Part shown: positions 1 through 64,000 of the stretch, piece by piece
How positions within the stretch are numbered: position 1 is the stretch's first letter
Layout: each line of letters starts with the position of its first letter
NCBI GenBank assembly: GCA_036785375.1
Contig: JAWMAR010000423.1
Location: 310,001-374,000 of the forward strand
Direction of reading: 5' to 3'
Length of the DNA: 64,000 nucleotides
From: Leucoraja ocellata
Taxonomy: Eukaryota
Notes under the pieces: model-generated
Databases searched by the model: none
Seen by the model: only the letters and a program-made list of their open reading frames with translations
Told to the model about the DNA's origin: nothing
Translations under genes and position numbers: made by a program

Positions 1-124
1 GAAAAATCCTCCCCGCATTCACTCTATCCAGACCACATCTAGTACACCTTTCTCTGCAGTTGACTATCTGTTTAGTTAATTGGTGGTGTGCAGGCCATGA
101 TTAATGTGCAAAATTCGTTTCCAG

Positions 125-251
125 GGAGAGCATTTACAGATTACTGCCTCAGACCACGCCGCAGAATATCATCAAGGACCACAATGCGTACAGCATTGAT
201 CCCATCACCCGATACCCCAAGGTCAATATCCACATTGTGGACCCTAATCAG
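125..251 (+). CDS. MICAL3: Exon: C-terminal end of MICAL monooxygenase domain, (R)[42 protein letters not shown]
   Basis: tttccag acceptor, gttagt donor, 127 nt, phase 2 to 0; MICAL motif [22 protein letters not shown]. Confidence 0.95.
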
Positions 252-3200
252 GTTAGTAAATAATCATTAATGCTCAGTCCACCAACACCATCATGTCTTG
301 CTAAAGAAAGAACTGCAGTTGCTAGAAAAATTGAAGGTAGACACAAAATGCAGGAGAAACTCAGCGGGTGAGGCAGCATCTATGGAGAGAAGGAAATGGC
401 GACGTTTCGGGTTGAGACCCTTCTTCAGATTGATGTCAGGGGAGGGGGTGGGACAAAGAAAGAATGTAGGTGGAGACAGTGGGAGAACTGGGAAGGGGGA
501 AGGGGATAGAGAGAGAGAAAGCAAAGGCTACCAGAAGTTAGATAAGTCAATGTTCATACCCCTTGGGTGTAAACTACCCAAGGGAAATATGAGGTGCTGT
601 TCCTCCAATTTGCAGTGGGCCTCACTCTGACAATGGAGGAGGCCCAGGACAGAAAGGTCAGATTGGGAATGGGAGGGGGAGTTGATGTGCTGGGCCACCG
701 GGAGATCAGCTTGGTTAAGACGGACTGAGCGGAGGCGTTCAGTAAAACAATCACCAAGCCTGCGCTTGGTCTCGACGATGTAGAGAAGTTGATACCTGGA
801 ACAGCAGATGCAGTAGATGAGGTTGGCAGACTCCAAACTGTCTTTCCAGATGAGGCAGAGGTTCACTTGCCCCTCCTCCAGCCTCATCTACTGCATCCGC
901 TGTTCCACGTGTCATCTTCTCTTCATTGGCGTGACCACGCGTAGGCTTGGCGATCGTTTTGCTGAACACCTCCACTCAGTCCGTCTTAACCAAGCTGATC
1001 TCCCGGTGGCCCAGCACTTCAACTCCCCCTCCCATTCCCAATCTGACCTTTTTGTCTTGGGCCTCCTCCATTGTCAGCGTGAGGCCCCGCGCAAATTGGA
1101 GGAACTTCTTCTTTTTCTTCTTAAGTCCTTTGCTCCTCTAGGGAGCATAGGCCATTGACAAATTGGAGCACCTTATATTTTGCTTGGGTAGTTTACACCC
1201 CAGCGGTATGAACATTGACTTCTCTTACTTCAGATAGCCTTTGCTTTCTCTGTCCATCCCCTCTCTCTTCCCAGTTCACCCACTAGTCTTCCTGTCTCCG
1301 CCTACATTTTTTCTTTGTTCCCCCTCCCCTGACATCAGTCTGAAGAATCGTCTCAATCCAAAACGTAGCCAATTCCTTCTCTCCATCGATGCTGCCTCAC
1401 CCGCTGAGTTTCTCCAACATTTTGTGTCAACCGTCTTGTCTTGCATCTTACCAGGAGAACAGGGACTCTTGCTGCAGCTCCAGACTGCTGGGAGACATGG
1501 TCTCCTCTGTCCAACACAGCAGTAACCACAGTACAACTTCCGTCATACAGCATTAAACCCAAGTCAGCACCGCTCTATGAACTATTATAAGCCCTAGTTC
1601 AGCAGTCAACCTGACCTCCTCATCACCACAGCACAAACATAACCCCAAGTCCTAGCCACAGCTTCCTCCAACACTCCTGCCCTCCATTGGATCCAGGCTC
1701 TATCCGTAGCCTTTTCCGAGACCCCTACATTGGATGTAAACCAGCCACTAATGATAAACCTGTTTCTTGCCCTCATCAATTGCTGGACCTTTTGACCATG
1801 GCAGTGATGGTTGCACCTTCCTTGCTAAGACATAACCCCAGCAATCATGCCTGATTGTATTGATTCAAAGCCATGCTAGTGGATCAAAACTGGACGTCCA
1901 TGAGGACTCTGTCCCTTTAGCACCACCAAAACAAGCCCTTCTGCCCAACTCGTCCATGCCAACCTATGTGTCTATCTGAGTTTGTTCCATTTGCAAATGT
2001 ACACCTCCCCAATCTGTAACCTCATGGCCCGCCATATACGCGTCCCTACCCATGCCTTCAGTGAGGGGTATACATTCGGCATGCCTGAAATCGAACAACG
2101 GATTACATGTGTGTAGAAGCCGAGGCAAACAATCCCGTAAGGTCAAAACTCTGCATTCATGCCCTGAAATGCAGTGAATGGCGCTGGGCAGTTGGCCCTC
2201 CAGTCTGAGGAGGCAGCTTTGTGGCTATCCCTAGCGCAGTGGAAACAGGACACAAAGTGCTGGAGTAAGCGGGTCAGGCGACATCTCTGACGGAGAACAC
2301 GGATAGGTGATGTTTTGAGTCGGGAAACGGGAGCTGTCTTCCCACTCAGCATAGAGGAGCCCGGAAAAAGCAAGGTTGAAATGTTCATCCAGAAGAGCCG
2401 ATGGTTGATTCACTTGCCTTCCTCCTCCGGAGGCATCCCTCCTCTGCAGCACAGCGCTGTAGTCAATCAGATCCTTTGTGTGTATCATGGAACACATGAG
2501 TGACAGGAATCGACGGATCCAAAAGACCCAATACTGAGGAAAGGTTTGTGCTCCCTCAGCAGCTATACCTCGGGCTGCTTTGCTGTTACACACCCGACCG
2601 TGTGGAATAATGCCCAAGTGTGTCCTCTCAACAAGAGGCAGGAGAAATCCAACTGTTTATGAGCAGCATTTCACCATCATCTTCCCACAGCGAATGCAGG
2701 AAGGTGTTGCCGACTTCAGCTCTAACCTGCCCGCTCATGTTTAGTTTATCTGCTCCAGGCCGACACAGCTCCAGGCAATATTACATTCTTGGTCCACACA
2801 TGAACGAAGAGCCAAACTCCAGCACCGATGTGAGAGACTGTCCCTGAAGTCAAGGGAGCTTTTGACCCGAGAAGCCTCCGGTGAAAGGAAGAGATTGTGA
2901 TTCCTGCAGTCCCCAGAACATCAGTGAATCCAAGGCACTACCACTTGAGTCAATGCATCTTCTCTGCTCACTGCCCAGTGGTCAATTCTATTTGATGTCA
3001 CTCACTTAATGATGCAAGAACAAGGGAAAGTTGGGCATGAACTATGTAATGATTGCATTTAACAACAGTTTCTTGACTTGCCATTACCTTTGTCTGATAA
3101 CCGACCGCTGACACTGTGGATGCATCAATCAGGGGCCCAGGCCCCTGCTCACTATCACCACAAGAGAAGTTGGGAAACAGGACATCTGCCGCCCCCAGGG

Positions 3201-6200
3201 TGTGACTCAAACTTGACTCCCTGGCGCTGCTCCCCCTTTGGAAAGCGATAAGCAACAGTGGGGCAGAACACTCCCCACCTGTCTGGATGAGCACCAGTCC
3301 GATGACTCCTAAGAAGTACGACATCAATCTGGAAAAAGCAACCATCCTAAAAACCTCATTCCACCATCAGCAGTGGTGCGTGCCAGGTACAGGAAGTAAT
3401 CTGGCAATGTATCAAGGCTTTCTTCACAATACTCCCCAATGCCCAACACTTTGGAAAAGGGTAGAAGGTACGTGGGAACGCCAATTTCCGGAGGGACTCT
3501 CCCGCAAACCTGAGTCTGAGCACCGGAATGCATCAAGAGATAAAGGGCCATACTCTACTGCACAGGGGACAAGCACCCATGACGGGTGGACTGCAATGAA
3601 TCTCCCACCTTCTCAAGGACAATTAGGAATGGGCAATAAATGTTGTGAACATGAGCAAATCACAAAAATATCTCAGGATGAAGATTTCCACATTTCCTTC
3701 TCGTAAGATGCAATGCATCGTCTGACATCATCAGACCAACAGCAAAACTAGTCTCCCGACCCCGTCTTTCCTCTGGCCCCCATGCTCAAAGCATCCCTTC
3801 CCTCAAGCTCTGCCTGAAGCAGTCGGCCTTAATCTAAACGCACCTTCCATCCAATCCAACCTCGCATCCAACATCAGGAAGTTAAATCTTCTATGCCCAC
3901 AAGCTCCCATGGCACTCTGATGCAGGAGGAACCGTCACCCTTGCTCTAGTCTTCAGTAACGTCCTATCAGCAATAACTGAGCCAATTCCAGCAGCTTGTT
4001 TCACAGCAGCAAATTTGACCTGCCAGACCCAGCACCCAGCAGTTACCATGAACACAACCGCACTCCTCGGGTTTAGCCCTGATGCTACAGAGGATCCAGC
4101 CCTAACAGTACAACTGAAAACAGACAGCATCCGTTATGCCCTCTCACAGCAGACTAATTCCCCCACCCTACCCTGAACCTTCACAGTCACCCCAACGTAT
4201 CAGGAACCGAGCCAAACCCATCGGGCGGATGGAAGGGGTGGGATTGGGGGAGGGATAGTTGGCGAGCTTTCAGAGGAGGCTGATGTTGGATATAATTCCG
4301 CACAAGGGTTGCTGGTAGCAGTCCTGCTTCCTGACCTGCGATCGATACTCTCCAGCTAACTGGTCCTGTTCCATCTCACTCGCATTTCCGTAGCTTTGGA
4401 GGTTTAATGGGAACTGGCTCCTCTTCACAACGGTCTCTCCCAGGAGGGGCTCCAGCTTCTAATGCCACTTTACCCAAGGCTTCTTCACCAGGCCCCGACC
4501 TCTCTAATATTGACCCTTTCTTGGCTGCATGGGTGGGTAATAATTATTACACTCTCAAACATCATCGGCACTAATCCTGCAACAAAGCACTGGTATTTAT
4601 CGCCCGTGCTGAAAGCTTCAGCCGCAGCAAGACTGACGTATCCCTTTGCTTTTGGCAGGTACGGCGCTTGTGGATCACAGCCGATCAAAAGCTCATTGCA
4701 GCACCCGAACCTCCAGAAATTTCAAAGTCACCACGCACGAAGCAGAGCACCGGTGAGTGAAAGAAGTACAATGTGAGATCCCAAAGGAATGGAGACTGGG
4801 ATTGTCACCAACGATGACCTTCCACTCAATGATTTTGTTGTTTTAGCAATGGCTCGGTCTATAAATGTCCGAGAATGTAAGCGTACTTTAAAGGGTCAGG
4901 AGCAGACCTGTAGTTCCACAGGCCCTGCACTGTGGAAGAACAATGCTCTTCAATCAACTTAAACCAACCTGAGCAGCAGCTTAATCCGGGCACACCTCTA
5001 GTAGTGCCGTGGAGTTGCTTCCAGTCTGGTCCTGTTACTCCCTAGTTCTTGACTGACTCATTCAGTCCTGTGCAGACTCTCCTAACCCACGTATCATATC
5101 TGCATGCCCTTGCCCATAGAGTCATAGAAACAGAACCTTCAGCCCGCCATGTCCATGCTGACGTTTTTTGGCCTTCGGCACTCATCTTCATAAACTTATA
5201 CGGACTAATTCCCGATCCTCTCTGACTCTCAGCACATCCTTCCGACCTTGCTTTCCAGAACCTCTGCAGGCTGTTTTATTGCGCGTCTGATTGCTCTACT
5301 TACCGTGCATCTAGTGCCAATGTCCTTGATGTTGGCTCCTTTTCTGCAATTCCTCCACAAAATGGATTCACAATTGTGACAATGATGTTCTCAGACATTT
5401 GAGTGGCAGGATCACCGTATAGCGAGGTCTTTACAGATCTCAGGACCTAGTCACCTTCCCTGATATATTTCAATGATTTAGACTTAAATATAGAGTATGA
5501 ATGATTGGACTAATTGCAAATGGTACAAAAATTAACTGCTAACATAGAATACAGACATATAACAGCACAGGATGTCTGTGTCAAATATGATACCTGCTTA
5601 AACTAATGCTTCCTGCCTGCACATGCTTCACATCCCCCCCATTCTGCATAGCAACGTGCCTGTCTAAAAGTTTCTTAAACGCAACAATCATAATCTGCTT
5701 CCACCATCATCCCTGACAACACATTCCAGGCACCTATCGCTGTCTGTATAAAAGCTAAAACGTGCATCTCCTTTGAACCTTTGTCCTTTGACCTTATAGC
5801 TATGTCCTCTACTATTTGAAATTTTCACCCTAGGAGAAATAGAGTCATAGAGAGTGATACAGTGTAGAAACAGGCGCTTCGGCCCAACCTGCCCACACCG
5901 GCCACATGTCCCAGCTACACTAGTCCCACCTGCCTGCGCTTGGTCCATATCCCTCCAAACCTGTCTTATCCATGTGCCTGTCTAACTGTTTCTTAAACGC
6001 TGGGATAGTCCCAGCCTCAACTATCTCATCAGGTTCCATACACCCACCACCCTTTGTGTGAATGTTCTGATAGTCTACCTTATTTATGTCCCTCATAACT
6101 TATCATTTCTATCAAGTTGTGATTCGTTTCATAGTCTGTGCAAAGGTTGGCTGGGCGGTGGTATTGGTATTAGCAGTGGGGAGGAAAGCTGTGGGTGGCA

Positions 6201-9200
6201 GGGAGCTATCAACGAATTGCACGGAAGAGCAACAATCTGTCAAAGGAAGTTCGGTCCAGAGCACGAGGCAATGGTTTTGAGAATGGCCGACAGTGCAAGG
6301 GGAGAGAGTAAGTGTTTTGGTGCCAGGCCATTGGCAGAGAGTCAAAGAGATGGGGATGCTTAATGAAATGTTGTGAGTCAATAGAAAGATTCAAAGCGAG
6401 GTGGGTGGTGCTTTTCAGCCTGAGAGTAGAGGGAATCTGGAGCTCTTGCCTGAAGCCCTAGTTGGATTGGCAACCCTCATCGCAAATATAACATATCTGG
6501 GTGACGAGTCAATAAGTTTGTATAATGGGTCTGAATAGCATTTCCTCAGTCAGCAGAGACATGGTTGCCTTAAATTCAGACACTGGGCTGACCCTGCACC
6601 CTGTCTTGTAATCTCATACCGGATGATGCACCAAGGTCCCTAAGATCCCGTTCCAGTACAATCCTGATCAGATTTACCTCATACTGCACCAACCCCCATT
6701 GCTGCACCTTTCTCCATGACCCATCTAGCCTGTACCGACCCTCCTGATCACAATCCCTGCAACTGCAACATTCTCACCCCCCTCCCCCTAAACCATGTGC
6801 TAGTAATGCCTCCTTTCTGTTTACAGAAACCTTGGCACGGTCAAATGTGTTGCTCGCCTGGTGCCAGAAGCAAACGCAGGGCTACAAGAATGTCAACGTG
6901 GTCGACCTGACGGCATCGTGGAAGAGCGGACTGGCGCTCTGTGCCATCATCCATCGATACCGCCCAGACCTGATGTGAGTGTCTGCAGCCGCGTCTTGCC
7001 TGCTTTGAGGGGCCAGTGGGGAACTGGAACCATTACATACAGAGCTCCACCTCTCCCGCAAAAGGTGGCCTTCGTCAACAAAGCCAATTTTTACTGCTGG
7101 CACTCAGGATATGCAGCAGTGGTGACGTACCAATTATTATTTTGAATTTGGGCTCCACCTACGTTATTTTGGGATGTTTGGATGCAACTGAAGCTTATGT
7201 TGTGGTCTCACTGGAATCTTCTGTTCTGTGTGTGTGATGCGTTTTCCTGTCTAGGCTGGCCTTTCACTGAAATCCAATGCAGAATCCTTGAGTGTCCTAT
7301 CAGCAGTGTGAATTAATTAGGTCAATGTGTTAGATTTTGATTACCTTCTGGAACATGGCCAGCATTTATTACCATCCACTGAGAAATGTTAGAAGTGAAT
7401 GTTTTCATAGTGTTGATGGGGGATGAGGGTTGTAGGATTTTTAAGGACGTGACAGATGGTGAGTAATCTTAGAGGAGTCTTGCTTCCTTTGACCTTCCAG
7501 ATAATAGAGTGCTCTAACAGGTGAGATGTGCACTGCATCTTACTGCAGGTGAGATATTCCGATGGAGGAAAAAAATGTTAGTCTCGGTAACGGTGAGAGT
7601 AAACTCACAGCATTGCATACAGCCATCATGTTGATACGGTTTTTTTTGAGGGCTGGGGAATCTGCCTTCTTAGTGGCTGATGGGCAAAGAATGCTTGCAT
7701 TTCATGACACCAGGCTGCTGTTAATATTGTAAGATACTGGAATGGCTTAGTTTGCTGTGCCGTTCAGTAAGTCTGTGATCTGATCTTAGTCCTGAACTCC
7801 TGTGCCCCATATTCAAATTATTTCTGTTACCTCAGCCTGTACTAAGTGATTCGGCATCCAAAGAATCACAGCCCCTGAGAGGAAATAATTCACCTTAAAT
7901 AGAATTAAATAGAATAGGTAGAATTCTGAAACAATACTACCTAGTATTAGATTCCCTCCCCCCCCACCACCAAAGAGCAAAATCTTACCAAACCCAGTCA
8001 GCCATATTTCAGCGAGATCACCCATTTTCCTGTTCTGGACCGCAGCTGATTCACTTTTCAGTGCAAGGGCAACTTGTTCAGTCAGTCAATCCACCCAGCA
8101 AATCCTGTGACTACCTGACCGATTGATCAATTAACCAATGTTCCTTCCCGTTTGCCTGCAGCGACTTTCAGCAGCTGAATGAGAGGAACGTGGAGAGCAA
8201 TAACCAGCTGGCATTCGACATTGCCGAGCGTGAGTTTGGGATTTCGCCCATAATGACGGGGAAGGAGATGGCATCCGTGGGTGAACCGGACAAACTGAGC
8301 ATGGTGATGTACCTGCTGCAGTTCTACGAGATGCTCAAGGACATCTCTCCTGATGGTGAGCAGATGCATTCAGTGCATTTTATTTGAAAAAAAATCCGCA
8401 CTGTTTAGTTTAGAACATAAAAACATAGAAAAATAGGTGCAGGGAGTAGCTCATTCGGCCCTTGGAGCCAGCACCGTCATTCAAAATGATCATGGCTGAT
8501 CATCTAAAATCAGTACACCATTCCTGCTTTTTCCCCATATCCCTTGATTCCTTTAGCCTTAAGAGCTAAATCTAACTCCCTCTTGAAAACACCCAATGAA
8601 TTGGCCGCCACTGCCTTCTATGGCAGAGAATTTCACAGATTCACAACTGGGTGAAAAGGTTGTTCACCTAGTATAGCCATGATATAAATGAATCTGTGAC
8701 CTCTTGGGGGGGAGGGGGTTGTGGGGGTTTGTAGCAATTGACCTTATTGTGATTTTCCACAATGCAAAGCCACGTCACCTACTCGTGCATCCATTGAGAA
8801 TTGTTACTTGAAATAAAATTATGTTGATTTATTTACGTTTTACCCACATCATTTCCATACGAGCAAATTTTATTCTGTATCTCAAATTTTTAGACAATGA
8901 TTTATGAATTCCACACAGGTGAATTTCCGTTATTTAGAGAACAGTATTTGTATTACGAGGGCCGAATTGTTAATCACACACATTCTATCGGGCGCTAGAG
9001 AACCACTTCAAAGTTACTTTGAAAATTAACAAGCAGAATAACAGCTGCCTTGGGGAAAAGAAATTGCTCCCATGCAACCTCCTTGCAATAATCAGACACC
9101 ATTCTCTCTTAAGAACACAATTCACTGCTGGAGGCCTTGAGAATAGTACCTTGTCACTTTTATTGAAACTTGTCCAATGGAAGTTAATTAAATAATGTTC

Positions 9201-12200
9201 AGTGTCTTTAGCTTGCAGTAACAAAACCAAACTTAAATACCTTTATTTTTTTAAATCCTGTGCGAAAAATAATGTTACACCCCCCCCCCCCTTTTCTCCT
9301 TTGGCACAATTGTTTTATAACACAGTTTAATAGAGCGCAAACCTTCTTAGGAACGCAATGTTTGCTTTATAGCAGAACTATCAGTGAACTTGTGTTAAAT
9401 AACATCTCCATTTTGTGGTGATACAATCATTTTGTTAATTAACTAATACTCCAGGGTATAGTAGTACAGTTTTTGTGGTAAAGGACTAATACTCCAAGAG
9501 TAATATTGTCGTAGTGTTAAGTGGTTAATGCGCTGGTCTGTACTGGTCTATTTGTGGTTAATACTCTGGTCTGTACTGGTATTCAAGCGTATGGTAAGTT
9601 TAGTCACATTCGTTAGATTTGTACACCAGCTACTCCACCTTGTGAAAGGGCCACTAATCCAGGATGTGGCTGTTGATGTGTGATTATTAGCAAGTGACAT
9701 GTGTTACAGATTGAGATATTATCGTGTTATTGATCAAGTACCACAGGGTCTGGACCAATGGTCGGAAATCGTGAGTTTGATTGACACCATAGGGGAACAG
9801 ATTTAAATTGGCGTGCTTAAGAATCAGGGTCGTAAGGAGAAAAACAAATGCAGTAAGTGGTTAGCTTCAGGGGCGCATACCACCAGATTCAGAGGCAAGG
9901 GAATTGGAAAAGTCTGGGAGAGAAAAAAATTGCAGGGTTAAGTGAAAGAGCAGGCAGTTAGGCCAGACTGAATTGTCACAAAGAACCGTCAATGATTTGA
10001 TGAGCCGGATGCTCCTTCAATGATGCATTTGTTTGTGGCCTTTAATTAAGGTGGTTATTGAGAATATTTACCAATGTATATCATGCAATCACAGATTCCA
10101 ACACAGAATTCTTAATTCTAAGCAAGAGTGGCCATTACCTGATACTCTCCCCAAAGTCCTGCATAAAGAATAACCCCAGTCTCTTCAATCGTTTCTTTTA
10201 ACTACAGCCCTCCATTCCAGGCATGATCCTGGTGAATCTCTTCTGCGCTCCCTCTGTACCCACATCCTTCCTGCAGTGTGTGGTGACTGGAACTGTACTA
10301 GCTTGATTCCAGGCACGTGTTATATGTATCTACTGTTCACCCAGAATATAAAAGAAAGTGGGTCTGATTTAGAGTTTGGTTCAACAGAACAGGTTTAAGT
10401 GGCAGGTTCTGTTCATATAGGCGGCTTGTCATCAGCTGTACTGACTCATTCTGCGTTTGCAGCCACTGGGCTAAAGTTATGAATGGACTTCTCCCCTACA
10501 GAATACCTGCTGGGATTTCACTCATCCACCATTGGGGTTACCACAAAATCGCCCATCTCGTTCCTCACCAGGCTGGGACAGAATATCACACGAAAACGGA
10601 TGCCAAAGGTAAGCTTCTGAGGAGAGGGGGGGGAAGTGTTTCCTGCTCATTTGTACCGGTGATTCTGCTACCACCGGGTAGAAGAACAAGGATGGATCTG
10701 GTTTAGGTTCCATCACTTCTGGACGTGGCAGCACAAACGCTGAAGGTTGTGAGAGGGATCAGTAGTTGTTTAGACTGAGCCAGTAAAGACTGATCTTCAA
10801 AGTCAAAGGTGGAGAGAATTAGACCACCGCTCCAGGGAGTTGGAGTATTTAGTTTCCTAGACATTCTGTGTTCCTGACATAGGCTTACACATGTCCTGAA
10901 TAAACATCGAGGTAAACTAGTGCCTCCCATCACTTTCTATATCGGTGAGACCAAGCGGAGGTTGGGCGATCGTTTCGCCGAACGCCTCCGCTCAGTCCGT
11001 AATAACCAACCTGACCTCCTGGTGGCTCAACACTTCAACTCCCCCTCTCACTCCGTATCCGACCTCTCTTTCCTGGGTCTCCTCCATGGCCAGAGCGAGC
11101 AACACCGGAAATTGGAGGAACAGCACCTCGTATTCCGCTTGGGGAGTCTGCATCCTGGGGGCTTGAACATTGAATTCTCCCAATTTTGTTAGCCCTTGCT
11201 GTCTCCTCCCCTTCCTTAGCCCTCCTGCTGTCTCCTCCCATCCCCCAGCCTTCGACCTCCTCTTCCTTTTTCCTTTCTTCTCCCCACCCCCCCCATCTCC
11301 GATCAGTCTGAAGAGGGGTTTCGGCCCGAAACGTTGCCTTTTTCCTTCGTTCCATAGATGCTGCTGCACCCGCTGAGTTTCTCCAGCTTTTTTGTGTACC
11401 TTCGATTTTCCAGCATCTGCAGTTCCTTCTTAAACACTGATCTTCACAGTGTTCACCAGTGTCCATTAATCCACTCCTGATTGCATTCAATATTATCCAC
11501 TAGACTAGACCATCCACAACTAGCCCATTAATCCCCTCCAATGTTTACTAGTCACGCCCATTGTCCAATGAGTTCACAAGTGCCCAAAACCCCACTTCCC
11601 ACCTGTGTACTATTGGTCACCTTTAGCTGAGTTTGCAAGAGTTTTCTAGTGCACTTCCTGCTTGCCATGTCACTGCTCGTCATCCCACTTTGTGCTAACC
11701 TTCACAAGCCCACTTCACACTGTGTTCACGTATCCATAGGCCCACTTCACACTGTGTTCACGTGTTCACAAGCCTACATCACACTGTGTTTACGATGTCT
11801 GCAGGCCACTTCCCATTGTGTTCAGGTGTCTCCATGAGCCCACCCCACTGTATTCACTACTGCTCACCTTCAGCTGTGTTTATAGGTTTTGACTGACACA
11901 CTTCCTGCTCTGTTACGCCCACTGCCCCACGTCCCACTTTGAGCTAACATCCTTGAGCCCACACCCTGTTGTTCACAATTATCCAGGCAGCTGTTTCACG
12001 CCGTGTTTGTGAGTATTCACAAGCCTACATAACACTGTGTGCATGAGTGTCAGCAGTCTCACGTCTCACTGTGTTCATCATTATCCACCAGCACACGTCA
12101 CACAGTGTTCACAGGTTCTGCAGATCCACGCCCCGTTATGGTCACAAGTATCTACAGCTAATTTCACGCTGTGTTCGTGAGTACCCACTGTGCGCAGGTT

Positions 12201-15200
12201 TTGCAGGCCTTACAACATAGACCATTCGGCCCATCTAGTCCATGGCCGTGGAGGCCCACATGCTTGGTTGGCGCTGCGTTCAAAGGCCATTTAGCCATCT
12301 CTGTTGCTTTAACGCGTGCTAGGGCAGCAATGTCCACCATTCTCCAGTAATGCTGCTATATTGTCACCCTTCACCAGTGGCCGCTATCCAGTTCTCGTCA
12401 TGTCCCTCCACCAGACTGCAGTCACACCCTCGAGGACACTACCTGCTCTTCCACTGAGGTGCCGACCCAGGGATCCAGGGGATCGGCACCGACCCCCAGC
12501 ATCAGTTGATCAAATTCTTTCTGTGTTTCTGTTTTAGGCTGATGGAGAACTTGGGGCAGGAAGCTACTTGGCAATGAAACATGTGAGTTAGTTCAGGTAG
12601 AAGGAACGTCAACCACACTCACCCTGTTAGTACAGTGACCCCTGACCCCACAGTGACCCCTGACCCCACTCACCCTGTGAGTACAGTGACCCCTGACCCC
12701 ACTCACCCTGTGAGTACAGTGACCCCTGACCCCACTCACCCTGTGAGTACAGTGACCCCTGACCCCACTCACCTTGTGAGTACAGTGACCCCTGACCCCA
12801 CTCACCCTGTCTACAGTGTGACCCCTGACCTAACTCACAACCAGTACACAGAAACCCCCTGACCCTGCTCACGCTGTGTTGAACAAAAAACCCTTGCCCA
12901 CCCTCACTCTATGTACAGAGAGAGAGACCCCATTCCCTGCTGCCCCAATAAAGTGATCACGCTTACCCTGTGTACAGAGCGTCACTTGACCTATCAGACT
13001 CTGTGTTCAGTGATCCATGGCCATGAGTACAGAGAAATCTCTGTCCCTATGGAACCTGGGTCTAGAGTGACCACTGGAAACTCCGACCCTCTGTATGGTG
13101 CCGTGGTCTTGTGCCCTGTGACCCCTGACCCCACGACCTCATGTATAGACAGAACCCTGATCCCTGACCTGATGCCCAGTGATCCCTGACCCTACATAAG
13201 GGATAATGATGTCAGGTTGATGTTTATACCCCTCACACCCAGTGCAGGAAACCATTCCAGGCACCGTGGTCTGTTCAGATTTACATTGGGAGCGGACCTG
13301 GTGGGGTTATCTCTTTGTCTCTGTCTTTTAGGATAATGTAGAACGTGCAACAATGAGCAGGCTGGCAGACAAACAAGTGAGTTAGTTCCAGTAGTTTAGT
13401 TTAGTTTAGAGACACCGTGCGGAAACAGGCCCTTTGGCCCACCGAGTCAGCGCCGACCAGCGATTCCCGTACACTAGCACTATCCTATACACTAGGGACA
13501 ATTTACAGTTTCTACAGAAGCCAATTAACCTACAAACCTGTACATCTTTGGTGTGTGGGAGGAAACCGGAGCACCCGGGGAAAACCCACGCAGTCACTGG
13601 GAGAACGTCCAAACTCCGTACAGACAGCACCTGTAGCTTGGATCGAACCCGGGACCCTGGCGGTGTAATGTATAAACTCTACCGCCTCGCCCAGGCCGTA
13701 GAGGGAATGACAACCCCGCTCACCTGTGAATACTGTGACCCATGGACCCACTCACCATTTCTACAGGGTGACCCCTGGCCCCACTGTCCTAAACATAGTC
13801 ACCTGTCTCAACTCACTGTGCTCCCCCTTAACCTGACCCCACACACAGTGCGCAGACTGACCCTTGGCCCCACCTGCCATTCTTCTCATTTCCTTCACTG
13901 ACTGTGTGATGAAAGATCTTCCGGGCTCCTCTCCTCCACACACTTTTGTCTTGAATGGTTTATGATAATGGATGAATGATTTGATTCTATTTCTTTCCAA
14001 TTTTAGGGATTTTTAAACCGTACGCCTACAACAGCAGAACTTGACAAATCAGTGAGTTTGCCCTCTAGTGTAGTGACTGAGGCTTTCAGCTCATTAAGCA
14101 CCTTGACCCAAGTTCCTCTTGAGCTAGACCCTGTCTACAGTCCTCACCCACTGACCCCAATGTACGGTGTAACCCCTGACCCCATGTGCAGTGTGACCCT
14201 TGAATCTCCTGAACCATGTACGCAGTGTGACCCTTGAACCCAGTGATCCACGCACATAATCACTGAACCCACTAACCCTGTGTACAGAGCCGCCCCCCCC
14301 CACTGTATAGACTGGTACAGCGTGACTCCTGACCACTGCTACTGTACCTGCTGACCCCGAAACCTACTGACCTCGTGTAGACTGACCCCTCCCATGTACT
14401 GACCGGTACACTGTGAACCCTGATCCCATTGAACAGTATTACTTCATCCCCTGCACTGACCAATACACTGTGACCTCTCAATCTGCTGACCCCTGACTCT
14501 TGTATCAGCATGTACACTGTGACCCATGAACCTGTGGATACTGTTTTCATTGTAAGAGGAATTGGTTATTTAATCATTGTGTGTAGCCACTTTGTGGCGC
14601 CCCACCCTCCATGTGACGCATCTCCCTCCAGCTCCTTTTCCTGTTAATATGCCTTGATTATCAGCAACTTTATGTTTGACGTGAACATGCCTTCAGCTGC
14701 CATTTACAGGAGAGACATTCACACTTCCAACCTATTTTCACGTTCCCTGTTTCCCAGCAGGCTAGTTCTCTCCGTTAGACTGAGTCCTTTGTGCCTCATC
14801 TGCCCAATCATAAAAGTCACTCGTTTTCGATCTCACCTTGTTGTTCTGATTTATATCTGACAAACCGGGAAGGAATCCTCCAGATGCCAGGCTAAACTTG
14901 CCTGGTTTGTGGAGTCTGCATTAACCTCTGGGTGGAGGACACAGATACCATCAGGGCGTTCTGGCTTGGTGTGTGCCTCCGAGCTGCTCACACCTCTCCA
15001 GCTGGGTTTGCACGGGGACCATGTACACCCTTTGTACAGCCCGTTGCGGTCCAGCCCCTTGAATGGAAATTGTTGATTTAATTCTGATCTTTACCTAACT
15101 TTTTCCAAGGATCAAGACTATATAAAAAACTGGAAATGCTGGAGATACACAGTAGGTCAGATATAGAGAGAAAGTGTTAATCTTTCAGCTCAACGATCCT

Positions 15201-18200
15201 TTATCTGGACGTGGTTTGAGGATGCAGAGGGGTGACGGGAATGGAGGGGTAGGGCCGGAGAGACTGGGCAAGGTGATGCGTACCGGTCAGGCGGAGACAC
15301 TGAGCCAGGTCAACAAACCGAGGGTGGGCCTGGAGGAGGTATAAACGGGGGCGGGAGACATGTTTAGAAATGTTACGGATGCTGGAAATCGAATTGCAAG
15401 CGGTAGTGCTGCTGATCTGGTGGTTGACATCAGGTGTGGATTGCCCAGGTGTTCAGTGCCTTGCTAGGAGACAAGGTGCAATTCCTCACGGTTTCCTTGG
15501 AAGTGTGAAAGAGGCTGAGCACGAGATGGAAGTGAGAGGGCAGATTATTGTGATGGACAAATGAAAGTTCTGCCTGTTTTTCGTTCTCCACAGAGTTCAC
15601 CCTGCATTTAGTCTCCTTGGTGCAGAGGAGATTATATCTCGAGCAGCAAATACTATGAATCATAGAATCGTACAGCACAGGAACTGGCTTTAAGCTCACT
15701 TCATCTAAGCCGGCCTGTCGTGATGTCTATCTATTGCTATCCCCTGTGGTCTGAAGGCAGATGTTCCACAAAGCGGTTACCCAATGATTTTGGTTTCCCC
15801 AGTGTAGAGGAGACCATGCTGTGAACACTGAATGCACTCCACTAGATTGTAAGAAGTGCAAGTGAATGACTACTTCACCTGGATAAACTATTTGCGTCCC
15901 TGGATAGTGGGAAGAGTTGAAAAGACAAATGTGTCACCTGTGGGTGCAGGGAAATTGCTGTAAGAAACGGGGTGGTTGGTGAGAACGGAAACCAGGGAGC
16001 CATAGAGGGAACGTACAGAAAGGGAAGGAGAGAGGGAGATGTGTCTGGAGAGAGCGATCTGTTGGATGCATAGGCTGGTGGGGTGGGAGGTGAGGACCAG
16101 GGGAGCTCGATTCTTGTTCTGTTTCGTAGGAGAGTGTGAGAGCAGAGGCATGGGTAATAGATCAGATGCAGTCAAGATCTTTGTTAAGAGTGGTAAAGGG
16201 GAAACTGGTGTTCAGGAAGAAGGAAGACATTCCAGAGACACCAGTACAGAAAGTCTCTTCATCGGAGCAAACATGGCGGAGATGGAAGGGCTGGGAGAGT
16301 AGAACAGAGTCCTTGCAAAAGGCAGGACGAAGAGTAATCTAGAAAGCTGCAGTAGTCGATAGCCTTGCAATGAGTCTTAGTGGCACGTCTGAGATGGAGA
16401 TTGAGAGGTCTGGAAAGGAGAAGAAAAGAGTCAGTGATTGACCATGTGATGGTGAGGACAGGGTTGAATTGGCAGCCAAAGTGATGAAATATTCGAGTTT
16501 AACATGAGTGCAGGAAGCAGCACGAAGGTAGTCATGGATGCACTGCGAGAAAAGTTGAGGGAATGGGTTCAGATAGGACTGACACAAAGACTTTTCCTTA
16601 AAAAGTCAGCCATGGCTTGAGCTCATGTGAGTGCCCACAGCTGCACCAGTGGGTGGAGTTCAAGAATAAATTGTTCAATGTGAGGATGTTGGGCCGGGTG
16701 AATGCGTTTGTTGGGCTGGGGAATTGGTTGGGAAGTAGTGGAGGCTCAATGGACACTCGTGGTGTGGGATGGTGATGTAAAGAGACTGTATGTCCATGGT
16801 GAGGACCAGAGAATTGCAAACAGGCAGGGTGTTGGAGGGCAGTAGAGGTGTCACAGATGACATCAGACTTTTGTGGTGTTTGGTTGAGGCCGTACACATT
16901 GGACAGACAGCGTTCGTTGTTGCCTCGCCGGCGATTGTGTTGAGGATTTTGTGCTTCTGATTCACTGAGTTTTCCCAGGACGTCTATCATGCTCTCCTCG
17001 TCCTTTACAGTCAATAACACCACTGCATTCACCATCCCCACCATAGCCTTATGTCCACTCGCCGTGTCCATGCGTTCCTTGCCTAAGGCACCTTCCCTGC
17101 TCCACAACACCCTTCTTTGGATACCACCCAGTAACGTCACTCAGAGACGCGGAGTCCTATTGACACTGGCCCTGTGCACACCAGCACATACTGGGGTGTA
17201 TACCAACTGTGTACACAGGCGCGTGTGCACAGTGTCCCGCAGACTGCTGAGAAGCCTGAGTATGTGTGCCAAGTGGACAATGTGTTAGCCTCCCCTTCGC
17301 ACAGCAGTGTTCACCCAACTTTCACCTTAGGTATGGTGACACCAGAGCTCTAGACTGTAAGATCATTAACCTCTGACCCTCTCCACCCATCTCGTGTACA
17401 CTGACACTCTCCCCATTCTGACCCCATCCATCTGTGTATTCTGACCCTGTCCTCTCCTTTTCAGATTTGTTGACATTCTTTTTGTGTTTTAGGCCATGTA
17501 TAGAAATATGACAGTTCAAACTCCAGTGAAACGAGTGAGTGTGTCCTTTGTACAACAATGCAGTGGTCATTGTCACCATTGATTCTGTAGAGTATCAACC
17601 TATCTGCTTGGGTTTGTAACTGATTCCAAGGTACAGAGTAACACCTGACCCCCATTACAGAGCAGTCCCTGTCCCCACTGACTATGTGTTGTATAGTGAC
17701 CCCTGACCCCACTAACTGCAGTCACCTCTGACCCCATTGCCCCTATTTAGAGAGAAACCTCTTCCCCATGGACCCTGTGTACAGAGTGACCATTGAGATC
17801 ACTGATCCTTTGTATAGTCACAGCTGACCCCGGGCCTAGGCAGAACCCCCAATCTCACTGACCCTGTGACCAGTGACCCCTGTATAAAGGATGATGAAGG
17901 GTCTCAACCCGAAACACCACCTATTCCTTTTCTCCAGAGATGCTGCCCGACCCGTTGAATTACTCCAGATTTCTGTGCCGATCTAAGGGATGATGAGGTT
18001 GGGTGAAGTCGATACCCCTCACACCCAGTGTAGGGGATTATCCCAGGTACCGTGGTCAGTATGGATTTACATCGGGAGTGGACCTGCAGTTTCTTTTTGG
18101 GCTTATCTCTGTGTCTCTGTGTTTTAGGAAAATGTAGTACTTGAAGCATTGTCCAGACCGTCGCCGAAACAAGTGAGTTAGTTCAGGTAGAGGGTAGGAC

Positions 18201-21200
18201 AACCCTGCTCACCGTGTGAATACAGTGATCCCTGACCCCACTCGCCCCTGACCCCATGCACCGTGTTCAGGGTCTCCTTGACCCCACTGACCGGTCTGCA
18301 ATGACCCCTGACGCCACACCCTGTGGAGAGGGTCACCTCTGATCCACTGACCTGTGCACAAAGTGACCCCTGAATGTACTCGCACTTTGTACATTGACTG
18401 GCCGACCTACTACCTGTTGTGTACAGAGGGCCTCTGTTCCCTGACCCCCTTGTCCCTGTGTACGGGGTGACCGCACTCTCCCAGTGCACAACCAGACCCC
18501 TGTCCCTGCTATCTCTGGGGACAGAGACAGAGACCACCGTTCTCACTGACCCTATTTATTTGGAGACATTTCATCCCGATCAGCATGTCTGCTGAACTGT
18601 TTGAGCCTGTATGCAGAGGGTCCCCTTTCCCCTCTGACCCTGTGTAAAGAGGGAACACCGGGAGTCCCCAGTCACCTCTAACCTTGCCTCTGATGGGATT
18701 CATGTCCAAACCCAGGCATCGGGTGGGGCCTGTCCCCCGGGTTCGGTGCTGTTGTCACTCGGTGCCCCCGTGGTTCGTTTGCCGGTTTCCCGGTGTGAAC
18801 ACCAGCCCTGGGTCTGCTTCATCACAGCTGCAGATCACCGAGACCGACTCCCACCTCTGACGCCCTTCTGTGTGTTTGTGTTTTAGGCTTATGGTAGAAG
18901 TGTTACAGCTATGAAGCTTGCAGAGAAACAAGTGAGTTAGTACCCGCGTACATAGAGTAGCAGGAACCCACTGTGTAGACCGACTCTTGACCCCACTGAC
19001 CTTGAGGAAGGAGTGACCCATGACCCTACTGACCCTGTGCACATTTTGACCCTATGTACAGTTTGAACCTGTTGCCTTTGACCTTACTGTTAGAGTGGCT
19101 CCTGAACACGAGGTGATAATCCGATTTCTCTGACCCTTTGTTCAGTGACCCCTGACCTTGGGTATAGACATTACTGAGCCCTGTTCTCACTGACCCTATG
19201 TAAAGGATGACCTGTCCAGGTGAGACAGACGTTCATCTGCTCCTCCTGTAACCGCATCTACTCCATTCAATGCTATCGATGTGGCCTGCTCAACATTGGC
19301 GAGACTGTTTTGTCGAACACTTACAGTCTGTCCACAAAGGCCTGTTGGATCTCCCTGTTACCAACCATGTTAACTCCCCTTCCTACTTCCATATTGACTT
19401 TTCTGTCCTGTGCCTCCTTCATTACCAGAATGAGGACACAAGTGAACTGGAGGAAGTACACCTCATATTCTGCTTGGGTAACTTAAAACCCAACAACATG
19501 AACATTCAATTCTCAGATTTTAGGTAACCCTCCCCCCTAGCACCTCTGCTGACCATTCTAGGTTTTCTCTGCATACATTTCTTACCACTCCCTCTCCCCT
19601 GTCACCCCTGCCCCCACACTGACCCTGAGTACTGAGTGACACTTGAGCCACTCGCCCTGTGTACAGTGCGACCCCTGACCCTACCAACACTGTGCGCAGT
19701 GACCCCCCCCCGGCCCCACCAACATTCTATAGTTAACCCATTCACCCTGTGAGCAGTGACCCCTGACCTCCCTGAGGGCCCCCAGTCACCTCTAACCTTG
19801 CTGTGGATCAGAGATCCTATAGCGAACAAGATAGATCACTCGACGAAAAAGACGCAATACGGTCATGGGCAGATACATGGGAAATTTTAGGCCCCATTTC
19901 CGTATCCGGCTTCCGTCTCCGCACCAAAGATCCCATAGCGGAGCAAAGATAACTAGTGGGGAGATGGAAGCCGGTTACGGAAACATCCTCGTAAAAATAA
20001 AAGTTCTTTGGTAAAAATCTTCTTCTCATTTTCAGAATTTTAATTTACTAACACAACCTGTTCCACCGCAACATTGATTACACTGCGAGTCGGGTCGGGT
20101 TACGGAAATGGATGAAAAAAAGGCCCACGTTCCGCTCCGTTGCGTCAGCCCATTGCATTTAGCAGGAGTGATCTATCTTCCTCCGCTATAGGATTTTTGC
20201 CTTGGATGGGGTTCCTGTCCAAACCCAGGCATCGGGTGGGGCCTGTTCCCTGGGGACGGTACTGTCGTCACTCGGTGCCCCCATGGTCTGGTTGCCGGTT
20301 TCCCGGTGTGAACACCAGCCTTGGATCTGCTTCATCACAGCCGCAGATCACCGAGACCGACTCCCACCTCTGACATCCTGTGTGTTTGTGTTTTAGGATT
20401 ATGGTAGAAGTGTTGCAACTATGAAGCTTGCAGAGAAACAAGTGAGTTAGTAACCGCGTACAGAGAATAGCAGGAACCCACTGTGTAAACTGTTTCCTGA
20501 CCCCACTGACCTTGTGTAAGGAGTGACCCCTGACCCCAGTGACCCTGTGTACAGAATGAACACTGGCCACACCAGCCTTTGTGCAAAGGGACCTCTGATT
20601 CAGATTCAGATTCAGATTCAATTTAATTGTCATTGTCAGTGTACAGTACAGAGACAACGAAATGCATTATAGACAACGAAATGCATTTTGACCTGAACAC
20701 TTTGACCCCGTGTACAGTTCGACCCTGTTGCCTTTGACCTTACTGTTAGTGGCTCCTGAACACGAGGTGATAATCTAATTTCTCTGACCCTTTGTTCAGT
20801 GACCCCTGACCTTGTGTATAGACATTACTGAGCCCTGTCCTCACGGACCCTATGTAAAGGATGACCTGTCCAGGTGAGACAGACGTTCACCTGCTCCTCC
20901 TATAACCCCATCTACTCCATTCAATGATATCGATGTGGCCTGCTCAACATTGGCGAGACTGTTTTGTCGAACACTTACAGTCGGCCCACAAAGGCCTGCT
21001 GGATCTCCCTGTTACCAACCATGTTAACTCCCTTTCCTACTTCCATATTGACTTTTCTGTCCTGTGCCTCCTTCATTACCAGAGTGAGGACACGTGAACT
21101 GGAGGAAGTACACCTCATATTCTGCTTGGGTAACTTAAAACCCAACAACATGAACATTCAATTCTCAGATTTTAGGTAACCCTTCCCCCTAGCACCTCTG

Positions 21201-24200
21201 CTGACCATTCTAGGTTTTCTCTGCATACATTTCTTACCGCTCCCTCTCCCCTCTCACCCCTGCTCCCACACTGACCCTGAGTATTGAGTGACACTTGAGC
21301 CACTCACCCTGTGTACGGTGCGACCCCTGACCCTACCAACACTGTGTGCAGTGACCCCCCCCCGGCCCCACCTATATTCTATAGTAACTCCATTTACTCT
21401 GTGAGGAGAGTGACCCCTGACCTCCCTGAGAGCCCCCAGTCACCTCTAACCTTGCCTCGGATGACGCTCCTGTCCAAACCCAGGCATCGGGTGTGGGGCG
21501 GCCTGACATCCCCCCCCCCCTACAGCCAGCGCTGGTCCGTTTTCCGGTTCCCCGGTGTGAACACCCACCCTGGGTCTGCTTCATTACAGCCGCAGATCAC
21601 TGAGACCGACTCCCACCTCTGACGTCCTGTGTGTTTGTGTTTTAGGATTATGATGATAGACGTGTTACAGCTATGAAGATTGCAGGGAAACAAGTGAGTT
21701 AGTACCCCGCGTACAGAGAGTAGTAGAAGCTGTATAAAGTGCCCCTGAGCCCACTGAGCCTGTGTATGGAGTGAGTCCTAAGCCCACAGCCTACGTGTGC
21801 AGAATAGCCCTTGACCCAACTGACTGTATAACATGATCCCTGATCCTGCTGCCTCTGTTTTATAGTGACCTCTGACCCCACTCACACAGTGTTCGTATGA
21901 CCCCACTGACCCCACATTGACATGGTCATTTTGATTTAGAACTGCCTTACTCATTGCAGGCTGCTGTTGACGGGTTTATCACTATGTTTCTGTGTTTTAG
22001 GATAATTTAGGACGTGAGCCAATGACCCACCTGGTAGAGAGACCTGTGAGTTAGTTCAGGTAGAGGGGACGATAACCTCACTCAACCTGTGAACACAGTA
22101 CAGTGACCCCTGACCCCACGCACCCTATGAAATTGGTGACCCCTGACCCCACACCCTGTGAACACAGTGACCCCTGAACCCATTCATCCTGTGTATACAG
22201 TGACCCCTGATCCCACTCACCCTGTGAACAGTGACCCCTGACCCCACTTGCCTTATATACAGAGTGACCCTCGACCCCACTCGCACTCTTTACAGTGCCA
22301 CCCTTGACCTCACTCAATTGTATAGAGTGACCCCATGCATCTTGTGTGGTGTCCCCTGACCCCACTCACTTATCTATAGTCACTGCTGACGCCACTCCCC
22401 ATGTATACAGAGCCACCCTGACTCATTGTGTACAGAGTGATCATTGACCCCCACATACCATGTGAGGAGAGTCCTAACAGAGACCCCCCCCCCCCCCGTC
22501 AACTAACCTTGCCTTGGATTGGGTTCCTGCTTCATCGCAGCCGCAGATCCCACCTCTGACGTCCTGTGTGTTTGCGTTTTAGGATTACGATGATAGACGT
22601 GTTACAGCTATGAAGATTGCAGGGAAACAAGTGAGTTAGTACCCTGCGTACAGAGAGTAGGAGGAACCCACTGTGTACAGAGTAACTCCTGACCCCACTG
22701 CTCTTGAGCGCGGAGTGACCCTTGACCCCATGTACAGAGGGACCCTTGTCCTGACTGAACAGTCGTACAGCACTAGAAACAGGCCCTTTGGCCCACCACG
22801 GCCATGCCAATTATTGGACCCATCTATACTCATCCCATTTTTCTGCATTTGGACCTCAGTCTCCTCTGCCTGTGTGATGCAAGGACCTGTCTAGATGCTT
22901 CTTAAATGCTGTGATGTCTCTGCTCCCACCACTGCCTCAGGCAGCGCATTCCAGGTTCCAATCACACTCTTTGTAAAAGCATTCCCTTTCAGCCCTCTCT
23001 AAACCTCTCACTTTAAACCCATTCCCTCAAATCTACCATGGGGAAAAAGATTTTTGCTATCATTCCTATCTATTCCACTCCGCTCATAATTTTGTATACT
23101 TCTATCAGCTCATCCGTCAGACCCCAAAACTCCAGGGAAAGCAAATTCAGCCTATCCAGTTTATCCTTATAACTGAGGAATATATAATGGAGGCAAAACT
23201 TTTTTCGCCCAGGTTAGAAATATCAACAACCAGAAAGCATACCTGTAAGGTGCAGGGGGCAATGTTTAAAGAAGGTGCAGGGAATGTTTTTTACACAGAG
23301 GGTAGTGGGTGCCTGGAACGCGCTGCCAGGCCTGGTAGTGGAGGCACATACGGTTGTGGCTTTTAAGAGGCAATGACTGGAGGATTATGGATTATGTGCA
23401 GGCAAATCTTGGAATCATGTTCTGCACAGACATCCTGGACCAATGAGCTTGTTCCTGTTCTGTACTGTTCTATGAAATGCTCCAAACCATTCAATATCTC
23501 AAATTGTCTAAGCATGTTCCCCAGTGTAATCAGTCCTGTCCTATCGTGTGGTGACCAGACCTGTTCGCAATATTCGAGGTGAGGCCTAACCAGTGTTTTA
23601 TAAAGCTGTAACACCATGTCCCTGCTCTTATATTCTCTGGCCTGAACAATGAAGACAAGCATCAAAGATGCCTTCTTCACCACCCTCTCCACTTGGGCTG
23701 CCAGTTCCAGGGATCAGTGGGCCTCTACCGAAAGGTCCCTCTGTTCATCAACACTCTAGAGCTCTGCCGTTTACTGTGTCCACCTTAGTCTCAGACAACC
23801 CACCTCCCTCTCCACAAAAACACCAAGTCACCCATTGACCCCATGAGCTGACTGACCCTGATCCAAGTGAATCTGTGAACAGAGTGACCCCCCCCCCCCC
23901 CCCCCCCCCCATAACGCACATACAGATAGACCCCTGACAAAGACCCTGTGTACAGACTGACCCTTCACACCCAGTGCAGGGAACCATCCCAGGCACCGCG
24001 GGCAGCTCAGATTTACATCGGGTGCAGACCTGCAGATTGTTGATGGGTTTATCGCTGTGTTTTAGGATAATTTAGGACGTGAGCCAATGACCCACTCGGC
24101 AGAGAGACATGCGAGTTAGTTCAGGCAATGGGAATAACAACCCCACTCACCCTGTGAACACGGTGACCTCTGACCCCACTCATCCCGTGAACACAGTGAC

Positions 24201-27200
24201 CCCTGACCCCATTCACCTTGTGAATATGGTGACCCCTGACCGCACTCACCCTCTTTACATTGTGACCTTTGACGTCACTCAGTTGTATAGAGTGACCCCA
24301 TGACCCTTGTGCAGTGACCCCTGACCCACCCACTTATCTACAATCATTGCTGACTCCACTCCCCATGCGTACAAAGTGATCCCTGACCCCACATACCCTG
24401 TGAGGAGAGTGACTCCTAACAGAGCTCCCCCCCCCTCGTCACCTCTAACCTTGCCTTGGATGGGGTTCCTGCTTCATCGCTGCTGCAGATCCCACCTCTG
24501 ACATCCTGTGTGTTTGTGTTTTAGGATTATGACAGACGTGTTACAACTATGAAGATTGCAGGGAAACAAGTGAGTTAGTACCCTGTGTACAGAGAGTAGG
24601 AGGAACCCACTGTGTAGAGTAAACCCTGACCTCACTGCTCTTGTGCGCGGAGTGACCCTTGACCCCATGTACCAAGGGACCCTTGTCATGACTGACTCTG
24701 AACAGTCGTACAGCACTAGAAACAGGCCCTTTGGCCTACCATGGCCATGCCAATTATTGGACCCATCTATACTAATACCATTTACCTGCATATGGACCTC
24801 AGTCTGTGCGATGCAAGGGCCTGTATAGATGCCTCTTAAATCCTGTGATGTCTCAGCTTCCACCACTGGCTCGGGCAGCACATTCCAGATTCTAATCACA
24901 TTCTTTGTGAAAGAATTCCCTTTCAGTTCTCTCTAACCCTCACTTTAAACCCATTCCCTCAAATCTCAGACACCGCTACCATGGGAAAAAGATTTTTGCT
25001 ATCAATCCTATCTATTCCGCTCCGCTCATAATTTTGTATACTTCTATTAGATCATTTGTCAGACTCCAATACTCCAGGGAAAGCAAATTCAGCCTATCCA
25101 GTTTCTCCTTGTATAACTGAGTGTATAACTAGAAAGCATACCTATAAGGTGCAGGAGGCAATGTTTAAAGAAGGTGCAGGGAATGTTTTTTTACAGAGGA
25201 TAGTGGTTGCCTTGAACGCTCCGCCAGGCCTGGTGGTGGAGGCGTATACGATCGTGGCTTTTAAGAGGCAATGAATGGAAGATTATGGATTATGTGCAGG
25301 CAGATCTTGGAATCATGTTCTGCACAGACATCCTGGACCAATGTGCTTGTTCCTGTTCTGTACTGTTCTATGAAATACTCCAAACCTGGGGTGGGGAACC
25401 TTTTCATGGTGGAAGGATGCATTGTTGGCTGTGATCTAATAAGGCCGCATCCAAAAAGCTTCAAATAGATATACTTCAAAATGTACATTATTTTGTTAAA
25501 ATAGCCCTCATGACTTACTAATGTTTTAATTGTGGCCGTCATTCGGGGAGGATTATTTCGTTGAATGTTCTTTTACTCTTTGGTATTTTAAATAAGTTCA
25601 CTTTATGATTAAAATAAAAATAATAAAAGATAAACAAAAAACATATTAATAATAATAAAAAGATTTGTTCTACAAAATTTAGATTCATTCAAAAGGCCGC
25701 ACTTAATGGCTTAGAAGGCCGCAGGTCCCCACCCCTGCTCCAAACCATTCAATTTCTCAAATTGTCTAAGCATTTTCCCCAGTGTAATCAGACCTGTCCT
25801 ATCGTGTGGTGACCAGACCTGCTCGCAATACTGAGGTGAGGCCTAACCAGTGTTTTATAAAGCTGTAACACCATGTCCCTGCTCGTATATTCTCTGCCCT
25901 GACCAGTGAAGACAAACATCCCAGATGCCTTCTTCACCACCCTCTCCACGTGCTGCCAGTTCCAGGGATAGGTAGGCTTCTACCCAAAGGTCCAACTGTT
26001 CTTCAACAGTCTAGGCATCTACCATTTACTGTGTACACCCTACCCTTGACTGCCCTTGGAAAGTGCACCGCCTCACAATTGTCAGGATTAAATACCATCT
26101 ACCGTTGCTACATCCCGGCTTCCACCTGATCCATACCATGTTATAGTCTCAGACAACCCACCTCCCTCTCCACAAAAACACCAAGTCACCCATTGACCCC
26201 GTGTACCCCAATAACATGTATACAGATTGACCCCTGACCACGACCCTGTGTACAGACTGACCCTTGATCCCACTGACCCCGAGTACAATGACCCATTACA
26301 CCTTTTTACCTTGTATAAAGGATGATGATGTCAGGTTGATCATACCCCTCACACCCAGTGCAGGGAACCATCCCAGGCACCGTGGGCAGCTCAGATTTAC
26401 ATCGGGTGCAGACCTGCAGATTGTCGATGAGTTTATCGCTGTGTTTCTGTGTTTTAGGATAATTTAGGACGTGAGCCAATGGCCCATCCGGCAGAGAGAC
26501 GTGTGAGTTAGTTCAGGTAGAGGAAACGACAACCCCACTCACCCTGTGAACATGGTGACCCCTGACCCCCCCCTCGCCCTGTGAACACGGTGACCTCTGA
26601 CCCCACTCACCCTGTGAACACGGTGACCCCTAACCCCACTCACCCTGTGAACACAGTGACCCCTGACCCCACTCACACTGTGAACACGGTGACCCCTGAC
26701 CCCACTCACCTTGTGAACCTGGTGACCCCACTCACACAGTGTTTGTCTGACCCCACAGCGACCTGGTCATTTGGATTCTAAACTGCCTTACACATTGCAG
26801 TCAGTGAGAAGGGCTGTCAAATAATTCAGTGGAATGTAGATCAGCAACAGAAATGGCTGAAAAAATGGCAGATTGAGTTAATGTGAGCAAATGTGTGAGG
26901 TTTTGCATTTTGGAGGATTGAATGGAAAAACATACAGTTAATGGCAAGACACTTGATAACATTGATGTACAGAGATCTACATAGCTCCCAGAGAGTGGCA
27001 ACACACGCAGATAAAGGCATGTGGTATGCTTGCCCTCGCTGGTTGAGTAGAAGAGTCAGGGAGTCATAATGCAGCTAATGGCCACATTTGGGGAGTACAT
27101 CCTGCAGTTCTAATCATCCCATTATTGTGAAGGCTTTGAGGAGAGGTTTAACATAATGCTACTTAGTCCAGGTGGTATTAGCCACAAAGAGAGGTTGGAC

Positions 27201-30200
27201 AAACTTAGGATTGTTTTCTCTGGAAAGATGGAGGTTGAGGGGTGTCCTGACTGAAGAAAACAAAACGATGAGAGGCATAGATAGGGTAGACAGTCAGCAC
27301 CTTTTTTCCCCAGGGTGAAAATGTCAAAAACTAGAGGGCATAGCTTTAAGATGAGAGGGGCAAAGCGTAAACGAGATGTGTGGGGCAAGTTTTTTTACAC
27401 AAAGGGTGGTCAGTGCCTGGAACATGCTTCTAGTGGTGGTTGTTGAGGTAAATACTATGGGTTTTAAAGAGGCTTTTAGATAGGCATATACATGTAGAGT
27501 GATGTGGATTGTGAGCAGGCAGATGAAATTAGTTTATCTTTGCATCATTTGCAACACAGATATTGTGAGCCGAAGGGCTGTATTTCTTCTGTGTTCAGAG
27601 TGTTCTGTGTACAGAGTGGCCCTGAGCTCAATGACACTCTGTCCAGAATGACCATTCACGGTATGTTCATACTGATCCCTGATCCCAGCAACCCTATGTG
27701 TTGTGACCACATATCCACGAACCCTGCGGAAAACCCTGACCTGAGTGACCACCTGCAGTGATCCCTGACCCCAGTTAACCCTATGTATAAACAGAACCCT
27801 GACCTCGCTGACACAGTGTTCAGTAACCTCTGGCCCACTGACCCTGTATAAAGGATGAAGATGTCAGGTTGATGTCCGAACCCCCAGGACCCAGTGCAGG
27901 GAGTGATCCCAGGCACTGTGTGGTCTATTCGGATTTACATCGAGAGCAGCCCTGGAGATCGCTGATGGGTTTGTCTCTGTGTTTCTGTGTTTTAGGATCA
28001 TTTAGGACGTGAGGCAGTAACCAGGCCGGCAGAGAAACAAGTGAGTTAGTTCAGGGACAGGGAGCGTCAACCCTATGAACACAGTGACCCCACTCGCCTT
28101 GTGTACAGAGTGACCCTTCCCGACAAGCATCCCAGATGCCTTCTTCACCACCCTCTCCATTTGTGCTGCCATTTCCAGGGACCAGTGGGCATCAACCCAA
28201 AGGTCCCTCTGTTCTTCAACACTCTAGAGCTCTGCCGTTTACTGTGTCCACCTTACCCTTGACTGCCCTTGGAAAGTGCACCGCCTCACGAATTGTCAGG
28301 ATTAAATACCATCTACAGTTGCTCCATCCAGCCTTCCACCTGATCCATACCATGTTGTAGTCTCAGACAACCCACCTCCCTCTCCACAAAAACACCGTCA
28401 CCCATTGACCCCATGTACTGACTGACCCTGATCCAAGTGAATCTGTGAACAGAGTGACCCCACTGCCCCATAATGTGCAGACAGATTGACCACTGACAAC
28501 GATCCTGTGTACAGACTGACCCTTGATCCCACTGACCCCGAGTTCAATGACCCATTACACCTTTTTACCTTGTTATAAAGAATAATGATGTCAGGTTGAT
28601 TTTCATACCCCTGACACCCAGTGCAGGGAACCATCCCAGGCACCGTGGGCAGCTCAGATTTACATCGGGAGCGGACCTGCAGATTGTGGATGAGTTTATT
28701 GCTGTGTTCTGGGGTAATTTAGGATGTGGGCCAATGACCCACCCGGCAGAGAGACATTGTGAGTTAGTTCAGGTAGAGGAAACGACAACCCCACTCACCC
28801 TGTGAACACGGTGACCCCTGACCCCACTCACCCTGTGAACACGGTGCCTCTGACACCGCTCACCTTGTATACAGTGACCCTTGACCCCACCCACCTTCAT
28901 CACAGAGTGACCCTTTACCCCACTCGCCTTGTATAGAGTGATCCTTGACCCCACTCACCCTCATTACTGTGTGACCCTTGACCTCACTCAGTGTGTACAG
29001 AGCGACCCCATGCACCTTTTGCAGTGACACCTGACCCCACCCACTTGTCTACAGTCATCGCTGACTCCACTCCTCATGTGTAGAGAGCCACCATGACTCA
29101 CTGTGTACAGCGTGATCCCTGACCCCACATACCCTGTGAGGAGAGTGACTCCTAACAGAGGGCCCCCCGTCATCTCTAACCTTGCCTTGGATGGGATTCC
29201 TGCTTCATCACAGCTGCAGATCCCACCTCTGACGTCCTGTGTATTTGTGTTTTAGGATTATGACAGACGTGTTACAGCTATGAAGATTGCAGGGAAACAA
29301 GTGAGTTAGTACCCTGTGTACAGAGAGTAGGAGGAACCCACTGTGTACAGAGTAACCCCTGACCCCACTGCTCTTGTGCCCGGTGTGACCCTTGACCACA
29401 TGTACTGAGGGGACCGTTGTCCGGATTGACTCTGTGAACAGTCGTACAGCACTAGAAACAGGCCCTTTGGCCCACCACGGCCATGCCAATCATTGGACCC
29501 ACCTCTACTAATACCATTTACCTGCATATGGACCTCAGTCTCCTCTGCCTGCGAAGCAAGTGCCTGTCTAGATGCTTCTTAAATGCTGTGATGTCTCTGC
29601 TTCCAACACTGCCTCGGGCAGCCCATTCCAGGTTCCAATCACTCTCTTTGTGAAAGAATTCCCTTTCAGTCCTCTCTAACCCTCTCACTTTAAACCCATT
29701 CCCTCAAATCTCAGACAACGCAAGCATGGGGTAAAAGATTTTTGCTATCCATCCTATCTCTTCCACTCCGCTCATAATTTTGTATACTTCTATCAGGTTA
29801 CCCGTCAGACTCCAAAACTTCAGGGTAAGCTAATTCAGCCTATCCAATTTCCCCTTATAACTGAGGAATAAATGCCAGCCTGGCGGTGGAGGCACATACG
29901 ATTGTGGCATTTAAGAGGCAATGAACGGAGGATTATGGATTATGTGCAGGCGGATCTTGGAATGTTCTGCACAGACATCCTGAACCAATGGGCTTGTTCC
30001 TGTTCTGTACTGTTCTATGAAATGCTCCAAACCATTCAATATATCAAATTGCCAAAGCATGTTCCCTAGTGTAATAGACAATAGGTGCAGGAGTAGGCCA
30101 TTCGGTCCTTAGAGCCAGCACTGCCATTCAATGTGATCATGGCTGATCATCCCCAATCAGTACCCCGTTCCTGCCTTCATTCCATAGCCCCTGACTCCGT

Positions 30201-33200
30201 AATCAGACCTGTCCTATCATGTGGTGACCAGACCTGCTTGCAATACTGAGGTGAGACCTAACCAGTGTTTTATAAAGCTGTAACACCATGTCCCTGCTCT
30301 TATATTCTCTACCCTGACCCGTGAAGACAAGCATCCTAGATGCCTTCTTCACTTCCCTCTCCACTTGTGCTGCCAGTTCCAGGGATAGGTAGGCCTCTAC
30401 CCTAATGTCCATTTGTTCATCAACAGTCTAGGCATCTACCGTTTACTGTGTCCACCTTGCCCTTGACTGCCCTTGGAAAGTGCACCGCCTCACAATTGTC
30501 AGGATTAAATACCATCTACAGTTGCTCGATCCAGCCTTCCACCTGATCCATACCATGTTGTGGTCTCAGACAACCCACCTCCCTCTCCACAAAAACACCA
30601 AGTCACCCATTGACCCCATGTACTGACTGACCTTGATCCAACTAAGCCTGTGAACAGTGACCCCCCCCCAACATAACGTGCATACAGATTGACCCCTGAC
30701 CACGACCCGTGTACAAACTGACCCTTGACCCCCACTGACCCCGAATACAATGACCCTTTACACGTTTTTACCTTGTATAGAGGATGATGATATCAGGTTG
30801 ATGGTCCTACCCCTCACACCCAGTGCAGGGAACCATCCCAGGCACCGTGGGCAGCTAAGATTTATGTTGGGAGCAGACCTCCAGCTTGTTGATGAGTTTA
30901 TCGGTGTGTTTTGTGTTTTAGGATAACTTAGGACGTGAGCCAATGACCCAACCGGCAGAGAGACGTGTGAGTTAGTTGAGGTTGAGGGAACGACAAACCC
31001 CACTCACCTTGTAAACACAGTGACCTCTGACCCCACTCACCTTGTAAACACGGTGACCCATGATCCCACTCACCCTTATACAGGGTGACCATTGACCCCA
31101 CTCATCCGCGTCACAGTGCGACCTTTGACATCACTCATTGTATACAGAGTGACCCCCCGACCCCACCCACTTGTCGATAGTCACCGCTGACGCCACTCCC
31201 CGTATGTACAGAGCCACCCTGCCTCACTGTGTACAGCGTGATTCCTGACCCCACATACAATAGACATTAGGTGCAGGAGTAGGCCATATGGCCCTTCGAG
31301 CCAGCACCGCCATTCTATGTGATCATGGCTGATCATCCTGTGAGGAGAGTGACTTCTAACAGAGAGCCCCCCCCCCGTCACCTCTAACCTTGCCTCAGAT
31401 GGGGTCCCTGCTTCATCACAGCTGCAGATCCCACCTCTGACATCCTGTGTGTTTGTGTTTTAGGATTATGACAGGCATGTTACAGCTATGAAGATTGCAG
31501 GGAAACAAGTGAGTTAGTACCCTGTGTACAGAGAGTAGGTGGAACCCACTGTGTACAGAGTAACCCCTGACCTCACTGCTCTTGTGCCCTGCCTCACAAT
31601 TGTCAGGATTAAATACAATCCACGGTTGCTCCATCCAGCCTTCCACATGATCCATACCATGTTGTAGTCTCAGACAACCCACCTCCCCCTCCACAAAAGC
31701 ACCAAGTCACCCATTGGCCCCATGTACTGACTGACCTTGATCCAAGTGAACCTGTGAACAGAGTGACCCCCCCCTCCATAATGTGCATACAGAGTGACCC
31801 CTGATCACGACCCTGGGTACAGACTGACCCTTCATACCCCTCACACCCATTCCAGGGAACCATCCCAGGCACCGTGGGCAGCTCAGATTTACATTGGGAG
31901 CGGACCTGCAGATTGTTGATAAGTTTATCGCTGTGTTTCTGTGTTTTAGGATAATTTAGGACGTGAGCCCATGTCCCAACCGGCAGAGAGACAAGTGAGT
32001 TAGTTCAGGCAGCGGGAATGACAACCCCACTCACTCTGCGAACACGGTGACCCCTGACCCCACTCACTCATTGTACAGTGTCCCCTGAGCCCAGTCACCT
32101 TGTGAGTATGGTGACCCGTGACCCTGCTCACCCTGTAAACACAGTAACCCCTGACCCCACTCACCCTGTGCACACAGTGACCCCTGACCCCACTCACCCT
32201 GTGCACACGGTGACCCCTGACCCCACTCACCCTGTGAACACGGTGACCCTTGACCCCATTCACCCTCTTTACAATGTGACCGTTGACCTCATTCAATGTG
32301 TAGAATGACCCCATACACCCTGTGCAGTGACCCCTGACCCCACCCACTTGTCTACAGTCACCGCTGACGCCACTCAGAATGATCCCTGACCCCCACATAC
32401 TCTGTGAGGAGAGCGACTCCTAACGGAGGGCACCCTATCACCTCTATCCTTGCCTTGGATGGGGTTCCTGCTTCATGGCAGCTGCAGATCCCATCTCTGA
32501 CATCCTGTGTGTTTGTGTTTTAGGATTATGATAGACGTGTTACAGCTATGAAGATTGCAGGGAAACAAGTGAGTTAGTACCCTGTGTACAGAGAGTAGGA
32601 GGAACCCACTGTGTACAGAGACACCTGACCCCACTGACCTTGTGTAAGGAATGACCCCTGACTCTGCTGACCCTTTGGTCAGAGTGATCACTATTCTTGC
32701 CCCCATGCACAAAAATCACCCCTGACCCCACTAATCCTTTGAACAGAATGAACACTGGCCACACCAGCCTTTGTGCAAAGGGGCCTCGGAACAGGCCTTT
32801 GACCTGTGATAGACACAAAGTGCTGGAGTAACTCAGCAGGTCAGGCAGCATCTCTGGAGAAAACTAATAGGTGATGTTTCGGGTCAGACTGATGAAGGGT
32901 CTCAACACGAAACGTCACCTATTCCTTTTCTCCAGAGATGTTTCCAGTCCCGCTGAGTTACTCAAAATATTATGTCTATCATCGGTGTAAACCAGCATCT
33001 ACAGTTCCTTCTTACACCTTTGACCCTGTGTACAGTTTGACACCGTTGCCTTTGACCTTACTGTTAGAGTGACTCCTGAAAACTACATAGTGACAATCTG
33101 ATTCCTCTGACCCTTTGTTCAGTGACCGCTGACCCTGTGTATAGACATTACTGAGCCCTGCCCTCAGTGACCTTGTGTAAAGGATGACCTGTCAGTCCTT

Positions 33201-36200
33201 CTAGCTGAGACAGGCGTTCAGCCCGTCTACTGCATTCAATGATGTGGCCTGCTCCACATTGGCAAGACTGATTCACCGAACACTTGCAGTCGGTCCACCA
33301 AGGCCTGCTGGATCTCTTGGTTACTGTCCATTTTAACTCTCCTTCCCATTCCCATATCGACCTGTCTGTCCTGGGCCTCCTCCATTACCAGTGTGAGGCC
33401 CTACATAATCGGAGGAACCACACCTCATATTCTGCTTGGGTAGCTTACAACCCAACACCTTGCCACAGATAGGTTTCCTGTCCAAACCCAGGCATCGGGG
33501 GGGAGCCTGTCACCCGGGGCTGTTGCTGTCGTCACTTGGTGACCCCTTGGTCCCGTTGTCAGTTTCCCGGTGTGAACACCAGCCCTGGGTCTGCTTCACC
33601 ATAACCACAGATCACCGAGACCGACTCCCATCTCTGACGTCCTTCTGTGTGTTTGTGTTCTAGGAGCATGGTAGAAATGTCACACCTATGAAGCTTACAG
33701 AGAAACAAGTGAGTTAGTACCCGCGTACAGAGAATAGCACAAACCCACTGTGTACAGAGCCACCTGACCCCACTGACCTTGTGTATATAGTGACCCCTAA
33801 CCCCAATGACTATATGTACGGAGTGACCACTGATCCCTCTTTCCCTTTAGTCAGAGTGATCCCCAATCCTGCCCCACGTACAAAATTACCCCTGACCCCA
33901 CAAATCCTCTATACCGAATGAACACTGGCCACAGCAGCAAAGAGGCCTCTGAACCCTTTGTCCCTGAGATAGGCACAAAATGCTGGTCTCTCAGCAGGTT
34001 AGGCAGCCATCTCTGGAGAAAACAAATAGGTGACGTTTCGGATCAGACTGATGAAGGGTCTTGACCCACCCCCCACGGTCTCACCAACATTCTATAGTAA
34101 TCCCATTCACCCTGTAAGGAGAGTGTCCCCTGACCTCCCTGAGGGCCCCCAGTCACCTCTAACCTTTCCACGGAAGGGGTTCCTGGCCAAACCCAGGCAT
34201 CGGGTGTGGCCTGTCCCCCGGAGCCGGTGCTGTTGTCACTCAGTGCCCCCGTGGTCCAGTTGCCGGTTTCCCGGTGTGAACACCAAGCCTGGGTCTGCTT
34301 CATCACAGCCGCAGATCACCGAGACCCTCCCACCTCTGACGTCCTTCTGTGTGTTTGTGTTCTAGGAGCGTGGTAGAAATGTCACACCTATGAAGCTTGC
34401 AGAGAAACAAGTGAGTTAGTACCCGCGTACAGAGAATAGCACAAACCCACTGTGTACAGAGCCACCTGACCCCACTGACCTTGTGTACATAGTGACCCCT
34501 AACCCCAATGACTATATGTACGGAGTGACCACTGATCCCTCTTTCCCTTTAGTCAGAGTGATCCCCAATCCTGCCCCATGTACAAAATTACCCCTGACCC
34601 CACAAATCCTCTGTACAGAATGAACACTGGCAGCACCAGCCTTTATGCAAAGAGGCCTCTGAACCCTTTGTCCCTGAGATAGACACAAAATGCTGGAGTC
34701 ACTCAACAGGTTAGGCAGCATCTCTGGAGAAAACAAATAGGTTATGTTTCAGATCAGACTGATGAAGGGTCTCGACCCGAAAGGTCACCTATTCCTTTGT
34801 TACTCCAGCATTTTGTGTCTTTCTTTGGTGTAGTTATGCAGTTACTTCTTACACCTTTAACCCTGTGTCCAGTTTGACCTTGTTGCCTTTGACCTTACTG
34901 TTAGTGACCCCTGAACACTACAGAGTGACGATCGGATTCCTTTGTTCAGTGACCGATGGCCGTGTGTATAATCATTACTGAGCCCATGTCCTCACTGGCC
35001 CTGTGTAAAGGGTGACCTGTCAGCCCTTCCAGGTGAGACAGAAATTCATGTGCACCTTCTATAACCCCATCTACTGCATACAATGCTATCGATGTGGCCT
35101 GCTCCACATTGGCGAGACTGTTTCGCCAAACACTTGCAGTCGGTCCACCAAGGCCTGCTGGATCTCTCGGTTACTAACCATCTTAACTCCCCTTCCCATT
35201 CCCATAGCGGCCTTTCTGTCCTGGGTCTCATCCATTACCAGAGTGAAGCCACACAGAGACTGGAGGAACCACACATCATATTCTGCTTGGGTGGCTTACA
35301 ACCCAACATGAAAACTGTGTGCAGTGACCTCCCCCCCCCCCCCACGGTCCCACCAACATTCTATAGTAATCCCATTCACCCTGTAAGAGAGTGTCCCCTG
35401 ACCTCCCTGAGGACCCCCAGTCACCTCTAACCTTTCCACGGAAGGGATTCCTGTCCAAACCCAGGCATCGGGTGGGGCCTGTCCCCCGGTGCTGTTGTCA
35501 CTCGGTGCCCCCGTGGTCCAGTTGCCGGTTTCCCGGTGTGAACACCAAGCCTGGGTCTGCTTCATCACAGCCGCAGATCACCGAGACCGACTCCCACCTC
35601 TGACGTCCTTCTGTGTGTTTGTGTTTTAGGAATATGACAGGCATGTTACAGCTATGAAGATTGCAGGGAAACAAGTGAGTTAGTACCCAGCATACAGAGA
35701 GTAGCAGAACCTATATCAAGTGACCCCTGAGCCCACTGAGCCCATGTAAAGAGTAGCCCCTGATCAACCATGGGGATGATCAGCCATGATCACATTGAAT
35801 GGCGGTGCTGGCTCGAAGGGCCGAATGGCCTACTCCTGCACCTATTGTCTATTGGCCCCTGACCCAATTGGTCCTACAATGTAACCCCGGACCTTGTTTA
35901 ACCTGTCTGCTGAGAAATTCCTGTCTGCCTTCACTCTGTGTGCAGAGGGAAACATCTTTCCCAATGACCCCATTTATGTGGTGACTTTGATCCCACTCAC
36001 CTCATTGACCTAGCCTGACCCTGCTTCACCCTGTGTACAGAGTGACCTCTCGCTCCATTCTACTCTGATCTTTCTCTCTTTAGCCTTCTGCACTCTTCCA
36101 ATGAAAGTCAACATAGCTGGAAGAAAATCACCAAATTAAGAGTTACATTTTCAAATAACCTGCCTCTGAGCCTGAGCTGGCCAACACTGATGCAATGTCT

Positions 36201-39200
36201 CCTGTAACAATTGCTTGGATTTTCTCTCCTTAGATGCCAAGTGTTCTAGTTACTCCAAGTTTTCACTTTTCAGATTTCCAGGGACTGCTTTGCTCTGCAT
36301 CTCAATCCCAGCAATGCTTTATTTTCTCTCCTTTGCCCTTGTTCACCCTTTATTTACAATCCCTCCATTCAGGTTTGGAGGTTAATTGGCTTCTGTAAAT
36401 TGTCCTTTGTGTTACGATAGAACTAATAATGTGTGATTATTGGTCGGCACGGGCTCAGTGGGCTGAAGGGCCTGGTTTCATGCTGTGCCTCAATTAAACT
36501 GAACTAAAATGTAAAGCTTGTCTGCAGTCGGATTTTCAGCCTCATTATAAAATGGCATTTCTTATTTATTCAGAAATACTAGATTTTTCTAAAATAGAAA
36601 CCGTAGATGCTGGTGAGATTCAGCAGATCAGGCAGCATCTATGGAGAAAGAAACAGGATCAATCTTGGCTTTTCCCATTCATCGCCCTGTCTTTGACTGC
36701 AACACTGGCATTAGTGTCACCTGGACAACACTGGACATCCTATCGCAGGTATTCCCTGTCATCAATGGACCTCTTACGTGCTAAGGGTGAATTTACCGAT
36801 CTTCCATCGACCTCTTTACTGTCCTTGCGTTTTTGTTCTCTGCACTTTCCCTGTAGCTGTAATACTGTTGTCTGCACTGATTCCTTTCTCACTTTGCACA
36901 CTACCTGGTGTACTCGTGTATGGTATAATTTGCCTGGATAGCATGCAAAGCCAAGTTTATCACTATGTCACAGTACGTGTGACAATAATAAACCAATACG
37001 CTTTGATTATTCACCTTGGGCCTCTACATCTAGACCCCACTGAGAACACCAGTGTACCTAGTGACCCTATGTACAGAATGACCTTTGGACCCACTGACCC
37101 TGTGTACAGAGTGAATCCTGAACCTGGTGACTAGTTCACAGATTTATCCCAAACACATTGACCCAGTATGCACTGTGTCCTCTAATCACACAAATGTAGT
37201 GTGCTGTGTGACCTTTTCACTAACCCAGCATTCAGTGCGGCCCCTCTTTGCTCTAATATCGTAATGTGTTATCAACCCTGTGTACATTGACCACTGTCTG
37301 CACTGCCTCAGTGTACAGACAACTGACCCTCTGAATGGTGACCTCTGACCCCACTGACCCTGTGTACAGTGACCACTGTCTGTACTGCCCAGTGTACTGT
37401 GACCCCTGACCTAGTGGCCTGTGACCAGTGTCTGCACAACCCCAGTGTACGGACCACTGACCCTATGAACTGTGACCACTGAACCCACTAACCCAGTGTA
37501 CTGCACCCTCTGACCCCACTAATCCAGTGAACTGTAAGCACTGTCTACATTGTATAGAGCACTGACCCTATGAGTTATATAGAGGCCTCCGAACAGTAGC
37601 CTAGTTATACACAGGCCTCCAAACTAACCAGGATGTAGGGTACAAATTACATCAGGAGGTACAATTAGCATGTCAAAAAGGCAATGTTACAGTGGTCATG
37701 GGTAATTTCAATATGCAGGCAGACTGGGAAAATCAGGTTGGTACAGGATCCCAAGAGAAGGAATTGGTAGAGTGCCTACGAGATGACTTTCTCGAGTAGC
37801 TTGTAGTCAAGCTGACTGGGGAAAGGGCAATTCTGGATTTGGTATTGTGTATGAGGAAAAGATTCAGAAATCAGAGATGCAAAGACACTTGGGAATGCTA
37901 GTTGCAGGATTCCCTAAAGGTTAATTTGCAAGTTGAATTGGTAGTAAGGAAGGCAAATGCAATTTCAAGAGAACTTAGAATATAAAAATTGGAATGTAAT
38001 GATGAGGCTTTATAAGGCACTGGTCAGACCATATTTGGAGTATTGTGAGCAGTTTTGGGGCCCATATCTGAGGAAGCATGCGTTGGCATTGGAGAGGATC
38101 CAGAGCAGGATTACTAGAATGCTCCCGGGGATGAATGGGTTAACGTATGATGAGCGTTTGACCGTACTGGGCCTGTACTCGCTGGAGTTCAGAAAGATGA
38201 GGGGGAACCTCATTGAAGCTTTCAGAATTGTGAAAGGCCTGGATAGAGTGAATGTGGACAGGATGTTTCCACTAGAAGGAGAGTCCAGGACCAGAGGGCA
38301 CAGCCTCCGAATAAAAGGACATTCCCTCAGAAAGGAGATGAGGAGGAATTTATTTAGTCAGAAAGTGGTGAATCTGTGGAATTCATTTCCATAGATGGCT
38401 GTGTAGGTGAAGTCATTGGGTATTTTCAAGGCGGAGATTCTTGATTAGTTAGGATGTCATGGGTTATGGGGAGAAGACAAGGAGAATGGGGTTGAGAGGG
38501 AAAGATAGATCAGCCATGATTGAATGGCGGAATCGACTTGATGGGCCAAATGGCCTAATTCTGTTCCTATGTCTTACGAACATCAACTCTGCTCGCTGTG
38601 GAACTTTCAGTGTTACTACTTTGGTTTGCTGACCTTGCTCCATGTTCTGTCCATCCCTAAACACATTAAATTCAATGAAAAGTCCCTCCCCATTGCATGG
38701 TCTCTGGTTGTTGTGAAGTAAAACTCCATTAACCTGGCACACTTAGGACTTCTGGTAGTGCCAAATCAACATGTTTTCTAGACTATTAAAGTTATTCCTA
38801 TTACTACTCTAATACACTTGAATTTATCATTCATGTTACATAGTATTATAACCTTTCAGTGAAACTATTAAGTTTAAAGGTTATGCAGTGACCAGGATCC
38901 TGGTGAGTATCGGGAGAGTGGGGGAACCAAGACTGTAATGAATTTCAGGAGAATGTGGGAACTAGAGGCCGGAAAAATTTCAAGACATGCTATGAAACAA
39001 CACTTGGCGAGCAAAGTATTGAGCCATCCTATTTCCCAATGTTCAGATAATAATTGATTATTGGAGTTGTACTGCAGCTGTATAAAACATTTTTGGAGAA
39101 CTGTGTGTAATTCTGGTCACTGCATTACAGGAAGAATGGGAGATTTTGGAGAGGGCCACCAGGATATTGTCTGGATTGAAAAAGTATTTGTTCTAGGTAG

Positions 39201-42200
39201 AGTTTGGACAAACTTGCACTGTTTTCTCTGCAGGATTGAGGGGGTGACCTGATAAAATTATGAGAGGCCTAGATAGGGTAGTCAGAACCTTTTTCTTAGG
39301 GTGAAAATATTAAAGACTAGGAGGCCTAGCTTTGTCAGAGGGAGAAAGTTTTAAGGAGATGTGCGGGGCCGGTCTTTTCACACAGTGGTGGGACACTGGA
39401 ACATGCTCCCAGGGGAGATGTAGCAGCAGGCATATTAGCAACATTTAAGAGGCACTTAGACAGACGCTGGAGTAGACACAAGATAGAGTGAAATATTCTC
39501 GTATCATTACAGAGTAGTGGGCGCAGAATACAGCTACTCAAACATAATCATTCCAATATTGTTATAGCGCTGGATTGGGGTTCATATCTCCGTGACTGCC
39601 TCTTAGACTCATAGAGCACAGAAACAGGCCCTTTGGCCCAAATCATCCATGCCAATCAAGATGCCCATCTAAGCTAACCCCATTTGCCCATGTTTAACCC
39701 CTATCCTGCTTAAGCTTTGAAATACAAGAGGCACTGATGCTGGAGTCCTACATTAAAAAAACAGTCTACTGGAGGAGCTCAGTGGCCCACATATGGGCCC
39801 ATGGAGGGAAAAGGATAGTCGGGGTCTGTCCATTTCCCTCCACGAATGTTGGCTGTCCCACGGAGTTCTGCAGCAGATTGTGTTTTTTATCTCTAAACCA
39901 TTCTTAACCATGTACCTGTCCAGATGTCTTTTATGGAAAGAAAATGCTGGAGTAACTCAGCGGTAGAGGCACCATCTCTAGAGAGAAGGTTTTGGGTCGA
40001 CACCCTTCTATTGACCTGCTGAGTTACTCCAGCATATTGTGTCCACCTTCGGTTTAAACCAGCATCTGCAGTTCCTTCCTACACATATGTCTTTTAAATT
40101 CCATAATTGTACTTGGCTTTCTCTGGCATCTTGTTCCATAGTCGCATCACCCTCTGCGTGAAGAATTGCCTCGCGCATTTCCTTTAAATCTTTCCCCGCT
40201 GACCGTAAATCTGTGTCCTTTTGTTTTTGATTCCCCTGAGAAAAAGAGGGTGCATGCAGTTTATCTAAACCCTATTGGTTTTATACATCTTTATATCACT
40301 CCTCAGTTTCCTACAGTCCAAGGAATAAACCCTTAGTCTGCCCAACCTCTCACTATAGCCCTGGCCCTCAAGATCTGTCAACATTCCCATAAGTCTTTTC
40401 AGCACTCGTTCCAGCTTAATGATGTATTTCCAACTGCAGGATGACCAAAACTGTGCACAATGCTCCAAGTGCATACTCTGGTACTGTCTTGTACGACTCC
40501 ATTTGCCATTCCTCAGCCCACTTAGCTGATCAATCTGCTGTAATTATTGATAATCTTCTTCACTGTGATACTACTCTTGATTGTCCTTAATTGATTTTAC
40601 ATAGATTGTAGTACGGTCTTCTATCCTAGATTGTGCTTAAGTATGGTTTGATTGTACTCGTGCGTTGTATAATTTGCCTGAATGGCCAATAGTGTACTTT
40701 CAGGATGGTGGAGTAGATATGTATGATAGAACTTTAAGCTTGGCGTTGCAGTTATGAAACAGAATTGCCCCAAGAGGTGTGGGGACATTAAACGTGATAC
40801 AAATTGCTCATGAAGAGAATCTCATGCTCGCTTCCCCACCGTGTTGCTCTCTTTAGGAGGATCGACTCGCACACCCGAGTGGAAATGTCAAAACCTTGAC
40901 TGACAAGATCTTGTCCAAATCTGAGATTAACACTGCCGGACTGTGCCAAGGAGTGAAGAGACAGGTAGAGGCTGGTGGCTGAACAGGATGGGTTGGGTCA
41001 GTGTGAAATAGAGACTGGGTAGATGAGGAAACGTGTGTGAGCATTGGGGGGACAGGAGGAGAGGCAGAAGGAGAACATTCAGCCCCTTTTGTCCTATTCT
41101 GCCATTGATTAAGATCCCGGCTGATCTATAATCGCAGCACCCATTATTATATCTAAAACCCCATCGATGTCTTTCATGCTGGGGTTGGGAATGCCAAAGA
41201 TTCACCTTCCAGGGAGCGTCACTATTTACACACATATATACACACTTCCACATGCGGCGGTTCCACATGCATCAGCAGACGCAAGAAAAATCCACTCTCT
41301 CAGCACAGGCAAACAGACATGCACGTGAACATGCACACTCCTCCCCACACACACAAATTCTATCCTCCTAACTTATTCCATCGTCCCAAAACACACACAC
41401 ACGTGCACACACACGTGCACAATTCTGAACTGTATAACCTGGCGAAATAAATCAGGACTAGATAAAATGCTGGATAAATTAATATTATTTGAGGGATGGA
41501 AGATAGCTTAAGTTGGAAAAGTTTTACCTGCTGCTTCGTTATTGCAACAGAGGATGGATGGGTGGTGTTTGTACTAGGTGTTGGAATGTGAGGACCTACG
41601 GGTCTGGGCGATAGGACAGGTTCACGTAACTTTTGTTTTAAATCATTGTTCTTCCTTGGTTCTATAAACAGACAGAGCAAGTAAAGCAAGGCATTTCTGC
41701 TGCACTGTAACACACTCATTGGCCTCAGCCTGAACATTGTGACCTATTCAGGATCTCACACCTTCAGGGTGAAGGGACTGGAGCAGCGGCAGAGATTTGC
41801 CGGGATGAGGTATCACGTAACCCGAGTGCTCCCAGCAACAACTGAGCCCACCAGTCTCTGCCACTGACCTATATTGAGGTCTCGGACTGCCTCTTCTCAC
41901 AAGCGGCCCGCTCCCAGCAGGCACTCTGCTGCCGGACAGCCTCAGGATGTCCCATTGCGGGATCACCCTGTGCCACAACTTGCTTGACCACTGGTAGTCG
42001 GGGGCCACTCAGACATGCCCTCTGACCTCTTTGGCTCCGGGCCAACTGCAGTCAGCTTCTGCTGGCTCGGCATGTGCAAGCTACTCTTGGTCCCCATTCC
42101 TTCTTGTTGTCTCTTGTCAGTCAATAAAATCGACACGGAGCCCCCCCCAAAATTGAAAAAGACAGCAACCATTGTGCTTAACAAAAAAGTTAAGCACAAT

Positions 42201-45200
42201 GGTGTTTGTATTTCTCATCACATTGGAGCAACTTATCCACGACAGTTTCTGCCAAATGGGCAGCTTCTCGATGTACAACAGAGATACAATGTATTTTGGG
42301 GAAAGCAACTGTTGTGCTATTTGAGATCAATGCAAGGCAGAAACATACAGATATTTGGAGATTAGAATAGTCTCTTGTATTTCAGTCCACTTTGGACTCT
42401 GGGTCCAGTGGGGAATTTCACTGAGGTAAGTAGGTCAATGAATGACAAATAAAGATTAATCCAGATAAGTGCAAGGCTTTGGAAGTGAATCTAGGGTAGA
42501 ACGTTCACAATGAACAGCTGAGCTCCGGAGAGTGTTTTACAACAGAGGGACTAGGAATACAAGAATAACGTTCTCTGATAGTGGCATCCCAAATAGACAA
42601 GGTGATGAAAACGGCCTTTGGTACACTGGCCTTCATCAGTCAGGGCATTGAGTTTGGAAGTTGAGACTATATGTTGCAGTTGTACAGGATATTAGTAAGG
42701 CGTTAGCTGGAGTATTGTGTTTAGTTTTGGTCACCCTGCTAAGGAAAATATGTCATTATGCTGGAGAGAGCACAACAAGGATTTAATAAAATGTTGCCAG
42801 GAAGGCCTGAGTTTTAGGGAGAGCTTGGGCAGGCTAGGACTTTCTTCTTTGGAGTGTAGGAAGCCGAGGGTGATCTTATGGAAATGTTTTAAATCATGAG
42901 AGGAATATATGCGTGAATACACAGAGTCTTTTGCCCCAGGGTAGAGGAATCAAGAACTAGAAGGCATGATTTTTAGATGAGAGGGCAGAGATTTAGTAGG
43001 AATATATGAGAGGCAACATTTTCACACAGAGGGTGGTAGGTATATGGAAAGGGATGCCAGTGGAAGTAGTTGAGGCCAGTACATTAATGTTTAAATGACA
43101 CTTGGACGTACATAGATAGGAAAAAGTTAGAGCAATGTGGGCCAGACATGGGCAAATGGGGATAGCTTAGAAAGGAAGGACATGATTGCATTGGAATTGG
43201 AGCATTTCCATTATAAAGAGAGACTGGATAGGCTGAATTAGGTTTTCTTTGAAGCGTTGGAGGCTAAAGGGTGACCTGTATTATGAGAATTGATGTGTAT
43301 TAAATGATGAGGGCAGGACAGGGTTAAGAGTGAGGAACATTTTCAGAGATATTATTGGTGGAGGGGGGTGGATATTATAAATAATTTCCTCCTGGCAGGG
43401 GTGTTTGAGACGAGAGGACATGGGTTTAAGGTGCAGAGGTTTCGAGAGGATCTAATGTGTAATTTTTACACACTGAATATGGTTGGTTGGAAGCTGGAAT
43501 GCTGCCTGAGGTAGTGGTGGAGAAAAAAACTGTCACAGTGTTTAAGAAGCAACTAGACAGTACTTGAATCACAAAGACATGGATTAAATGCAGGTAAATG
43601 GGATTAGTGTGGATGAGTCCAGTAATTAGCTTGGTCCTGATGGGCCAGAGGGCCTGTTTCTCTGTTGTAAAGTTCTATGTCTGTGGTGAATTCTATGCAC
43701 AGTTCCACGGAGAAAATTATGGAGGGCTGTATGGAGTGGTCTTTGATGAATTTGCTGGAGAGTCTAAGGATGATCTGAAGAGTCATTGAGTCCTTTGGCA
43801 CAGAAACAGGCCCTTCAGCCTATCATTTCCAGGCTATCAAATACCCATCTACAATGGTCCCATTTACCAGCACGGGTCCATAGCCATCTATTCCTTTGCA
43901 ATTCAAGCTCTTGTCTAGTTTGTTCTTAAATGAGAGAGTTTCTGCCTCCACCACCATTGCATTCCAGATTCCAATCATTCTCTGGGTGACAAAAGGTCTT
44001 CCTTACATCCCTTCCAAACCTCTGACCCCTCACCCTAAATCTATTCCCTCAGTGTTAAATACTTTTGTAGGAAAATGATCCTCACTATCCTCACTCTATA
44101 GCGGAGTCAAGGGATATGGGGAGAATGCAGGAACGGGGTACTGATTGCGGGTGATCAGCCATGATCACAGTGAATGGCAGTGCTGGCTCGAAGGGCCGAA
44201 TGGCCTACTCCTGCACCTATTGTCTATCAAGTCCTCATCATTTAATACACACCCATTCTTGCCTCAGCCTCACCCATTCTAGGAAGACAAACCCAAGTTA
44301 TCCATAGTCTCTTCATAGCTGAAATGTTCCATCCCAAGCAACATCCAATTGAAACACCTCTGCACCCTCTGCAGCACAGTCACATTCCTCGATATAATCT
44401 GGTGGCCGGACCTGTACACAATGTTTGAACTGCCCAACCAAAGTTTTATAAAGCTATATGAAGACCTCCCTGGTCTTATAGTCCATTCCCCAGATAATAA
44501 AGGGTCCTTTTTGTGGGGCCTCTTAAACTATGTATCGACCTTCACTGTCGGCATCCGCGATCAAGGCACAAGAGGTTCCCGCAACAGAAATGCAGTAAGG
44601 ATGGATCAGAACTGTGGAATTCAGTGCGGTTTATGGAGAACACCACCCACAATGGTGAAGGAATGTTGGACAGTGAAAGGGGTGTTTAAATTAGCAATGG
44701 AATTTAGGAAAGGGAAAGAGATTCTGGAACGCAGTGAAAATGTAGGAGGAGATTTTGAAATGGGGTGAGAATATTTAACAAGTATTTGATATTTTTCCAA
44801 ATAAAAGATTGGTTGTAGCGGAATGATTGCAGAAAGTATTTAAGGAATGGCGTTGAACGGAAAAGGGAGCAGACCAGATGTTTCCTGGGTTGGTGGGAAA
44901 TGGTGATGGTTGCCTCACGGATCTTCCCACTTGTACATGGATACAAGAGCAGTGATATTGGTGTCTGGAGGAAGGAACAAGTTCAAGTTCAAGTGAATTT
45001 ATTGTCATGTGTCCCTGTATAGGACAATGAAATTCTTGCTTTGCTTCAACACACAGAACATTGTAGGCATTTACTACAAAACAGATAAGTGTGTCCATAT
45101 ACCATAATATAAATATATACACACATGTTGAAAAGTTGATAGAAGGAATGGAGAAGATGGTGACGAGCTATGGGCAGCTTGGCAGAGGAATAAGTCACAA

Positions 45201-48200
45201 CACAGGCAGCAATCGGTAGGGCAACAAAGTCGACTGCATTGGAAAGCAATGGTGATAGGAAGTGTAGAGGTTAGCAATGTTGACAGTGTTGGGGAATTTC
45301 GAGATTTCAAGAAAGCAGATTTTAAAGCTATTGGCGGAAGCAAGAATTTAAAAAAGTAAAATGTACCAATGGAGTTCTGGGTTCTAGGAGATGTTGAAAG
45401 TTACAAGGCCTGTACTATACTGCATTTGTGGGCACAGCTTGGTCATTGGGACTAAAGTCCTGAAGATGTCATTATAAGAAGGGTGTGAAAGCTTTGGAAA
45501 GGAGAGGGATGAACAGACCATGGTGAATCGGTGAATCAGTAACCAAGGCCACAGTCTGCAAATTATTTCTTGAAGGCCTTGAGCTTTCGTTCAATGAAGA
45601 AATAGAAATAACCCGAGAACAGGAAGGAAAGTCCAGGAAACACTCAGCAGGTCAGGCAGTATTGGTGGAGAGTGAGAAAGACTGCCAATGATTCGAGTCA
45701 ATTACTTTTCATCGGAACTGTCAGTGTGTGAGTTTGGATGTCGTTGCAGAGAAGCAGTACCTACTTGAGAAGTAAGATGGGAGAGAACCATGGGGGTACC
45801 AGAGGCTCCTTGTGTTGTGAGTGAAGAAAGAGAAAGCACATCAGAGTGAGACCACCAGGTGCCAGCAGAACATCATCTGGTAGAAATCACTTCATGGAAG
45901 CGTCATGAAATTATACAGCATGAAATAGTCCTTTCATCCCAACTCGCCCATGCTGACTAAGGTGACTTCCTGGGGTAGTCCCATATGTCTGCATTTGGCC
46001 CATATCCCTCTAAACGAGGAGATTGTGTCAACCTTCACAAGACATTGCTTCAGCCACAGCCAAAATATTCTGCACACTGGAGGCTGCAAAAACTCACCAG
46101 AAGCAAAGGTGTACAGCTCAGAAGGAAGTAAATCTCTCACTTCCCAGCTCTTAGCCGACTAGATTTCAGCTGTTCAGGTACTATGAAGAGTTATTAAGGC
46201 GGCAGTTTGTGGCTGGTATATTAGGTTGGATTTGCGGTCGGATGAAGAACGTATTATCAGAGCTCAATGAGCACAGACAACTCAAGTGAACTCTTTTCAG
46301 ATCCTTGGGACAATCTGGATGCCAGTTGACTGTTGACCATTTTGCGATGTAACTTTCAGTACGAATTGGTCGTTAATTGGGTGTTAAAACACCTGCAAAT
46401 CATCCCATTTTCAAACAAATGCGAAACATTTTTAAACAAGTCCTAATTCTCCCGTTTTTTTTCCTTTTGTTTGTCTTTGCCGTGTTCCGTGTACGTTGCA
46501 CCCATGTATTGCCACCATTACTCTGTTGCTTGCCCACTGTGTTGTCCTCCTCCTCCCTGCTCCCCCACTGCATGCTCACAGCGGCCAAACCTCTCATCGC
46601 AGGAGCATCCGTACAGCAGACAAAGAGAAGCAACACCACATGCTGCTGTTCCTCAATGGAAGCAGGTAAACATACATCTATATTCTCAGACCCTTGGTAT
46701 CAACCCATTCAAAGATAGCCTTCGGACCACAAGCCCCGGGAACACTGGGTGAAGGTGAGGGGCCTGGACTGTAATAAAAACGTGTTGATGGTGTTGAATG
46801 AGAGGAGGTCGGTGTGCATAAACACGGCTACAGACTACTTTGACCCTATTCTATGCTCTGTACTGTACAATCTTCATCTGATAATGGTGGAAGTAGACAC
46901 TGGTGGAGAAGTGCACTTGGAGTGATAGTGTTCTGTATTGTCATCCGTCTAATTCCTTCAGGAGCACAGAGAGTGAAGAGGAATTTGGGTAACTTGGTAT
47001 TGCTGTATATCAGCACTTGACTGAGCATTGCTGTCTCCATTGTTCTGCCTAACACCTGATCTTCTCCCCATCTTTCTGGCTGAAGGGAAGAGACATGCGG
47101 CAATTGCAAGTGTGTCCCAAGATGATTGTAATGCTTCCCTGGCCTGTTCCTGGCCCCTTACGATGCAGACAGGTGATGTCACAGCATGGCATTACTAGCT
47201 TCACCTGCGTGTTTGTGGCTTTAGGTGCTGATGTTTGATCCTACTCACACCTGCCCATTGTTTTCCCTGGGTATCCTTGTAGTTCGCTGGGCTAAATCTT
47301 TCAGGCCTGATCATCTTCTCCATTTTTGGATTTTATTGACAAGGGCCCAGATCTAACCTTAAATTTTAAGTTCCGCATAGCTCTATGTGTCAGCGGGATG
47401 ATTTGTGGCTGTGACTTAAGGTGCATCAGATGCTGTATAACAACCCTGCTCCAGTTACCAGAGATTGATTTGTGCAGTGTTTGCCCGGAGACTATTAGGT
47501 AGAACTGTTAGATGGAGGCTTCACACTGTTAACCTGTGCTAATCCTTCCCTAGAAGAGTTAGATAGCGGATTCTAGAGAGAGAACTCTGTCCTTAACCTT
47601 AACTTACACACCCCAGACTGTAGTCAATGGATCAGGTTAGAGGGAACTTTGCCAAGCCATGCCTCACCTTCTCTGGGAAGGTTTGTTGGTGTAAACGGAT
47701 CATCTAACTGACTGGCCCTGAACTGAGCTGAGCTGCCCCTTCACACAGCAGCCTAGTGCAGGATACAAGCCTGCAGTGCCCGAGCCAGTCCCAGGTCCAG
47801 TCAGGTATTGCATGGACCCTCTGATCCCATGGGCAGTGGATTCCAAGTCGCTCTTCCTCTGCTCTGTGCTCAGATCACTTGCTGTACGTCAGCGCGCTCC
47901 AACCATTTGCTCCAGTGATGTACAATTGTCCATCTTCCTCTGTTGCCAATAAACATTTGTTCTTCAGGTGCAGGTTCAGTCAGCAGGTACACAGCTGATC
48001 ACAGGCCAGAACCCTGTGGCTCCCCCTGCACCACCACTCAGTGATCCCCACCAGGTATGGCAGGGCTCTGTGGAAGCATGACACTTCCCAGTGTGGTTGG
48101 ACAGCTTCTTAACTCGCTACCACCACTAGCAGTGAGCTGACAACAGCATGCCGTGTGAATGAATGAATGCATGGTGTTTGGACCTATGTGAGTCGAGGAT

Positions 48201-51200
48201 CACTCTCTGTTGTGTGTGACGTGCTAAATATCACACTTACTGTTAAGCATTGCAGTGAATGTTTGACATACTTGATCTGTGTTAAAGCACTTCTGTAAAA
48301 CAAGTCTCGGTTCTGACCAGGAATCCTTAGTCGCACTCACTGCTGTAACATCGGTGACTGGCACACTCTCAATTCTGTGTTACAGATGCCACGTTGGACA
48401 GTGTCATGTTACAGGAGTCTTGTGTTACTCATTGTTCCATGTTACAGGGGCCATGCATTATAAACACACCCTTTTGTGTCACAGGAGTCTTGTGTTACGT
48501 TGCTCTGTGTTTCAGGCATCATGTGTTACACTCACTGTAACGCATGAACCCTGTATCATGGAACAGTGTAACACAAGACTCCAGTAACAGTGTGCGTAAC
48601 CCATGATTCATGTAACGTAGCAGTGAATGTAACGCTTGATCCCAGAAGCTTGGTCCAGGGGTCATGTGTTACATGTGCTGTTACATGTGCTGTTCCATGT
48701 TACAAGAATCATATTCTGTGTAAGGGGAAGCATGTGCCCCAGTCACTATTCTACATTACAGGAGTTGCATAAAAATCAAAATATAGAGTTGCCGAAAATC
48801 TAAAGCAAACGGGAAAAATACTAGAAATATTTAGCAAATCAGAGTTTTTTGCCACCATTCCGTGTTCCAGAATATTTATTGGTTGTGTGACATCTTTACA
48901 GTTGCTCCTGATCCATGCTGTTTGTATCTTACTCCTGCTGTTGTGAATCTGTGTGAGGTATCTATCACCGATACTGCTCAGCTCTCTGATCCATCTGGCA
49001 CACTGGCTTGGTTCCATGTGTCGGAATTACTGCTGATGCTGCAAATCACACTCCCTTGTTCCATTGCCCCCACTCCTCACTCGCACCTTGGTACATTCTG
49101 TCACTGAATCTTCTGCTCTCTGACGCCGAGAGGGGATACGGCACACGGCACGGGCAAAGCAAAGCCAGCCAACCTTGTGAAGCCGTCCCTGCTGATACCT
49201 GGGTGTGAGGGCCGTCTCCACAGACTTGTCAAGCAACAACCAAACGCTTGTCATCACAGAATCCTGCTGCTGATTCCTTTGCTGTAACCCCTGGTGATGT
49301 CAGAGGCAGCACGGGCAGCGCTCCAGGGTACGACGTCATTTGAGCAGGCTGGCCATTTGCTGTGGGTTGTAGTTGCCAGGCCAGGACTATGGTGTGAGCG
49401 CCTGACTTCCTCACCGATCTCCTTACAGTAGCACAGAGGCAGCGTTCATTGTGTAACCATGTGTAACCTCATGGTCTGGCATCCCAAGTCAAGGAGCCAA
49501 GTCTGGGTCAGCGAACAATCCCAGATGGATTGCGAGGAGCAGCCTCGGACTGAGTGATGTCACCACACGGTCAACAGTGCTACAGACAAAGATGGATCAA
49601 CCCCATCATCACCGTTTTTTTTTTTTTGTTTTTTTTTTAAATTTAATCAAAAAATATATTCAATATTTACACTACAATAAAACAAGCCAGAACCCACCAC
49701 CATAAATACAATACAAACATATATCCATAATAAACTATTATACAATTATGATACAATCCTTATTGAGGATACCCATCATCACAGTAGGGTCTGACAAAAT
49801 CCTCGAGTCCACTCACACAGGACTCAGCTTGAAGGACAAGGTCTCCACGGCACAACAGCACGCAGCAGAAAGTGGTTGCCAGAGACGCCGGTTGCAGGCA
49901 CATCGGTTGCCAGAGAAGATGGTTGCCAGAGATCGGTGGTTTTCAGACACGGTGGATAATTGTTTTCCATTCATAACAGTATGGTTATAATGCGAGGCTG
50001 TGCATCCTGCAGACTTTGCTGCCCTTTCCATCATTGCACACTGGCCAGGGTGGGATGGAACATCCCATAATCGCCTGGTTAGGTGCATTGGTCCGCTCAA
50101 CATTTCCTGCCCCACCACCGGTGAACCACGCCTGCAGCCTGATCCATTAACAATGTGAGCTGCAGCAGCATGCTGAGGCATCTCCGACCACACCACCCTA
50201 ACCTGTAATCACCACCACCCAGAGGGACAAGTGCAGTAAACACATGGGAACACCCCAACCCCCTGCTTCCCTCTACATTTCACACCTCCCCAGCTTGAGA
50301 GACGATGCCATCACTGGGTCCCAATCGTGGGACCACCTCCCCACTGCCCCTTCATCAGAAGGACTGTCAGTGGTTCATTACAGCAGATGGATCAAGGCCA
50401 TTGGAGATGGGCAGTGAATGCAGTCCAAGTTGGCAACACCCACATCCTGGAAATGTATAACAAAGTCACCCTTCAGTTGCGGGAATCTTCAGACCCTTCG
50501 TTCTATGTTATGGAAGTTCTTCGTCTCTCTTCTGTTCTGTGATGTGTATGATCTGGACAATGTTAGAGTTGTACAGCATGGAAACAGTTCCTTCAGCTCA
50601 ACTCATCCATGCTGACCAAGATATTATGTTAGTCTGATGAAGGGTTTTGGCCCGAAACGTTGCCTATTTCCTTCGCTCCATAGATGCTGCTGCACCCGCT
50701 GAGTTTCTCCAGCTTTTTTGTGTACCTTCGATTTTCCAGCAACTACAGTTCCTTCTTAAACATTATGTTAGTCCCATTTGCCTGTGTCTGGCCAATATCC
50801 CTCTCGGCCTCTGACCATCATGTTAATCATTGTCTTATTATTCAGTCCAGTGATAAGACAGGAAGATTACCTGGCTTTCAACTCTCTACTGCTTCGTACT
50901 CACCTCTCTCTCCCCATTGTGTGCACTCAGTGAGGTTACAGTTCTGTACTTAATCTGACGTCTATCATACACATACGGCTGGCCAGCCCTGGGCCAGGTA
51001 CCCACATGGTGTGTACTCGAGGCTCACTAATAACAATAATGGTTTGCTGTGGTGCATGTTTAATTTTGTTTTCTAATCATAATGGAAGACATGGAAAACG
51101 TGAGCTCAGTGAGACCACGGATAAACGATGATCATTTTGCTGTATTTTTGTCAGCATTCATTTAACAAACATTTCTGAACTGTTCTCATTCTTGTATTTT

Positions 51201-54200
51201 TCCATCTGATTCTTCTTCCGCTGCTAGTTCCTTGCGAATCTTTATCCCCTGTTTCTTCTCATATTTGCACTTATCTCCTCTCTCCTTTCTCCTTTCCACT
51301 TCTCCCTTTCCCTGCTCCTCTCCTCCTCCCCCGATTCTCTGTGCTTCTCCCCCTTCCCCACCCCACTGTCTTGTGGTTGATTAGCGGAGTGTCGACGGGT
51401 TCACAGGGGGAGTGAGTGGACTGTCTGAGCAGATAGCCAGAAAGCTTCAGCAGCAAATTCAGCCTGTGCGCCCTGTGGACAGGAAAGAGTGGGTAAGCAT
51501 TCTCCTGCCAGTGCAGGGCTGTTGGTGGGGTGGGTACCACATGTCAAATGTTCCACTGCAGGGCAGCATATAGCGAGGTGGGCAGAGGTGGCTGGTGTAC
51601 AGTGGCTACAGGTCTGGGTCAGGGTTGGGTGTAGGGATGGGGGGGGGGGGGGTGGATGGATGTTGGGTGCCTGGTGGGGGTGAGCGGGGGGGTATAGCGT
51701 TCTGGCACGTTGGGGTGCAGGGTGCTGTAGGGGGTGAAGGTGGGTTGTAGAGTCCCAAGGGTGTGGGGATAGTGGGTGTGTGGTCTGGTGGTGGTAGGGG
51801 TGGGATGTAGAAGCCTGGCAGGGGTGAGAGGGTTGTGGGAGAAATGGTGGGGATGATTGTGTGCAGGGTGCCTGTAGGCGGTGGGAATGGTGTGCAGAGT
51901 AACTAAGGGGGTGGGGGCGGGGGGGATTGGTGTGTGGGTTTTGTGTAAAGGTGAGAGTGGGTGCAGGGCCCCAGGGTGGGTGGGTGTAGGGGCCACTGTG
52001 GATGAGTGCAAGGGGCCCCAGTGTGGAAAAGTGGGTGCAGAGACCTGGTGTGGGTGAAAATGGGTGCAGGAGGTGGGGGCGGGGGGGAAGTGCTGTCTTG
52101 GGGGTTTAGGGCATTAGCTTTGCATGGGAGGGGCAGCGTGTGCATATAGGCCACGAGATCTGGCGGGCCAGAGTCTAGCAGAAGGCCTCCATGACAATGG
52201 TGCCCAGCCAATCGTGTAAAAGACCTGCAGCACCTCACAATCCAGCCCTGCCATTTTGTGGAGTTTACCGGGAATCTCATCACTGCTGGAAACAAGCAAC
52301 CTCCTGGCGTCAGTCTTCCAGTGAGTGGGAGCTGATCAGAAGGCCAGCCTCGGGGCACGACTATAGCCTGACCACCAGAGGGGAAGTTGTGGGTAACGTG
52401 GTGGAGGGGTGGAGTGGCCAGGAGTCTCCACCAGCTTTGCCTCATAAAAAGAAATGCAAAACCAAAAGATGCAGTCAATCCAAAAGACAGACATGAATGG
52501 TCAGAAACTCTGTAGGTCATGGAGCATCTGTGGAGAGGAATGTTCGTGTCAACACCATTTCATCTGAGCCAAACAGCTGAGTATTTCCAGCTGTTTTATC
52601 CGGTGAAGAAGGCATGTTCATTCACCTTTCCAAACCTCAGCTCTCCAGCTAATGAAATATCTCAGAACCTTAGTCACTCTTGGTTGGAAATACCACAGCC
52701 TGTTTGCGGCCGTTAGCTCTGGCAGACCAGTAGTAGGGTCACCGAGGAAGATAGGTAGTGGCCTGAGTCATATCACAGGATGGGGCTGGACTAGTTCAGG
52801 ACCTCACTTGCACTTCAGTCTGGACTAACGTGCGTTATCTCTGCTCTGTGGCTGGACTTTTGGCCAGGGACATTCTTATTTGGGACATTAGAAAAAGTTT
52901 ACTGCTCCCTTACTATCAGAATGAATAACACAGCGTATACCATGGAACTCTTTCTTAATGCGTCAGGTTGCATTCCATAGGATGTAGTCCAGATTTTCCA
53001 ATCTACGCTGAGGATGAACTCTCAATCTTCCAATCTTCTTGTGACCTTTGCACTTTGTTCTCTAATTTTCTCTATCGCTGCAAGACTATTCTTCACTCTG
53101 TTTGTTGTTTGTACTACATGATGTATTCTAGCATATGGTATGATCTGCCTGGTTAACAAAGTTCAAGTCAACAGGGTTTAATTGTCGTATGTACCAAAAA
53201 CAGAACAATGGGATTCTTGCATCAGCAGTTATGCACTGTAACTCGCTACATATGACAACAATGAACCATACCAACACCAGGTGACAGTCCAGCTCTACTT
53301 GCAGTTTGGTTGAGCTTAATACAGCTGCTTGAAGTGCTAGAGCCACACAATCAGGCTGTGACCCTTTACATAGACCCAGTGAAAGCTGAGTCATGCCTTC
53401 CTGGGGCAAAACCGGTACTTGAGGCCAGTAAAAAGGCAAGAGATTTGCTGTGTAGGAAGGAAATGCAGATGCTGGTTTAAAGTGAAGATAGACACAAAAT
53501 GCTGGAATAACTCAACGGGACAGGCAGCATCTCTGGAGGGAAGGAACGGGTGATATTTTGGTTCAAGACCCTTCTTCTGACTGATGTCAGGGGAGAGGGA
53601 GATACATAGATAAGGAAGTGTATGATGTGAAAACAGGACAAAGGGGATGGAGATCAAGGAATATGTAGAATAGATCATTGTTAGCTAGGAGAAGGTAACA
53701 ACAAAGCAAACAGAGATAATATGTAATCGGAGTCCGTCAGACTGGTCGGGGAACTGGGAAGAGGGGAGGGATGGAGAGAGGGGGAAAGCAAGGGTTACGT
53801 GATTAGATAAGTCAATGTTCATACCACTGGGGTGTAAGCTGATTAGCTTGCTGGGAGCAGTTGCTGTCGGAGGCCTGGGTGTGTAGGTTGGTGCTCCAGT
53901 GACAGGTCCCTGGTGGATGTGATGGAGAGGGAGGTGGGTGGTTCACGGGCCCCTGCTCCCCCGCTGCTCCATCAGTCTTGCTGCAGTGATCTGTCTGTCT
54001 CTTTGCAGCACTCAACGAAGCGGAAAGAGTTCTCCTCAGAGTTCGGCGGCAGTGATGTCTGCTATTTCTGTGGGAAGCGTGTCTACGTGATGGAGCGGTT
54101 GAGTGCTGAAGGGAAGTTCTTCCATCGCGGCTGCTTCAAGTGCGACTACTGCTGCGAGACCCTCCGCCTCTCCACCTATGCCTTTAACCCAGAGAATGGT

Positions 54201-57200
54201 AAGACCACTGCAAAAACCATAGAAGGGCAGAGCAGGAGTTTTAGATGGCATGCCTCAGGGTGTTTTAAATTGCAGAAAAGTGGCAGCCAATCTGAGCAGA
54301 ACCAGCGGGAAAGTGAAAGTGCCCAGTTAATTTATTTTTGTGAAGTAAGCTGTAAGCTGAGTTGAAAGCTGCTCAGGCTTTCAAGGGGAATTCCCATGTC
54401 TGAATAACATTGCAAATGAGCCAACTTGAGAGATGGACCCAATCTTGGTTAAGTGTCTATGCAGCAGACCAGCATGGGGATGGGGGTGACGGGGGCGGGG
54501 GGGGGGGGGGGGGGTCATCTGAGAATTCAGCTAAACACTCCTAGGCACAAGCCTGAGCTGACAACCGATTCCTTCATACAAAAATAAATCCTCTGCTCAT
54601 TATTACATTGTGACCTATATTGATTAGCGGTGGCATGGTGGCGCTGCGGTAGAGTTTCTGCCTTACAGCGTCAGAAACCCGGGTTCGATCCTGACTAAGG
54701 ATGCTGTCTGTGTGGAGTTTGTACATTCTCCCCATAGCCCACGTGGGTTTTCACCAGTAGCTCTCCCCTTACACGCCAAAGATATACAGGTTTGGAGTTT
54801 AATTGGCTTGGTAAATTTGTAAATTGTCCCCAGTGTGTGGGGGTGATCGCTGGTCAGCGTGGACTCGGTGGGCCGAAAGGCCTGTGTCCGTGCTGTATCT
54901 CTAAACTAAACTAAATTAAACTATTACTCAGTTGCCCTGTAACGATCGTTAACCATGCATGCTGTGACAATTACTGCCTGATTTCTCTGATGACTATTAC
55001 CCAGTTACTCTGCCTGGATTATTACACAATTACTCTACGGTGATTATTACCTGGTTACTCTGATGATTATTATCGTGAATATTAACCTAGCTACTTTGTG
55101 GTCATTATTACCTGGGTATCCCGGTACTGTACAGTGAGTGTAACCTTGTATCTTTGCACTGAAGTTTTCAGATATTTTATCAAAATATTGTGGAGATGCT
55201 GGAAATAAATGAAAGACACTAAATCAGACAGTCTCTGTGGAAAGAGGAAGACTTGGTACTTCTTGTCATAATATCTGTGTGGTGTGATTACACAGTGTAA
55301 TGATTACTGATCAGCCATTGATGGTACAATGTCTGATTCACAGATCACAAATGGTTAGTGTGTCCGACTGGGGTTTGTAATGTCCGATTACTTCAAAGTG
55401 CCTGCTGCAGGGAACTGCATGCCAAATGTTGCTTGGTCACCATATTGCCCTGCCCGCTTTATGTATGGTGATGCGGGTTTTGATGGCCAGTGGCTGTAAT
55501 ATTGCTGAACCAAACTCTGTTGTTTTCCAGGAAAATTCTACTGTAAGCCTCATTTCCGGCAGGCAGGGCGAGAGGCCAGAAAGAGACCAGCAACACCTCC
55601 AGCAAGAGCCCAGGTACCAGTGCATGCTTGGCAAAGTTTGATATATGGGAGGGATTTTGTCACTGTTCCTCAATTTAAGTAGGGATAAACCATAGGCCAG
55701 TGAGACTTCCGTCAGTGGTAGGGAACTATTGGAGAGAATTATTCGGGGTAGGATTAACGCGCATTTAGACAGTCAACAAGGCTTTATGTGGGGCAGGTCA
55801 TGGCTTACTAACTTGAATTAGTTTTTTCAGGAAGTGTTTCAGTTTAGTTTATTGTCACATGTACCGAGGTACAGCGAGAAGCTTTTGTTACGTGCTAACC
55901 TGTCAGCAGAAAGACAATACATGGTTACAATCGATCCATTTACAGTGTATAGATACATGATTAGTGCAAGGTAAAGCCAGCAAAGTCCGATTAAGGTTAG
56001 TCCGAAGGTCACCAAAGAGGTAGATAGTAGTTCAGTACAGCTCTCTGTTTGTGGTAGGGTGATTCCGTTGCCTGATAACAGATGGGAAGAAACAGTCCCC
56101 GAATCTGGTGGTGTGCGTTTTAACACTTTTACACCTGTTGCCTGATGGAAGAGGGGAGAAGAGGGAGTGGCCAGGGTGCGACTCATCCGTGATTATGCTG
56201 CTGGCCTTGCTGAGGCAGCGTACGGTATAAATGGTCAATAGAAGGGAGGTCGGTTTTTGTGATGGTCTGGGCTTCATCTCAACTTCTTGTGGTCTTGAAC
56301 GGAGCTGTTCCCAAACCAAGTGGTGATGCATCCTGATAAAATGCTTTCTGTGCTGCACCTGTAGAAGTTGGTGAGAGCTGTAGGGGACATGCCAAACTTC
56401 CTAAGCCTTCTAAGGAAGTAGAGGCGTTGGTGTGCTTTTTTGGTCGTTTCTTTCAATATGGGTGGTCCAGAAGTTTTTGGTGATATTGACTTCGGCCCCG
56501 TGAATGTGTACTGCTTCGCTTCCTGAAGTTGATCACTTTCTCTTTTGTCATGTTGACATTGAGAGAAAGGATGTCATCTCGACACCAGGACACGAGGTTC
56601 TCAATCTCCTTTCTCTACTCCGTCTCATCATTATTTGATATCCGGCCCACAATGGCGGTGTCGTCTGCGAATTTGAAAATTGAATTAGATTTGTACATGG
56701 CTGCACAGTCGTGAGTGTACGGGAGGAGTAAAGAAGGGGGCTGAGAACATATCCTTGCGGAGCCCCCATGTTGAGGATTATCGTGGAGGATGATTTGTCC
56801 CCTACCCTCACTGATTGGGGGCTGTTAGTCAGTACGTCGAGGATCCAGTTGTAGAAATGAGTTTTGATACCAAGCTTGGTGATAAGCTTGGATGGTATAA
56901 TGGTATTAAAGGCAGAGCAGTAGTCTATAAATAAGAGTCTGACGTAAGTGTCTCTCTTATCCAGGTGTTCTAGGGATGAGTGTAGGGCTAGGGCGATAGC
57001 ATTGTTGGTAGACCGGTTGTGGCCGTAGGCAAACTGCAGTGGATCAAGACCACTGGGTAGACTGGATTTAATGCCTCTCAAAACATCTCATAATGGTAGA
57101 TGTCATGGCCACTGGACAGTAGTGATTTTGGCATGAGTGATGATGGTGATTGATGAGTGTAGAGCAGTGGATGTTATATACATGGACTTTAGTAATGCAT

Positions 57201-59990
57201 TTGATAAAGTCCCTCATGGTAGGCTGATCCAGAAGTTTAAGATACAGAGGATCCACAGTGATTTGGTGGTTTACAATCGGAACTGGTTTACCTATAAAAG
57301 ACAGAAAAGCTTTCAGGCTTTTAGATAATCATCTGCTCAATGGGAAAGGGCAGATGGGAAACTGACCAGCGTGATAAAGGGTTCTTGATTATGTTGGCTG
57401 CTTTCCTGAAGCAGCATGAAATTATGTTTTCTCTGGTGCATCTAAAGAAGCTTATGCGGGTCATTGGAGATATGCCAAACGTTATATAAAAGCGTTGGTG
57501 TGCTTTCCCAGCCGCTGCTTCGATGTCTCCAATACAGATTGTTGGAGATATTTACGGCAAGGAACTTGAAGCTCTCACCCATTTCCACTTTGGCATCATT
57601 GATGCTGACTGGGGTTTGTACTCACTTTCTCTAGTTATTGAAGTCAATAACTGGCTCCTTCATCCTGCTGACATTGAGGGAGAGTTTGTTGTCTTGCCAC
57701 CATACCAAGCTCTCTATCTCCCTCCTGTAATCCGTCTCATCATTGTTCAAGATCCTGCCCACTATAGTGATATCAACTGCAAATCTGTAAATGAGCGTAG
57801 AGCAGAAATTAGCCCGACAGTCATGAGCGTATAGGGAGTATAATGGGGACTGAGGACGCTTCCTTGCAGGGTACTGGTGTTGAAAATGATCATGGAGGAG
57901 ATGGTGTCACCTATCCTTGATGATTGTGGACTATGGATCAGGAAGTCAAGGATTCAGTGGCCGAGGATGCGAGGGAGAGGTACTGACTCCTAGTTCCAGG
58001 AGTTTGGAGATGAGTTTGCATTGGGTTAGAGTTTTCAAGGCAGTAAGTAAGAGTATGATATAGGTATCCTTGTTATCTAGATATTTGCATGGTGAGTGTA
58101 GAACTAGCCATGGGCCTTTTGCAACGTTAGGCAAACTTTGCTTTTCCTTGGCACCGGGGTGATAGTGGTCTTCTTGGAACAGTTGTGAACCTCAGAACGC
58201 AGTAGGGAGAGGGTAAAGATGTCTGTAAATACTCCTGCTAGCTAGACCACACAGGTCCGGAGGTGGCGACTGGGATTCCATATGGACCACTTACTTTCTG
58301 TGGGTTCACCATCAGGGTGGCTGATCTGACATCTGCAACAGTGTCCATGGGTATAGACGCACCCGAGGCTGTCGGGCAGATGATGCCATTGTACCAACCT
58401 TCTGTTCAAACTGAACAATGAATGCACTGAGCATAGAATGTAAGAGAGAGGTTAGCAAGACCCAAACAGCATTGCCATACAGAGGAACATGGGTGTCTAA
58501 GTAGGTACAAGTAGGTAGAGCGGTATGCTTGTCTTCCTCCGTTGAGCCTTGAGTATAAAAATCAGAAACTCATTCCCAGTGTGCTATGTATGGTCCCTGT
58601 ATACCCAGTGCCACGTACGGTCACTAATGAATTGAATACTTCATGATCACATGTGACAAGTCACAGTGAAATTCTTTGCTTGCATTCCCAAGATGCAAAT
58701 AGTCACCACATAAAGGGCGCTTAAAAAGTTACGAATTCCCTCCACGCGCCAGGTTCCCCTTTGTTCTTCCCCCCTCATTCATGGCGATCCTCCCACACCG
58801 AGTCCGCCATTGTTGATTGTTCTCCCCCTCATTCACGGCAGTCCCCCCACACTGCGTCCTCCTTTGTTCTTTCCCTCGGGGGCAGCGGCGTCCTCACTTC
58901 CACGTGTCCGTCCTCGTCCATCGGTAGGTGCCATCATTGACCGCCGCACCGACTCTCCACTAACTGCCGGGTCCTCTCCGGACGCCTCCGTGACACTGAC
59001 CCAGGTCCAAGCCACGGGCTCCACAGACCCAGGCACCGATGGCCGCGGGATTAGTCGACCCGCGAGGTTCTATCTCCGACCCATGAGGCCCGGACCACGT
59101 GGCTCCGGGCTTGACTTCTCAGCATCACTTCCGGTAGGCAGAGTTTCCTGTGTTCCCAGTGTCGCAGAAGGTCATTGTGTACACGATTTTTTTCGGTCGC
59201 TGCGTTCCCTGGGCTGTGCACGGTCACTGTGTACCCAGTGCCATTTACGCTCACTGTGCTGCCAGCGACACACACTGTCACCGTGCTGTTTACGATCATT
59301 GTGTTCCCAGTGCCGTTTTAATCACTATTTCCAGTGCCGTGTTGTCCCAGTGGTGTTTGCACACTGCGTTCCCTGTACCAGATAAGGTCACTGTGCTACT
59401 AGTGCCGCATCGTTTACTGTGTTACCAGTGTCACGTATAGTCACTGTGTTTCCATTGCTGATTACGTTCACTGGGTTCCCAAGTGCCACATGAGGTCACT
59501 GTGTTTTCAGTGCTGTGTACAGTCTCTGTATTCCCTGTGTGTTTACAATCTCTCTGCTCTCACTGCTGTGTACAATCACTGTGTTCCCAGTATTATTTAT
59601 GGTCACTATGTTTCCACTGCCATGTATGGTCCCTGTGGGCTGTTTTCAGTCGCTGTGTTACCAGTTGCCACTTATGGTCACTGTGTGCCCAGTAACGCGT
59701 ACAGGTTCTCTGTTCCAAGTGCCGCGCACGGCCCCTCTGTTCCCAGTGCTGTTTCGGTCACTGTGTTCCTGGTGTCACACACGATCACTGTGTTCCCCGA
59801 GTGCTTATATTGACTGTGTTCCCAGTGCCGCGTACACGATGACCATGGAGTGTGTACTCTGATACTGTAACCACCTCTGTTCTGTTTGTTCTCTCCCTCC
59901 TGCAGGAGAAGGTGTTTGCTCCTCCACTGCCTACCCTGACCCCGGATGGACAACCTATCCCCAAGGAACCGTACATTGTGGGAGCCACAG
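125..59990 (+). CDS. MICAL3: MICAL3-like F-actin monooxygenase, internal part of a spliced gene (end of monooxygenase domain, CH domain, repeat-exon array, LIM domain); 5' end lies outside the window and the long C-terminus probably does too
   Basis: Manually spliced AG/GT exons join in one frame. Peptides match recalled MICAL3 motifs: [80 protein letters not shown]. Family assignment is firm; ortholog versus paralog is not resolved. Confidence 0.9.
298..1430. mobile_element. Penelope-like element (PLE) 3' ends arranged as a large inverted repeat: GIY-YIG endonuclease fragment plus terminal repeat on each strand
   Basis: ORFs 528..887(-) and 817..1158(+) both encode IYCIxCS..L(Y/F)IxxTxRRLGDxFxExLxSV..PVAQH(F/I)NS, typical of PLE GIY-YIG; 298-830 mirrors 830-1430. 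Confidence 0.85.
1106..1158 (-). mobile_element. Very short 5'-truncated LINE 3' end (RTE-like, AAG-rich tail) inserted in the PLE
   Basis: Reverse complement reads tcaatggcctatgctcccctagaggagcaaaggacttaagaagaaaaagaagaa; caaattggag is repeated at 1092-1101 and 1159-1168; sequence absent from the mirror PLE arm. Confidence 0.55.
4659..4752 (+). CDS. MICAL3: Exon: MO-CH linker [31 protein letters not shown]
   Basis: ttttggcag acceptor, gtgagt donor, 94 nt, phase 0 to 1 bridging the flanking exons; start resembles recalled MICAL3 VRHLYDTG. Confidence 0.85.
6827..6974 (+). CDS. MICAL3: Exon: CH domain N-half [50 protein letters not shown]
   Basis: tttacag acceptor, gtgagt donor, 148 nt, phase 1 to 2; type-2 CH signature. 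Confidence 0.97.
8162..8355 (+). CDS. MICAL3: Exon: CH domain C-half [64 protein letters not shown]
   Basis: cctgcag acceptor, gtgagc donor, 194 nt, phase 2 to 1; overlaps ORF 8190..8387. Confidence 0.97.
8410..8670 (-). mobile_element. CR1/HER1-like LINE 3' end fragment
   Basis: Reverse complement similar to the 3' part of the LINE at 38340-38580. Confidence 0.65.
10502..10608 (+). CDS. MICAL3: Exon: post-CH linker [36 protein letters not shown]
   Basis: cccctacag acceptor, gtaagc donor, 107 nt, phase 1 to 0; matches recalled MICAL3 TRSPISFLSKLGQTISRKRSPK. Confidence 0.92.
10935..11436 (+). mobile_element. Penelope-like element 3' fragment (GIY-YIG end plus terminal repeat with hammerhead-like core at 11308-11335)
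   Basis: ORF 10920..11192 [28 protein letters not shown]; CTGAAGA-ggggtttcggccc-GAAACGTT. Confidence 0.85.
11690..12190. repeat. Degenerate minisatellite (cccacttcacactgtgttcac-like units)
   Basis: Recurring cacactgtgttcac and cccacttc motifs. Confidence 0.6.
12538..12582 (+). CDS. MICAL3: Array mini-exon 1 (45 nt) [15 protein letters not shown], divergent A-type flanks
   Basis: gttttag|GCT..CAT|gtgagt, phase 0/0, open frame. Confidence 0.75.
12615..12850. repeat. 33-bp minisatellite gtacagtgacccctgaccccactcaccctgtga; related blocks near 22090, 24140, 26530, 28790 and 32100
   Basis: Direct tandem units; produce the spurious 11-aa repeat ORFs ([11 protein letters not shown]). Confidence 0.9.
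13332..13376 (+). CDS. MICAL3: Array mini-exon 2 (45 nt) [16 protein letters not shown]-type
   Basis: ttttag|GAT..CAA|gtgagt, phase 0/0. Confidence 0.78.
13392..13692 (-). mobile_element. tRNA-derived SINE (HE1/V-SINE-like)
   Basis: (gttta)n tail at left, V-domain-like core (ggaggaaaccggagcacccgggg), B-box-like gggttcgatcc on the minus strand; similar to 54627-54923. Confidence 0.8.
14007..14051 (+). CDS. MICAL3: Array mini-exon 3 (45 nt) [15 protein letters not shown], divergent
   Basis: ttttag|GGA..TCA|gtgagt, phase 0/0. Confidence 0.68.
15400..17000 (-). mobile_element. Degenerate Penelope-like RT/GIY-YIG relic
   Basis: Minus-strand ORF fragments [16 protein letters not shown] (PLE RT motif), [12 protein letters not shown] and [18 protein letters not shown]. 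Confidence 0.7.
17493..17534 (+). CDS. MICAL3: Array mini-exon 4 (42 nt) [14 protein letters not shown], divergent B-like
   Basis: tgtgttttag|GCC..CGA|gtgagt, phase 0/0. Confidence 0.68.
18128..18172 (+). CDS. MICAL3: Array mini-exon 5 (45 nt) [16 protein letters not shown]-type
   Basis: gttttag|GAA..CAA|gtgagt, phase 0/0. Confidence 0.78.
18887..18931 (+). CDS. MICAL3: Array mini-exon 6 (45 nt) [16 protein letters not shown]-type
   Basis: ttttag|GCT..CAA|gtgagt. Confidence 0.78.
19210..19530 (+). mobile_element. PLE GIY-YIG relic co-duplicated with array units (paralogous copies at about 20865-21180, 33190-33460, 35012-35310)
   Basis: Frameshifted [49 protein letters not shown]. Confidence 0.75.
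19809..20199. mobile_element. MITE with ~33-bp terminal inverted repeats and an imperfect 8-bp TSD (hAT-like)
   Basis: cagagatcctatagcgaacaagatagatcactc ... gagtgatctatcttcctccgctataggatttttg; flanks ctgtggat / ccttggat; empty site aaccttgccttggat in sister units (about 22505 and 24447). Confidence 0.8.
20397..20441 (+). CDS. MICAL3: Array mini-exon 7 (45 nt) [16 protein letters not shown]-type
   Basis: ttttag|GAT..CAA|gtgagt. Confidence 0.78.
21646..21693 (+). CDS. MICAL3: Array mini-exon 8 (48 nt) [17 protein letters not shown]-type
   Basis: ttttag|GAT..CAA|gtgagt; one extra codon, in frame. Confidence 0.78.
22001..22045 (+). CDS. MICAL3: Array mini-exon 9 (45 nt) [16 protein letters not shown]-type
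   Basis: ttttag|GAT..CCT|gtgagt. Confidence 0.76.
22583..22630 (+). CDS. MICAL3: Array mini-exon 10 (48 nt) [17 protein letters not shown]-type
   Basis: ttttag|GAT..CAA|gtgagt; differs from exon 8 only by synonymous TAT/TAC. Confidence 0.78.
22760..23785. mobile_element. Composite CR1-like LINE fragments co-duplicated in array units (paralogous copies at about 24700-26150 and 29440-30570)
   Basis: ORF 23363..23692(-) [29 protein letters not shown] is typical CR1 ORF2; near-identical copies in sister units. Confidence 0.75.
24066..24110 (+). CDS. MICAL3: Array mini-exon 11 (45 nt) [16 protein letters not shown]-type, non-canonical GC donor
   Basis: ttttag|GAT..CAT|gcgagt. Confidence 0.5.
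24525..24569 (+). CDS. MICAL3: Array mini-exon 12 (45 nt) [16 protein letters not shown]-type
   Basis: ttttag|GAT..CAA|gtgagt. Confidence 0.78.
25386..25737. mobile_element. hAT (Charlie-like) non-autonomous element
   Basis: TIRs ctggggtggggaacct / aggtccccacccctg; perfect 8-bp TSD ctccaaac (25378-25385 and 25738-25745); empty sites in sister units near 23480 and 30025. Confidence 0.9.
26458..26502 (+). CDS. MICAL3: Array mini-exon 13 (45 nt) [16 protein letters not shown]-type
   Basis: ttttag|GAT..CGT|gtgagt. Confidence 0.76.
26800..27590 (+). mobile_element. Degenerate CR1-like LINE 3' fragment
   Basis: Similar to 37900-38580 (actagagggcatagctttaag..agggtggtcagtgcctggaac). Confidence 0.7.
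27996..28040 (+). CDS. MICAL3: Array mini-exon 14 (45 nt) [16 protein letters not shown]-type
   Basis: ttttag|GAT..CAA|gtgagt. Confidence 0.78.
28713..28758 (+). pseudogene. Decayed A-type mini-exon (pseudoexon)
   Basis: Acceptor reads ttctgg instead of ttttag and the exon body is 46 nt (extra T before gtgagt). Confidence 0.75.
29256..29300 (+). CDS. MICAL3: Array mini-exon 15 (45 nt) [16 protein letters not shown]-type
   Basis: ttttag|GAT..CAA|gtgagt. Confidence 0.78.
30922..30966 (+). CDS. MICAL3: Array mini-exon 16 (45 nt) [16 protein letters not shown]-type
   Basis: ttttag|GAT..CGT|gtgagt. Confidence 0.76.
31464..31508 (+). CDS. MICAL3: Array mini-exon 17 (45 nt) [16 protein letters not shown]-type
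   Basis: ttttag|GAT..CAA|gtgagt. Confidence 0.78.
31950..31994 (+). CDS. MICAL3: Array mini-exon 18 (45 nt) [16 protein letters not shown]-type
   Basis: ttttag|GAT..CAA|gtgagt. Confidence 0.78.
32524..32568 (+). CDS. MICAL3: Array mini-exon 19 (45 nt) [16 protein letters not shown]-type
   Basis: ttttag|GAT..CAA|gtgagt. Confidence 0.78.
32808..33016. mobile_element. Short palindromic PLE-terminal-repeat element with hammerhead-like core (similar copies at about 34678-34855, 39940-40085, 60768-61000, 62010-62205)
   Basis: gacacaaagtgctggagtaactcagc..CTGATGA-agggtctcaacac-GAAACGTC..gctgagttactc..tgtctatc; the two arms are inverted repeats. Confidence 0.75.
33664..33708 (+). CDS. MICAL3: Array mini-exon 20 (45 nt) [16 protein letters not shown]-type
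   Basis: gttctag|GAG..CAA|gtgagt. Confidence 0.78.
34366..34410 (+). CDS. MICAL3: Array mini-exon 21 (45 nt) [16 protein letters not shown]-type
   Basis: gttctag|GAG..CAA|gtgagt; 702 bp from exon 20 in a near-identical unit. Confidence 0.78.
35630..35674 (+). CDS. MICAL3: Array mini-exon 22 (45 nt) [16 protein letters not shown]-type
   Basis: ttttag|GAA..CAA|gtgagt. Confidence 0.78.
37580..38580 (+). mobile_element. CR1/HER1-like LINE, internally deleted (endonuclease remnant, ORF2 C-terminus and 3' UTR)
   Basis: ORF 37957..38394 [54 protein letters not shown]. Confidence 0.9.
40090..40560 (-). mobile_element. CR1-like LINE fragment
   Basis: ORF 40265..40474(-) [31 protein letters not shown]. 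Confidence 0.75.
40857..40964 (+). CDS. MICAL3: Exon [36 protein letters not shown]
   Basis: ctctttag acceptor, gtagag donor, 108 nt, phase 0/0; aligns with recalled MICAL3 NKVKYMATQLLAKFEEN..GIRRQ. Confidence 0.85.
42440..44560. mobile_element. Cluster of degenerate CR1-like LINE fragments on both strands
   Basis: Repeated CR1 ORF2 and 3' UTR motifs (ctggagtattgtgt, actagaaggcat, agagggtggtaggtatatggaa). Confidence 0.7.
46582..46665 (+). CDS. MICAL3: Probable cassette exon [28 protein letters not shown]
   Basis: Pyrimidine-rich tract plus cacag acceptor, gtaaac donor, 84 nt, phase 0/0; ends like a recalled MICAL3 alternative exon (..PRWKQ). Confidence 0.7.
47968..48054 (+). CDS. MICAL3: Probable cassette exon [29 protein letters not shown]
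   Basis: ttcttcag acceptor, gtatgg donor, 87 nt, phase 0/0, proline-rich. Confidence 0.55.
50631..50761 (+). mobile_element. Solo PLE terminal repeat beginning at a hammerhead-like core, with a 12-bp flanking duplication
   Basis: CTGATGA-agggttttggccc-GAAACGTT; attatgttagtc at 50623-50634 and 50762-50773. Confidence 0.8.
51385..51492 (+). CDS. MICAL3: Exon [36 protein letters not shown]
   Basis: gattag acceptor after a long pyrimidine tract, gtaagc donor, 108 nt, phase 0/0; aligns with recalled MICAL3 alternative exon KYIKMYTGGVSSLAEQIANQLQ..LDKKEL. Confidence 0.8.
51600..52110 (+). repeat. G/T-rich low-complexity intronic tract
   Basis: Many G3-G14 runs interspersed with T. Confidence 0.7.
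53449..53840 (-). mobile_element. PLE 3' end / terminal repeat
   Basis: Same family and orientation as 298-575. Confidence 0.75.
54009..54198 (+). CDS. MICAL3: Exon: LIM domain [63 protein letters not shown]
   Basis: ctttgcag acceptor, gtaaga donor, 190 nt, phase 0 to 1; CxxC..HxxC..CxxC LIM ligands. Confidence 0.97.
54627..54923 (+). mobile_element. tRNA-derived SINE (HE1/V-SINE-like)
   Basis: A/B-box-like head (tggcgctgcggtag..gggttcgatcc), V-domain-like core, (ctaaa)n tail. Confidence 0.8.
55531..55613 (+). CDS. MICAL3: Exon: LIM end [28 protein letters not shown]
   Basis: ttttccag acceptor, gtacca donor, 83 nt, phase 1 to 0; GKFYCKPH completes the LIM domain. Confidence 0.95.
55838..57130 (-). 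mobile_element. Rex1/Babar-like LINE RT fragment inserted into a + strand CR1 fragment (55680-55837 and 57135-57310)
   Basis: ORFs [51 protein letters not shown] and [19 protein letters not shown]; (taaac)n tail at the left end. Confidence 0.85.
57320..58440 (-). mobile_element. Older degenerate Rex1-like LINE fragment
   Basis: Parallel, diverged copy of motifs in 56350-57000. Confidence 0.65.
58573..59870. repeat. Degenerate minisatellite (gtcactgtgttcccagtgcc-like) interrupted at about 58626-59146 by unrelated, probably retroposed sequence
   Basis: Same motif on both sides of a GC-rich insert. Confidence 0.6.
59906..59990 (+). CDS. MICAL3: Post-LIM exon [28 protein letters not shown](G)
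   Basis: ctccctcctgcag acceptor, gtagtt donor, 85 nt, phase 0 to 1; the frame also reads through the donor to TGA ending at 60187. Confidence 0.78.
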
Positions 59991-60454
59991 GTAGTTGTTG
60001 TGCCCTTCTTGACGGCGAGTGGCTGCCCTTCCCTCTGAGGAGTGGGTTTGCTCGTCTATACGACGGAATGAACCGATGGATATCCGACACAGCTGATGCA
60101 GAACTAGGAAAGGAAGTTATCTCGCCGCCCCGTCCTCGTCCACACATGCGCACCCCTCGACAGTTCAAAGTGAAAGCACTCTGGTGATCTGCCATTTCCA
60201 TAACTCAAGAGCCTGGTGAATCTCCACCCATCCCTCCTTGCCTCACCACCGCCTGGGCTTCCTCGACTGCCCAAGTGACCTAGCTCACTGAGTGCTGAGT
60301 CTCCACACCTCTTCCAATATCCCGCCCGTTCTGATGGAAACACCCTCACCAAATCCAGTCTATGCAAAGTGCAGGCACAGAAGATGGAATGCTAGTCCCC
60401 TGGCTGATTAGTGGTGGCCAACCATTCTAAGACTACTACAGACACTGCTACTCC

Positions 60455-60460
60455 AATAAA
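60455..60460 (+). promoter_or_regulatory. Candidate intronic polyadenylation signal AATAAA
   Basis: About 270 nt after the read-through stop and followed by a GT-rich stretch. Confidence 0.4.
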
Positions 60461-62399
60461 TCTCCTGTTAACAGTTTGGGTCTGGCTGACATGTTTAAGG
60501 GTTACACAGAATCTAAATAATTAATGTCACTTGCAGTGTTGTAACCGTACCACGTGGGATACAGTAACCTGGATTCACCAGCAGATCCAGTGACAGCAGG
60601 TCCAGGGGTAGGCAGATATATGGTGACCCAATGACAACCAGGGATCCAGAGATATAAGGGCCAATGGGGTTCTGGTGATGCCTGAGGATCCAGTGACCAA
60701 GGGACAGCTGGGTTTCCAATGATCCAGTGACAGCCAGGGATCAGGGGATCCAGTGACAGCTCCTGAAAGACACAAAATGCTGGAGTAACTTAGTGGGCCA
60801 GGCAGCATCTCTGGAGAAAAGGAATAGGTGACATTTCGAGTTAAGACTCTTCTTCAGACCCTCCTCACCTACGCACAGATCTCAACCAGAAATGTCACGT
60901 ATTCCCTTTTCTCCAGAGATGCTGCCTGGCCCACTGAGTTACTCCAGCATTTTGTGTCTATCTTCAGTGTAAACCAGCATCTGCATTTCCTTCCTACACA
61001 GCGACAGCTCGGGGTTGGGTTGCAGGTGGGGATTCAGTGATCCAGGGGCAAATAGTGACGTGGAAAACAGCAAGGGATCCCGTGATAGACGTGGATTAAG
61101 TGGCCAGGGGACTGACTGTGTAATATGGGACTAACCATGTAACACGTGACTGACGAGAACCCTGTAACACAGACCTGACCGCGTAATACGAGACTGAGGG
61201 GAGTTCTATAACAAGGAACTGATGGGGACCATGTAATGTGGACCTGACCATGTAATAAGTGACTGACAGGGATCATGTAACATGGGACTGACGTGTATCT
61301 TGTAACACGAGACTGACAGGGATCATGTAACATGGAACAGACAAGAATCATGTAACACGGAGACTGATGAGGAACTAGTGACCAAGATTAAGATTGTGGA
61401 TTCAGTCACTCAGAGTCTGATATGGATAGAAAACCTGGGGTACGGAGAGGTTCCTGGTGCCAGTGAAACAGTGTATGCCCCAAATACTCAGCAGGTCAGG
61501 CGGCATCTGTGGAGACATCAAACTTAATGTCTCACATTGATCACCGTTAATCAAATCTGGAGATTTCTCTCCGCTGTTGCTGCCTGACCTGCTGGGCTCC
61601 CTCAGTCTCCATCCTGTAATGCATGGGGAACCAGTAATCGCTGTGAAGACAAAGAGAACTGTGGGGATCGGGTGTATCAGGGGCTGAAGGGGATCGAGTA
61701 AAACAGCGTGCAGGAGGACGAGTGTATCATAAAGCCCTTCAACCTGTCCCTCCATTGGGTAAGAACATGTCAGTCTGATCCTGGCCCAGCCACACTTCCC
61801 ATTGTCGATGACTCCCTAATGCGCCAGGGCTCATCTGCACCTCAAATATATACAGCAATAACGGACACTACCCCCCTCCATCATGGCCCATTATAATGAG
61901 GGTTATCTGCACTTCATGCTTTGTAGGGTAGGATTGCAAAGGTTTATAATCAGTCCTCATCTCAGTCTAATGTAATGCAAGAGACTGCAGATGGGATCTG
62001 GGGCAAAATGCAAAATGCTGGAGGAGCTCAGCGGGTCAGGCAGCATCTGTGTAAGGAATGGGATCAGACTTCTTCAGTCTGGAGGACCTCAGAGAAACAC
62101 CATATTGCACTCTACATGCCTCCGTCCTTCAGTCTGAAGAACATCATCATTCCATTCCTCACCACAGATGCTGCCTGACCTGCTGAGTTCCTCCAGCAGT
62201 TTGCTTTTTGCTTAAGTGGAGGTCCCTTTAGCATGGGATCATACACCCTGGCTCTGGCTGTCCCTGCCAGAGGAAGCATCAACACCTCCCCTGTCACCCC
62301 ACCGCGCTCCTGAAGCCACAGCCAAAGACACCACAGATGTTGGAAATATGAAATCAAAACAGGAGAAAAAAATCTGAGATACTCAGCAGACCAAGCGGA

Positions 62400-63340
62400 A
62401 TCTGTGGAGGGAGAAACAGAGTTGGCATTTCAAATTAGAACTAGAAGTGAGAAATTAAATTTGTTTTAAGTTGCAGAGAAGATGAATTGGGGAGGGGGGG
62501 GGGGGATGGGGGTTTCAGGCAGAACAGATACCAATGTCCATGACACAGTGAAGAGGCAGAGAAGCAGAATGACATAAATGGGGGGTGGTGCAGCTGAGAG
62601 AGGGAGGGAAGGTCTGTCTGAGGAGGAGACAGTGGATGAAATCTGAAATACCCGTAAAGGAGAGAGAGACCGATGGAAATGTGAAGAGCCAGGGTAGAAT
62701 GGGAGTTCATCTGAAGTGGTTGATGTTAAGCCCTGAAGGTTATAATGTGCCACGTGGGAGAGAGTTCAGTGGGGGAGTGGACTAGTGAGTTAACGTGTCG
62801 GGTAACATCCTCCTCATGACTAAAGAGCCAGCACCCAATCTGGCCGTGAATACTTAACGTAGCACATAGATTGCATGAGGTGGAAGTGAATCGTTGCTTC
62901 ACATGGAAGGATGTCATGGGTCCCTGGGTGGTGGTGGGAAGTGAAGAGGTGAAAGGACAAGCATTATTTCTCTGCAGTTGCAAGAGAAAGTGTGGGAAGG
63001 GGGGGTGAGGGAGCGGTTTTGTGGAGAAGGAAATTGTGAAGGAAACAGTGCCTACAGAAATGTGATGGGGAAAAGGAAGATGTGACTGGTGGTCACATGA
63101 TAACTGGTGCCATGGAAGGAGAGGATAATGGGAACGCTCCACGTGTTCTGCGTAACTGGAGAGGGATTTGCGAGCAGCAGTGCAGGAAATGCTACAGGGA
63201 GTTGGTCAGCCATGGGGCAGAGGGAGCCATTGATGAGCCGAAAATACACCTCTCAGTAGCAGTGGCGTGGAAAGAGATGTCAGAGTAGATGGGGCAGAGA
63301 CAGAGAGATCAGGAGACTGGAATGCAACTTAAGACCTTCA
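62400..63340 (-). mobile_element. Degenerate Penelope-like relic
   Basis: ORF 62726..63142(-) ACPFTSSLPTTTQGPMTSFHVKQRFTSTSCNL resembles the PLE RT to GIY-YIG linker. Confidence 0.65.
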
Positions 63341-63387
63341 TTGCTAACTTCCAGTCCTGATGAAAGGTTGTTAACCTGAAACATTAA

Positions 63388-63769
63388 AGGGCCTGTCCCA
63401 CTTACACGACCTTTACAGGCAACTGCTGGCACCTGTCATAGGTCACCGACATTTTCAACATGTTGAAAATTCAGTGGCAACCAGAAAGACGCTACGACTC
63501 TTTGGAGACCTCTCATGATCATTGGAGACCTCTCACGACCATACATGCAACCCCTGGCGACATGTCGCAGGTGACCTCTCACGACCTTAGGAGACCTCTC
63601 TCGACCATACCTGTATGGTCATGAGAGGTCTCCTATGGTCGTGAGAGGTCTCCAAAGAGTCGTAGCATCATTTTGGTTGCCACTGAATTTTCAACATGTT
63701 GAAAATTACAGCGACCTATGACGGGTGCCGGCAGTCGCCTGTAAAGGTCGCGTAAGTGGGACAGGCCCT
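63388..63769. mobile_element. PIF/Harbinger (Tourist-like) MITE, long palindrome
   Basis: TIRs agggcctgtcccactta / taagtgggacaggccct; TAA TSD at 63385-63387 and 63770-63772; inverted arms over 100 bp. Confidence 0.9.
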
Positions 63770-64000
63770 TAACGGCCTCTTGCTTCACAGATGTTGCCTG
63801 AGGTGCTGAGTATTGTGCCAATATTTTCTTTTTCTGGGATCTTCTGTCTCAGTAAGATCACCTCTTGCTCTTCTAAACTCCAAAGCATGAGGGAAGAGCC
63901 TACTTAATCTTTATTTGTAACATACTTGGGATCAACAAAGTGCACCGTACGTTGTCTCCAAGGCAAACACTTCCTTTCATGAGTAAGAAGACAAAGACAG

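What the first reader, a model, noticed from the sequence alone, without database searches (positions are those of the whole stretch)
12538..35674. Tandem array of 22 in-frame mini-exons between the CH and LIM domains of a MICAL3-like gene
Seen: across 23 kb that looks like repetitive intron, the pattern pyrimidine/TG tract-AG, 42/45/48-nt open frame, GTGAGT (one GCGAGT) recurs 22 times. Starts are 12538, 13332, 14007, 17493, 18128, 18887, 20397, 21646, 22001, 22583, 24066, 24525, 26458, 27996, 29256, 30922, 31464, 31950, 32524, 33664, 34366 and 35630. All are phase 0/0, matching the flanking exons (10608 and 40857), and stop-free; they total 993 nt (331 aa). Recalled: mammalian MICAL2/3 have only a short linker here with no repeat domain. 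Inference: a lineage-specific exon-multiplication system giving either a long ~15-aa repeat spacer or, because every exon is symmetric, combinatorial or mutually exclusive isoforms of an actin-oxidising enzyme. I know of no description of this.
Basis: partly seen in the sequence, partly recalled or inferred. Interest (0 to 1): 0.95.

Follow-up and report, generated by a model that had tools for sequence, protein, structure and literature searches.

The report
Mini-exon repeat tail of skate MICAL3
In a skate, the gene for the actin-dismantling enzyme MICAL3 holds 22 tandemly copied mini-exons followed by an early stop exon, so it probably makes a short enzyme in which a long, fast-changing repeat tail replaces the usual brake domains; a catshark seems to have built a similar array separately.

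Summary
They arose by tandem duplication of exon plus flanking intron. Splice sites and frame are under selection (3 changes seen, about 15 expected); the peptide sequence is not (dN/dS about 0.95).

The gene is MICAL3; 500 of 500 ordinary-exon residues match a Leucoraja erinacea RefSeq protein. RefSeq already models the array: 11 of 12 isoforms carry 7-20 copies in series, so they are not mutually exclusive. All 11 stop at or within the array, 8 of them at an overlooked last exon (Lys-Tyr-stop, 36574). The one full-length model skips the array.

Best reading: a short monooxygenase-CH enzyme with a basic, probably disordered tail, lacking the LIM and Rab-binding domains that autoinhibit MICALs. 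It is probably not a CH-LIM spacer in this species.

The 15-residue unit is older than skates: models from 11 of 18 elasmobranch species carry it, mostly 1-3 copies, and a catshark model has 21 different copies. My RNA lay was inconclusive, so expression rests on predicted models. The mechanism is known, but I found no paper describing this case.

The parts
6827..6974 (+). MICAL3 exon, first half of CH domain
   Evidence: Pfam CH E 8.8e-12; exact match to P0267
8162..8355 (+). MICAL3 exon, second half of CH domain
   Evidence: Pfam CH; exact match to P0267 564-627
10502..10608 (+). Last shared exon before the array (phase 1-0); splices to e1, to 40857, or further downstream in models
12538..12582 (+). 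mini-exon e1 (old, divergent; counterpart in Amblyraja model X15)
13332..13376 (+). mini-exon e2 (old, divergent)
14007..14051 (+). mini-exon e3 (old, divergent)
17493..17534 (+). mini-exon e4 (42 nt)
18128..18172 (+). mini-exon e5
18887..18931 (+). mini-exon e6, V class (VTAMK-type)
20397..20441 (+). mini-exon e7, V class
21646..21693 (+). mini-exon e8, V class (48 nt)
22001..22045 (+). mini-exon e9, P class (LGREPM-type); used only in model X9
22583..22630 (+). mini-exon e10, V class (48 nt)
24066..24110 (+). mini-exon e11, P class, GC donor; in none of the 11 models
24525..24569 (+). mini-exon e12, V class
26458..26502 (+). mini-exon e13, P class
27996..28040 (+). mini-exon e14, closest to the unit shared with sharks and rays
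   Evidence: best skate match for Mobula, Carcharodon, Cetorhinus, Mustelus, Pristiophorus and catshark units
29256..29300 (+). mini-exon e15, V class
30922..30966 (+). mini-exon e16, P class
31464..31508 (+). mini-exon e17, V class
31950..31994 (+). mini-exon e18, P class
32524..32568 (+). mini-exon e19, V class
33664..33708 (+). mini-exon e20, V class
34366..34410 (+). mini-exon e21, V class
35630..35674 (+). mini-exon e22, V class
36574..37010 (+). alternative last exon: Lys-Tyr-stop, then 3' UTR with AATAAA at 36987 (3' end inferred)
   Evidence: only AG|Lys-Tyr-stop site in the window; ends 8 of 11 short L. erinacea models and Rhinoraja model X13
40857..40964 (+). first linker exon of the long form (phase 0/0, skippable in Amblyraja models)
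46582..51492 (+). four further phase-0 linker cassette exons (46582-46665, 47086-47172, 47968-48054, 51385-51492)
54009..54198 (+). LIM-domain exon
   Evidence: Pfam LIM E 5.8e-6; 100% to Amblyraja MICAL3

Best explanation
A small ancestral set of 45-nt phase-0 cassette exons behind the CH domain of elasmobranch MICAL3 was multiplied in this skate lineage by repeated tandem duplication of exon plus intron, partly as a P-V pair of about 1 kb (shown). In some tissue or stage most copies are spliced in together and the transcript ends at the Lys-Tyr-stop exon (shown only in predicted RefSeq models). The product is monooxygenase-CH plus up to about 300 residues of basic, probably disordered 15-residue repeats, without LIM or the Rab-binding bMERB domain (shown from models). 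MICAL autoinhibition needs the C-terminal domains, so this form should be a Rab-independent, constitutively active F-actin oxidase (inferred from published MICAL work). The tail most likely acts by bulk properties, length and positive charge, as an electrostatic tether to actin or another acidic structure, possibly tuned by phosphorylation of its Arg..Ser/Thr motifs (inferred, untested). Elsewhere the array is skipped and ordinary full-length MICAL3 is made.
For: Duplicated blocks covering exon and introns at 76-95% identity; two young classes on the tree. Splice-site columns: 2 changes seen, 10.8 expected from the flanks, P=0.0014; adding frameshifting indels, 3 seen vs 15.3 expected, P=1.7e-4; both disabling lesions lie in one copy. 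11 of 12 L. erinacea models contain 7-20 units and all 11 stop early: 8 at Lys-Tyr-stop, 3 by read-through Val-Ser-stop. P0281 has Rossman_Mical and CH but no LIM or bMERB; P0267 has all four. A model of a second skate genus (Rhinoraja X13) also ends in Lys-Tyr right after the 10608 exon. Tail hydropathy 0.376 lies below the order boundary 0.435, pI 9.8; the catshark array is similar (0.380, pI 10.1) despite different sequence. PMC11315924 (passages): RBD binds and inhibits MO, conserved in MICAL3. PMC9982024 (passages): forms lacking that domain are constitutively active. PMC6949599 (abstract): MICAL3 MO-CH is F-actin-stimulated.
Against: No spliced read was seen directly; the one lay was inconclusive. 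The models are predictions, and near-identical exons can be mis-joined. All 14 long Amblyraja models lack units, and only X15 has e1. dN/dS among copies is 0.92 and 0.98, and the window differs from RefSeq at 7 of 301 array residues against 0 of 500 elsewhere: no sequence-specific function is evident. A GTGAGA donor at 36613 could make the stop exon an internal 39-nt poison exon. In other elasmobranchs the units sit in LIM-containing models. No tissue is known, and tail binding is untested.
Confidence: 0.55

Rival explanations
1. Spacer or rheostat in full-length MICAL3: copies are spliced into the CH-LIM loop L2, and their number tunes how easily CH, LIM and the Rab-binding domain close on the enzyme.
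For: All units are in frame with exon 40857. Shark and ray models carry 0-3 units in long forms, varying within a species (Mobula birostris 0/1/2, Mustelus 0/1/2, Carcharodon 0/1), and the catshark model has 21 units followed by LIM. PMC11315924 speculates that L2 and L3 length regulates autoinhibition (passages).
Against: 0 of 12 L. erinacea models join an array exon to 40857; the one long model and all 14 long Amblyraja models skip the array. The catshark model also lacks bMERB. Long-form models may be under-built when reads are short.
Confidence: 0.2
2. Unproductive or near-neutral array: it serves to divert or cut short MICAL3 transcripts (poison exon, premature polyadenylation, read-through stops), or is tolerated duplication, and the repeat peptide has no role.
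For: dN/dS about 1; fast change between the window and RefSeq; 20 of 22 donors read on into an in-frame TAG; possible donor at 36613; 7 of 18 species' models show no unit.
Against: Frame and stop-freedom are kept in 22 of 23 copies while the flanks carry 17 non-triplet indel events. A transcript meant for decay would not need an open frame. Unit length and basic character are kept across sharks and rays. The frameshift deficit alone is only P=0.06.
Confidence: 0.16
3. The methionine-rich tail is a redox buffer or decoy substrate for the methionine-oxidising enzyme it is attached to.
For: 20 Met in 331 residues, nearly one per unit.
Against: The catshark array has 1 Met in 315 residues, so Met is not a shared feature; MICAL specificity is for F-actin Met44/47 (PMC9982024, passages).
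Confidence: 0.06
4. Dscam-like mutually exclusive cluster: one unit per transcript.
For: Homologous neighbours of equal length and phase; Mustelus model X2 has a unit not seen with the other two.
Against: Models string 7-20 units. Introns are 307-3441 nt, too long for steric exclusion. The 25 longest of 99 inverted repeats are mostly interspersed elements, with no arm repeated before each exon.
Confidence: 0.03

Closest known systems
Vertebrate MICAL3 and MICAL splice forms (MO-CH-LIM-bMERB; PMC11315924, PMC3645671, PMC9982024, passages read)
   Same: Same gene and domain order; multiple splice forms, a variable interdomain linker and C-terminally short forms are known for MICALs.
   Different: The short forms described in those passages (MICAL2 PVa/PVb) keep LIM. 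Here the modelled short form stops after CH and carries up to 20 exon-encoded 15-residue repeats. The bony-vertebrate linker segment at this place shows no detectable similarity to the units (5 of 5 tested, P 0.24-0.58).
Avian fast troponin T P exons (PMC7581897, passages)
   Same: Lineage-specific tandem mini-exons coding repeat motifs in a variable region of an actin-associated protein, spliced in together.
   Different: Up to 7 exons, acidic His/Glu-rich, N-terminal, with known pectoral-muscle regulation. Here 22 exons, basic, coupled to an early last exon, tissue unknown.
Tandem exon duplication in general (PMC9013439, passages; MICAL occurs 0 times in its main text)
   Same: Same generating mechanism; that paper cites about 10% of animal genes as having tandemly duplicated exons.
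   Different: Usually linked to mutually exclusive choice; here the models show co-inclusion, and sequence drifts freely.
Schistosoma micro-exon genes (PMC4015677, passages)
   Same: Many small symmetric exons allowing in-frame skipping.
   Different: MEGs are mostly small secreted proteins with micro-exons making up to 75% of the coding sequence. Here the array is 31% (301 of 966 aa) of an enzyme from a cytosolic family, and the exons are paralogous copies.

Membership tests
MICAL3 gene | N-terminal MICAL monooxygenase plus CH domain | tested here: met
   CH exons in the window; Rossman_Mical and CH in P0281 and P0267; the window starts within the end of the MO region
MICAL3 gene | LIM and bMERB domains downstream | tested here: met
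   LIM exon 54009-54198; bMERB in P0267, beyond the window
MICAL3 gene | Closer to MICAL3 than to MICAL1/2 | tested here: met
   Best hits are named MICAL3 or mical3a and none of the 120 listed is named MICAL1/2; no tree with MICAL1/2 outgroups was built
Autoinhibited MICAL (short isoform considered) | LIM and Rab-binding domain in the same chain | tested here: not met
   P0281 has neither; all 11 array models stop before them
Tandem-duplicated symmetric exon repeat array (troponin T P-exon type) | Units are duplicated exon plus intron, in the same phase | tested here: met
Tandem-duplicated symmetric exon repeat array (troponin T P-exon type) | Copies are included together in mRNA | tested here: inconclusive
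   Yes in predicted models; direct reads inconclusive
Tandem-duplicated symmetric exon repeat array (troponin T P-exon type) | Tissue- or stage-regulated inclusion | not testable with these tools
   Runs are coded, with no tissue labels
Mutually exclusive exon cluster (Dscam type) | Exactly one copy per transcript | tested here: not met
   7-20 copies per model; predicted models only
Mutually exclusive exon cluster (Dscam type) | Steric exclusion or docking/selector pairing | tested here: inconclusive
   Introns >=307 nt; no per-exon arm among the 25 longest of 99 inverted repeats
Neural microexons (3-27 nt, upstream TGC; definition recalled) | Length up to 27 nt and TGC near the acceptor | tested here: not met
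   42-48 nt; TGC within 25 nt upstream in 1 of 22
Schistosoma MEG | Micro-exons form most of the coding sequence of a small secreted protein | tested here: not met
   301 of 966 residues, attached to an MO-CH enzyme; signal peptide not formally tested

The most novel reading that the evidence does not exclude
Elasmobranchs have a dedicated, tissue-restricted MICAL3 form in which the Rab-released brake is replaced by a splice-tunable polycationic tail. Each 45-nt exon adds one unit and most carry their own read-through stop, so splicing and 3'-end choice set tail length stepwise. Skates and catsharks lengthened the array independently to about 21-22 units from different ancestral copies, implying repeated selection on tail length rather than sequence for a fast-evolving actin-remodelling job (for example in germ cells or a sensory or electric tissue; tissue is a guess).
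Probability: 0.25. Interest if true: 0.75.

Novelty: new variant of a known kind. Interest (0 to 1): 0.5.

Why it matters
MICALs irreversibly dismantle actin unless reduced back, and are held in check by their C-terminal domains; the role of the CH-LIM loop L2 is stated to be unresolved (PMC11315924). A natural MO-CH-repeat form and a natural 0-to-21-unit length series in L2 across sharks and rays give ready-made constructs to test how linker length and charge set MICAL activity. The locus is also a clean case of exon-array growth where splice sites and frame are selected but peptide sequence is not, apparently twice in parallel. The mechanism itself (tandem exon duplication) is ordinary and the exons are already in automatic annotation, which limits the surprise.

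Tried and rejected
RNA: the run search with the last exon (36574-37010, 36 sampled words) listed 7 holders among 24 rows; no RNA holder listed.

Four raw RNA runs from four studies (X8, X10, X14, X17; 4 of the 12 raw RNA runs listed; about 1-25% of each read) were laid on 21001-41000. Reads from interspersed repeats swamped the result (63-97% of laid reads run on into unlike sequence). 15 of 644 joints were shown and none was a GT..AG joint between array exons. Depth in the bin holding exon 40857 was only 0.4-0.8. X10 alone had depth about 2 in the bins of e14 and e16 (others 0-0.36) but 0 and 0.09 in those of e13 and e18, and the e14/e16 bins share a duplicated segment. Inconclusive either way.

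AlphaFold2 of P0281 with a 37-sequence alignment gave mean pLDDT 37.5, with even the MO domain low; not used as evidence of disorder.

HMMER of the tail against 1.84 billion representatives gave 10 hits at E<=0.001. On inspection all were unrelated repeat proteins at 24-40% identity, none a MICAL. ESM Atlas: no usable feature hit, best TM 0.40. Pfam: no family on the skate tail; catshark hits to HTH_70 and others fall in the repeat and were treated as repeat artefacts.

Homology of the units to the bony-vertebrate linker exons was considered and not supported. Met decoy as a general function was rejected by the catshark array. Arg..Ser/Thr motifs exceed shuffles in skate (12 of 22 units for R-x-x-S/T) but not in catshark (3 of 7 unique) or other species (2 of 11), and copies are related, so this is weak.

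The whole genome was not available as a file, so other species were seen only as proteins; their exon boundaries were not checked, and no chimaera model was among the listed hits. No complex prediction was run.

Literature: 0 papers for MICAL3 + 'tandem exon duplication' and MICAL3 + skate. None relevant by title among 18 and 7 listed. None of 25 listed of 3,489 held the word MICAL. Most subscription papers are not in the library, and no supplements were read.
Full report
OBSERVATION. All 22 coordinates are correct. Each unit has a T/TG-rich tract and AG, an open phase-0 frame of 45 nt (19 copies), 48 nt (2) or 42 nt (1), and GTGAGT (one GCGAGT); the sum is 993 nt. A DNA profile of the units recovers all 22 at E<=2.5e-10 and one more copy at 28713-28758 with a GG acceptor and one extra base. 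The remaining 8 of 31 hits have E>=0.05. Twelve of 22 acceptors have a CTGAC branch-point-like word upstream (consensus recalled).

THE GENE. Exons at 6827-6974 and 8162-8355 encode CH and 54009-54198 encodes LIM. The LIM exon is 100% identical to Amblyraja radiata MICAL3, and the next hits are ray and shark MICAL3. Thirteen ordinary exons of the window match 500 of 500 residues of Leucoraja erinacea RefSeq isoform X12, P0267, so this is little-skate MICAL3 or that of a very close relative. The linker after the array consists of five more phase-0 cassette exons that Amblyraja models include or skip freely.

HOW THE ARRAY AROSE. Self-comparison shows duplicated blocks of 0.25-1.1 kb at 76-95% identity that cover exon and intron. 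The tree has five old divergent copies (e1-e5), an 11-copy V class and a P class. The order oooooVVVPVPVPPVPVPVVVV and 1-kb matches such as 22113-23182 with 28788-29870 show that a P-V pair was copied several times.

WHAT SELECTION KEEPS. By parsimony on the two young classes (11 and 6 copies, the latter including the dead one), flanks changed at 0.68 per site. The 16 AG/GTGAGT columns changed twice where 10.8 changes were expected (P=0.0014). Non-triplet indels numbered 17 in flanks (counted by hand from the alignment) and 1 in exons against 4.4 expected (P=0.06); combined P=1.7e-4. The dead copy carries both the lost acceptor and the frameshift. In contrast, pairwise dN/dS is 0.92 (9 of the 11 V copies, the 45-nt ones) and 0.98 (6 P-like copies); pairs are not independent. 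The window differs from RefSeq X1 at 7 of 301 array residues but 0 of 500 elsewhere (Fisher P=0.001). So spliceability, length and frame are maintained while the peptide drifts.

WHAT THE DATABASES ALREADY HOLD. A search of shorter proteins found L. erinacea isoform X4, whose cluster holds X1-X11. These 11 models contain 20, 19, 19, 19, 19, 19, 18, 11, 9, 9 and 7 units in genomic order, differing by skips of one exon (five models), two exons or a block. None reaches LIM. Eight end in Lys-Tyr-stop and three in Val-Ser-stop by reading into the intron. The twelfth model (2062 aa) joins 10608 to 40857. Pfam confirms MO and CH only for X1, and MO, CH, LIM and bMERB for X12. In other skates, Rhinoraja X13 goes straight from the 10608 exon to Lys-Tyr-stop, Amblyraja X15 has e1 plus Val-Ser-stop, and 14 long Amblyraja models have no unit. 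That such X models are usually guided by RNA-seq alignments is recalled; I did not see their support, and near-identical exons can create false skips.

OTHER SHARKS AND RAYS. Of 18 elasmobranch species whose models cover this place, 11 have at least one model with 15-residue units: L. erinacea, A. radiata, Mobula birostris (0-2), M. hypostoma (3), Carcharodon (0-1), Cetorhinus (1), Mustelus (0-2), Pristiophorus (0-1), Rhincodon (1), Chiloscyllium (2, partial model) and Scyliorhinus canicula (21). Seven show none in the models seen: Rhinoraja, Hypanus, Hemitrygon, Pristis, S. torazame, Heterodontus and Hemiscyllium. Two partial models (Narcine, Heptranchias) were left out. The common LGRE-type unit matches skate e14 best (0 of 500 shuffles as high). 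The catshark array is mostly a different unit type, shared with Mustelus and Chiloscyllium. Nearest-neighbour identity is 76% within skate (19 45-nt units), 95% within catshark and 31-33% between them, which points to separate expansions; this rests on proteins only. Five bony-vertebrate linkers show no similarity to the units.

DIRECT RNA TEST. Inconclusive; details are under Tried and rejected.

HOW IT PROBABLY WORKS. Shown: duplication history, selection on splice signals, and the early stop exon. Shown only in predicted models: co-inclusion and termination after the array. Inferred: MICAL autoinhibition depends on the Rab-binding domain docking on MO together with CH and LIM, and is conserved in MICAL3 (PMC11315924, passages). 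Forms lacking that domain are constitutively active (PMC9982024, passages), and MICAL3 MO-CH is stimulated by F-actin (PMC6949599, abstract). The short skate form should therefore be active without Rab. Its tail is basic and lies on the disordered side of the charge-hydropathy boundary, as does the catshark array. With dN/dS near 1, this favours a bulk electrostatic tether or localisation tail over a specific binding motif. I give this reading 0.55, the L2-spacer reading 0.2, an unproductive or neutral array 0.16, a Met decoy 0.06 and mutual exclusion 0.03. The spacer role may well be the ancestral one in sharks and rays with 1-3 copies.

COMPARISON AND NOVELTY. It works like the avian troponin T P exons (PMC7581897, passages) and is a case of tandem exon duplication (PMC9013439, passages; MICAL not mentioned in its main text). 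It fails the tests for a mutually exclusive cluster, neural microexons and schistosome MEGs (PMC4015677, passages). The MICAL3 splice events I read about are elsewhere in the gene (a 51-nt exon beside the coiled coil, PMC12721327, passages; PMC4465641, one passage; PMC3645671, passages). Searches found no description of the array; supplements were not read and could list it. Earlier scan notes report similar symmetric mini-exon arrays in unrelated genomes (unchecked), which argues that the class is not rare.

VERDICT. Real and under selection, already present in automatic annotation, apparently undescribed. Interest 0.5.

Noticed in passing
window, donors of e1-e22 (e.g. 12583-12591, 35675-35683): 20 of 22 donors read G[TC]GAGTTAG, an in-frame stop three codons into the intron; positions +7 to +10 are nearly invariant while +11 onward vary. 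Three L. erinacea models and Amblyraja X15 end this way. Could allow a ladder of truncated tails or be a splicing element.
   Followed up: partly
window 59843-60187: The exon at 59906 reads on into its intron as an open frame resembling the C-terminus of short shark models (P0017, P0024, P0254), so a second short end (MO-CH-LIM-tail) is conserved.
   Followed up: no
P0122 and P0271 (Hemitrygon, Mobula hypostoma): Stingray and devil-ray models show two other linker exons (counterparts of window 47086-47172 and 47968-48054) duplicated 2-3 times, so this linker is a recurrent site of exon duplication.
   Followed up: no
window 10608-40857: None of the elasmobranch models has the basic DKKEK and ERP-type linker segment that bony vertebrates carry at this place; the 45-nt units stand there instead.
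   Followed up: partly
window 36609-36649 and 36960-36992: The last exon's UTR contains a piece of an interspersed repeat with a GTGAGA donor at 36613. The AATAAA lies in sequence that looks like a retroelement 3' end (recalled), so the poly(A) signal may have been supplied by a repeat.
   Followed up: no
window 12632-12838, 22100-22316, 26532-26729, 28788-28990, 32024-32295: A 33-nt TGACCCC-rich minisatellite follows P-class exons and e1 and was co-duplicated; ACCCC is about ten times denser in the array than outside it. It may promote unequal crossing-over.
   Followed up: no
window 56548-57087, 57490-57906, 37948-38394: Decayed LINE reverse-transcriptase-like fragments in introns (identity recalled from motifs, not tested).
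   Followed up: no
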